Shown: positions 1 through 64,000 of the stretch, piece after piece
How the letters are laid out: every line of letters begins with the position of its first letter
How positions within the stretch are numbered: position 1 is the first letter of the stretch
Assembly: GCF_004010195.1 (NCBI RefSeq)
Contig: NC_057751.1
Span: forward strand, 12,664,908-12,728,907
Reading direction: 5' to 3'
DNA: 64,000 nt
Source: Chiloscyllium plagiosum
Lineage: Eukaryota
Program-made: the position numbers and the translations under genes
Notes under the pieces: model-generated
Databases searched by the model: none
Seen by the model: the letters and a program-made list of their open reading frames with translations, nothing else
Told to the model about the DNA's origin: nothing

Positions 1-1010
1 CTTTATGTTATCTGCAAGCTTGAGGTTATTACAATTAGTTCCCAGATCTAAGTCATTAATATATATTGTGAATAGCTGGGGTCTGAGCATCAATCCCTCT
101 GGTACCCCACATGCCATTTGAAAAAAGATCCATTTATCCTCCTCTTGGTTTTCCACCTGCCAGCCAGGTCTCTAACCATGTCAGTACAGCACCCCAATTG
201 TCATGCACTTTTAATTTTACATGCTGATATTTTATGTGGGACCTAATTGAAAACCTTCTGGAAGTCCAAGTAAACCATATCTACTGGCTCCCTCTTATCA
301 ACATGACTTGTTACCTCCTTGACAAATTCCAGTTGATTTGTCAAGCATGATTCATCTTTCCTAAATTGATGCTGACTGTGTCTGATTCTTTTGCTGTTTT
401 CCAAGTGCTTTGCTATTCAACCTTTTATAATGGACTCCAGCATTTTCTCTCCTACTCAGGCTAACCAGTTTATAATTCTCTGCTTTATCTCTATCTCCGT
501 TTAAACAGAGGGCTTACATTGGCTTATGTCCAATCCATAAGAATTGTTCCAGTGTCAAGAGAATCTTGGAAGATGACTGCCAAGGTATCTCGCATTTCTG
601 AACCTCTTTCTTAAATATTCTGGGATGTCGACTATTGAAACCTGAGGATTTAATGGTCTTTAATCCTGTCAATTTCCCTACCAGTAATAATTTTGTTTAG
701 TTTCTCCCTATAACTAGACAGGGAGAACATTCCCCACCCCCCTACCCCATTTTTGGGACATTATTTGTGAAGAGTGATCCTTATGTATTTAATTATCCTG
801 TTACCGCTTTGTTTCTCATTATACCTTTCCCTGTTTCTGACTGCAAGGGATGTATATTTGTCTTCAACAATCTTTTCCTTTTCATGTACCTATAGGAGCT
901 TTTACAATCAGTTTGTATATTCTTCACAAGCTTACTGTCAGAGCCTGGTTCCCCCTCTTCATCAATCCTTTAGTTCTCCTTCGTTAAAATCTTAACTGCT
1001 CCAAATTTTC
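1..1010 (-). mobile_element. Decayed CR1-type LINE fragment (RT region)
   Basis: The reverse complement of 1-110 is a degenerate version of the CR1 RT GVPQGSVLGP..LFTIYINDLD..KFADD region. It has many stops and frameshifts, and the boundary is approximate. Confidence 0.8.
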
Positions 1011-1401
1011 AGATCTACTGCTGTCTGGATGGAGGAACTGGCCATACAAAACCATGAATGTGTGCCTTCATGTTATCAATCACAGTTTCAAGGTGGAAAC
1101 ACATTAAGTGGGCAATAAGGAAAAGAAAATGAAGAATACATTGTTGTCTGGGGAGGTGTGGTAGTGGATGGCAATTAATAGAGGGTGAGAAACATTTCCT
1201 CTTACACATGAGAAGATAACAACACAGGTCAATGCAACCCAGTAGAAGTCCATATAAACACTTAGATCAAATTAATGGCGTAAAGACCACCTGAAAATGC
1301 AGCATTTGTCTCTGTCTGAGTTTGGCAGATCTAAAGACAGACTGAATTGGAAAAGTAACTCCTTTGCGGTCTAATTAATAGGATGATCCATCCACATCAA
1401 T

Positions 1402-2020
1402 TGTGATGAAGCTGCTCCTTCAAAAACGTTATGCTGTTTGTCCTTGACTTTTTTTTTCAGAGCGGTTGTAAACACCACAGACTCCAAACGTCTGGGTTTG
1501 ACAGTTTTAGGGCCAATTTGTTTCTCATAACAGATACTGCCTCAGGCTTTCAAGTAAAAACTACACTTGTACAATGAAAGGGAAGTGGCCAGTTCGCCCA
1601 GCTCAGCTTTTCTCTGGTTTGGTTTGGTTTTCAGTAATAGTGTGGAAAAAGCTGCTGGACCCAAAGAAGCAGGTCCAGGCTGGTACTCTCTCTCTGACTG
1701 TAAGAACCTGTGTTTGATTTTACCTTTTGTTCCAAGAGGTGTTTATGGAAATTGTTGCAAGTATTTGGAACAGCATAATTAAGTTGGAATGATCTGTTGG
1801 GTTTTCGGAGAGGCTAAGTTATTCAGTATTCAGTTTTCTTTTGTTTGTGTTTCATTTGGTAACTTTGTGAATAAATTCTGTTTTGTTTAAAACTAAGTGA
1901 TTTTTAACAGCTGCATCACTCCTGCAATATCTGCAGTACACCTGCTGAAATCAACTAGCGAAATTAGGGTCTGGGCTACTTTCTTGAAATGTTTTGAAGG
2001 GACTGGCCTAGTCCATAACG
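1402..2020 (+). mobile_element. Solo LTR of a Gypsy (Gmr1-like) family
   Basis: Starts TGTGATGAAGCTGCTCC and ends CCATAACG (expected ...CA). It is flanked by the 4-bp direct repeat CAAT (1398-1401 and 2021-2024) and has an internal AATAAA near 1870. It is homologous to 26806-27412 and 47666-48232. Confidence 0.85.
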
Positions 2021-2169
2021 CAATGAATTGTAAAAGAGAAGAAAGATTACCATCATTTCATTCCTCTCAAGAAACAGAGGCCAAGGGTGGTCAGTGCTTC
2101 TTGGGTAAAAAACAGCATTGACCTTGTCTTGATCACACGCACTAACTACCATCCATGGAGTCTCATTTA

Positions 2170-2370
2170 GAGGAACTAACATTAGGTTTTGTTTGAGATG
2201 CTTGTAGAGTATTATACTGTTGGAAGTGATGACTTTCAGAAGCAATGTTCAACCAATGCTCTAGATATTCTTTCTAGTGGATGTAAAGTTGCCTTCTCAG
2301 TCTGTCAAACGAGAGCAGCAGAACTATTGGCCAATATTTATCGCTGAAATATCTCAACCAAGGTCACTCT
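2170..2370 (+). mobile_element. Degenerate DeuSINE/SacSINE1-like SINE fragment
   Basis: Remnants 'actgttggaagtgatgactttcaga' and 'tggccaatatttatc...ctcaacca' resemble the Deu-domain core. Confidence 0.45.
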
Positions 2371-2721
2371 CTGGGGGTGGTCTATGCTCGCAGCTGCCCT
2401 CGTGTGGATAATGGTGGTTTAGCAGATTGATTCACAATAAGTGGAATTCTGTTTACGTACGGTATCTTTGAAACCACTTGCCACCAAATGTCTGTAAATC
2501 CACTTCGTAGCCGTCATTTTATAGTTTTGCAGTATTTTCTGATTTTAATATAATTAGTTTTTATTCTCACTTCTTTCAGTTTTTAACAAAAGAACTGATG
2601 GATCTGACCATCAGTTGCAGAGGCAGTTCGTGCTCACAGCCGCCCTCATGTGGACCATATTAGTATGGCAAATTGGGTTCACACGAAGTGGAATTCTATT
2701 GAACGACCTGTAAATTCATTT

Positions 2722-3510
2722 TGGTTTGATTTTATTTACTTATTCTCTGATTGTATTTACAAAATACAGTGAAAAGTGTTGACCAGTGTCACCACTCTCT
2801 GGCGCTATCTTAAAACACAGAAAAATAAACCAAAACATACACTATAGAGGTGGAAAAATGAATAAAGTGTCCAACTTTTCTTGTTAAGCGCTCAGTCATG
2901 GCCAGGCACAAGCACCTTTTGCCATGCTGCCACCTCAGGAATTAAAATTGCCTACTTTTTTGTGCCAATTGGCCTCCATCAATGCTGTCATCACTCTGAG
3001 ACCTTGCTATAGCTTGCTAAAGCAGCCACCCCAATGCTGCTGGACCCTGAATCAACCCAAATTCAACACCACTCCCGCCATGAGTCTGCTTTGGGCTCAC
3101 TTGCCAATGAGCTGCTGCTGATGCCAGAAGGTTTTAGACTGGGCCCAAACATATCTGCTCCGTGTCTTCCATGTATCTGTGCTGGGAACAGACGTCACTG
3201 GGAACCTAAACTCGCCTCCGCAGCAGCAGCCATGAGTCAGCACTTGGGGCTGCCTCAACTGTGCAGAAGCCAGTGGGAACCCAAACTCACTTCAGATGCC
3301 ACTACCACGTGTTTGTGCTGCTGGGCCCAGTCATGCCATCACACGACCAATGCCATCATCACAATGGAGCTTTTCACCAACAGGTAAATAAAATAAAATA
3401 GAACAGCAGAAAAAAACAAGAGAGGACTGAAAACAGAAAAGAAATGAAAAGTGGACAGCATAGATGAGCCCTGGGCTCAGAAGCCCTACTCCACTGCCAT
3501 CCTACCAGAA
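2722..3510 (-). mobile_element. Non-autonomous retroposon or LINE-derived element
   Basis: The left end reads ...ttttcactgtattttgtaaatac...aataaaatcaaa on the minus strand, a shark LINE/SINE-type 3' tail (a similar tail is at ~8860-8910). The right end is a LINE-like 5' start (ggatggcagtggagtagg). It has degenerate internal repeats and interrupts repeat unit 2. Confidence 0.5.
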
Positions 3511-3659
3511 GATTAACCAGTAATGTTTGAAAGCCCATTTTAATAGATGTACAACATCTGCAGAATTTTCTAATGTCAATATGATTCAGTTGCAATCAAA
3601 CCTTGCTTATTCTGGGGTTTAGACGCAAGTGGGTGTGACTTGTTTAAGATGTTCTTGAC

Positions 3660-4228
3660 AAGGTGGACGTGGAAATGATATTTCCCCTTGTAGTCGGTAT
3701 AGAAGAAGGGGTAGCATTTTAAAATTAGGAATTCAGCTTTTACGTCAGAAATGAAGGGCTTGGCAGGGACAGTGTTTTTGTCCCTGCCTCTGAGCCAGAA
3801 AATCTCTGCATTCACATCACATCTAAACAGGTTGATTAAAATAGTTACTATTCTATACTAGATGATTGGAATCTTTTTCCTTAGATGGTTGTTTGGCTTT
3901 AGCACACTCCATCTCAGAAGGCAATAGAGGTGGTGCCATTGAATATGTTTTAAGACACAGGTGGATAGATTATTATTTGGAAGGGAAATCAATGTTTAGT
4001 TGGAGTAAGCTATTAATATGAAATTGGAGTTTAGATTCGAGCGGTGCTGGAAAAGCACAATAGTTCAGGCAGCTCCTCGGATCTAAACTCTGGTTTCCAG
4101 CATCTGCAGTCATTGTTTTTACCTAATATGGAATTGGAGACAACCTCAGCTGATGGACTGAATGGCCTACTCCTGCATATATCCTATGCTGGGTCATGGT
4201 CTTTTTGAATGGTGGAGCAGGCTGGAGC
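3660..4228 (+). mobile_element. CR1 3'-end fragment with nested short tRNA-SINE (~3755-3840) and PLE-derived piece (~4025-4125)
   Basis: Contains 'gggtagcattttaaaattagga' and CR1 3'UTR motifs 'gaatggcctactcctgc' and 'gaatggtggagcaggctgga'. Confidence 0.65.
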
Positions 4229-4345
4229 AGGACCTGACCATCAGTTGCTGAGATGGCCCATGCTCATAGGTTCCCTCGTGTGGACAATGCTGGTATAGCA
4301 GCTTGATTTACAGGTTTGTGGTTCAGTGATGCATCATTCAAACTA

Positions 4346-4716
4346 CAGAACAAAATCGATTATCCGAACATCAATTAGCCGAATCTTGGATTATCTGAAC
4401 AAGATCTCAAGGTCCCATTAAAAACAGCATTAGGCAACTCAGCATTCAGTTATCAGTTAAATGGCATTATGATGTGTATTGCCCATATATCCGAGGCATG
4501 TTTGTTAACTGGCACTCAGATGACATCTTCTTTATGATCAGATCAGTTATCAGTTAAATAGCATTACGGCATGTATTGCCGGATAACCGAGACATGTTCG
4601 GATAACTGGCACTCATAAATTAATGCTTGTTTATGATTAATTCAGTTATCTGAACAATCAGTTATCCGAACAAAATACTCCCTAACCTTCTTGTTCAGAA
4701 AATCGGGGTTGCTCTG
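4346..4716. mobile_element. Tc1/mariner (Tigger/pogo-like) MITE
   Basis: Imperfect TIRs CAGAACAAAATCGATTATCCGAAC and GTTCAGAAAATCGGGGTTGCTCTG, with TA on both flanks (4344-45, 4717-18). It contains an internal ~97-bp duplication, and the host repeat resumes directly after it. Confidence 0.8.
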
Positions 4717-5130
4717 TACTTCCACCAAATGTCAGAAATATTCCTTCATAGATTTCATCTTACAGTCTTGTAGAGTTTTTTTGATGTGAATATCGCACAC
4801 TTTTATTAACTTTCAGCACAGGAAACCTGGAGATAGTGAGGAAATTTCCAGCATCTGGATCTGGCCATCAGATGCTGAGGTAGTCTGTGCTCACGGCTGC
4901 CCTCGTGTGGACTGTGGTAGTTTAGCAGATTGATTCACAAAAGTGGAGTTTTGTTTAACTCCTATGTATTTGAAACCACTTGCCAGCAAACGTCTGGAAA
5001 ACGCTTTCATAGATTTAATTTTATTTAATTGCAGTATTTTTTTATTTCAATATGATCGTAACTTTATCAGTTTTTCGCATCTTTAGCATCAATACTCTTC
5101 AACATCTGAATCCGGCCATCAGTTGCTGAG

Positions 5131-5264
5131 ACGGAAAACAAAAAGTGCTGGAGATCACAGCGGCTCAGGCAGCATCCATGGAGAGAAAACACGCCAACAT
5201 TTCGAGTTGAGAGCAATTTTTGTTTTCAGTACAGATTCCAGCATCTGCAGTAATTTGCTCCTCA
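5131..5264. mobile_element. Short Penelope-derived element
   Basis: Contains 'gtgctggaga..cagcggctcaggcagcatc' and 'ttccagcatctgcag' motifs. It is flanked by the 8-bp direct repeat TTGCTGAG (5123-5130, 5265-5272). Confidence 0.6.
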
Positions 5265-5589
5265 TTGCTGAGGTGGTCTGTGCTCACAGCTGCCCTCGTG
5301 TGGACTATGATGGTTTAGCATACTCATTCATGAACTTTGGGTTTTGTTGAACTTCGGTGTATTTGAAACCAGTTGCCATCAAATCTGTGGAAACCCATTT
5401 CAGAGACTTCATTTTGTTGCATTTCAGTTTTAAAAATTTCAATATAATTAGTTTTTAACCACGCGTTTATTAATTTTCAGCATTTACAGCATCAATAACT
5501 TGCGGAGGTGCTCTCAGCTCATGGATGCCCTCGTGTGGACAATATTGGTTTAGCAGATTGATTCATTTGGAAGTGGCGTTCTGCTCACT

Positions 5590-5714
5590 GGAGATAGAAC
5601 TGCAGATGCTAGAGAGACAGAGTCGATCAACAATTGAGCTGAAAAAAGCACAGCAGGTCAAGCAGCATCAGAGGAGAAGGAAAGTCGATGTTTCAGATCG
5701 GAATCTTTCATCAG
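5590..5714 (-). mobile_element. Short Penelope-derived element with minimal hammerhead-like core
   Basis: Minus strand 5714-5687 reads CTGATGA-A-AGAT-TCCG-ATCT-GAAAC-ATC. The + strand has 'aactgcagatgct..aaaagcacagcaggtca.gcagcatc'. Confidence 0.65.
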
Positions 5715-5947
5715 TTCTGTTTAATTACTATTAAAGCCACCTCACATTACTCTCTTCAAACTGCTGAAATTGCTGAAATCACCTGCCCACAGTTGTTACA
5801 CCTAGAGTCTTGGACCTTGTGTAATATCCCAGATTACGATTAAATTTATGATCCTAAATTGTCACCAGAACAGCAAAGTCCCACAGGTAATCATTACTCT
5901 TGTACACTGGGGAAGAAATCAGAGTTAACTGTTAAACATGGAAGCAT

Positions 5948-6058
5948 TATAGAGTCATAGAGATGTACAGCACGGAAACAGACCCTTCGGTCCAACCCAT
6001 CCATGCCGACCAGATATCCCAACTCAATCTAGTCCCACCTGCCAACACCCGGCCAATA
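5948..6058 (-). mobile_element. HER1/CR1 3' tail
   Basis: 'atagagtcatagagatgtacagcacggaaacagacccttcggtccaac' is the reverse complement of the CR1 3' end seen at 15350-15428. Confidence 0.85.
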
Positions 6059-6464
6059 CTATGTAAGGGAGACAGTGTTAACCTGTAAAGAGATAATAAA
6101 GACCCAGTTAATCGATAAACATTATTGTATAAGCTATATGCAGGATAACCCTAGCTCTTTGTTAAATATGATTCATTAACCATGGGAGAATAAAGACAAA
6201 AGAGAATAAACTTTTTTGAAACAAAGGGTTCATAAATCTGTAATGTAAATGCAGGTCTGGCTGCATCTGTGGGGAGAAAAATGATGTTTATGTGATCAGT
6301 AATCAGCACTGGGTCAGTTCAAAATGTCATGACTCAGTTGCAAGTGAGGGGTTTGATGCAGGGAGATAGTAGAGGACAGGAGAGATTCAATGACCGTGAG
6401 TTAATGGCCTTGACACAGACAGGGATGAGGGATTTTGAATCCTTTATATTCGCAAAGCTTTAGG

Positions 6465-7618
6465 GACCTGGATATAGGTTTGATCGCTGAGCTGGAAGGT
6501 TCATTTTCAGATGTTTTGTCACCATACTCGGTAACCTCATCAGTGAGCCTCTGGTGAAGCACTAGTGTTATGTTTCACTTTCTATTTATGTGGTTAGGTC
6601 TCCTTGGATTGGTGATGTCATTTCCTGTTCTTTTTCTCATAAGGTGGGAGATGGGATGCAAATCAATGTGTTTGTTGATAGAGATCTGGTTGGAATGCCA
6701 TGCTTCTAGGAATTCTTGTGTGTGTCTCTGTTTGGTTTGTCCTAGGATGGATGTGTTGTTTCAGTCAAAGTGTGTCCTTCCTCATCTGTATGTAAGGATA
6801 GTAGTGAGAATGGGTCATGTGTTTTTGTGGCTAGCTGATGTTCATGTATCCTGATAGTTAGTTTTCTGTCTGTTTGCCCTATGTACTGTTTATTATAGTT
6901 CTTGCAAGGTATTTTGTAATGATGTTCATTTTGCTTGTTGTCTGTATAGGATCTTTTAAGTTCATTAGCTGCTGTTTTAGTATGTTGGTGGGTTTTTGGG
7001 TTACCATGATGCCAAGAAGTCTGAGTGGTCTGGCAGTCATTTCTGGGATGTCTTTGATGTAGGGGAGAGTGGCTCAGGCTTCTGGACAAGTGTTGTCTGC
7101 TTCTTTGGGTTTATTGCTGAGAAATCGACGGACTGTGTTCATTGGATTCTCATTCTTTTCGAATACGCTGTATAGATGATTTCCCTCTGCTCTTCATAGT
7201 TCCTCTGTGCTGCAGTGTGTAGTGGCTCATTGAAATAATGTTCCAAAGCAGCTGCGTTTGTGGGTGTTGGGATGATTGCTTCTGTAGTTCAGTGTTTGGT
7301 CTGTATGTGTCGTCTTCCTGTAGATGTTGGTTTGAAGTTCACCAATGACTGTTTGCTCCACTGTGACATCGAGGAATGGCAGTTGGTTGTGATTTTCCTT
7401 CTGTTTTGTGAATTTAATGCTAGTAAGGATATTATTGATGGTCTTGAAGAGTTCCTCTAATTTTTTTGGTTTAGTGATGACAAAGGTGTCATCCATGGAG
7501 CGGACCCAAAGTTTGGCTTGGATGGTTGGCAGAGCTGTTTGGCTGAGCCTCTGCATTACTGCCTCTGCCACAAACGCTGATATTGGAGATGTCATGTATG
7601 TTCCATTGGTTTGTCTGC
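6465..7618 (-). mobile_element. 5'-truncated Penelope-like element (RT + GIY-YIG endonuclease), pseudogenised
   Basis: ORF 7227-7679 contains SPIS..AEAVMQ..LWVRSMDDTF..LPFLDV..YRKTTHTDQ..SNHP (PLE RT and thumb). ORF 6742-7089 contains YKIPCKNYNKQYIGQTDRKLTIRIHEH (GIY-YIG). A hammerhead-like remnant lies at 6510-6543. Confidence 0.92.
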
Positions 7619-9989
7619 AGGTTATGGTTAGGATTAGAGTTTTTGGACTGGCTGTACTTTCCACCTTTTCCTTTCTCAAATTCCCAGAAAGCTGGAATAG
7701 CCTTTATCTCTGTGGTATGCATTGCTGTGACCCTCAGTTCCTTTTCTCCTTGTGTAGCATCTCACTTTTCCTGCCCCATTTACCAGTCATGTAAAATCTT
7801 TAGCACACACTGAGCTACCTTCTCTAACTTCCTCTTTCAGCCGACTTCTTATCACTGGGTGTTTACAATCTTCAATTCAACTCATCCTTCTCCTTCTGCT
7901 TTGAGATTGCTGCCCTCCTCCATTCTCTGGCTTTCTCTGTATGGAAAGTCTCCTCCACATATTCAACTCTTTTTATCTACTGTGGTCTCCTTAATGCCAC
8001 AGTAACTATCCCGGATAAAGCAGTTTCTGTGAATTTGAGATCCCTCACCACATTTTCCCCTTCCTCATTCCCAACTGCATTCCTTTCTGTGTTTGCCCTG
8101 GAAAGGTAACCCTGGCCGAAGTTTTCAAGTCTTGCTCTTGCATCTTCAAGTTCACAGTGATCTAGCTTCAGCCCTATAATTCATCATGACATTTCTATAG
8201 ACTGTTTCACTAAATCAAATCATTATCTTTGCTGCCCTCATGTTCAGTGAAACTAACACTTGTCCTCACTTTCTTATTCCCCTGTAACAATCATTGGTGA
8301 ACACATAGTGAGTTTGACTGCAGAGAAATCTTCAATATGTCTTCAAATGAACATTTAGGTAACCTCTCCTGGTGTGAGAATGTTAGGTTTGTATTAAGCA
8401 ACAGAGCAATTACATCAGTATCAAGTTGAGATGTACCTGGCTGTCATCTACTGTTGCACATACTAATTGAATCCATATCAATGCAAGGGAATTGTATCAA
8501 AGAATGACATTTTAAGTCTTTGCTGTTGAAAATTTGGGGAGGAGCACTAGACTTGACTGTTCAGGTGGTGACAAGTTGAGCACTGTTACAACTGACTGCA
8601 GTGAAATTTCTCAAAATGCTGCAGATTCTGACTGTAGGTGGTGGAAAGAGTGAATGTGGAGCCAGTCACGATGGCTGCTTTTTCCTGGATGGTTTCAAAC
8701 TTCTTGAACCCATTCCCGGCATCTGTTCAGGCAACTAGGGACTTCTCCTTCTCACTCTTGACTCATGCCATTTAGATGGCGGGCAGGCTTCGGTGAGTTA
8801 TGTGTCTCAAAATTCTTCAACCTTTGACATTCTTAAGTGCTCACAACATTTAAATATGATTTGATGTGATTAATAATTGTCACATGTGCCATGATGCAGT
8901 GAAAAGCATTGTGTGCTATCCAGGCAAATCAGACTTTACATGGACACATCGAGATACGAGAACAGAATGCAGGATGTGAAGTGTTACCGCTGCAGGTATG
9001 CAAGTATATGGCTTCTATAATGTAATACAAAAGATGGGGGAAAATGTAGCACTAAAGAAAACCAGCCGGCGAACAAGTGAGTGATGTTTTAAAATGACAG
9101 TCATAATTAATTTGACCTGGAAAAGGAGACGTTTTTCATGGCATGGGTCTGATATAATAACGTGACCTTGACTTTTGACAGAAAGGTGTGGTTTTGCAAA
9201 TGGTGAGAGTTTGGCATTAATGCAGTGAACAAGTTGTACTGGGTGGAAAAGTGTAACTCCAAATGGAAAAGCTGGTGACTTTGCATCCATCAAGTGCGAA
9301 TCAAGTGAGATTCTGCCAGCAGGCAACTAATTATAACAATCGTGGCTGTACAGGTTACTCAAGAAGGAAGAGACAAGGTGAGTGTTTGCCTCTTGACAAT
9401 GAGAATGGGAAGTTCATCAGGAAATTCTGAATGAATCGAACAAATAGTTGGCCAGTCTATATACAGAATACAAAAAAAACCTTCCAATAATAACAGTTGG
9501 TCAGGAGGTAGAAGAGAGAAGGGAACTCAATTGACAGGGAAGCAAAGTCATGAGACTATGGGCTGACAAATCCTAGGCTCCTGATGAACTTCAGTCTGCA
9601 GTCTTAAAAGGAGTATAGAACGAGTAATGGATGCATTGGAGTTCATTTTCCACAAATCGCTAGGTTATGAGCAGGCAGGTTCTATCGGGTTAGCACTATC
9701 AAGTTGTTCTCTTGAGGAAGGAAGGAAGGGGAGACAGAAATTGAAATCTATAGAGAAAGGTGTAAATGATCCCGAGGGAGGTGAGAGATGGAGATGAATA
9801 AAATCTGAAGGTAATTGGAAAAGTCAGTATGTTTTGTCACAAGAGAAAATACTTGTCACCAACCTTTCAAATTTCTGTCTTGAAGCCTTAGCTTTTTACA
9901 AATTATTTCAGTGACTATGATGCAGGGAGCGAAGATAAAGTATGGAAGTAGAATTTTTAGGGGATGATGGAGATTGCTGATGGATAGAG

Positions 9990-10170
9990 AAAAACATCAC
10001 CACAGGAAATGACATCACCAACACGAGGAAACCGAAACACATAAATAGAACATGGGTCACTGCCACCAGTGTTATGTCAGAGGGTCACTGATAATGAAAC
10101 GTCTGAAAATGAACCTGGTCAAGCTCAGTCTTTGACATTTCAAACCCGGTGTAAATTTTCATATAAAATT
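9990..10170 (+). mobile_element. Penelope terminal-repeat fragment
   Basis: 'acaggaaatgacatcaccaac...acataaataga...cactgataatgaaacgtctgaaaatgaacc' matches the reverse complement of 6500-6640. Confidence 0.75.
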
Positions 10171-12147
10171 TGAAAGATGATACGCAGACAGGAAATGTTA
10201 CGTATGAGCCAACAGGCTCCCTCCTGGAATCCAGCTTGAATGACTTAGAGAGGAGAGGCTGGTGGGAGAGAGGAGGGAGGTTGTGCGTTTGGATTCCTCA
10301 ATGAGCTTTTTAAACAGGCTACAGCAGGGTCCCTGTTTGGGCTCAGCGAGGATGTAAAGTATAACATCTGAATGTTGAGTAAGCACGGGAGGCTGAGTCG
10401 CTGAAATGATGTATGCTCGCTTACCTACAATCCAACCCAGTCAGTGACAGGTTCAAGGCTAGAGGGAAAGGAGGCTGGTGGGAGTCATCATGGGGTTAGA
10501 ATTAAGGAGGGCTGGAGAGTACAGGATGGTAAGTAGAGCAAGGCGTAGGAGACCTGCATGCATTGGGGAGTGCCGTGGATTATGTTTCAGGAGGGGATCC
10601 TCTGCTGGGGGGAGAGAAAGAAGTCTTACTAAAACTTTTTACCCCGACAAAGAGGGTCACTTGCTTCTTTCTCTCCCCCTGCACACAATACTCAAAATAC
10701 ATCTTTTGTGTCAACATTAAATGCGGGGCCTTCAACTTGTTGGAGACTGAGGTGGGAAGTTTCACCTACGAATTTCTCTGCTCGATTCAGGGCTGGCTAA
10801 AAGGCTGAACGGGGGATTCAAGCTCACAACCTCGTCTCTCCAATAGCCTCCCACCATTGACCCAGAGCTCCTGCTCTCTGTTATTCATACCAGCTCCATA
10901 CTGGCTAATAGTTAACACAGCATCTTTCAAACTGCAGCCTTTATCTAAATCCACCATGAAAATTAAATATAAAGCTTTAACTGTTGGAGCTCGGAAGTAT
11001 TGCTCGATTTAAAACTTTGAAATTCATTGCCGTTCTTGTGAACCATAAAAGTAAGGGTGGGATGTGAATTATCTCCCTTCCAACATCAAGAGCCAATACT
11101 TGCACAACACGTCACTCTCTCTGACAAGATGCAGACTCTGTCCCCCTGTCTCCTGAGTTGACATCCCCAACTCCATGCGTCATCTTGTCAATGAGAACCC
11201 CCTGCTTCATCGGAACCACACAGCAAAGAGTTTCTCATGAGGCCGCTCCTTCAATCCTCTCGGGCCCTCACAATGACTGAGTTGGCATTTCCGTCTGAAG
11301 CGAATCAAACAGGAGCCACAGGGAACCACTCAGCCGATACTGTTGGATCCTGCCTGATTTCTTTATGTATTCCCATCCCGCCCCCCCCTCCCTTTGTATT
11401 CCCATCCCGCCCCCCCTCCCTTTTCCTGCTGAGAATTGAGCTCTGCTGAGCGAGACTGAATGCATAACTTCCTTGTCTTTAGAGTGCCCTCCTAATCACA
11501 CCATGCACTCCATCAAACTCTCTGCAGTGCTCTTGGTCCAGCAATGGTTACCTTGGCACTTATCATACACATATAATCCTTATATTTGACAGCAGAACGA
11601 AGAAGATGGGCTAGCAATGAGCACAATTCCTGAGGAAATCAGATGATCAAAGTGGGGGGAAGCAATGGGTTCACAGCAACCTTTATTCCAGCAGTGCTAC
11701 TCGAGTCAATGACGTTCAATGTTAGCATTTGGCGAGTAATGTCATGTATCTGGAGGAAATGGTTCGTGACAAACAGTTTCTCATGTCTGATGGCTTTATA
11801 ATTTGGCAAGTCCACCCCTGTTCCTGAGACAAGTGCATCCCACTGAGGAGAACAAGATTCCAATGTATTCAGGCATGTCCCTCTGATGATTGTTTAGATC
11901 CATATATCTGGCTGAGATGTGAAAGTGGATGCTTACAGGGTGACACATGCTCTAGAAACTCTTGTACATTGGCAATGTGTAGTTGGGATCCGTTATCTTT
12001 AAGCTTCTGACTGTCAGAAACATTCCAATCAGTAAACCCAAAGGTAAATTCCATCTGAAAGATTGGGCAGAAATGATTCATCAAAACTTTAAAGAGAGAG
12101 GAGTTCGGAGGAAAAAAAGTGTTCTTTTTAAAATTCAGTCTGGCACA

Positions 12148-12489
12148 TAGAATCCCTACAGTGTGGAAACAGGTCCTTCGGCCCAACAAGTCTGTACTGT
12201 CCCTCCAAACAGTAACCCACCCAGATCCATTCCCCGACTACTCTACATTTACCCTAACTAATGCACTTAATCTACACACCCTGAATACTATGGGCAGTTT
12301 AGCATGGCCAATTCACCTAATTGGTACATCTTTGGACTGTGAGAGGAAACCAGAGCACCCGGAGGAAACCCACGCAGACACAGGAAGAATGTGCAAACTC
12401 CACACAGACAATGACCCAAGGCAGGAATTGAGCCCGGGTCCCTGGCACTGTGAGGCAGCAGTGCTAACCACTGAGCCACCGTGCTGCCC
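12148..12489 (-). mobile_element. HE1-type V-SINE (tRNA-derived)
   Basis: On the minus strand: head GGGCAGCACGGTGGCTCAGTGGTTAGCACTGCTGCCTCACAG with A box and B-box-like motif, V-domain 'gtgtggagtttgcacattc', and a CR1-like tail. Confidence 0.93.
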
Positions 12490-12789
12490 TTAATCTCTCC
12501 TCATGGGACAAGAGACAAAAAAAAGCATAGGTCGCAATGATTTGAGATTTAATGACGATAATGCTGAGTAAAAGTAAAGTACTCTGAATTCTGGGGATTT
12601 GGAATAAAAACTTAAAATGCTGAAGAAACTCAGCAGATCTGGCAAAACAGTGATAAAGTTGTGATGACTTTGTGCCAAAATCCTGTTTTTCCTTCCTCAC
12701 CCCATGCATCATTTAAATAATTGTACTTTTGAAACAGCAGTGCATTCCAGGCAGTGCATTCCATGTTCTAACTATTTGCTGTGTGTTAT

Positions 12790-13392
12790 TGAGTCATAGA
12801 ACTATACAGCTCAGAAACAGATCCTTGAACATGGCTGAGTGTATTCCCAAACTTAACTAGTTGTACCTACCTGCATTTGACCCATATCCCTCCAAACATT
12901 TCCTATTCATGAACTTATCCAAATATCTTTTAAATGTTGCAACTGTACCTGCATCCACCAGCTTTTCTCACAGTTCATTTCACATACAAACCATTCTCTG
13001 TGTAAATAAAGTTGATCCTTGTGTCCTTTTTAAACCTTTCTACTCTCACCTTAAAAGTTTGCTTCCTAGTTTTGAACTCCCTCACCCTAGGGAAAAGACC
13101 CTTATCATTCACTTTATCTATGCTCCTCATGATGTTATAAACCTCAAGGAGATAATGGATCCCAACTACACATGGCCAATGTACAAGAGTTGCTAGAGCA
13201 TGTGTCAACCTCTGACACTCCAGTGAAAAAAGACCCAGTCTTTCAGTTCATGTTGATAACTCAAACCATCCATTCCCAGCAACATCCTGGCAAATCTCCT
13301 CTCAACCCTCTCCAGTTTAATAATATCCTTCCTTTAAAACATCACAACCAGAACTGCACACAGTACGCCAGAAGATGCCTCACCAACATCCT
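12790..13392 (-). mobile_element. CR1/HER1 3' fragment
   Basis: ORF 12975-13208 (EVYNIMRSIDKVN..LFPRV.E.KTR...FKVR.ERFK.D.R) is the CR1 ORF2 C-terminus, followed by the 3' tail. Confidence 0.85.
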
Positions 13393-13783
13393 GTTTTGTC
13401 ACATTGCATTTGCTTTATTTTCAAAGCATTTTACACTCTGTTCAGTGGTTATTGATCTGTTTGAGAGTGGAAATATTTTCTCCTGCATGTTCTGTCCAGA
13501 ACTCTCAAGAAGTTTAGACATCTCCTCCCCAATTTCGCCAATCTTTCCCTGTAATTGAAGTGTCTCATCCCTGAAACCTTTCTTACAAACATTTTATGTA
13601 CTCTTTCTGATAAGTTTACATCCTTCAAATAGTATAGATTAGTGACTCAGTATTAGTGCCTGCCAGATAAACGCTGGGAGCTGGTCAGATCTTTAAGCTA
13701 GTGGAGATTTAACCATGTCTTTCCAGTGACTTCTGATGTATCATCAGTTTTATTTTTGATTTGGAGATGCTGGTGTACAAAGT

Positions 13784-13900
13784 TAAAAATCACACAACAC
13801 CATGTTACTGTCCACTAAGTTTATTTGGAAGCACTAGTAGTGAAAGCTAATGCTTCCAAATAAATCTGTTGGACTATAACCTGGTGTTGTGTAATTTTCA
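13784..13900. repeat. Palindromic Penelope-derived short repeat
   Basis: Imperfect inverted repeat: aaaatcacacaacacca...tttatttggaagcactag pairs with ctaatgcttccaaataaa...tggtgttgtgtaatttt. Confidence 0.7.
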
Positions 13901-14264
13901 GCTTTATTTCTAAATGGAGTAAGTGAGTCATCTCTCCACAGGCTTGAGTAGGATCCCAGAAAGCTATCTAGTTGTGTGCGGAAAATCAACCAATGAGGTT
14001 GGCATAACTTTGCCTGGCTATTTGTTGAAGAAAACCTAGAGAGGAAGACCTTGAGCATTAACCAGTTTATTACTTGATGCATCTGGGGAGACCACTGTCC
14101 CACACTATGGCATGGTAAGACTCCAAAGTGCAGCAAAAGGTTACAGGATTATATAGAAAACAAGACGGGGCTGAGACACAGGCTGACCATTAATCAGAAA
14201 GTGTCAATATGGTCCAAGGAGATACCGAATCAGGGGTCAGCTCTTTGTGTCAGCCCTAATTGAT

Positions 14265-15428
14265 GCTACATATTCCACAAGTTTGTCACTATTTAAGAAA
14301 GATGGTAGTAAAAAGCCAGGGAACTACAGACCAGTAAGCCTGATATCAGTGGTGGGCAGGTTGTTGGAGGGAATCCTGGGGAACAGGATGTATATGTATT
14401 TGGAAAGGCAAGGACTGATGAGGGATAGTCAACATGTCTTTGTGCATGGGAAATCATGTCTCACAAAAGAAGTAACAAAGAGGATTGATAAGGGCAGAGC
14501 GGTAGATGTGATCTATATAGACTTCAGTAAGGCGTTCAACAAGGTTCCCCATGGGAGACTGATTAGCAAGGTTAGATCTCACACAATACAGGGAGAACTA
14601 GCCATTTGGATACAGAACTGGCTCAAAGGTAGAAGACAGAGGGTGGTGGTGGAGGGTTGTTTTTCAGACTGGAGGCCTGTGACCAGTNNNNNNNNNNNNN
14701 NNNNNNNNNNNNNNNNNNNNNNNNNNNNNNNNNNNNNNNNNNNNNNNNNNNNNNNNNNNNNNNNNNNNNNNNNNNNNNNNNNNNNNNNNNNNNNNNNNNN
14801 NNNNNNNNNNNNNNNNNNNNNNNNNNNNNNNNNNNNNNNNNNNNNNNNNNNNNNNNNNNNNNNNNNNNNNNNNNNNNNNNNNNNNNNNNNNNNNNNNNNN
14901 NNNNNNNNNNNNNNNNNNNNNNNNNNNNNNNNNNNNNNNNNNNNNGAAAAGATTTACAAGGATGTTGCCAGGGTTGGAGGATCTGAGCTATAGGGAGAGG
15001 CTGAACAGGCTTGGGCTGTTTTCCCTGGAGTGTTGGAAGCTGAGGGGTGACCTTATAGAGGTTTACAAAATCATGAGGGACATGGATAGGATAAATAGAC
15101 AAAGACTTTTTCCTGGGATGGGGGAGTCCAGAACTAGAGGGTATATGTTTAGGGTGAGAGGGGAAAGATATAGAAGAGACCTAAGGGAAAACTTTTTCAC
15201 ACAGAGGGTGGTGCATGTATGGAATGAGCTGACTGAGGAAGTGGTGGAGGCTGGTACAATTGCAACATTTAAAAGGCATCTGGATGGGTATATGAATAGG
15301 AAGGGTTCGGAGGGATATGGGCAGGATGCTGGCAGGTGGGAATAGATCGCGTTGGGATATCTGATTGGCATGGACGGGTTGGACCGAAGGGTCTGATTCC
15401 ATGCTGTACATCTCTATGACTCTATGAT
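14265..15428 (+). mobile_element. CR1/HER1 LINE 3' half (RT and C-terminus), spanning an assembly gap
   Basis: PGNYRPVSLISVVG, VDVIYIDFSKAFNKVPHGRL and RQRVVVEG motifs, then LRGDLIEVYKIM and a 3' tail ending in (CTCTATGA)n-like repeats. Confidence 0.95.
14688..14945. other. Assembly gap (258 N)
   Basis: Run of n characters. Confidence 1.
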
Positions 15429-16329
15429 TGAAAGTTATCACATTACATGCTGTTTGCAGAGATCCATAACAAATGTAGGACAGATGTCCTTAATTAGAGG
15501 AACAGCACACATTAAGCAATACATTGTGGAGAGAGAGAAACTAATTAACAAGAGGAGGCATCTTTGAGCAGTTAAGCTACACACACCCGCAATACATCTC
15601 ATTATTGTGAGAGTGGAACGAAGCTATGTGCGGGAGGCTGTGAGACACCTCTCACAGCTACATGCCAAGGACTGTACCGTTGTTCTGCTTGGGAGAGGAG
15701 CACTTCAGAAAAATGGTTTCTTAGCTAGGAGGGAAGCCATGACTAAAAAACAATGGCTTCCACGCTATTGAAAAAGACAACTCAATTATCTTCTCTCCCT
15801 CAATTAAGATGAGTCACCCAGAATTTGAGGGGGCTGCTGATAGTGATGCCTCACAGCTCCAGTCCTCCTGACTTGCCTCGTGTTACTTTCTTAGGATGTG
15901 CATGAAAAAAAAAAGCTTTTTTAATATTCTTATTTCGTGCACTAGAAAGAATATTCTGCTAGTTTGGGTGTCTGAGAATCCCTGGGGTATGTCAGGCTGG
16001 TTTAAGATAGTTATGGAGCATATCGCTTTGGATTTTCTCACTGGTATGGTGCACCATAAAATTGAGAATTTCTGTCAGATGTGGCGGCCTCTTTTTGGAT
16101 GATCTGGGCACAGATTCATAACTTATGATGCCAAATAAAAGAGCTGAACCAGTCGTTCAGTCTCCTGAAGAATTGCCTAGTGAAAATCAAAGGGAGTATT
16201 CGCATAGGGGGAGAATATTCATTTTAATGGGGGCTGTCCAACCTAACCAAGAAACCGGAAGCACCTCCCATTTTGGAAGGTCTTGTTTGATTTTGTCAAA
16301 TAAATTAATAAAATTAGCTTTAAACAGCT

Positions 16330-19260
16330 GATCAAAAATGGAAGTAATGAATATACCTCAGTAAACACTCCCGTGACCACTTAAAAGGTTTACATTCCAA
16401 ACCTGGTGTTTTCATAAGACCACTCATTGGCATAGCTCCAATTTTCCAAAGTTCATCTTTTAACCAAAAAGTTGCCAAGATGCATTGTATCAGTTGAGGC
16501 ACCGACACTGCTGGGCTTGACAAAAAGATGAGGGCATCATCCGCAAAATCTTATGTGATTTTGACCCCATTTCTGGAGCCAATATATTAGAATCTCAACA
16601 AATGGCCTCCACCAGCTGCTCATTCACCAGTGTAAAATGCAATGGTGAGAGGGGACAGCCCTGTCAACTGCCCCGAAAGATATTAAAATTACTTGATCGT
16701 ACACCATTGGTGAGAACCGCATCAAGAGGATCATTATAAAGAACCTTTACCCATCTTAAGATTTCACCCAAGCCAAACCGCTCTAGGAGTATAAAAAAGG
16801 TATGGCCACTTGACCCAGTCAAATGCCTACTCTGTATCCAGAGAGATCACTAACCCCTGTACAGACTGCTGTTGATACGGTTGAATCACATTTAGCAACC
16901 TCCTAAAATTTATTGGAGGATCTGCGGCCTTTTATGAAGTCTGTCTGGTCCTTTTTAATAATAGAAGGCAACACAGTTTCTAGCCTTAATGCAAGAGTCT
17001 TAATGCAAGACTTTGAAATCAACATTTAAGAGTGAAACGGGCCTTTCGGAAGGACAGTCCTCCAGGGCGTTCCCTTTTTTCAGAATAAGAGAGATATTGG
17101 CCTCTCTTAGAGATGGCAGGAGATAATCATGAGTCATTAAAAATGTTGAACATCGGGCCTGACAACATGCTTATAAATTCCTTGTGAAATTCACTGGAAA
17201 GTCCGTCAGTCCAGGTGCCTTTCCATTCTGAAGCTGCTTCACAGCCTCCTGGTCCTCTTGCTCTGATAAGGGGCCATTGAGAAAAGACTCTTGTTCGGGG
17301 GCCACACCCGGGAACTCCAGACTTTTGAAATAAAGACTCCATCCTAGCCCACCCATCCTCACAACCTTCAGACTGATATAGTCCAGGGTAAAATCTCTGA
17401 AATACTGAATTAATCCTTTTGGAATCGCAGGTTATGTTTCAGCATCTTCCCTGATTGATGTAATGGTTTAAGGGGCACTCCTTTCCCTGGCAAGTACACA
17501 AAGTACTTGCCTGGTTTGTCACTATGTTCAAACAATGTTTGCTTTGCAAAAATAAGCTCCTTCCTTGCTGTCTGCGTGAGCATGAAGTCCAATGTAGACC
17601 GAAGCGCTGTGATCCTCTGTAGCTTAGCCAACAAGGGTCTGTCAAAGTACACCTTCTCAGCTGCCTTCAACTGTGTTTCGAGCAGACATTGTTTCTCACC
17701 TTTCTGCTGCTTCCGACTGGCAGTATAGGAAATAACTAGCTCTCTGGCATAAGCTTTACCCATTTCCCAGAGAACGGACGGGCTACTAGCTGTACCTGAA
17801 TTAATATCTGGGAACGCCCTGAATTCATTCAAGAAAAACTCCACAAATGTACTATCATTAAGGATAAAGGGATCCATTCACCAGTGTCTTGGAGATGCAA
17901 CAGTGTCCTTAATCTTAACTACCAAGTACACTGGAGTGTGATCGGAGATGGCAATATTACCAATTGTACAGGATGCCACCAAGTCCAGGGTTGCTATGGG
18001 AGTCAAAAAGACATCAATCCGATGTGTGGCACCTGTGTGGATGGGAAAGCAATCCCTGCCTGTAGGGTGGAGATGCCCCCAGATGTCCTCCAACCCTAAG
18101 TCAACACACAAATCCACTAACTGCTTAGTTTGCAAGGAAGGTATCGGGGTGGGGGGGGGGGGCGGGGGTGTGTTATTGGACAACCTGTCTACTGTGGGAT
18201 CCATAAGACAATTAAAATCTCCCTCTATAATGCTATGCCAGGATCCAAGGCAAATCAGTTTAGAAAATGCATCTACCAGAAATTTAAGGAGATGGGTCAG
18301 GGAACAGTAGACACTTAAAATATCATATTCTTCCTCATTTATCAAGGCTTTAAGGATTACAAACTTCCTGTGCGTGTCTTTAACAGACTCTGGTAACTTA
18401 AATGGGAGATTCCTCCTAACCAGTATGGCTACTCCCCTACTCCTAGTATTAAAAGATGAAAAGTAAACCCTATCAAACCCATTCTGTTGTAATTTCAAAT
18501 GTTCACTATCATCCAAGTGTGCCTCCTGCAATAAGGCAATATCCATCTTTTCCTTTTTAAAACTTGAGTACCTTTTTCCTCTTGATTGGCAAGTGACTCC
18601 CCTTGATGTTCCAGGTACACCATTTAACCAAGTCATTAGCCATAACCTTCTATAGTAAAATTATGACTCCTGAGAGGAAGAACTTGAATTACAAATCACT
18701 GAGCCTTAACAGAAGAAAATCCACTGAACTACACAAACTAAAGCCACTACAACAACTATATACAGCAAAAACCAAAAAACAATACAATGTATAAAGCGCC
18801 AATGGCACTGGACAGGGGAAATCATCCCCCTTCCAAAGGGGGCACCAAAATACTCCTAAACCCTACTTCCTGTTCCACTGCCAATACAGCAACCAGGGCA
18901 TTTAAATACCACAACTGGGCTTAAACTGCCCGTGAATAGGTGTCCAGCCATCCAAATCATCTTCCCTCCTTCTAGCTAGAGCTGCACCACAAACACAAAC
19001 TAAAAACACAAAAAAAAAGAAAAAAAGAATAGCAATGTGAACAAAGAAGTTAAAAATGAATAGTGTATACCCTGCTCATCCCCTGGTATAGCTTAACTTA
19101 GAAGTTAAAAGTAAATATCCTATCTGTCCCTGGGCATAATTTAACCCAGATTATTGCCAAAAAAAAAAGAAAAAGAAAACCCCAAGAAGACTTCTATTTC
19201 CAAAAAGACATACCCAAACAATGTTATTATCTGTACATATTAAACCACTCAGCCTAAGCA
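16330..19260 (-). mobile_element. L1-clade LINE fragment (APE endonuclease + RT), decayed
   Basis: APE motifs IALLQEAHL, SRGVAILV, EGDFNC, RIDVFL and ISDH in 17878-18636. KAPG precedes the RT (~17230), with QGCPLSP and ADD remnants at ~16540-16670. An A/T-rich spacer lies upstream. Boundaries are approximate. Confidence 0.9.
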
Positions 19261-21621
19261 CAGTCAGGTAGGACTAGTACAGTTTGGAATTTGTTTGGCA
19301 TGGACTGGTTGGACTAAAGGGTCTACTTCCATGCTGTATGACTCTACGATTCTATCAATGCATCTTCCCACTCACTCACTCCATATACAAATCATGCACT
19401 CTCAATACTTCCAAGATGATTGTTCGTGAACAAAATGTAATACCTGGAATATTTGTCTTAAAGTTTAATGATCGTCAACTGTACAGTTTTCATAAACATA
19501 TGATTCCACATAAGAGAATAAAGAAGATATGGCAAAGTTTCATTCTTAAAGGCTTGATATGGGTCAGAAATTGTGCATCCCTTAAGCATCTGTCATATGG
19601 AATTGAAAGGCTGCACTCAACTGGAGGACACAATAATAAAAAAATCCACTCTCTTACCAAGTCTTGGTATTACTTCTGCAATTTCACATTTGAGGAAAAA
19701 AGTGACCTGAATTGTGTGACAGAAATTCTCTTATCAGTCTAAAACTGAATTGTGTAATAAATAGGAGTAGAATGAGAAAATACAACAATGATATTGCTTT
19801 TAAAAGGCACTCAGTTTCTAACAATGGAACCTCATGACAATGTTTCATATGTAGGACAGCAGCACTGATAACGCAGTGAAGCTGCAAAAGTGCATTGATG
19901 TGTCATTTTGGTTTGTGTGCTCAAGCCGCTGGCTGGAACTTGAACTGACAATATCCTAAGAGTATGGACACTACCCTTTTCTCCAACCTGTCAGGGTTAA
20001 ACAGTGCAACCTCATTCCATCTAAATTTGAAGATAGATCAATAGATACGCAGCATTTTATTGTTCCACAGAAAACCCATCTCTTTTGTTTGTAAAGGATG
20101 ACCTTCTGTGCTGACTTGAATGAGAGCTGTCTGGGTTGGATATTGAGCCATCGTAATGGATCTTAACTATTAAGGAGTCATATCAAATTGGAAGCATCAA
20201 TTGTGTTTCTTTCCCCAAAGGTGCTGCCAGACTTTCTGCATTTCCCCAGAATCCTACTTATATTTCAGATTTCCAACATCTGCATTACTTTACCATGTAC
20301 TGTTCATACCCTGGATTTTGGAGGAAATACAATTCATTAAAAGAGCAGGAGCTCTGTCATTTTAGGTTTCTGGATGGATAAAATCCCTTTAAGATTTAGA
20401 GAATTGTACAGCTTCTCTAATATCAATAAATCCACTGATAACATGCCATTAAAAGATGCAAAGATGACACTATCATCAAGTAGTTTGATCCCCACCAGTA
20501 CATGTAATTTTGTGCAATCCACTTTAGTCATTCATTGCTGGCTTTTCCTGCACTACTCAGAATCCAAATGGAGGCACAGCCCTGCAGTCATTCATTCCCA
20601 CTTTGAAGTTAATTTCACAGGCACATGAGCTTAGGAAGCAATTATACTCAAACAGACTGCACTTTAGTGGAGAGACTCTGCAAAAAAACATGTGCTTGCT
20701 TGAACAATGACACAACATTGCCTTTTCAGCATCTATGTTGTATTTGTGAATTCTTAGACTTGAGCAAAAATAGAAAAGAAATCTCATAATTAAGAAAGGT
20801 AGAATCTAATGTTTTAGACACATCAGCGAGTAGAATGTGAAATGACTGGTATCTTGCTGATCCAATAATTCCCCAACTTTGCAAGTTTATTGCAAAGTAC
20901 ATATGCACACTTGTTACAATGTTCCAATGTTTCCTATCTTAAGTATCTGTAAATGTTCAAAATAATGAAAAGTAGATTTACACAATGAGGAGAAGGCCAA
21001 AGGTTTCTGCTGCACTCCCTCTGTGCATCCTCTTGGAAGTGTACACTCCTATATTGTGTGCAGTCTGGCTTTCTATGTATGGTTTGTGGCAATCAGGGTG
21101 GACAAACAAGAGCCAGTCAGTCCAAACAGACAGCCAGTCATCACATCTGCAATATAAAAATCACACTTTCATTAGGAACAGAACACCAGTTTTCTTGCAA
21201 GTGGATGGTTTTAAGCATCATCTAAACTAGGGGTAGAAGGAGACAACTTGGTTGCCTGAGCCAGCTCAATCATTCAGTGAGATTAAGGCTGATCAGTTTG
21301 TTCACAGCTCCTCCTGATAACTTTTGTTTCTCTTGCCAAACAAGAATCCACCTCACTCTGCTTTAACAATATTCAACAATTGCACCTCCATTGCCTTCTG
21401 AGGCAGAGTGCCAAAGTTGCACATGGAAAGAAAAACTCTCCTCGTCACCACTCTAAAAGGACAATCCATTCTTGCCTGACCAACAAGTATCGATCTTGTG
21501 AACATTGTTTAGGATCTTATATACTTCAATCATTCAACCCTCACTCATCTGAACTCCGAGGTTGCATAGTCGGAATATTCCTGTGGTACACACATTTTGT
21601 CAACAATTGCTGATAATGGCG

Positions 21622-21830
21622 AAAGTGAGGACTGCAGATGCTGGAGATTAGAGTCAAGAGTGTAGTGCTGGAAAAGCACAGCAGGTCAGGCAGCATCTGA
21701 GGAGAAGGAAAATCGACGTTTCGGAAGGGCTGATCCTGATGAAGGGCTTGTGCCTGAAATGTCGATTCTCTAGCTCCTCGGATACTGCCTGACCTGCTGT
21801 GCTTTTCCAGCACCACACTCTCAACTGCTG
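21622..21830. mobile_element. Inverted-repeat Penelope-derived element with minimal hammerhead motif
   Basis: Arms gtgctggaaaagcacagcaggtcaggcag and ctgcctgacctgctgtgcttttccagcac. CTGATGA-A-GGGC-TTGT-GCCT-GAAAT-GTC at 21736-21763. Confidence 0.8.
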
Positions 21831-23149
21831 ATAATGTTACATCTGCGATTATTTAACGAGAGAGAAGATTAGTGGCCAGCCTTTTGATGATACTTTCAAT
21901 GCACTTAAATATCCCAATATGCCTAACAACATAATTAAATAAAATTGTAACACCAAACCACACCAGAAAATACTAGGATGGGAGATTAAAGATAGCTGGA
22001 AATGGTAGTTCTGCAGATACATCATTAACATGGAGAGAGAGATAGAGTTGGAGAGGTCTGGATACAATTCCAGAGTTAAGGGCCCAGATAGCAGAAGGCA
22101 CACGATACAATGGAAATCAAGAAGGCGAGAGAGGCCAGATTTGAAAGAAATCCAAGAGGACAATTGGGTTTTAGTTGGTTTCAAAGGTATGCAGGAACAG
22201 GAGAATGAAGATTTTAAAAAGATGAGAATGTTAAAGTAAATGTTGTATGCAACTGACAGCAATTATGGTACAGTGAGCACAGGACAGATGAGTGAACTGC
22301 ATTTGGTATGATTTAGGATATAGTGAACAAATATCTGGATGAGTTCAAGTCCAAAATACAAGGCTAAAAATGACAAGACAACACCCAAGGTTAGGGTGAA
22401 TATTGCCTTCTGGAGAAAGGGAAGTAAATAAAAACAGCCAGTTGATTCTATTTCTTTTCTGACTGCCCCAATTCCATTTGAGGTTATTTTGGGAATTCAA
22501 CTAAGGGTATCCAATATTTTCACATTCCTGACTGAAGGATTGATAGCTAGGAAAATGCCAGAGAGATGAGAGTTCAGAAATTTCTACAACAGTGACTTTC
22601 AACTGAGCATTGGATGATTGTTAACAAATAGAGAATGATGCTCAAAAAATGCACAGCAATCCACAAAGAGTATTTAGTATGGCACAAAAATGATCGAGGT
22701 GCAAGGATCTGTACATCAACAATGTAAAATGCATTTAGCAGCACAGGATCAGGATGTGGCCATTTGGCCCTTCAAGCCTATCCACCGTACAATAACCTCA
22801 TGGTTGATCTGATTGTGGTCTCAATTCTTGGGACACTGTCAGCAGTACTGTCAGGCAGTCTTAACCTGAATAAGGCAGGGATGATGTTCTGGCAAGTCTA
22901 ATGTGTAGAGTGATAGAGAGGCCTTAAGTTAAATAGTGGAGTGAGGAATCACATAAGGACAGGATGTGATAAATTAGAGGGCAACAATGAGGTAAGTAAG
23001 CAGGTAATGATTATCAGTTATTGCAGGAAAGGACAGAGCAAACAAACTTAAAAGTGCATCAGCAACACCTAACTGAAGTTGGGTAACAGAATGTGAATGG
23101 GATTCACAACAAAATGAATTGTCTTTTCAATGAATAACAAGGATGACAG

Positions 23150-24570
23150 ATGAGCTCCCAAGATTAGCCCAAAGCAAACTAAACTTCTTCCCTTTACTTT
23201 AAATCTATGGTAGTGGTCATTGACAAGTTTCTTCCTCTCCACCCTATCTACTCCCTTCATAATCTCAACTATTCCCTCTTAATCTCTGCCACTCTAAGGA
23301 AAACAACTCGAGTTTGTCCAATCTCTCTTCATAATTGAGATTCTCCAGCTCTGGCAACATGCTGGTAAATCTCCTCTGAATCCTTGCCAGTTCAAGCACA
23401 CCTATCACACAGCTTCTGGAACTGTGCACAATACTCTAGCTGTGTGGTTTAACTAATGTTTTATACAGATCCAGCAACATCTCCTGCTGTTAATCTTTAT
23501 GTTTCAGCTAATAAAGGCACGTATACCATATGTCTTTTTAACCACTTTATCTACTTGCCCTGATATTTTAAGGGACTGGTGTCCATGTGTATTCTTCATC
23601 ATGCATTCGCTTGCCTTGTTTGTAGTCCTGAAGTGCATCACCTCACATTTATCCAGATTGAATTCCACATGCTACTAATCAGCATATCTGACCAGCCTGT
23701 CTCTCTTCTCTTGTCGTCTCAGGCTATTCTCTTCACAATTTACCACCCCACCAATTTTTCCATTGTAGCTGTGTGGCTTAACTAATGTTTTATACAGATC
23801 CAGCAACATCTCCTGCAGTTAATCTTTATGTTTCAGCTAATAAAGGCAGGTATACCATATGTCTTTTTAACCACTTTATCTACCTGCCCTGATATTTTAA
23901 GGGACTGGTGTCCATGCGTATTCTTCATCATGCATTCGCTTGCCTTGTTTGTAGTCCTGAAGTGCATCACCTCACATTTACCCAGATTGAATTCCACATG
24001 CTACTAATCAGCATATCTGACCAGCCTGTCTCTCTTCTCTTGTCGTCTCAGGCTATTCTCTTCACAATTTACCACCCCACCAATTTTTCCATTGTCTGTG
24101 AACTTAATGATCAAACCTCCTCCATTGAATTCTAAGTCATTCATATGAACCCCAAACAGCAAGGTCCTCAACACTAATCCCTGTCAGACCCTACTAGACA
24201 AATATCTCCAGTTGGAAAAACATCCCTCAACCATTGCCCTCTGCTTCCCACCACTTAGCCAATCGTGAACCTAACTTGTCAAATTTCATTGGATCCCAGG
24301 GGCTCTTACCTTTCTATCAATCTTTCATATGATCTTATCAAAAGCCTTGCTGAAGTCCAAATCATCTACAAAAACATTGCGCTCATCTGCACACCCAGTC
24401 ACCTATTTCAAAAATTCAATCAAGTTTAACAAAACTATGCTGACAGTTCTTCATTAATCCCTATCCCTCTAAATGCAGATTAATTCTGATCCTCAGAATA
24501 GTTTCCCCATCATTGAGGTTAGATTAACTGCCCCTGGAGTTTCCTGGTTTATCCACTGCTCTTGCCTTGT
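23150..24570 (-). mobile_element. Decayed CR1 LINE fragment
   Basis: The reverse complement shows DFSKAFDK-like and C-terminal CR1 motifs. Confidence 0.8.
23437..24094. repeat. 329-bp near-perfect tandem duplication
   Basis: 23437-23765 versus 23766-24094, with about 6 substitutions seen by eye. The duplicated ORFs at 23579 and 23908 are offset by 329. Confidence 0.95.
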
Positions 24571-25046
24571 ATGATGGTGTACTGTTTTTCTTTTGCACTG
24601 TCATTACAAACTGGTTTAGATTGCATTGACACTGTCCATGTGGAACACTGAAGATGCTCAAGGTTGTACCTCTTTAGTGCACTGATTTCAACATTCACCT
24701 GTGACTACTGAAAACTCACAGAGGACATCCCATTCTTTGTGGTTGAATCAACTTATCTAGGTCAAATAGTAGCTTTTGGACACACTGTGAATGCTGGCAC
24801 TTGACTATTTACTGTTTCTAAAATAAAACCAGTGCACTATTAGAACAAGAGAAAATTTGGAAGTCATGAAAAATGACAATTCATGACCATACTCAAATTT
24901 TACATCAGAGAAAAAAACACTAAAAAAAGGATTAGATGTCATTGACATTTATTGAAGTACTGCAAAAGGCTAAAACACAGAAAGGATCTCATTGCTATTT
25001 CCGAAATGAAGTATGCTATGACATTCTTATGCACAGTGACCCAAGT

Positions 25047-25465
25047 TATAGAGTCACAGAGTGGTTAGGCATGAAAATGAACCCTTCAATCCAATTTATC
25101 CATGCCAAACAGATAATCTACATTCATCTTGTCCCATTAGCCAGCATTTGGCCCATGAACCTCAAAACCCTTCCTATTCATATACCAATCCTAATGCCTT
25201 TCAAATGTACCTACATCGATCACTTCCTCTGGCAACTCCTTCCATACACACACCACCCTCTGCGTGAAATCGTTGCCCCCTTCACTCCTTTTTAAATCTT
25301 TCCCCTCACCTTAGACCTGTGCCCTGCACTCACCCACCTGGGGAAAAGGCCTTGTCTATTTAACCTACCTGTTGCCCCTCATAATTTTATAAACTTCTAT
25401 AAAATCACTCCTCATCATCCAATGCTCCAGGGAAAATAGCCCCAGCCTATTCAGCCTCTTCCTTG
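25047..25465 (-). mobile_element. CR1/HER1 3' fragment
   Basis: Homologous to the reverse complement of 15000-15428. Confidence 0.85.
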
Positions 25466-26805
25466 CTGGTGATTCAGTGCCAATTTGCAAGACCATGCTA
25501 GAAGAGCAACCTATTTGTTTTCAGTCATTTTCAGGAACGCAAGAGCATTTTCTTGCTACAATTTGTGCACTGTTCAAGTACGTTTGGGCAAAAACAGTGT
25601 ATTGAAATTGTGTTTGAAGCATCATAGATGATACTCAATTCCAATTTGATGGCATTGTTAAGGGAGTCACAGAGTACAATCTGATTGAAATTTCTTACAC
25701 CACATCCAGTAAGGGGTGGGGTGGGGTGGGGGAGGTGGAGGGAAGTGAGAAGAATACCTGTTGTTCTGCCTCTTACAGGACAACTTTCAAATGGAGAAGG
25801 AGATGTGTCTGTCATTGGAGCTGAAATTGAAAATTTTATTACCAAAGAGTCTGAAGATTGAACATTCAGTCTCAGGCAAACAGCAGCCTCACTGATAGCA
25901 AACCATAGTTTTGTTAGAATTTGTTCACCCTTTTCTACCTAATGATATTCAAGGATTTAGTATCACATGAACAATATAATCATCTGCATTCACACCACAA
26001 AGCTAAACACAGCATTGTCAACCCATGAATAATTGAGGGAAAACACATTAACACAATGAACTAAAACTTCCACTATGGACATTTAATGACATTTTACATA
26101 TAAAGTTCTCAATCTTAATTATGATTAAAACCATCGAAATTCATGTCTGCATAGAGAACATAGAACACAATGTTTCAAGAAGGCTCCTTCTCATTGGCAA
26201 ATAGGGATGGGCTACAATATTGGACCAGCCAGCTATGCCCACATACTGTTGCAAAATGGACATTCTGTCTTTTCAGTTTGCTCAGCTATTCAATTCAATC
26301 ACTGATGATTTGTGGCACAACTTCATTTCCTGTCCTCACTCCATGTTTCTGAATACCCTTCACATTTGAAAAAAGCCTACTGATCTGTGTCAACATCTCC
26401 ATTGTAATTTAGCCTTCAGGGAAGCTCATCAATTCCATTGTCCTTCTATATCCACATTATCCAAAACATTTATATCTCTCAAGCACCCATTCAAGTTGAC
26501 TTTGAAATCATTGGTTGCTCCCAAATCCACCTTCCTATTGAGACAGCAAGTCCCAGCACATTACCAGCACTTAAGAAAATAGGTTTTACTCACAAATTTC
26601 ATCACCCCACCTTGCTCAAAACCTTAAATGTGTATCCCCACTCCCACTCCCCAACCCAATGCTTCTTGCACCATCAGCTAAAGTGAGATTCAAAATTGCA
26701 GAATTAGTATGAATTCCAATAGTGCCTGTGGTAGCAAGTGACAATTAAACTGTCTCTGCTTATGTAACAACGAATGCTGAAGGTTACGTGCATACCTTTT
26801 AACAC

Positions 26806-27412
26806 TGTTAGGGCACAGGCCAGACCCCTCAAAGCATTTCAAGCAGGTAGCCCAGACCCGAACTTTGCTAGTTGTTTTAAGCAGGTGTAAAGTCAAAATT
26901 CCAGGAGAGAATCAGCTGGTCAAACCACTTAGTTTTAAATAAAATAATTTATTTACAAGACTACTGAATGAAACACAAACAACAGAAAACCAAAAACCCA
27001 ACAGATCATCCCAATTTAAAGATGCTGTTCCAAATACTTGAAACATAAACATCCTTTTGGCTAAAAAGGGAAAATCAAACACTGATTCTTCCAGGATACA
27101 AGTCAGAGAGAGAGAGAGAGGAAATACCAGCCTGGTCTTGCTTCTATAGGCTCAGCAGCCTTTCCCATACTACTGTTCAAAACCAAACCAAACATAAGCT
27201 GAGCTGGGAGAACTGGCCACTCTTCTTTCCCTGCACAAAAGTGTTCTTATTTTAAAATTTTAAAGCCTTCTGCCTGAGGCAATATCTGTTAGCTATTATT
27301 AAACTGGCCCTAAAAACCTTTGACCCCAGACGTGTTAGAGACTATGTTGTTTACGCCCTCGCTGGAAAACAAAAAAAAAGCCAAGGACAGTTAAAGGAGC
27401 AGCTTCATCACA
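26806..27412 (-). mobile_element. Solo LTR, same family as 1402-2020
   Basis: TG...CA termini (TGTTAGGG...CTTCATCACA on +) and the 4-bp TSD ACAC at 26802-26805 and 27413-27416. Confidence 0.88.
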
Positions 27413-27479
27413 ACACAAAAATCGGAAACACTCACACAGAAGGATACTGAAATAACTGGAGTTTTCAAAACTGAAATCA

Positions 27480-27980
27480 ATGCCTTTTGTCAGATAAGAC
27501 ACAGGCAGGAAGTGCCAGGTCAATAGAGTTGAGGGCGATAGTTATGACGAAATAAAATCGTACAGCAGCATATACAATCGGAATGGGCTTTTCTTTTTCC
27601 CAGGTTCCTGAGTAGATTTTATCATGTCGATATTTCCTGACGTGCCAGCTCAATCCAGTCATCATTTCCTACCCTCCATGTTTTTTGTCACTGCGCCAGG
27701 GCGAGCTTCCCCATTAGTGTGGATAGGGCATATTCTCGGCCGCCATGTATGCTGGGTAACTGCTCACCATTGAAATACAATACTTTTGGTTATAAAATCA
27801 CGACTTATTTACAACTAGAAAAATTGATATTCATTTATTAAGTTAGTTACTGTCGCAATCAAACGAACGCTAGTTGAGGCTTAGTCCTATCCCGGACGTA
27901 ACGCGTAGCGCAAACTCCAAATTTCAGATGCAAAATTCTGATCAGTGGAACGCGTTCAGATATTGACCAACGTCTTCAAT
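27480..27980. promoter_or_regulatory. CpG-enriched promoter-like region
   Basis: Local CpG excess with ETS CAGGAAGTG (27506-14), TGACGTG (27638-44), YY1-like GGCCGCCATGT (27738-48) and ZNF143-like TTACCCAGCATAC on minus (27747-59). Confidence 0.5.
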
Positions 27981-28079
27981 GTTGGAGTAGTGAGACAAAA
28001 TATCATTCTTTCAAATAAATATTGCATTAGCTTCAAGTAATTGTGCAATCATTTGCAAAACAGACATCCACGTAAAATT

Positions 28080-28435
28080 GCAACTCGATTGAAATGCTCG
28101 CATCAATGTATATTCTGTATGAGGCCTGGGATAGAAAAGAAAATCCCAGACAGACAGTCGAGCGAAATCCTTCGAGAATGCTGCCCCTGCCGCAGATGTC
28201 ATCTTTCAGATGAGACACTGCTTGTTCAGATGATTATAAAACCTCTCGTAAAACGTCACTATTTCTGTGCATAGCAGAGATGTCCCAATACTATAGTATT
28301 TACCCGTTAATCAACATCATCAAAACAATATTACCACATTGTTGTTTGTTGGAGCCTGCTGTATAAAAAATTCCTCCATTATAACAGTGATTACATTACA
28401 TAACCGGCTGTAAAGCAGTTTGAGGTATCTGAGAT
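28080..28435 (+). mobile_element. Degenerate DeuSINE/SacSINE1-like SINE
   Basis: Core 'gatgtcatctttcagatgagaca' and tail 'ataacagtgattaca...ggctgtaaagcagtttgag'. Confidence 0.55.
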
Positions 28436-29137
28436 TCTCTGCCCGACAGGGTAATAGAAGACAATTCCGTGGCAGCTTTCACAAATGAATTGGATTAACT
28501 ACTGAAGAGACTGTGTCAAAATGCAGAGGGATTGGGCCTAATGGAATACCTCTGCCAAAGAACTAACATAGAGATGATGAGTGAAACGGCTTCCAATAGG
28601 CTGCAAAATGCTACAATTTCCTTGAGGCATAACTCATTGACATCAAACATAAATTCTTTTTTTTAACTGAAAAGACAAGTCAGTTGAGCTTTTCAGATCC
28701 TGGAAAAGATCAACAATAAACCAAAGGTTTCTGAAGATACTGCAGAATACGTCATCAGGCCAAGGGACTTTGTGTCCTGCTCAAAGTGACAAGCGCTCAG
28801 ACAACCTTCTCCACTGTAATAGGATACCTGAGCAGAATGGCTTGATCAGATTTTAGCTTTCAGAGGTTAAACCTGAGAGACTCCTGGACACTGGAAAAAA
28901 TTGTGAAGCCTATTAATAAATCTTACTTGCTAAATTAAACGGGCGAAATTACAAAAATGTCATTCTGATTTGAATGTTACACGTCTGGATGTTTTGCTGT
29001 TGTTTCCATTTACAATGCACAATTAAAAAGCACAAAAGTAACTTTGGTGTCAGCACTTCTGTCCATTTGCTTTTGGGATCCCCCACATTAAGTTTGAGCA
29101 AGTCCTATTGTTTATTAGCTGGATAATATCTTATTTG

Positions 29138-29540
29138 GATAAAACAAAGAACTGCGGTTGTTTCAGATCTATATCAAAACAGAAATTGCTGGTGAAACTC
29201 AACAGGTGTGGGAAGAAAGCAAAGTTAACGTTGTGAGTCTGGTGACTCTTCATCAGAACATCTAATCTGACATTGTTCTAGCATTGTTTTAAATTGCAAA
29301 TTATCAATTAGCTCCTGCCTATAGTTTGTACCAATATTTAAGCAGGTCAGAAGTCACAAGATGCCAGGTTACAGGCCAATAGGTTTTGTTATAAACACAA
29401 ACGTTTGGAGCGCTGCTCCTACGTCAGATGAAGTCTGACAAAGGAGCTGCACTCTGAAAGCTTGTGATTTCTAAGAAACCTGTTGGACTGTCATCTGGCG
29501 TCGTGTGACTGTTAACCTTGTCTACCCTAGTCCTCCACAT
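29138..29540. mobile_element. Two short Penelope-derived elements
   Basis: 29138-29260 has minus-strand CTGATGAAGAGTCACCAGACTC. 29348-29540 is an imperfect palindrome related to 13784-13900. Confidence 0.6.
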
Positions 29541-30404
29541 CAATGTTTAGTAATAATGGATCCAATTCCTTCAGGGATTTCAGCAGCAAATCTTTAAATT
29601 TCATAAGCAGAGCAATTTCACATTTGTGGCCTCATTCCTCACTAAAACTTTAATTGAATGTATCATGTACTATTAGACACTAATAATATGATGTAATAAT
29701 CAATGCTGTGCACTTTTTATCTGTTCTTTGTTTCTGCTCCCAACAGGCTTGCACGTGTACCAGTTTCTATTGGGGTATTTGGCTAATATGTTCATTTTGT
29801 TATCAAATTACTCCACCACTTGCACCCTTCCCTATCTCAGTCAATGTCTGTTGTCTGAAACTCTCTCAGATTTCAGAATTCCTCCAAACACAGTCTGAAA
29901 CATCCCTGAATTGCATGGTTCAAACCATTGGCAGATATGCCTTCTATAATCTGTCAGAGAATCCCCCTCCACATCTCTCCATTTTTGTTTATTGCTTCAA
30001 AATGTTCCTTAAAACCAAACTTTTCGACTACGTTTTAGTCACCTTCCTGAAAACGTTCTCATTGGTTCAATGTCATAGTTAACTTGATAACATATCTCCT
30101 AAATGTATCGGGGTATTGCATTCTGTTAAAAGCACTACACAAATGTATCTTGACCACTTTAGGTGATATAATGTACAAAAATGATCAGGCTACATGGGAT
30201 GGGCCTCAATATAATTCAGAAAGAAAACAAACGTAAAATCTTCATTAAAAACTGAAAGAATTGCGGATGCTGGAAATCAAAATAAAAAAAAAACAGATAT
30301 TACTGGAAAAGCTCAGCAGGTCTGCTGCATCACAGTTAACGTTTGGGTCCAGTGACCCAATCATGGTGAGCTTTTGCACAAATACTTTGCGCAATACTAA
30401 TACC

Positions 30405-31045
30405 CAGGCTTGAGCTGACAGGTAGCAAGTAACATTTGATCATATAAATGCCAGGCTATGACCATCACCAGTAAAGGACAATGTTACCACGGCCCCTTGA
30501 CATTCAGTGTTACCATCACTGAATCCCCTACTGTCAACATCCTGGGGGTTACCATTGACCAGAAACTCAACTGGACTCACCACATGGTTGGATAGGTGCA
30601 GTTGTAAGAACAATAAAGAAGTTTCATACCATCCAGAACAAAGCAGCCTGTCTTGATTGACAACACATCCACAAGCATCCTGTCTCTCCACCACCAATGC
30701 TCAGCAGCAGTGCATACTATCTACACTGCAGAAATTCACCAAAGATTCTCAGGCAGCACCTTCTAAACCCACAACCACTCACATCTAGAAGGACAAGGGC
30801 AGCAGATCGATGGGATTACGACTACCTTCAAGTTCTCTAAGCAACTCACCAACCTGACTTGGAAATATATGGCCTTTGTGCCACTGTCACTGAGTCAAAA
30901 TCCTGGAATGCCTCCCTAATGGCATTGTCAGTCAAACCACAGCAGGTGGGCTGCAGCTGTTCAAGAAGGCAGTTCATCACCACCTTCTCAAGGGATAGAC
31001 AATAAATGCTCAGCAGCCGGTGACACCTATATCCCACAAATGAAG
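30405..31045 (+). mobile_element. CR1/L2-group LINE 3' fragment (distinct from HER1)
   Basis: 'atcctgggggttaccattgaccagaaactcaactgg' encodes ILGVTIDQKLNW, followed by a 'caataaatgct' tail. A related copy is at ~37540-38215. Confidence 0.75.
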
Positions 31046-32804
31046 GATTTAAAACAATATAATCTATATCCAGTGCAAATTAAAGAATGCAATGAAATAT
31101 CCACTTAGATTGACTATTCCTCAGAATAAATTATGAAGTCCCGAGCATCTCCTACCATCAAAATGCAATATCATGCCACTTATTTTGTCTGAACTTCCAT
31201 CCCTCAGAGACAAAGTTTATTGGTAGTCAGATCCAATGATCTGTGAAGCAGATATGTTGTGATTGGCTCCTTCATCAAAACATTATGACACAATTTAATT
31301 TGTCATGATACAACAAGAGGTTTAAGGTTCCATGTTCCCTTCGAATGGAAACCCAGTGTCATTTGGGTTTTGTCAGAGACAGCCTTAGTATTTAAAAGCA
31401 TCTCATGACACTCTTGACTTCTTTAGTATCAGGTCGAGATGAAGATGTTTCAAGTTATACCAACTGAAATAGCAATTTCAAATGATCCCTTTCCCACAAA
31501 AATTAGTGACCCTACACTTAAGAGCCCTGTGCTGCCAAAGTCTGGTGCTGACCATGATATAGTGATATCCTTACTGTTAAAGTGGACCTGTCAACAGGTG
31601 GCAGGAAGCATGCACAATGTGCATTTGCTCTTCTTGGCAATGCAGAAATCAGAATGAAACAGTAGGTCTGTGGCATGCACCAATTTTCAACACACCACTC
31701 TCTCTCTCTCCAAGGTCAAAGAGTCTTATCTGCTGCCAGTATTGCGCACGTCAGAAAAACAACTGGAAAAAGAACCAAAGATGACATGAGGAAAATCATT
31801 TTTGGGTGGGATCTGGAATTCAACATCTGACAGTATAGTGAAGGGAGATCCACGACTTTCAAATCGAGATTATACAACCTGCAGGAAAGAAAAGAAATGT
31901 CAAAGCAGGCTCACAGTTCTGAGTCCACAACTCCAAACCAAAACTAAGAGAATGAAATAAAAACACCAAACCTTCGCCGAGGGTTCTCACAACAGGACAT
32001 CCCATTGGACATTTCTCTTCTTTTGCAACGGTTCGAAATTCAAAATGTCTTTCTCAAAGGCAGTGAGGCATGCAATTATTTGAAGACATATAACTTGCAG
32101 GATTTTGTGTGGTTGATGTGGGTCCTCGTGTGGACTGCTCTTTTGCAAGAAATTGTTTTGATAAGAAGAACTGAACTACTTTCTTCCACGCTATGAAGAC
32201 CAATGTTTATTTAACAATTTACTCAGAACAGAATATGAAACTGTTTGAAGCTCTCCACATTGCTTTGAAACTCTACCACAACATGTATGGGCAGAGAGAG
32301 AAAAAAACAACCTCTCAGTATATTAATTATGCTGCCGAATACGATGAGGACAGGGAACACCTTTCACTCATCATTTCATATACTTCACCAAACAATACAC
32401 CAAAGAATAATTAAACTCCATGTAGTAGACATTATTATGACGCACAAGAAAGCTCAGAGACATTTCTTACAAATTGGATAGTCTTATTTTCTCGGTGTGA
32501 ATTGATTTGTGACAGTGGCACTACAAATTTAGCTTCCCTTGACTGGGTTTTACCATCAGCCCCACAACCTGAATCAGCACATTAACTGTTGTGGGGAGCC
32601 ACGGTCGATGTCTGTCCAGTGGCTGGAACCTGTGGAAATAATATTGTATTTTGGTTGTGGGAAGCAGTTACCGATTGTTCCCTCGTCATAGACTCCGCCG
32701 GTCAATCATGTTTCACTCTATACTTACTCACACCATCCAATTCAAATGAGATGCCTAGAACATGTAAAAGTGGTCGGCAGAAAATATGCAGTCAGACCAT
32801 CAAG

Positions 32805-32977
32805 CCTCGGAGGAGCAGGAGAATCGACGCTTTGGGCATAAGTCCTTCATCAGAAAGAGCTTATGCCCGAATCGTCGGTTCTCCTGCTCCTCGGATGCTG
32901 TGCGACCTGCTGTGCTTTTCCAGTGCCACACTCTTGGACTCTGATCTCCAGCATCTGCAGTCCTCACTTTCTCCTAG
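32805..32977. mobile_element. Short inverted Penelope-derived element
   Basis: Same family as 21622-21830, with a decayed hammerhead core on minus at 32826-32853. Confidence 0.75.
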
Positions 32978-33074
32978 ATATTCTCAAATATCAAGCCTGC
33001 CATCCATCAAGAACACTAGCCGTTAGCATTAAACACTTCATCCATTCCTGCACACATCACTGCAGCCATATGCT

Positions 33075-33235
33075 CGGGTATGTTTGCGTGTGTTTGTCTG
33101 TGGACATATATATGCGCGAATGCTTGTATGTGTTTGTGTGTGTACACATTTGTGTGTGATTGTGAGCTTGTGTGTTTATATGTGTTTCTGTATGTATGAT
33201 TGTGTGTGGGTTGTGCCCACGTTTTGTGTGTGTAG
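33075..33235. repeat. Degenerate (TG)n microsatellite
   Basis: TG-rich low-complexity run. Confidence 0.8.
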
Positions 33236-35616
33236 AGAACTTAGCTTGTGGAATCAGACAACTTAACACAACGAACCCTTTCACAAGCTTTCCCTCACCA
33301 GTCAGCCATTTGTTGGTCCACGTTGCAATGTCAACATTTGCTTTGAACCCTCGGAAATGTGTCGTATAACACCTGCTTTTTATAGTCATTCGTTCTTGTC
33401 ATGTCCCACTGTCATCTCCTTCGTCAAACCCTTTGTTCTTTTAATCTCTCTTGGTGTAGACCGAATCCTGGAGCTTGTTTCTCTGCCATTCTTCTCCTCG
33501 CCTTCTGCGTTTCTCTGTGGGAGACATGCGTCACAAGTTTCCACTTCTGACCACAGGGCCCGGATCTCAAATATCAACTCTGTTCCTCTTTCCACAGTTG
33601 ACAATGACCAGCATTCTCCGTTTTTACATCTGAACTGTGCCTTGGTGTTTGTTTTCCACATCCCGGGTGTTCAGTAGCTCTGGATCACACGTTGTACTAT
33701 CCGTTCAGTCCCTGGCACGGGCCGCACTGTTCCTCTGCTCTCTGTCACACATGACCTTGTCTAAGTGTTCGCTGACAAACTCCAATGCCAAAAGGCCAAG
33801 CTTCCTAAGTAGCACTGCTATTCACGATACCGCAACCGATCGGACCTGATCCTAAAGAGAAAAGATAGCACCGTAATTTGGACTATCAGATTCGTGCATA
33901 GTTGGTGCAGCATTTTCCGAATTTTCTCTTCCTATTTCCCATTTCCAAGCTCTGAACATGTATAAACCTTACTGATCCATTTGTGAAATTAATCGCTGGC
34001 GATGTTGAATCGGTGACGAAATTCAAGACAGACTCGAGACTGTGGTGAATGTTACGGGCCTGAACCAACTAAAGCGAGCCATTGGCCAATGACACTGAAC
34101 TTCCAGAAATAATTCAGTGCTGATAGAAGGCCTGACTGAGGAACTGGTGAGTCTCTGCGACAATTGAAGGACAGGCAGACAGCAGCAAAATGGGATGTAA
34201 TGTCAATGACCCTCAAACTCTGGTTTGCTGCTTTCAGTCTTTGCTCATTATCCTCGATCGTTTTTTTTTTAAATTGGGATACAGAATGCAAAATATATTG
34301 CTGCTTGGCCACTACGACGTCAAATATAATGACTGACTCTCATGGAATGGGAGAAATATTTCCAGGCGCTCCTATCGTTCGCTGACAGGAACTTCTCTGC
34401 TATGAGATGTGTTAAGATGAGTCTATGACAGGCGGACTGTGTTGCATAGAAGCCCAATGATGTGCTACAGAACTGAAGGAATCCTAGCGAAATTTGCTTC
34501 CAACTTTATGGAAGATGAATTACCGGAGTCTCGTGTATTTCGGTACTCCCTGAGATAGCATAGTAATTTGGCAGAGAGCTGCATGCTCGAGATTTCGCTG
34601 GGCAATGAGATCCCGAAACATGTCAGATATGTCTGGGGAAGATTTACAGATGTGAGGTATATCGCCGGGTGGTTGATGGGCTGTGAGGTCTTCGGCAGGA
34701 TTTCACTGGGATATCAAATTTCCATCTTCTTGGGATAATGGGGCGCACTATACACGAGTTGGTAGATTCTGAGAACCATTTTGAAAACGGGAAATCTTGA
34801 GAGGGAAATGACTGGAATGTAAGAGACTTAACAGTGAGTTACTGGTTTCTATCATGTATCACACGCAGTTACTGGGACCTTCGTTGCATTAACCTGATTG
34901 CCGAGTCTAGGGATCGAGTTATCCTCTTTGTAAATGCCATGTGGCTCGGCGCACGGGAGTACCATACTTACAGTGTCCCAATATTTATGTATGTGAAACT
35001 GTGGTTTTTGGTCAACATCCATGGGGTACACTGTGGGATTTCCTGCTAGTATTGGCAGATACTTGGACCCTGTGAAAGATAATGGATATTCCCGGAGTCG
35101 ATCAGTCCTTAAAAGGCATTTTCTTGGTACTCCGTTCACCACGATGCTTAGGACAATCGGCGAATGTCTACTCTTATGGAATTAGCCTTGGGATGTATAC
35201 TTCTGGAAGATCCACCGATTGTGTCAATGTATACCAGGAGCCTGACGGAATGTTTCGTGCCTTATGCGGGTTTCTTCATGTCCAGAGAACGCTCGTTCTC
35301 ACATCCAGTGTCCCACTGTTAAGATCAGTACGTACGATATGTTTGCCGGCTGAGATCACTCGTATGGGCCCGGATTTCAGAAAGAGCTTTGTTAATCACA
35401 GGGGTCTTCATTGAACAGTTCGGATTTACATGATGCCCGAACGTGTCAGTATTTGGTCATGTTCCTCAAGTTCTGGCACTCGCTGAAGTGTTTCTGACAA
35501 CACGTCAGTTGTTATTTAGTTGCAATTTGAATTGAGCAAGTGTTGCAACGTTATAGATAGCTCTGGATGTCATCGTCAAAATGATGCTGAGCGCCACGGA
35601 GGGTTTCACGCTCTTG

Positions 35617-35623
35617 TATATAA
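35617..35623 (+). promoter_or_regulatory. Candidate TATA box of the GPCR gene
   Basis: TATATAA about 80 bp upstream of ATG 35705, in a CpG-enriched context. Confidence 0.5.
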
Positions 35624-35704
35624 CAGACTCCGGCAATTCTCGGTACCAGATCGGTGATTGTGGGTCGGGACGCTAACGGCGCTTCAGCAAGGAAAAAAAA
35701 AAGC

Positions 35705-35891
35705 ATGAATCAGACGCTGCCGTCAGTCCATTCCAATCTCACACAAATGGATCACAATCTGAGTGAAGCAGAATGGAATAGTACAGCAATGCATTTTCGT
35801 AATCAAGTCTCTAAAGATTTTTGGGTACTCATGGCGTTCTATAATATTGAACGGGTCTATTATCCTTTCCTGGCTGTCATCGGTGTCATCG
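35705..35891 (+). CDS. GPR139/GPR142-like class A GPCR, exon 1 (N-terminus + start of TM1)
   Basis: MNQTLPSVHSNLTQMDHNLSEAEWNSTAM...IERVYYPFLAVIGVI, with four N-glycosylation sequons. It ends at a phase-1 donor G|GTAAGT (35892). Confidence 0.85.
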
Positions 35892-36879
35892 GTAAGTCTG
35901 GAGAGGCTGATGTTAATTCCATCAATTTTTTTTCTGCTGTTCTATTGTCCATCATTCATACATTCATGAACAAGGATGTTGGGGCTTTCTGGTAAACATG
36001 TTTAAATATTGTTATTTGTTAACAGTGGGACTTTAATACAGTGCTCTTTCAAAGGGGAAACGTGTGATTAGTGATTCACTGTGGATCTGTCACTCTGAAG
36101 CGAGATGTATTGATTGGGGAATATATATATAGAGGGATCTATAGTCAGAAGGGCCGCTGCGTAAATGGATAAATACGTGTTTAGAGGTGTCCTACAGATA
36201 TCAGATTTATTTACAGGTCGTCTCTGATGTGGGAAATGCGTTTCGAAGTCATTGCGGGGAAGGAAGATTGGATTACGGCGGTAGTCCCGGGATGTGAAAA
36301 GCATTAAATGAATCCCAGGTTAAGGATGAACAATCCTGACTTGGAATTACATGCCTGCCCTTTGCTGTGGCTGGGTCGGAAGACCTGGAATCGCCTTTCT
36401 TGTAGCACCGCTAGTGCCCCTACACCCTCAAGACTGCGGCTTGTAGTGCAAGGAAAATGCTGGCCTCACCACTGGCGACTAGATCACATTGAAATAAAGA
36501 ATACGGAAACGTTCAGATCACAGGCATGCTTCGGCAGTCGTGTTTCAGGGCTGCTGTTGAAAGGCCTGTAATGTTGGGATTGTACGCACTTGTTTACGGA
36601 CATAGGCGATTGCTGATTATTGAGGAATGCAAAAACACCGGAGAAAGTACAGGGCAAGTCCAGTTTGGTTAATTACCACCTTTGCTGTCTACTGTCAGCA
36701 AAGTGCGAGAAAGTGTCAATAATAATGCCAGAAGGCAACACCTATTCAAACAGAACTTGCTCACTGATGCCAAGTTTCAGTTCCGTCACGGTCACTGAAG
36801 TCCTGTCCTAAGCTGAATCTTGGGACAAAAAGTATGGGCAGGAAGAAACTATTCCCACTGATTTGGGATAATTAATCAT

Positions 36880-38215
36880 TGATTTGGGCATAAATTTAAT
36901 GGAAGGGGCAGAAGTTTTAGAGTGGATATGAGAAATAACCTTTATGATTCAGAGAGTGGTGTTAAACTGGAACTCACTGACTGTAAGGATGACAGAAGTA
37001 TAAACCATCGTCACGTTTAGGAAGTATGTAGATGTGCATTTCTAATGCCAAGGCATACAATGCTTGGTACCAAGTGCTGAGAAATAGGATTAGAATTGCT
37101 GGGGATGTTCTTAACTATCACGGACATGATGGGCTGAAGGGCCTTTTTCTGTGCTGTGGAACTCTATGCCCATCAAGAGGTTAACCCAAGACAGAACATC
37201 AGAGTGACTACCTTAACATCAAGACAGCATATGACCATGAACATGATCAAGAAACCCAAGCAAAACTCGAGTCAATGGAAATCTGGAGACGTCTATTCAG
37301 TGGTTAGAGTTATCCCCAGCACAGAGGCTGTAGTTTGGGGATGACATTAATCTCAATCTCAGGATAATTGTGTTGGTTTAGTTTTAGGCTCAAACATCTT
37401 CAGTTACTTCAGTATTTACCTTCCCTCCATCAAAATATCAGCGTGGGCATGTGCATTGGTCATTATACAATGTACAGTACATTACAATTTGTAAGATAGA
37501 ATACTGACGTAGGTAATGCCCAATCACAACAAGATGTGGACAATTATCAGCCTTCTACTGATAAGCACTAAATAACAGTAAAGTCACATAAGTGCGAGAC
37601 AGTGAGCATATCAAGCAAGATAGAATTGAAACATGTTTGTTTGACGTTCAATGACATTGTTAATATCACTGCTGAATTTCCCATGGCCTACACTCTGGGG
37701 TCAACAATGAGTGCAGATTGAGCTGCTGTCATCATATCAATACTGTGATTACAGAGCATATCTGAGTCTGTGAAATTTGCAAACCATACTTCACCTAATA
37801 TGGCTACCACCTAGAAGGCAAGAGGGTGATAGCATCTCTTCACTTGCCTGGATGAATGAAGCTCCATCAATACTCAAAAAATGCTCAACACATCCATAAT
37901 AAAGCAGCTGAACTGATTACCACTCCATCTGCCTCCTCCACCTTACTGAGTTACCTTCCAAACCCACAACCTCTCTCACCCACAAAATCAAAGTCAAGCA
38001 CCTGCAGATTTCCCTTTAAACCATCCTCACTTATAAGTCGCTGTTCCTTAACTGGTGTTGGGTCAAATGGTAGGAACTCCTTTCCTAACAGAGCTGACTG
38101 TGAATTCATATCACATGGACTGGAATCAGTCAAGAGCGTGGCTCACTATGATCTTCTCCATGTCAATTTGAAATAGGCAATAAAATGGTGGCCCAGCCAG
38201 TGATGCATACATTAT
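36880..38215 (+). mobile_element. Intronic LINE fragments (CR1 3' end ~36880-37170; CR1/L2-group ~37540-38215)
   Basis: CR1 tail 'gggctgaagggcctttttctgtgctgtggaactctatg'. The second piece resembles 30405-31045. Confidence 0.65.
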
Positions 38216-39163
38216 GTGACATAATTTTAAACACTGTAGCACTGATTGCGGGAACATATACCTCTGATGATAACTTTAAAATTCAAAATTCAGGGTACAC
38301 CTCATTCTTATAGACTGTTTGGTCATACAGCATGCCCTTCTCTATATGTTACTTTGACCACCTTACATTACTCATTTAGAACAGCTTTTAACTTTTTTAT
38401 CGAGAAATGCAAACCTACTCCATTCAAACTTTTCCTCAATACTTAGTCCTTTTACTGCCAGCACCGTTTGCAAGAATTATTAAGACCAATATGAACATAT
38501 TACTGCAGATTGGATCAATTTAGATTTTTTGTACTTCATGGATGCAAACATGAAGTCACCTTTTAATTGCCTTTTGTACCAGTCTGATTTTATTTGTGAT
38601 TTTAGTGCTTAGTGGTCCACATTGTATTGTCCATTTGCACATCCCAACTTATCACTGCTGGGAAAATGCTGCAGCCAATTCAAATCCAATACCACTGAGA
38701 ACTACAGCCTGCATAAAAATAAAGTCACAGTGGTCTTTGGGACCATTTGTCAATGGTTTTGTGTTTTGTACAGGCTGAATCAATAACTATATTATTATTT
38801 ATGTTACCTGTTCATGTCTACAAGGTGATCAAGAAACATTGATTAAAGAGAAATCTAGAAACTATACAATTGTTGACAAGGGCATTTCAAAGCTATATCC
38901 ATATACATATAAAGCATCTACACGAAGAATCACTTATAGTAATTCCATGATTTGGAAAGGCTAATGCCATACTTTTTCAGTTAATTCTGTTTTTACAAGT
39001 TTAACTTTGTGTCAAATAATAAGCTCTGTCATGGGTAAGTATATTAAATTCCAACACTGAATACAGCAAGAAAAGTGCAAATGTTGTTAAAATTACTAAG
39101 CTATCGGTTTTGTTTTCTTTCAAAGCCTAATACATAATTTGTCTTTTTCTTTCTTTTCAACAG

Positions 39164-40074
39164 TTAATGTACTGACGATTGTGATCCTGTATCGTGAAAA
39201 GTGTGGTCTCTCCAAAGATAGCACTACATATCTGATGGCAATTACAGGGGCAGATCTACTGATAATTTTCATTGATTTGATATTACGGCAGATTCCTACA
39301 CGTTATGAGCAACAGTTCATTTTCATGACCTCCATCCCCTTGTGTAATGTCCATGCTGTTGTGCTGTATACAGCCATAGACTGTTCTGTCTGGTTCACAG
39401 TTGCTTTTATCTTTGATCAATTTGTGAGCATTGTTTGGCAGAAACTGAAAGCTAAGTATTGTACAGATAAAACTGTAGTGGTTGTTCTGGGAACAATGAC
39501 AATGTTCTTCTGCTTGAAGAACCTCATGTGGTTTTTTATGTTAACAAATCAGTATCAGTTTAGAAATGTGCCCTTGTTTTGTGCTGTAAGGGAAGCGGCA
39601 ACTGATTCATTGACATGGGCTATAATTGAAATGCTTCATCATATTTTTACACCAGGGATCCCATTTGTTTTGATTTTGTTACTCAATATTTTAACTGTCA
39701 GACACAATCTGCTGACCAACAAAGAACGAGTGTGTCCCGAAGGCCACAGTATTGAGGAGACTCCCAGTGACACCGAGATGGTGAACCAAAGGAAGTACAC
39801 CACTTTGCTGTTTGCTCTATCCGTGAATTTCATGTCACTATGGGTTATGCTGTTCCTTTATTCCCTGTGGAATCGGATGTTTTGGTTGGGCTATAAGCCG
39901 ATATATCTTCCTAGGTTTTTCAGGGAAATTGGACAGATGCTTCAATTCCTGAGCTATTGCACAAATATTTGCATTTATATCCTAATTCTGGATGAGTTTA
40001 AGGAAGATTTGAAGTATGTGGTCAAATATCCATTTGTGCGAGTTGTTGCATTTGTTAGTGAAAAGAAGAACTGA
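39164..40074 (+). CDS. GPR139/GPR142-like class A GPCR, exon 2 (rest of TM1 to TM7 and C-tail); spliced product 365 aa
   Basis: Polypyrimidine acceptor ttttcaacag at 39163, phase-compatible with exon 1 (G+TT=Val, giving GVIVN in TM1). Motifs ADLL (TM2), CSVWFTVAFIFDQF (TM3), KYCT, PFVLILLLN (TM5) and CTNICIY (TM7). No internal stop. Confidence 0.92.
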
Positions 40075-40311
40075 CAATTTCTCGCAACACAGTTCAATTG
40101 CATCCCATGTTATACATATCCTAGTCTCCCCCCAGCTTCCATGATGCAACTACAGTGGAATCGATTCACTATTAAGCTAAATTCCACCTAACTGAAATGC
40201 CAAATAGTAATGCCATCACAGTGAATTCAATGTGCTTTCTTAAAAAGTCTCCAAATCGTTACACTTTGTGAGATATAACACACTCATGGTAATGGTGATT
40301 AGACAATGCAC

Positions 40312-40317
40312 AATAAA
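40312..40317 (+). terminator. Candidate polyadenylation signal
   Basis: AATAAA about 240 bp after the GPCR stop codon. Confidence 0.4.
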
Positions 40318-41164
40318 ACCACATTGAAAACTCTTAAATATTGTAACATTCCCAAAGAGCTCAGCTAACGTGAGCAATCTTGAAATAATCTTTAGTAAAT
40401 GTAAGGGCAGTCCCAGATAACTTGCTTCACCATGAAATGTCTCATTGAGACATTGGGGAGTCATTATCATTTGTGGGACCATTGAAGAGCAATTTGAAGC
40501 TTATCTTTGGGGCACATTGAACAGAAAAGAAAACGCATGGGTGTCTCTAGAATGGAGATTTCACCATGGATTCCAACTGCGGTATGGGCACCAGCTAATC
40601 AGACTCCATTTGATGTTTCATTAAGGGGCAGATTCTAATGTCGACAAACTCTCAAGTCTGCACTAAGATATGCGTCAATAACATACAACACCAAGGGGCC
40701 CAACAACAGACAGGATGTGGTCCTTGGGGCTCAGATGCCAAGACTAGGTGTCCTACTGTGTTCAACTATGAATTTCCAGCACTCATCCTGAGGAAAATTC
40801 TATCTCAGAGTAGCTGCTTGCTGTCAAGCTCTGAACATTTAAAAATCTTCTCATTGATTTGCGGAACTACTCAGCAGTTGAAGCTTCCATCAGTCTGAAG
40901 GCTGCTCAGAAACAATTCATGACAGACAAATTTCTGCCTGACATTTTGCGCCTCTACCAGGCTGACTATAAATGACTTATTCACTGGAGACAATTATTTC
41001 AAACTGTCCCTTGACTCAGACAAAGAAGGAAGTTATTGGTCCATCATGTCTGTCGGTCAACAAAGATCAGATCATGATGAAAAGCTTTTGCCCGAAATGT
41101 CGATTTTGCTGAAGCTCCTCGGATGCTGCCTGAACTGCTGTGCTCTTCCAGCACCATTGATCCA

Positions 41165-42810
41165 AAGATCAGATCATGTTAATCCCACTCTCACCCTTTG
41201 GCCCACGGCCCTGGATGTGACTGCAATGCAATTAAACACCTAAATATTACTTAGATGTTACCAAAGTTTCTGACTCAACCATCCCCTTGTGAGCAGTGAG
41301 TTCCAGCCTCCTATCATCGTCTGGGTGAAAAAACACTCAGGTTTCCTCTTAGCTTCCTAATTCCAATCTTTAACACATATAATTTAATAATTTACTAACC
41401 CCTTGATGATTGGGAGAAGTATTTCTGTCTACTATACTTATGTTGTCATAAGCTCATACATTCCTATCAACTCTCTATTCAACTTTCATTGTTCAAAGGA
41501 AAACAATGCCAGTTTATTCAATCTTTCCTCAGCTCAGAATATCCAGCCCAGGCAGCATCCTTGTAATTAGATTAGATTTTTTATTAGATTACATTACAGT
41601 GTGGAAACAGGTCCTTCAGCCCAATGAGTCCACACCGACCCGCCAAAGCGTAACCCACCTACACCCCTACATTTACCCCTTACCTAACACTACGGACAAT
41701 TTAGCATGGCCAATTCACTTAACCTGCACATCTTTGGACTGTGGGAGGAAACCGGAGCACCCAGAGGAAACCCACGCAGACACAGGGAGAATATGCAAAC
41801 TCCACACAGTCAGTCGCCTGAGGCGGGAATTGAACCCAGGTCTTTGTCACTGTGAGGCAGCAGTGCTAACCACTGTGCCACCGTGCCGCCCATAATTCTC
41901 CACTGAAGCCAGTGCAATCACACCTTTCCTATAACTACATGCAGTTGTCCAGTTGTGGACTGACAAGGATTTTCTACAGTTCCAGCACAATTTCTTGCTC
42001 TTGTATTCTATTCATCAGCCAATAAAGGCAAGTGTCCCACCATTCTTCTTAATCATGTGATTTACCTGGCCAGTACCCCTCAGGATATGTTGACATTTAT
42101 GCGAAGACCCGTCTAACCTTCAGTACTTGCCAGGTTTCCACCAATTATAATATCATCCCATTCTATTATAGGCCTCCCCAGCCACAGTATCCCTTACTTT
42201 ACTGAGCTGAATTCCAATTTCATCTGCTCTGCCTCCCCAACTGGTCCTTTAATATCACCTGAAGTTAATAGCTATCCTCCTCACTATTTATCACCCAACT
42301 AATTTTCTTGTGATCCACAAACTTCATGATCATACCCATTTACAGTTAAGTCCAAACCATCCTATATGCAACAAACAGTTTGGGCCCTAGCACTGAGTCT
42401 TGGAAAATCCCGTTGAAATTGACTTCCATTCACAGAAATATTTCTTTAGCTTCATTTTCTGTTTCCTGCCTCTCAATTAAGTTTGGATCCAACATGTCCC
42501 GTTTCCTTGAGTTCCGTAGGCTCTTATTTCCTTCACCAGTCTGCCATTGAAAGCTTTGCTGAAGTCCATACGGACGACATAAAATGCATGACCACATCGA
42601 CAGTCCCGGTTACCTCTTCAAAAAAAAGACTACGTTTGTTAAACATCACCTTCTCTTAACACATCCATGCGGACTATCCTAAACAAATCAATCGATCTTC
42701 AAGTGTGGAGATATTTTGTCCCTCAGAATTCTTTCTAATTACATCTGCAACACCCAGGATAGATTGGCCTGTAATTTCCTAATCTATTCCTTCCTCACTT
42801 TTTGAAAATA
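41165..42810 (-). mobile_element. Decayed CR1 LINE with nested HE1 SINE
   Basis: 'aaagctttgctgaagtccata' reads MDFSKAF on minus at ~42550. The 3' region is at 41165-41560. Confidence 0.75.
41569..41891 (-). mobile_element. HE1-type V-SINE
   Basis: Full head GGGCGGCACGGTGGCACAGTGGTTAGCAC on minus and a (TCTAA)n-like tail. TAATT occurs on both flanks. Confidence 0.93.
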
Positions 42811-44319
42811 ATGGTTAATAAAGATTCAACTTTTATGAACAACACTAGGACGAGCCAGTTCCTTATGTATTCAAGCATTTTATGCATTAATTTTGGTACA
42901 TAACATAGCAATGTCGAATGCATCTCGTAGATCCTGGAACCGAGGAATAACTACACATATCGTGCAGGTGTTTTGCAATATCAGTGGATCCAAGTTCATT
43001 TCGAATCTGTCATCATGAATACTAGCAGAGAGACAAGGCATATTATATTTTCTATTTTACACCAACTTCTGCTTCTCCCTGCGGATACCATAGAATATTG
43101 AACTGTGAATAACTGGTTGAGTGCTGCATGGTTCAAATAACAATATAACTTCATTTGGAAGTTAAAAGATTATACACTTGCATTTCTACCTTTCTCTGCA
43201 CACAGTTACATTAATATTTTGGCCGACCGTTAAAGGTTGAGATAACTCTCCCATTATGGACACACTGAATTCTGTACTTTGATTGGTGAATCCAGTTCAG
43301 TACCAGACATGTAACGCTGTTCTCAATTTGCTACTTCTGTCAATGTGCTTAATCTCCAACCTCCAGCTAAGAGAATCGAGATCCATTTAGCAAAAGATCA
43401 TCTGAGTTCCCCACAATCATCCATTTATTTCAAAAGACTCAATCTCTTACCTTCTCATTTCGTGAGAACCCAGATTGTTACCTCATTGAAGAACCAATCC
43501 AGTTCATTAAAGAGACCAAAAGCTGATTCAGCAATGAATAAAGACATTCAATTGTTTAAACTAACTCAGGACTTGATTTTCCTCAGTACCTCATACATCT
43601 CCAAATACAGTGCATCATTGCATGTTAACTCACATCTGAAACCAAAATAATTATGCATCTCATTCAAAGAGAGACGAAACAAAAACAGATGAACTGTCAT
43701 TCTACTGAGACTAAATAGCCTTTCAAAATGAATAATCTATTTCTAATAGTGTTCCTTAAGAGGCAACGAACCAGCTTTCAGTTACTCAACCAAATCAGAT
43801 CCAACGGAAAACCTAAGCTCCAAAACAGAGTACCAGAAATCACAGACTTCAACTTTCAATGTGAATACCAATTTAATATGGCTTTAAATAACTCTACATT
43901 CCAAACTGATCTTAGCTTCTGTCAAGAACCACAGAAGTGAGTCCAACATTTATAATCATTGTGGCACCCTGTACAAATTAAACAACACTAACTCAGGCCA
44001 GATTTCAACTAGCATAGGTTGTATCAGAGTTTAAGTCCTCATCAAATCAACACCTTCAACTTAGATAGGATCCACTTGTTCAAGCAGTAGATCAAAAAAA
44101 ATGACCTGATGTAAACTTAATAGTCTGAAATTTACATTTTGATTGCAAATAGTCTATAAGGAAGTATACGATGCATCACAGCATTTGAAAATAAATCCAG
44201 TGAACATAACGGGTCCAACATCAAAACGACCTTTACGAAATAGCACACAGAAGCATAAAGTGGAATGCAAAAAGTTCAAAATTGTCAAAATGGAGAGACA
44301 CCATTCATATAAATCAACA

Positions 44320-45258
44320 GAGAGATACAGAGTTGTAGAGATATATAGCACGGAAACAGACCCTTTGGTCCAATTCACCCATGCTGACCAGATAATCTAA
44401 ATAAACTTGGTCACATTTGCCAGCATTTGGTCCATTTCCGTCTAAAGCTTTTCTATTCATATACCTATCCAAATAACTTTTAAATATTGTAATTGTACCA
44501 GCCTCTACCACTTTCCTGGGCAGCTCATTTCATACACACACCACCATTCGTGTGAAAACAAAAAGGCCCTTAGGTCCCTTTTAAATCTTTCTCCTCTCAC
44601 CTGACACCTAGGCCCTCTAGTTTTGGACTCCCCCAACCTGGGGAATATACTTTGTCTATTTACCCTATCCATGTCCCTCATGATTTTATAAACGTCTACA
44701 AGGTCATCCCTCACTCTCCCACACTCCAGGGAAAATAACACCATTCAGCCTCTCCCTATAGCTCCCTGGCAACATCCTTGTAAATCTTTTCTGAACACTT
44801 TCACGTTCCAAAACATTCGTCCCATATAGCAGGAAGACCAGAATTGCAAGCAGTATTCCAATAGTGGTGTAACCAATGTATTTTCCAGCCACAACATGAC
44901 CTCCCAACTCCTATACTCAATGCACTGATCAATAAAGGCAAGCTTACCACGCACCCTCCTCACTCTCCAATCTACTTCTGACTCCACTTTCAAGGAACTA
45001 TGAACCTGGACTCCAAAGTCTTTTTCTTTAGAAACACTCCCCAGGACCTTACCATTAAGTGTGTAAGTCCTGTCCAGATTTGCCTTTACAAAATGCAGCA
45101 CCTCACATTTACCTAAATTAAACTCCACCTGCCACCCCGCTACGCACTGGCGCATCCAATCAAGATCCCGTTGTACTCTGAGGTAACCTTCTTTTCTGTC
45201 TACTGCACCTCCAATTTTGTTGTCGTCTGCAAGCTGACTAACTATACCTCATATGTCC
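44320..45258 (-). mobile_element. CR1/HER1 3' fragment
   Basis: ORFs with WQVEFNLGKCEVLHF, LEYCLQFWS and DLVDVYKIMR, plus the 3' tail. Confidence 0.92.
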
Positions 45259-46682
45259 AGTCAGAAAGTCAACAGCTGGTCACCAATTCTCCATTCATTC
45301 AACATTGCACAGTGCCTCATGGATTTTGGTCTCACAGCATTGTTGTGGCAGAACAGGAGGCCATTCAGCCCATCATGTCTGCACCAGCTCTTCAAACAAG
45401 CATCATCACCTGTGTCCATTTTGTGTCCTTTAATTTCCGTGCCATTTTAAGCCTAAAGATGGGTACATTGATCTAACACCAACTAATGCCACACTTGCGA
45501 ACACACAGAAAATGATATTATACATGTGTCATGATCCAGAATCCTGAAGCAACTGCAATGCCAATGAACTGGACAGACGATGATTAACTGATGCAGCTAC
45601 TTAAAAGGAGCTATAACAGAACCACACAATAAAAACAAATATTATCCATTAGCTCCTCATTAATCTAACTCTAATTATCAAAAGTACTGTACATGACCAA
45701 CCATGTTCACCAATAGATGTTGAGTTAGCTTCGATAAATTGATGGATTGCTCCCAGCAAATTATACTGCATTAAAATTAGATTCCATATTGAGGAAGCAA
45801 CTTGATCAAAATAACATCTTTAACATAACTAAGCACACTAAATGCGATCAGACATAAGTTTTAAATCGTGGTTCTAAAGGAGGAGACATATTTAAGCGAT
45901 GAGTGTAAGGATGCAATTTCAGGCTAACCATGACTCTGGCAGCAACACCAGAGTAAACCAGGGATGCAGAAGGGACCAGAATTTGAGGAAGGCTAATATG
46001 TTAAGCACGTAAATCCAAATTGATTAAACAAATAAGAACTCGATACGAACAATGAAGTAGCCAACATTGATCAGTTAAATCGAGAACTGAATACCAGCGC
46101 TGCTTTCATAACCCACAATTTGAAATCAGGACCAAGAAGCCTAAAAAAACCCGTGATCAGGTTACTAACACAGATTTTTCAGGCCACCCAAATCAGTGGC
46201 CACTTACCCAGAGTTGAAGTTGTTATCTATAAATGTTGTTCGAGCCAGAGATTAAGATGGTGAAAATTGTTCATCACACTGTGCAGAATTCAACATTCGA
46301 ATGAAGAATGGCACCAAAACAGAGGAAGACTTCAGGTCTCCACAAAAATTAAATTAGATTCAGTGGAAACATCCAGATTTAAACTGTTCCTTCATAATTT
46401 TAGGAATATTTAATTAATGAATGGCCTGCATGTAGGCCCATCCAAATTGGGGATTCTGGCATCCTAGAAATGCCATAAAATGTGACTTTTATGATAAACT
46501 CGAGTTCAATTAATGGATAGAAAATGAAGGTATTAAATGTAGAATTTGGATGCTAGTTGGAAAGAGTGCGTTAACTGTTGTTTTTCCATGGTGATTTGTC
46601 ATTCAATGCATTTGTGGTATACATACTATGAATAAAGCAACTTTGTTTCTGAGTGTATAACGTTCTGATCAAACAAACTGAA

Positions 46683-47440
46683 TGGAGGTATAGTGGACAG
46701 TGAAAAATGTTATTTCAATAAACAATGGCACCTTAATCAGATGGGCCAATGGGCCAAGAGTGGCAGATGGAGTTAATTAAGATAAATCTGACCTGTTGCA
46801 TTTTGATAAGGCAAACAAGAACAGGACATATTCGGTTAATGGTAGGACACCAAGGAGTGTTGCAGCTGTGCAAGGTATTGGTGAGGCCACTTCTAGAATC
46901 ATGTGTTCAGTTCTGGTCTTCCTGCTGTAGGAAAGATGTTGTTAAACTTGAAATGATTCAGAAAAGATTTATGAAGATGTTGTTGGGATTCGAAGGTTTG
47001 AGCTGTGGGGAGAGGCTGAATAGGCTGTGGCTTTTCCCTTTGAGCATAGGAGGCTGAGGGGTGACCATATACTTATTTATAAAATGATGAGGAGCATGGA
47101 AAGATTGAATTGGGAAGGTCTTTTTGCCAGGGTAAGTGAGTCCAGAACGAGAGGGCATAGGTTTAAGGTGAGAGGGGAAAGATTTTAAAAGAACCTGAGG
47201 GACAACATTTTCATGCAGAGGATAGTGCGTACATGGAATAAGCTGCCAGAGGAGGGGTTAGAGATGGTACAATTACAACAGTTAAAAGACATCCAGTTGG
47301 GTACACAAATAGGAATGTTTAGAATGATATGGGCCAAATGCTGGCAAATGGGACTAGATTAGTTTAGAATATCTGGTCAGAATGGACGAGTTGGACTGAA
47401 GTGTCTGTTTGTGTACTTACAACTTTGTGATTCTCTGAAT
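46683..47440 (+). mobile_element. CR1/HER1 3' fragment
   Basis: LVRPLLESCVQFWS..DVVKLE..QKRF, followed by the 3' tail. Confidence 0.9.
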
Positions 47441-47665
47441 CTAAATGTCATCAAGTGCAGAAAATTCGAGCATAGAATTCATAGAAACTGGCACAATGAA
47501 TGAAATGACTCTGTGACTCTTCAATAACACTTGTGAATAAGACTGACATCATAATTATACGCTGACATTGGTCATGAAATAACCAAGCACTACAAAACTA
47601 ACCAAATACCTCCAAACAGCCTGGCAACTTGCACAACACTCATACATTGATCTAGTGATTGCAAA

Positions 47666-48232
47666 TGTTGTGGGCTGGGCCAGAACCCCTCAATACATTT
47701 TAAGAAGGTAGCCCAGACCCTAACTTTTCCTTATTTCAAAGGCAGATGTGCAGTGGATATTCCAGCAGTAATGCAGCTGGTTAAACCACTCGGCTTTAAG
47801 CAAAACAGAATTTATTTACAGACTATGGTTGAAACACAGACAAAAGAAAACAGAATTTAAAATAAGAACTATTTGGAAACCCAATGACTTGAAATCGCAA
47901 CTTAATGAAGGAGCTGTTCCAACACATACAACATCCCAAAACATACCCCTTGGCAAATGATAAATTCACATTCAGGTTCTTACAGGCAGGAGAGATTGCA
48001 GACGGAAGGTTTGGAACAAAGAACCATTTGTTTCCCCACAGTAACAACTTCTCTGCTGCCAGCGGTTTCTGACTGCCTGCTAGAACAAACCAAAGTAGAG
48101 CAAAAGCCTGAACTGACAGAACTGGTTATTCCCATGCCATTGTGTAAAGGGACCACTTTCAGACATATCAGCACCTCTGCCTTTGCGACCCCTCTCAAAA
48201 AAAGGACAAAATAAAGGGGCAGCATCATCTCA
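47666..48232 (-). mobile_element. 3' LTR of a Gmr1-like Gypsy element
   Basis: TG...CA termini. On minus it is immediately preceded by the polypurine tract AGGGAAGAGG (48233-48242). It is homologous to both solo LTRs. Confidence 0.88.
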
Positions 48233-51018
48233 CCTCTTCCCTTAAGAAAAGATGAACCATCTTTTGATGGCTACATTTTGACCCTTAGACTTATCATGTT
48301 AGTACACTACAGTACATATACATTAACTAAAATCATGCAAACATGCACTACTACATTCTATTTCAGTCTGTTTAATATTGCCACAGAATGCCTTTCATCC
48401 AAGTCTCGATAATGCTTTAGCAATCATGTCTTCTTGTTCTGCCACATGTACAATTTCCAAATGGCTGCAATAATAAGCTCCAACTAAACAGTCTGGAACT
48501 TTCATCCTTAAATTCTTCCAAAAACTTTAATGGATAATGATCAGTATATATTATTGTCTCAGATACATTACTAGCAAAATAAATGTTGAAATGTTGTAAC
48601 ACCAACACCAAGCTCAAAGTCTCCTTCTTCATTGTCAAATATTTTTATTGATGAATGTTCAATTTCCTGGTGAAATATTCAATAGATCTTTCCATCTTCT
48701 CATAGTCTTCTTGTAAGAGTATAGCAATAACACCCACATCATTCACATCGACAGTCACCTTGAATGGCTTTGTGTAATTAGGTATGGCTAATACTGGGGT
48801 GGTGGTTAACACAGCTTTCAGGCTGTCAAATGCTTTTAGACAGTCTGCTGTCCACTGAAATGTTCTGCTTTTCTTCAGTAATTCAGTGACTGAGCAAGTC
48901 ACACTGCTAAAATTCGGTATGAATTTCTGATAATACTCCCTCTTTGTAGTACTGCTCTTTGATGGTGTGGGAAACTCCCCAATAACAGTTGTTTTTACAT
49001 TCCATGAGGTCATCTGTCCATGGCTGATAACATGGCCCAGGAAGATGATCTGGACTTTGGCAAATTCACTCTTAACCAGGTTTAGCACCAAGCCTGTCTT
49101 CTGAAGTCAAATGAATTATTCTGATACATGCTGCAAATGTTCCTTTCATTATTGTTGATATATACCACACAATTGGGTAATCCAGAAATGGAATTATTGG
49201 TTAGTTTTTGAAATGTAGCTAGCACAACGTTCACACCAAATGGCGTGACTTTAAATTGATATAGTCGAATCAGTGTTATGAAAGCTGAAATTGTCTTCAC
49301 TCTTTCAGATAAAGGAACTTGCCAGTATTCTCTGAGCAAGTCCAATTTAGAAATATAAGTTGCTTGTCCCACCTTTTCAATACAGTCTTCCAAATGTGGA
49401 ATCAGATATGAATCAGACTTTGTGACTGCATTGACATTTCGATATTACACACATAATCATTGCGTACCATCCGGTTTTGGCACTATTACTACGAGGTGAG
49501 CTCCAGTCACTGCAATTCACTTCAGTTATGTTGTCTTGGAGTATGTGATCAATCTCTTTTTGAGCCTGTGCAAACTTTAGCGGGTTACGCCTGTAAGGAT
49601 GTTGCTTAATTGGAACATTCTTTCCACATTTACATCATGCATAATTAGACTAGTACTTCTCAGCTTATTTCCACATATCTCCCCATGAGATAGCAATAAC
49701 TCTTTCAGGTCATTTCAATTTTCTTCTGGAAGGAAACACAAAAAAACTGACCACACGAGTGCATGAACATTAGCTTGCCACTACCAAACACAACCAGCAC
49801 TCTCTCATTTCCAACCAACAGACAATGAAGGATCAAATTCAACTGGGATTATGTAGCTGTCCTAGCACAGGAAAAACAGAGACACACTAGAGAATTCCTT
49901 GAAGCCTGGCACTCCAATCGAAACTCAATCAATAGAACATTGAACTGGATGCTGTATACAAAACACTCAGACACAGAAGAGGAAGTACCAATAAACAGGG
50001 GCATAGGGACAGACCCCCAATACCTTGTCAAAGACACACTGATGATGTCATCTAACATGACTATAAAATGTTTGCAGAAAAACAGGCCAGCTCAGCTAAC
50101 AAATCCATGACTTCATCCACAACCTGAGCTACAAATGTTCTCAAGAACTCTAATGCTCTTTACTGTCTGATGCCATCTTTCTAGCACTCCCTGTGTCTGG
50201 ATGGTATGCAGTGCATTTGAAATGTTTTATTCCTAAACTGTCCGTAACTTCCTTGAATAATCTTGATGTGAAGATTGACTCTTGATCTGATTGTATTTCT
50301 GTGGATAGTCCGTATCTAGTGAAAACATTGAGTAACTCTCCTACAATCCTTTTAGCTGTAACATTACATAATGGAATGGCCTCTGGAAATCTAGTGGGCA
50401 TATCCACTATTGTCACCAAATACTGATTCCCACTTTTTGTTTTAGGTGAAAATCCTACTCATTCTTTGATTACTCCTACAGTTTCAACTGGTGACTTTGT
50501 GACCTCATTACCACACAGTCAGGAAATATCTGAGGATATGCTTCCTGTAATACCTCAGTTGCCTGATTTTTCTCTATCTTTTCAACCACAGTAGGCAGTA
50601 CTTCTACCTGTTAACCAGCTATATCATGAGCAAGGATAAATTGTATTCCTGGAGCCAAGAGTGCCCCAGTATTCCTGCCTCCACTTCTTCACTCTTCCCT
50701 GGACACCTGCATAAGTGAGCACTAGCCTCACCGTGAGTTTTACGTACGAGCACTTTTTTCTGGCAGTAGTTCTTCTGAGTTATATATCTCTTCTTTTTAA
50801 CATCATGATCATGTATCTCTTTACCTGCTGATCCTGGCCAATGTGGGTAAACCTGATCTTTTATGTAAATGTCACTTTCTCCTTAAACATCCTCTAAACA
50901 GATTGTATATTCTGGTGCAGCTTTTTAGCCTCCACAGCTTTTTAGCTTTCCTTTACCATTCCAACAAAATTCACTGGCTTATCCTATTTTCCTCCTTCTG
51001 TCTCCAACAGTTGTCCTT
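48233..51018 (-). mobile_element. Internal region of a Gmr1-like Ty3/Gypsy retrotransposon (PR-IN-RT-RH order), decayed and 5'-truncated
   Basis: In minus-strand order: PGIQFILAHDIAG (protease end, 50614-52); integrase core KTKSGNQY..DMPTRFPEAIPL..IQSDQ..AYHP (50150-50450); RT PIKQHPYR, WSSP, KLDLLREYWQVPL (49080-49620); RNase H PFKVTVD..TDHYPL..ALSRL (48400-48800). Confidence 0.9.
49745..50150 (+). mobile_element. Penelope 3' fragment nested in the Gypsy element
   Basis: 'gtgcatgaacattagcttgccact' and 'gaattccttgaagcctggcactccaat' (EFLEAWHS) match the GIY-YIG C-terminus at 6670-6850. A decayed CTGATGA core is at ~50038. Confidence 0.85.
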
Positions 51019-51019
51019 G

Positions 51020-52200
51020 CAGAGGTTTATAAAATCATAAGGGGCATGGATAGGGTGAATAATCAAGGTTTATTTCCCAGGATAGAAGATTCCTGGACTG
51101 GGGTTAAAGTTAAGAATGGAAATAGTTAAAATAGTCCTAAAGGATATCTTTTTCATGTTGAGAGTGATGTGTATATGGAATGAACTGCCAGAGGAAGTAG
51201 TGAAGGTGGGTACAATTCCGTTTCAAAGGTATATGAACAGGGCAGGTACCAGAGGACTTAACAAGACTGAAAGTGTTTCCATTGTATCAGAATAGTGGCA
51301 GAGATAGATTAGGGAACTATAGAACTATCAGTCTAACATCAGTGGCAGAAATACTATTGAAAAGATAGTGAAGGAGAAAATTAATCTCCATTTCTGGAGG
51401 CAAAGTTTGAAGATGTCAAGTATAGCTTTGTCAAACGGAGGTCAGTTAAAACTAAGGGAATTTTTCAAGGAGGTTACCAAGTTTGATGAGGGTGAGGCAG
51501 ATGATATAGTTCATATTGATCTCAGCAAGGCCTTTAACAAGTTCTCACATGGGAAACTGATAAAGAAGGGAAACATTCATGGGATTATTTTGGGATGTTG
51601 ATTCCAAATTTGGCTTTGTGACAGGAGACAGAAGGTGGTGGCAGAAGGCTGTTTGTGTGACTGGGGCCCAGTGTGCAGTGGTGTAACACAGGGATCAGTG
51701 CTGGGTCCCTTGTTGTGATATTCATAAATGAAGTAGATGAGAATGTGGGTCGGGGGTAGGTTGATAAGTACGTTGTTAGCATAAAGATTGGCTGGATTGT
51801 TGGCAGTGAGGAGGAAAGCCTCGGGTATAGGAGGACATTAATAAATTGGTCGAGAGGCAGATCAGTGGCAGATGGAAGAGAAACTTGTTGCATAATCGTT
51901 CCTCAGACAAGGGCACGCACACAGCTGTTCTCTCGCGCAACTCGTATGATGGTCGTCTTTATCTACAAACGTAAAAGTATCAATGACATACAACATATAA
52001 ACATGACGTGAGCGTAGATAAATTTGCAAAAATATAAGAATCTTGGAATTTTTAACCACGCTGGAGTGACACAACACACAACACATTGGAGAAATGAAAT
52101 TAGGTAATTAGCAGATGAAATCTTTCATGGTCGAGTAGGAAATGATGTATTTTGCAAGAAAGAACGATAGGGAGGTAAACAAAAAGCGTTAGTAACTTTA
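51020..52200 (+). mobile_element. Two CR1 fragments (3' end 51020-51240; RT 51270-52200)
   Basis: EVYKII motif, then GNYR..SLTSV, IDLSKAFNK and QGSVLGP motifs. Confidence 0.85.
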
Positions 52201-52456
52201 GATTTCCTTAAGCATGGAAACAGGCCCTACGGCCCAACATGTCCACACCTATCGTCTGAAGGGTAACCCACCTAGATCCAAGATCCTGACTAACGCACCT
52301 AACACCACGGGCAACTCACCCGACCAGTACATCTTGGGATTGTGGGAGAGAACGGGAGCACCAGGAGGAAACCCACACAGGCAATCACCCAAGACAGGAA
52401 TTGAACCTGGGTCCCCGGTACAATGAGGGAGCAGCACTAACCACTGAGCCACCCCA
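52200..52456 (-). mobile_element. Internally deleted HE1-type SINE
   Basis: Head 'gtggctcagtggttagtgctgct' on minus and tail 'ggaaacaggccctacggcccaaca'. Confidence 0.85.
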
Positions 52457-52749
52457 AGGTCAATGGACACTTCACGACTGAGCATCCACAAAATAACTGG
52501 GACCACAAAACAACTGGGACCACAAAACACTTGTCAATCATAAGTGAGACATTAAATATACCTGACTCAAACCAGATAAATTCAACTCTCCACGTTTCTG
52601 AGCAGTCAGGAACTGTTTCAGAATTTGTCACTTCAGCAAATGTCTAGATCGAATGCATAGAGAATGTAGTTCTCAGCAACTGACCCAGCATCTCAGAAAA
52701 AAAAACACAATTGCTGACTTCTTTAAAGTCTTTGGAAATATATCACTGA

Positions 52750-54090
52750 AATCAGGCACACGACACAAAAACTGACCCAAAAGCCTTCAACACATGCTGC
52801 ACCTCAACCAACGATGCACCCAACATTTCAAAGAATTGCACAAGTCATGATGCCGGGCTCTGCAGGGACTGGGAGTCGATTTTAACATGTTCAGGTGACT
52901 CACAGCCATTTTCAATACTAATCGATCTCTTGCTATTAAACATCGCTGAGCCTGTTTATCACAAATATGTCTGGGGAGTCATTCTCTCCAAAGTCTCGCT
53001 AAGTGATACACCCAATTTTTTGGCAATTTTGCCAAGAAGGTGCTATCATATTTCTGCTCCACACTGGGCATATATTTATCCTGGCTTTCTCAATCTCCAC
53101 TGGGGCTTGTGCTATAATGTGGTGAAATGATTTGGCAGCCGGATAAGAGACCCAACATAGATCAAAATGAGAGCAGATGCCTCGGTCTGTTTTTTTCCTT
53201 CTTGCGCGCTTGGGAAAGTTTAAACAGCACTCTGGCACCTTGCTTCCCGATTCGTAATGCAGGCGTCGCTCTGTCTTGTGTTTTAAATGATACTACAAGA
53301 TTGTCCAGATAGATTTCCCCACGAATTTGACCTGCACATGTCCTAATATCCAACGCTGTCGCAGGATACCAATATGGCAATGGAACAGCGAATGACATGC
53401 GAAGACAGAAAGCAGCACAGCCTGCAGGTGTTTCCTGTCTGTTCACCAGAACAGCAAAACACACAGGCAGTGTTGTCAGGCTGAGCAAGGACTGAGAGGA
53501 ACGTCTGAACACGTTCAGGTGTCTTAAAGTCATCTTCAATACATATTGATCATCTGCTGTAAAACACTGTTGTTCTTGAACATCACAAACGTGCCTGGGG
53601 CCTCAATGTTTCTCCTGGAGTCTTGCTGAGCGATGGCAATGCATTTGCTCGTTTTTTGTCGATTTGCACCAAGCAGGTGTAATCCCTGTTCTGCATGATT
53701 TAGTCCAATATTTATCAGGATATGGGCATACACTGGGCAGAGGGAGCAAAGTACTTCGGAAATAATGGATTTGCTAATCGTGATCATGGTAATCAGGAAG
53801 AAAGTGAAGTTTAGCTGAAGCATGTGACCAACAGTGGTCAAGGCAAGCCTGAATTCAAAGGAGCTGGGCAGGGAGAGGTGTATTGCCATTGGCTGGAATC
53901 ACGCCTGGCACAAAGGAGGAATGTTTTGGATTTTGAATGTGTATTGTCTCAGCTGCAACATATCGCGACAGGATTTCCCAAGGAAAGTTATGCAAGGCCA
54001 ATTTTCTTTCGCTGCTTCCTCGAATACCTTCCCTCCATTCTGGTGATCACTGATGTTGACATTGTGCTCATTCACTTTTGAAAATTGCTG
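52750..54090. other. Ancient ~625-bp internal duplication, possibly a decayed multi-domain coding exon
   Basis: 52840-53110 aligns with 53465-53745 at offsets of 624-633 bp. The product was not recognised. Confidence 0.55.
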
Positions 54091-54314
54091 ACAATAATAA
54101 GATAAGAGATAAAAGAGCTAAGACAGCCAGACCTGAAATGCATTCAGGTGGTAACCACCGAGTGAAAAGTAATACTTGCACGGTGCAAGTGCCACATAAT
54201 CACCATTTGTAAGAAAATAAAATTGAACTATCAGCCTTTAACATTCAATCACATCCCCACTGGACGTCACAGTCAACATCCTACTCATAAAGCAAACGAA
54301 ACAGACCACATTTT

Positions 54315-54672
54315 CATCTTTCCATCGGTACGTGGGCTTCACTGGCTTGATCAGCGTTTATTATCCATCTCTAATTGCCAAAGGCAATTTCAGAATCAAC
54401 AGTATTGCTTTGGGTCTGGAATCACATGTCGATCAGTCCAGCAAAGGGTGGCAGATTTCCTTCCCTCAACGACATGACTGGAACAGATGGACATTTGCAA
54501 CAAACAGCAGGAGTCACTTTAGACAAGCTTTTACAACACAAAATCCAGATTTTTATTGAACTTTATCTGCTTTATTTGCATCTGCTGAAGTATGACTCAA
54601 CCCACGTTCCCGAAACTTACGTTTGGCATTCTGAATGATCAGTCCAGTGACATTACCTCTGCAGCACCACCC
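54315..54672 (-). mobile_element. tRNA-derived SINE with a tail related to the 30405-31045 LINE
   Basis: Minus-strand head 'ggtggtgctgcagaggtaatgtcactggact'. The body on + is 'gggtctggaatcacatgt...ggcagatttccttccct'. Confidence 0.7.
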
Positions 54673-56007
54673 CCACTATTATTTTGTGGTTAGTAAATCA
54701 TAATCACTTTATTCGAATTTATACTCCTTGCCAAATGGAGTAAATTAAGGATGCCCGAGCAGAATGATCAATTCTCTATGTGTGGAGCTTTGTCAAGTCT
54801 CGGTGCACTGACTTCTATGTAAATGGACCCAATCCATTGATTTGCATCCTATCCACAATCTCAAATGTGCAGAACTTGGCGACAGTTTGTACCATAAACA
54901 GGATACAATGCGCCAACTCACTCATGATTCTGTGAAACAGAACTTTGTAAACAGGCAAGCTCTATCATTTAACTGATCAAAGATAGCAGACACACGATGA
55001 AACCACCACCTCCAAGATTCTCCTCCATTCACATGCCTGCATTTGCTAGCCTGGAAATACATGCTAAGCTGGAAATGTATGACTGTTTCTTTATTATCGC
55101 AGGACCAAAATATAAGACATCTCTAACTGACAGCACCATGAGAATATCTTTACCACATGAACTTCAGCATTTTAAAATTATGTCTAATTGCTACTTTCTC
55201 AAAACAATGAGGCATAGGCAACAAATAATGGTCTTTCCAGTGACACCTTCAGCCAGTGAAACAAAAACAGAAAGAAAATCACATGGACAGTAATGCTGGC
55301 CCTGTTCGTTCACAATACGCCTGGTGATTTTAACCAGCGGAAAAAGTCAAAGCAGCATTAGCTCCAACAGAAAACGCGACAAAAATAATGGAGACTTGCA
55401 AACTTGTAAACGTCATTGAGGACAAAAAATCCTCCCGGAGGATCTCTTAAAATAGATTTTAAAATCAAGGGGGATCTTACATGTATATTATCGAATTGAC
55501 ATTGGTTCCTTGAATCTCAGAGTAGAATGAATGTTCTTTAGTTAGTGAAAAGATCTTCAGGAGACCCATGTGGAAGTATTGGCACTTTCAGGACTGACTG
55601 AATTCTGGCAGATGCATGGTAGCAATTGCAAATCTGATAAAGCTCCAACTTATGAGAGAGTGTGAAACTGTTGCAATGATAGTTTGCTGTCAACACCCCT
55701 TGTCTCCTACTCAGTGAATTGTGATGCTGTTTGGCAGCTGCAAAGGGGTGTGAGCTGATCAGATTGGTACAAAACCGGATACACCTGCAGAAACCAAGCA
55801 AGCTGGTGCAGAGTTTATGGAAACCTTTGATGAACTTAGATCCCATCTCAAATTGACATATACAGAGTTAGCCACTGATATCGTTCCCTCATGCATTTTC
55901 TTGCGATCGAATCAGAGCGAGTTAACCATTTAAATCACACTCCCTACTCAACCTGGCTTTTATTTACACACGAGGGCATTGCGGTTGCATTAGCCAAAAG
56001 AATGCGA

Positions 56008-56283
56008 GCGGCTTAGTCGCTGACTTCTGAGCACTACTGCCTCACAGTGCAAAAGATTGTTGACTGTGAGGAGTTTGCACATGCTTCCTGTGTCTGCGTG
56101 AGTTTCCTCAGGGTTCCCTGGTTTCCTTCCACAGTCCAATGATGTGCAGGTTAGATGGATTATCCATGAGAAATGCAGTGAAAAAGGGATAGGGTAGGGC
56201 ATGTTACTGGGCGGGATGCTCTTCGGAGGATCGGTGTGACGCGATGGGCTAAATGGCCTGCTTCCACACTAGAGGCATTCAGA
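56008..56283 (+). mobile_element. HE1-type V-SINE (diverged)
   Basis: 'agcactactgcctcacagtgc...gagtttgcacatgcttcctgtgtctgcgtg...ggcctgcttccacact'. Confidence 0.88.
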
Positions 56284-56509
56284 ACTCAGATGCAGAAAGC
56301 AGAATCTTTCACTTTACTCACAGGGAGAATTGATTTATTGTTTTACTCTCCGAGTTATTCGTTCTGATTTGCTGTCGTTTTCTGTTAACCATTTAGGAAA
56401 ATCAACAAGATTTGTGGACTTTTGACTTTCGATTCATTGCTCGAAGGGATAAACATTTGTAAACACAGTCTGCATGTTACGTCTCCTGCTACACCTCACC
56501 CCAACGCAA

Positions 56510-56620
56510 GCGTGTCTTGTGGTGCAGTGTCTGTGTCCTTCAAAGGCCAGGACACCGGGTTCAATTCCCAATTGCCCCCAGACATGTGGTATAGCGCTCA
56601 AGAACTGGTTGACAAAATAT
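56510..56620 (+). mobile_element. Short tRNA-derived SINE
   Basis: A-box-like TGGTGCAGTG and B-box GGTTCAATTCC. The 3' part resembles 3810-3840, and no cloverleaf is evident. Confidence 0.55.
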
Positions 56621-57779
56621 GTGAAGATTCCCGCAAGGCCACGTGCTTCCTGTTAGTTCCACACAAAAGCAAAAGAGATAAGAGTTTCATGAAACTCTGA
56701 GGGTTGCTTTCAATGCATTCAAGTTTCGGTTGATTCCAACTGATCCTATGTTTATTTTGGAAAAAAAAACCGTGCTCCTGGATGTTTAGTGGGAACACAA
56801 CTTGTCTCATCAATGGCAAAAACGGAGGCTCTGATGATTGTAACTGTTTCTTTCTTCCCCGGAGCCTCCTTGAGTGTTCCTGTTTCTTCAAGTACTTAGC
56901 AAGTTGCACTTTAAAACTACACAGTGTGTTGTGTAGTTCTGCAGCATTTTTTGAGAGATATGATTCGGACACACTCCGGCTTTCCCGCGGAAGTGACTGC
57001 CCTCGACGTCCAATGGCGTTTGGCTAAATCTGCCATTAGGGAAACCATTTTTCAGCTCTCCACATGCAGACTTTACAACAAGTAGGTTGGGAAGGACTGC
57101 AATCAAACTCAGTGGGAAGGGTGTGTGTGAGGGGAAGGAGGGACAGTTTTGCTTGCCATTTGATTTTGATTACCACTTTTAGGTGACAAATATGCCATAT
57201 TTCCATCCTTTCCTGGCCAATCTTTCATCACCACTACAGTTAAAACCACTCGCTGGCAGTTACAGATAAAACCACTCGCTGGCAGCACCAGTTTCATTGC
57301 AGTCACAAATATTAATCTGCACCTTTAAATTTCCAAACAGATGGAATTCTATCCACTGACGAGTAATCACGGAGAGTTCAGATTAACGGGTTACATATAA
57401 CTGCAGTATGATGTATCTGAAATCGATCGCCACTACAAATGCACACTGACCTGTACACATTTGGTCACCCTCTCAGCTAAAATCCGGCAGGTGACTGACT
57501 TGGAAAGAAATTGTCTTGGAGTGATCGTTACCTTCCATTCTGCTGTCTGTATCGGAGAGCCACTTTCAAGCGGATGAACCATTCGTTCATGTGCGGTGTT
57601 TGGTAGAGACAGGAAGTAGGATTCAAACTATGTGACCCTCGGTGCTTTACCATCCAATTCTGTTCTGTCTATTCTGTTTCCATTCCCCGATCATTTGTCC
57701 ATCAGAAAGTGAGTGCGTTCACTTTCATCAGTTGCAATTCAAGCGATCATATCAAAATGAAGGACGTCATTTTGAGTAA

Positions 57780-58330
57780 GGCCAGAGGTAGAATATTGTG
57801 TACAGTCTGGAATCCACAGTGCGGAAGGGATATGATTGCATTAGGGAGTGTGTAGAGGAGATTTACCAGGGCGTAGCCTGGGCTGAGAGTTCCGTTCTAA
57901 AGCGAGACTGGACAAATTGGAGTTATTTACCTTGGACTGGAACAGACTGACGGGAGTCTTGAATGGGATGGAAAAAAACTAAGAGGTCATAGACAGAGTA
58001 GACAGTGTGGAATCTATCCCCTTGATGGAAAGATCAAAGGTCAGGGAATATAGATTTAAGGTAAGGAGCAGGAGATTGGGAGGGAATCTGAATATTTTGT
58101 TCATTCATGCAGGGGATGGGGAATCTAGAACCTATTGCCTAAAGGTGTGGAAGGGGCTGAAACTCTCAGAAAATTGAAGAAGTATTTTGATGTGCACTTG
58201 CGATCCCCAAGCATGCAAGGCTATGTTCCCGGTGCTGGGAATGCGGCAACGATGGTTGGGCAATTGTTTATGAGCGGCCCAAACCCGATTGGTTGAAGGG
58301 CCTTTTTCAGTGCTGTTGGGCTCCATGAAT
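57780..58330 (+). mobile_element. Decayed CR1 3' fragment
   Basis: 'aatattgtgtacagtctgg', 'aggagatttaccagg' and tail 'gaagggcctttttcagtgctgt'. Confidence 0.8.
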
Positions 58331-61300
58331 CCAAAGTTAGGTCTACAAATAGGGCAGACGTAGTTGGAGATGTGACTGGATTCCCAAGACATTGCGATGT
58401 TGTGAAAGCAAAAGCATCACCAGAAAAGAAGAAGAGACTTCATTAAAAAGGGGCATCCGCCATTGGATTGACGCTGAATGTAACTCGTTCTGTGAGGGAC
58501 GGTTAAATAAATCTCCCCAAGTTGGATAAGCGATACCCAGCAACAGAGAGAACAAACAAAATGTCAGAAAGAACGATGGCCATAAAAGCGGTAATTAAGC
58601 AGCTTTAAAAAGAAAGTCGAATTATCATTTTAAATAATAACTGACTGAAAGAAATACCTAATACGTTTTGATGACTCAGATGAGGAAGTTGCATTTGGCA
58701 TTCTGCTGAAGTCGATAAAAGTGACTTCTATTTGATACGGTGTTACCAGGCCAAGGGACAGGCCAGGTTGAGGGAGCAATGGAAAAAGGGTATGAGTTTC
58801 TTGGTTTATAAATGCCGGTGTTTCTCACAAATATAAGTAAAACGAACTGAACTTTTCAAATCAAGGGCTGGCTCAGCTGGAGCTTTATAATTGGATAATT
58901 TTGGGAACTGCATTGTCGGAAGGTGTCAGACCTTTGGAGAGGGTACAAAGGAGGTTTAGCCAGAAGATATATTGGATAAAGAATTACAGTTTTGCTGAGA
59001 GATGGAAGGTGCTCGCATTGCTCCATTTAGATAAAAATGATGGAATCAAATTATTGATGTAATTGCAGGGTGATGGAGAAAAGCTGACTGTATGAGAACA
59101 ACACTTTCAACTGGGCCAGGCCGAACAGTTTATTTCCATCCGTGTGAGTCAGGATTCCTGACTGGTGACTGACTTCCACACAAACGGCTCACACCACTGA
59201 CCTCTCATTGGTATTTAGAACGGCGCTTCATTGCATCAAGTCATGCCTACATGACATCCCATTGGTGCGATTCACCACCAAATGCAATTCATGATTCACA
59301 CACGTCAGAATCTATTGGTTGTTTGGAAGGGAGCAGTACTTTCTCTGAAAACTTGTCAAAGAACCAACTTCCACAACAGTCGGAGTGTCAGGAGGTGGTG
59401 AAAGAACTGCTCTTATTTGCAATCGGCTATTTTCAAAGTGAATCTCTGGGTGCTGTTGCCCGAAAGATGTTGCTGTCTTTTCTGTCCCTGATTCTGCTGC
59501 AGCTTTTGAACTGTAAGTTTTGGATTGCTTGCTACATTCTGTTATCCGCTGGTCATTGCTGAAATGCACGCGTCATTGACATAATTACCTATCTTTCCCA
59601 GAGAACGCATTGATCTGACGCAAAATACATGACACTTTCATATATTTGAATTCTGTTATGCCGATTTTAATCAGGTAGCTCGAGTTCACTGTCTTTAGCG
59701 GCTGCTTGCATTTATGAAGGGTGCGAACTGAAGACGCACATCTCCTCGAATTATGTAAACCGAGTCTGTTAAAACGGTGTCGGTCGCTGAGTGCATACGG
59801 CGTGCAGCTTTCAGGAGTAGAGTCGCAGAAAATGGATCAATTGTTTTCAAATGCCGACCAGATATCCTAAATTAATCTAGTCCCATTTGCGGGCATCTAG
59901 CCCATATCCCTCCACATTTTACCGTCCACATACCGATCCAGATGCCTTTTAAATGTTGTCATTGTCGCAGCCTCCATCGCTTTCACTCAAGTACTGTAAT
60001 TGCAGGAGGTCTGAAAATCAAACACGGAGCGCTGTAGAAACTCAGCAGGTCGGGCAATATTTCGAGATAGAGAAGCAGTTAATTTTTTGTCGAATCCGAC
60101 AGCACTCTACTTTTCATTGGCACAAATTGTGTTGAGCTTTTTATTTGGTAGTGGCCCACCACCCTTGTAACCATTTTGGACAGTATTTACGGAATCAGGA
60201 GGTGTGATATTTGCCACATAAATGCTCACCTCTGAACTGCTCCCCTTGTTGCGGCATTGATCTGGCTTGTCCGTTCCATGGTCACCCGCGGGATGTTAGT
60301 AGCTTTCATGCCCTTATACAGTACCGTGCTTCGTGTGAAGTTTTCTCAATATCATTTCAGATTTTGCACACACTTACACAAAGACAGGATATTCAATGAG
60401 TGTGGAGCCTTGTTCCTCATTATAATTCTGCCTGCTGGATATATGCGTGCTGAAGTGCTCGTTCAATGCCTCCATTGAGTGACAAATTATTTCTCAAGTT
60501 TTCTTTTCACATTGATTAATCCCCATCAAGTAAAATAGACAGATTTTCAGACGGGAGAAGCTTCCCTCACTGCGTTTATGTAGTGAGTGAATTATACCTC
60601 CGGAATACAACAGAATAGAACATGAGAATCCGATTCTTATAGTTTACTGTCACCGTACAGTGTAACACTGTACTCCTCGCTCAGAAAGTCCCGGTGAGTT
60701 CAGGCGGCGTTGTGTGCAGCTTTGACTCGAATCAATGAGTTAATGTTCACCCTGCTTCGGTTCCGTTGATTTCCACAGACACAACACTCTGTGTTAAGCA
60801 GACTGGCTTTGTATTATCTCCGCATCGTTCCTGATCCTGTCTGCTTTTTTCTGTCTGTACGAGAGCCGCGGTGAACAAAATAAACTACCGCGGCTTATAT
60901 GTTCAGATTTGGTGAACATCTAAGTTCGCTCCTGCGAAATTAGAATACAGTGAGTGAGCTATTGTATCTAACTACTTGCTCGCACCAGCAACAATCATTA
61001 TCTGATTAATGTCGAGAAAAATTAACTACAGACAACTGAAGAAATGCTTTGAACATGAATTTTCAAAACTGCAGAAACGATCAACCTTTTCCGAAGCAAC
61101 GATTAACGCATTTGTTAGGTATCCTCCCTTTCTGTCAGCTCGTTTTGATCAGGGAGAGAAGAAAGCGGTGGGATTGAGGGAATGAAATGGAACTCGCGGT
61201 TTTCATTTCACTCAGGAACTTGTTTTCAACTAATCGTGTAGTGACCAAAATCACTTCATAGGAAATTCCATACTTAATTCATATGTCAGTTCCCATAAAC

Positions 61301-61785
61301 TGAAATTTGAAGCAATCTGGTTTTTTTAAATTGGTCAATCAATAATGTTGTACACGGTTCATGTTAATGCCTTTAAAGTGGTCTATTTGAATAAAAAAAG
61401 ACAAAGTTTAAATTTCTCCATTGTTGTCACCAAGGGTAAATGGCACATTGATTGAACCTTGTATCTCGATCTTAATTTCATTGACACTGATAGACTTTTA
61501 AATATTGGCATCAAATTTATAATGAGCATAGCATTTCCTTATACTTTGTTTCATAAGTCCCTGGTGGAGACAGAGCAGACTGGGGACTAATATTTTTTCC
61601 CGCGGGTTACATCAGGCCACTTGGAGTCGAGTGACCAATGCGAGCAATTGGACTTTACGACAGTTAAATTAAATAGCTGCGCCAGCTATCATGCCATTTC
61701 CTAACACAAGTCTGTCCCTGCAGTCTCTCCGCGGGAAATACCGCGTGATACAAATAAACCAATTTAATTAATATAAATTAATTCA

Positions 61786-62758
61786 GTCACTAGTGGTGTA
61801 TGGCAAGGATTTGTTTATCATTTTTATAAACTACCTGGATAAGGGCGTAGAAGGATGGGTTAGTAAATTTGCGGACGACACTAAGGTCAGTGGAGTTGTC
61901 GATAGTGCCGAAGGATGTTGTAGGTTACAGAGGGACCTAGATAAGCTGCAGAGCTGGGCATGGAGGAGGCAAATGGAGTTTAATGCAGAAAAGTGTGAGG
62001 TGATTCACTTTGGAAGGAGGAAGAGGAATGCAGAGTACTGAGCTAATGGTACGATTCTTGGTAGTGTAGATGAGCAGAGAGATCTCGGTGTCCATGTTCA
62101 TAGATCCCTCAAAGTTGCCACCCAGGTTAATAGGGTTGTTAAGAAGGCATACAGTGTGTTAGCTTTTATTAGGAGAGGGATCGAGTTTCCGGACCTTATG
62201 GTCACGCTGGAGCTGTACAAAACTCGGTGCCGCGGCACTGGGAATATTGTCTGCAGTTTTGGGCACCGCATTGTGCGAAGGAGGTGGAAGCTTTGTAAAG
62301 GGCTCAGAGGAGATTTACTAGGATGTTGCCTGGTATGGAGGCAAGGTCTTACGAGGAAAGGTTGAGGGAGTTGAGGCTGTTTTCATTAGAGAGAAGAAGG
62401 TTGAGAGGTGACTTAATTGAGACATATAAGATAATCAGAGGGTTAGATCGGACGGAGAGTGAGAGCCTTTTTCTTCGGATGGCGATGGTTAGCACGAGGG
62501 GGCATAGCTTCAAATTGAGTTGTGGTAGATATGGGACAGATTTCAGAGATAGTTTCTTTATTCAGAGATTGGTAGGGGTGTGGAACACACTGCTCGCAAC
62601 AGTTGTAGAATCACCAACTTTACGGGCATTTAAATGGTCATGGCACAGGTATATGGACGAGAATGGAATAGTGTAGGTTAGATGGGCCTCAGATTAGTTT
62701 CACAGGGATGCACAACATCGAGGGGCGAAGGGCCAGTACTGCGCTGTAATGTTCTATG
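61786..62758 (+). mobile_element. CR1 LINE 3' part (RT to tail)
   Basis: SKFADDTKV, QMEFNAEKCEVIHFG and RRRLRGDLIETYKII motifs, with a tail ending 'atgttctatg'. Confidence 0.95.
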
Positions 62759-63654
62759 GAAATAAAATGTTTGAAATTAGCAATGAATATTTTCGAATAT
62801 TGTAATCACGAGGGAAAGCGCAACCTTGCCTCAGTGGTGGGACGCATTCAGTGTTCTTATCAATTGTGTCCTCTAAATTCTTACACACAAACCCATAGAA
62901 GAGTCATGCTGAACTCGAATCATTAACGCTGTTTTGCTTTGCATAGATGCTGCCAGACCTACTGCGTGTTTTTTTTTCCAGCTTTCCAACATCGGCAATG
63001 CTTTATATTCGCTTTCTCCAAAACCTTGCCAAGTTTCTCACGTGGATTTGCTGCATGAGCAGTTTTTGTTTGGCTTATGAAAATCTTCAAAAAGTCTGAT
63101 ACTGTTTCACTGAACACAACGGCTTATTTAATATATTCACTTGCATGATGGTTTAAGATGAACATCTTTGAATTGATTTTTCTGTGTCTTTGCACAAAAC
63201 CCGTGTTAAATATCGGGCATATGGACAGCGGTACACAAAGTAATCACTTCAAATAATGACCAAGATAGTAATGCGAGTGGTATGAAACTGGAAAGCTGAC
63301 AAGGTTTGCAGGGGAATGGGAAGGCGGAGAAAAAGAGACAACTGAGCATTTGTTTTCTCCCTGAAACAATGAAGAGAATGTCTCGGGAAAAGCGAGTCTC
63401 AGCTGTGCGCTTAAGCTGTGCATTTTTAGAGACTTGCTTTGGGAAAAAAGTTGTAAAGTTGAGAGATGAGATGATAGTAGCATTGTGGGAAAACCATTAA
63501 CAGTTAAATGGATGAGTGAGGACAGTGAGGACAGGTTACATGAGAATCTACAGCAGGTACATAATGATCCAGCCCCCGATGAGTGGCGGTGACCCCATTC
63601 GCCAGACGGTTGGCTTTGTTTGGTTTGCCAAAGTCAGAAATGAAATGAAAGCCC

Positions 63655-64000
63655 AGTTATTCCTCTGTACAAACATTGAGGGTTGTACCTGGTAGACTGC
63701 AGCGAACTAAAAAGCGTCCTCATTTATCAGACAATCGGGGAATCTTTAATGAAAAGCACATTTCCATTCTATCATGAAATTGGAGCAGAAATGCAGGAAT
63801 TCCCAAATGAATATGACTGGGTGTGTCACGACCAACGGTCTGCACTGTCGTGGGGTTACAGTCTGGTTCATCGTCTTCTTTCCATACGTTTACTCACATA
63901 ATTACTGCTCAGAGCACTATATCGAAGATTTGATGGTTACCTGCAAAAGGAGATTGTATTATACAACGGACTGAAAGAGGCAGTCGACATACATTGGACC
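63655..64000 (+). pseudogene. Possible heavily decayed GPR139-like exon 2
   Basis: Collinear remnants YLV (tacctggta, 63686), 'gcacatttccattctatcatgaa', VC (63821) and VWFIVFF (gtctggttca, 63861). Their order and approximate spacing match the gene at 39229-39400. Confidence 0.35.

Follow-up and report, generated by a model that had tools for sequence, protein, structure and literature searches.

Which described systems come closest to the repeat analysed here? For the single site, the reference is the extended CTCF site, in which fingers 9-11 bind an upstream motif, fingers 3-7 the core and finger 1 a GAG triplet (PMC10484683, PMC9004084 and PMC12885311). In the crystal structure, finger 1 lies at GAG in positions 19-21 and finger 2 makes no base contacts, within a protein described as 'conserved among vertebrates' (PMC10484683); the use of the finger-1 GAG in cells is still termed 'putative' in a preprint (PMC9004084). 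The two-part CTCF motif is common to lamprey, chicken and human (PMC5504073), and core position 6 usually holds A, though not of necessity, since ABCG8 has G there and UPK2 has T (PMC12885311). In the mouse, upstream motifs are over-represented among inaccessible sites with weak cores, and stronger CTCF binding need not give insulation (PMC13470930); upstream sites do not rescue defective CTCF cores (PMC10287918). For the array as a whole, the accounts of ICCE and Dxz4/DXZ4 (PMC6125249, PMC3491370) describe diverged tandem monomers of 3-5 kb, in which only an extended CTCF motif is conserved, in a rigid form of the consensus particular to the locus, and those of the protocadherin super-enhancer and Igh arrays (PMC7087399, PMC6746451) describe several same-direction sites within a few kb, again with a locus-specific sub-consensus. 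A published description of such an array in a shark was not found in the literature covered, outside which subscription journals lie.

Within the window, by which we mean the whole 64-kb stretch of DNA analysed, positions 2354-5590 hold a head-to-tail series of six diverged units. Each is ~245 bp long and carries one CTCF-like site on the minus strand, and the series is interrupted by six insertions. A pattern search of the window returned these six copies, all on the minus strand, where 0.25 would be expected by chance, and none of 100 shuffled sequences contained six or more. The earlier note's description of six minus-strand copies in units of this size holds. Its limits of 2372 and 5750 have to be redrawn, the array being present but ending at about 5590, with a dispersed repeat at 5591-5700. 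Units that are complete or could be rebuilt measure 246 (unit 1), 226 (unit 3), 251 (unit 4) and 243 nt (unit 5), a range of 226-251; of unit 2, 194 nt are recoverable, and unit 6 is a 98-nt fragment. Site 1 (2387..2424, core p=1.9e-5), in unit 1 (2354-2599), illustrates the minus-strand layout, with the upstream motif at 2416-2424, an 8-nt span, the core at 2393-2407 and GAG at 2387-2389. Site 2 (2633..2670, core p=1.3e-5), the most diverged and with its core CpG changed to TpG, lies in unit 2 (2600-2709 plus about 3512-3595), which is split by an insertion. The insert-containing unit 3 (4230-4856) holds site 3 (4263..4300, core p=2.9e-5), with changes at core positions 12 and 14, and the uninterrupted unit 4 (4857-5107) holds site 4 (4890..4927, core p=9.1e-6). 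Site 5 (5283..5320, core p=2.5e-5) belongs to unit 5 (5108-5492), which also contains an insert, and site 6 (5518..5555, core p=1.6e-5) to unit 6 (5493-5590), truncated by the dispersed repeat. The pattern search placed the six copies at 2397-2424, 2643-2670, 4273-4300, 4900-4927, 5293-5320 and 5528-5555. As the earlier note had stated, the spacer is 8 nt in all six copies and variable in sequence, and the distance from site to site drifts freely between 235 and 1630 bp. A profile search of the window revealed no seventh site, the three-part pattern of upstream motif, core and GAG matches these six sites only (0.01 expected), and a metagenome scan gave 0 matches.

By sequence, the assignment to the ICCE/Dxz4-like CTCF repeats, a kind already known from mammals, is well supported: the shark array shares with them the diverged tandem monomers, the confinement of conservation to an extended CTCF motif and the rigid sub-consensus (PMC6125249, PMC3491370). 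The likeness is one of description, and homology is not claimed. In contrast to the mammalian arrays, the units are of 245 bp instead of 3-5 kb and number six in a single orientation, and the locus lacks an X-inactivation context, a YY1 site and evidence for a superloop. With the protocadherin and Igh arrays it has in common several sites of one direction within a few kb and a sub-consensus of its own; it differs from them in having no demonstrated enhancer, opposing array of promoter sites or facing gene cluster. An individual counterpart is the chromatin-boundary site at ABCG8, which is kept across the mammals listed in table S6 of PMC12885311. It likewise has A at core position 5, a non-A base at 6 and an upstream motif, but is a single site with G at position 6, where the array has C or T, and a 6-bp linker.

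How closely do the six sites follow the extended CTCF site? The earlier note had proposed such sites, and the case has turned out stronger than it argued, through an upstream motif at 5-bp-linker spacing in 6/6, a GAG at core positions 19-21 in 6/6, and conservation that follows the finger contacts. All six cores score at p=0.9-2.9e-5, below the usual threshold of p<1e-4, with an approximation of the JASPAR matrix MA0139.1. The cores were said to be imperfect, and are so: positions 5-6 read AC or AT, and the usual A at position 6, whose absence counts for about -5.6 bits with this matrix, occurs in none. The cores are middling, and are outscored by a single isolated site elsewhere in the window. 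A likeness to the H19 type holds loosely, with 3-5 mismatches of 14 to a consensus that has N at core position 6; the genome-wide consensus is nearer, with 2-3. The array matches the extended site in spacing, in CCA at core positions 1-3, G7 and G9-G11, and in GAG followed by C (PMC10484683, PMC9004084, PMC12885311), and the stretches that vary correspond to the finger-8 span and the finger-2 triplet of these descriptions. It departs from them in lacking A at position 6 and in having A for T at -12 in 4/6. In the upstream motif, C-10, A-11, C-15 and G-16 are present in 6/6, C-9 in 4/6 and T-12 in 2/6. Against the printed in vitro optimum it has 1-3 mismatches, with two or fewer in five of the six sites (chance 0.0014 per site) and one at site 3. 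For the GAG at 19-21 in 6/6, the joint chance is about 2e-4. The conserved element, previously taken as 32 bp, is indeed kept but measures 38 bp, the invariant GAG(C) 3' of the core having been overlooked.

Could another protein read these sites? That a different zinc-finger protein, or mainly the testis paralogue CTCFL, binds them, with an enhancer-like or germline role, appears unlikely. In its favour, all copies fail to provide the named contact A6, and the four with A at -12 also lack T-12, a specific finger-10 contact; the conservation extends into the flanks; and the CTCFL of sharks, whose finger domain is similar, is biased towards testis (PMC7471279, which also mentions published shark CTCF ChIP data). 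Against this stands the placement of all three parts at the offsets published for CTCF, with precisely the two unread stretches being the variable ones. Two further candidates were rejected: the units also contain a CTCF-like word on the plus strand (p=1.0e-4 in the best copy, at 4719-4737), which lacks G7 and an upstream motif, and a V(D)J signal would have its parts in the wrong order, as judged by eye.

The pattern of conservation carries the argument for selection. Pairwise identity among the copies is 89% at the bases read by CTCF (360/405) and 63% outside the site (1272/2012), the excess over the remainder of the unit that the earlier note had proposed as a check, whereas those bases of the footprint that are not read show the same divergence as the flanks (102/165). 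Conservation concentrates on the upstream motif, the core and the GAG, and dips at the finger-8 span and the finger-2 triplet. Invariant columns make up 20/27 of the base-read positions and 9/38 of the neighbouring ungapped ones (p=1e-4). Being of common descent, the six copies amount to a single motif match, and tests at the level of single cells of the alignment overstate independence; with this proviso, variant cells number 10/162 at base-read positions against 16/66 at those facing fingers 2 and 8 (p=3e-4, or p=0.003 when the CpG-like pair at 16-17 is excluded) and against 31/162 for the outer flanks (p=7e-4). The outer flanks are also conserved, at 81% majority; as conservation thus spreads past the footprint, some of it may be due to further factors or to effects of the region. 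When columns were permuted with free placement, the observed conservation was matched in 24 of 20000 trials, and neutral simulations reached it in 0-1 of 4000 runs when the place was fixed and in 0-55 when the best place was taken. Matrix information and conservation, compared in 19 columns, show only a borderline correlation (rho 0.44, p=0.057). The core CpG was claimed to survive despite CpG decay and is found in 5/6 copies; CG occurs at all in 21 column pairs, and in the remaining 20 of these it is confined to 1 or 2 copies, counted on an alignment in which the 3' part of unit 2 was misassigned. Because conservation is discontinuous, it argues against recent gene conversion.

These numbers also bear on whether the array is a former CTCF element, or one homogenised by conversion, that is now decaying without function. 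We consider this improbable. Such decay would fit the six tolerated insertions, the truncation of unit 6, the lost CpG of site 2 and the two core changes of site 3, and under strong rate variation best-place neutral simulations do attain the observed conservation in 49-55 of 4000 cases (1.2-1.4%). It accords poorly with sites 1 and 5, which are identical at 27/27 base-read positions while their units match at 127/196 outside, with unread stretches of the footprint that have diverged to the level of the flanks, and with a core CpG retained in 5/6 copies, while the pair at 16-17 has CG in 1/6.

Avoidance of the sites by insertions is uninformative. At least five transposon insertions, none within a site, had been reported; we count six interruptions, and none indeed falls in a site, but five random insertions would all miss the sites with a chance of 0.35-0.43, so that insertion-free sites are no evidence for function. 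An insertion of ~800 bp splits unit 2 (2710..3511, boundaries by eye) and has a 124-aa open frame without a Pfam match. The junction of units 2 and 3 is occupied by a mixed block (3596..4229), pieces of which recur elsewhere in the window. Unit 3 contains a MITE-like insertion (4344..4718) with TA at both ends and 25-bp terminal inverted repeats (19/25 matching), presumably of the Tc1/mariner type judging by these ends and repeats, and a 28-bp insert (4818..4845, limits by eye). A SINE-like insertion in unit 5 (5131..5272), flanked by an 8-bp target duplication (5123-5130 and 5265-5272), reaches to within 10 bp of the site-5 GAG, and the SINE-like dispersed repeat that truncates unit 6 (5591..5700) is found in four other places in the window. 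Might the unit itself be a locally duplicated piece of a dispersed transposon with a CTCF site, so that binding would be real yet incidental and not specific to the locus? We think this quite improbable. While CTCF sites carried by repeats have been described in mammals and lamprey (PMC5504073), the 64-kb window contains no further copy of the unit, and the RNA reads that stem from dispersed repeats gather over the insertions and are absent from unit sequence; besides, such an origin would leave the evidence for selection standing.

A repeated small RNA or repeated exon is largely refuted and, in our estimate, very improbable. Weak consensus hairpins can be drawn, albeit on both strands, and their covariation terms are penalties (+1.28, +0.31); 0 of 12 folds are better than z=-1. 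Rfam gave no match at the gathering score and none on any site at E up to 10, a tRNA search found none, and the four frames of at least 80 aa inside the array had 0 Pfam matches. A structured non-coding RNA or coding repeat was thus rejected for want of Rfam and Pfam matches and of a shared fold with covariation. In two single-cell poly(A) runs without a positive control, positions 1500-7000 drew 465 reads in X1, 463 of them partly fitting, and none in X2; the X1 reads pile on dispersed repeats, and, in the 2% of one run that was sampled, bins of unit sequence only have no reads.

Thus, we regard it as quite probable that the old six-copy repeat is an array of CTCF sites under selection, which every base-contacting finger would read and which would act as a one-way cohesin barrier. 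Repeat amplification and leftward orientation, both claimed earlier, are evident in the sequence. In the evolutionary scenario that we favour, one ancestral site would have been amplified by tandem duplication, purifying selection would keep the bases that are read, and the remainder would be free to diverge to 63% identity and to accept insertions. Fingers 9-11 and finger 1 may compensate for a middling core without A at position 6, for which the array offers a ready test set of rescue by peripheral fingers. The barrier would stop cohesin arriving from the left, and sites in series might make it less leaky or anchor a loop for a domain left of the window. The six old paralogues form a clean internal control, as their conservation traces the contact map finger by finger, the finger-1 GAG included.

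The six sites point leftwards, towards and beyond the near end of the window, which holds only 2.3 kb on that side, and away from the only gene found. This is a GPR139-like receptor gene of two exons on the plus strand (35705..40074), with an inferred first exon at 35705-35891 and a main exon to 40074, which lies 30 kb to the right of the array, that is, behind the sites. The super-anchor and the bordered gene cluster of the earlier note are accordingly conjectural. It is conceivable, if unlikely, that the array represents an ancient elasmobranch super-anchor, whose weak-core CpG sites would depend on fingers 1 and 9-11 and form a boundary, tunable or gated by methylation, on the margin of a GPR139-like cluster. 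Were this true, it would provide natural evolutionary evidence for finger 1 reading DNA in vivo across jawed vertebrates. Such an anchor would be analogous to the protocadherin arrays, whose CTCF sites balance the choice among promoters. GPR139-like receptors are hugely expanded in sharks and form a very large family there, near a member of which the array is a candidate boundary.

What can be discerned from the repeat units about a role of the array? The six-copy pattern described in the earlier note recurs in our search: it matches six times within 2397-5555, always on the minus strand, where 0.25 matches would be expected in the 64-kb window. A repeat finder picks out the same six loci, whose starts lie 246, 1630, 627, 393 and 235 nt apart. 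With the insertions excised, unit lengths are 246, 194 (incomplete), 226, 251, 243 and 98 (truncated) bases in order of rising coordinate. Six interruptions were counted: an 800-bp insertion in unit 2 (~2710-3511), which holds a 124-aa open frame without a Pfam match and has no second copy in the window; 3596-4229; a MITE-like element (4344-4718; TA at either end, inverted repeats of 25 bp identical at 19/25 positions), in which many CpGs are retained and 97 bp are duplicated internally (4446-4551 vs 4543-4650); a 28-bp insert; a SINE-like element with an 8-bp target duplication (5131-5272); and a SINE-like repeat from 5591. The candidate sites, one per unit, take up 15-19% of the unit sequence, and five insertions would all miss them by chance with a probability of 35-43%, so that the earlier argument from insertion avoidance was dropped. 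The unit may derive from a dispersed transposon; however, self-comparison and a profile search of the window find its sequence only at 2354-5590.

The point that would speak most strongly for CTCF was overlooked in the earlier note, namely a GAG at the position of finger 1. In the structure of PMC10484683, finger 1 makes contact with a GAG that runs on from the core at positions 19-21, and finger 2 forms no base-specific bonds; a ChIP-based study describes a downstream GAGCCA motif, attributed to finger 1. Positions 19-22 read GAGC in all six copies and none of columns 16-18 is invariant; an invariant GAG triplet would fall there by chance with a probability of ~2e-4. Scored with a matrix modelled on JASPAR MA0139.1, the proposed cores all reach 10.2-12.7 of 29 bits (p=0.9-2.9e-5), in agreement with the original assignment, and make up 6 of the 12 best hits of the window, in which 22 hits lie below p=1e-4 compared with an expected 12.7. 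By inspection, every other core match listed in the window lacks the upstream motif. The 8-nt span between this motif and the core, found in all sites, equals the spacing printed in a composite consensus (5-base linker plus three further bases; supplement of PMC12885311). The upstream 9-mers deviate from the in vitro optimum, printed in two slightly differing spellings in PMC10287918, by 2, 2, 1, 3, 2 and 2 mismatches in site order, and the structure-named contacts C-10, A-11, C-15 and G-16 are present in 6/6, C-9 in 4/6 and T-12 in 2/6. With at most one mismatch, the three-part pattern matches exactly the six sites in the window (0.01 expected); as it was written after viewing the sites, it speaks for specificity and not for prediction.

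Numbering the sites as in PMC10484683, we distinguished positions read by the fingers (-17 to -9, 1 to 15, 19 to 21), unread positions within the footprint (-8 to -1, 16 to 18), and the gap-free columns of the outer flanks. That an element is selectively kept, as the earlier note had proposed, is substantiated column by column: 20/27 read columns are invariant against 9/38 of the others (p=1e-4), and variant cells number 10/162 in read, 16/66 in unread (p=3e-4 against read) and 31/162 in outer positions (p=7e-4), although these tests, like those that follow, assume more independence of copies or cells than there is. The observed value was reached in 24/20000 column permutations with a two-part template placed anywhere. 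In neutral simulations on a star tree (4000 runs each), 20 invariant columns arose 0-1 times with the place fixed; with the best place chosen, they arose in 0 runs without rate variation, in 7-9 under moderate and in 49-55 under strong variation. Pairwise identity amounts to 360/405 for read, 102/165 for unread and 1272/2012 for outside positions, and sites 1 and 5 agree at 27/27 read positions and 127/196 outside. Since the unread stretches within the footprint have diverged just as much as the flanks, this pattern is unlikely to stem from recent gene conversion. The outer flanks are fairly conserved too (81% majority); most columns at -25 to -18 and +26 to +38 of each site are 4-6/6, possibly marking sites for co-bound factors. 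The core CpG (positions 6-7) is indeed retained in 5/6 copies, and the pair at 16-17 (TG, TG, TA, CG, TG and CA by copy) resembles a CpG that has decayed. Observed/expected CpG ratios are 0.19-0.29 for the flanks and insert block and 0.36 for the window as a whole.

Against CTCF binding stands the core, which the earlier note rightly called imperfect: position 5 holds A, its less common base, and A6 is absent in all six copies, at a cost of ~5.6 bits in the matrix used. A6 of the CTCF core is read by a glutamine. Matrix information and conservation over the core correlate weakly (p=0.057). Thr421 of finger 6 tolerates all four bases (PMC10484683), at what would be position 5 by that paper's numbering. 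Sites lacking A6 have precedents: the H19 consensus has N at position 6, and the ABCG8 boundary site (G) and the UPK2 site (T) both carry the upstream motif (PMC12885311 supplement). In vitro, upstream sites matter most with cores of intermediate strength and do not rescue defective ones, the variants being at other positions (PMC10287918). In mouse cells, inaccessible sites with weaker cores are enriched in upstream motifs, a higher occupancy is not invariably accompanied by insulation, and the downstream motif described there is another one, 11 bp away (PMC13470930). CTCFL is also present in sharks (PMC7471279).

A structured RNA was considered and rejected: the window holds no Rfam family at gathering score, and the three weak matches found in the region of the array all fall outside the sites. 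For a shared fold, 0/12 single-strand folds are better than z=-1, and consensus folds incur covariation penalties. Poly(A) single-cell reads fall on dispersed-repeat pieces and on none of the unit-only bins, weak evidence from a 2% sample of one run; a second run has no reads on the region.

Geometry, orientation, selective conservation and loose spacing of the sites are established as a basis for the following scenario. One ancestral site would have been amplified in tandem long ago (Jukes-Cantor distances among units 1, 3, 4 and 5 are 0.31-0.67). On each copy CTCF would read the upstream motif with fingers 9-11, the core with fingers 7-3 and the GAG with finger 1, the outer fingers compensating for the core, and the row of sites would stall cohesin. 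The array thus conceived likely works like an extended CTCF site in tandem, with A6 as the one common consensus feature that it lacks. We consider a maintained array of full-length CTCF sites, barrier role included, quite probable, and binding by itself more probable still. The left-pointing orientation noted earlier applies to all six sites, which are reverse, and their active face is therefore toward lower coordinates; 2.3 kb of the window lie to the left, and a receptor gene lies behind the sites. Judging from sequence, the array could keep this gene apart from a domain to the left, or it could close off a domain. CTCF loops join mainly forward-reverse site pairs, enhancer blocking by single upstream-motif sites is strongest when their finger-3 side is turned toward the enhancer, and another assay required 2-4 tandem copies. 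The nearest described repeats are ICCE and Dxz4, whose diverging monomers keep an extended CTCF motif as here (PMC6125249, PMC3491370), and the protocadherin and Igh loci carry co-oriented arrays like that of the shark (PMC7087399, PMC6746451). Our search of partly accessible literature found no such array described in sharks; this one would add to the already known kind of tandem CTCF-site repeats.

Pfam matches occur in 6/120 frames of at least 80 aa in the window, the receptor and five retroelement-type fragments; taken with the receptor matches, this marks the window as elasmobranch and leaves one recognisable gene in it, 30 kb right of the array. It is a two-exon GPR139-like gene (35705-40074, +) with a first exon inferred near 35705-35891 and an open main exon, whose 324-aa frame (39100-40074) encodes a rhodopsin-family receptor. 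Among the 120 relatives listed of 301, identity is 41-58%; apart from two unnamed ones, all are 'probable' or 'putative GPR139' of sharks and rays, and by these matches the gene belongs to a large family in sharks and rays. The stretch 35300-35800 is CpG-rich (observed/expected 0.97). The top-scoring lone core match of the window (31588-31606, +, p=6.8e-6), without the upstream motif, lies 4 kb upstream of the gene and points right, and therefore diverges from the array. CpG observed/expected is elevated at 56000-64000 (0.55-0.76), a stretch without a recognised gene, possibly from young repeats. Retroelement remnants at 6745-7703 (-) and 17413-18660 (-) comprise frames without a Pfam match that resemble a Penelope-type element, and a LINE endonuclease domain. 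A 258-base assembly gap (14688-14945) falls within a LINE fragment, and 48648-50458 (-) holds a broken LTR-retrotransposon-like pol with reverse transcriptase, RNase H-like and integrase core matches. A recent 329-bp tandem duplication, 98% identical, is found at 23437-24095.
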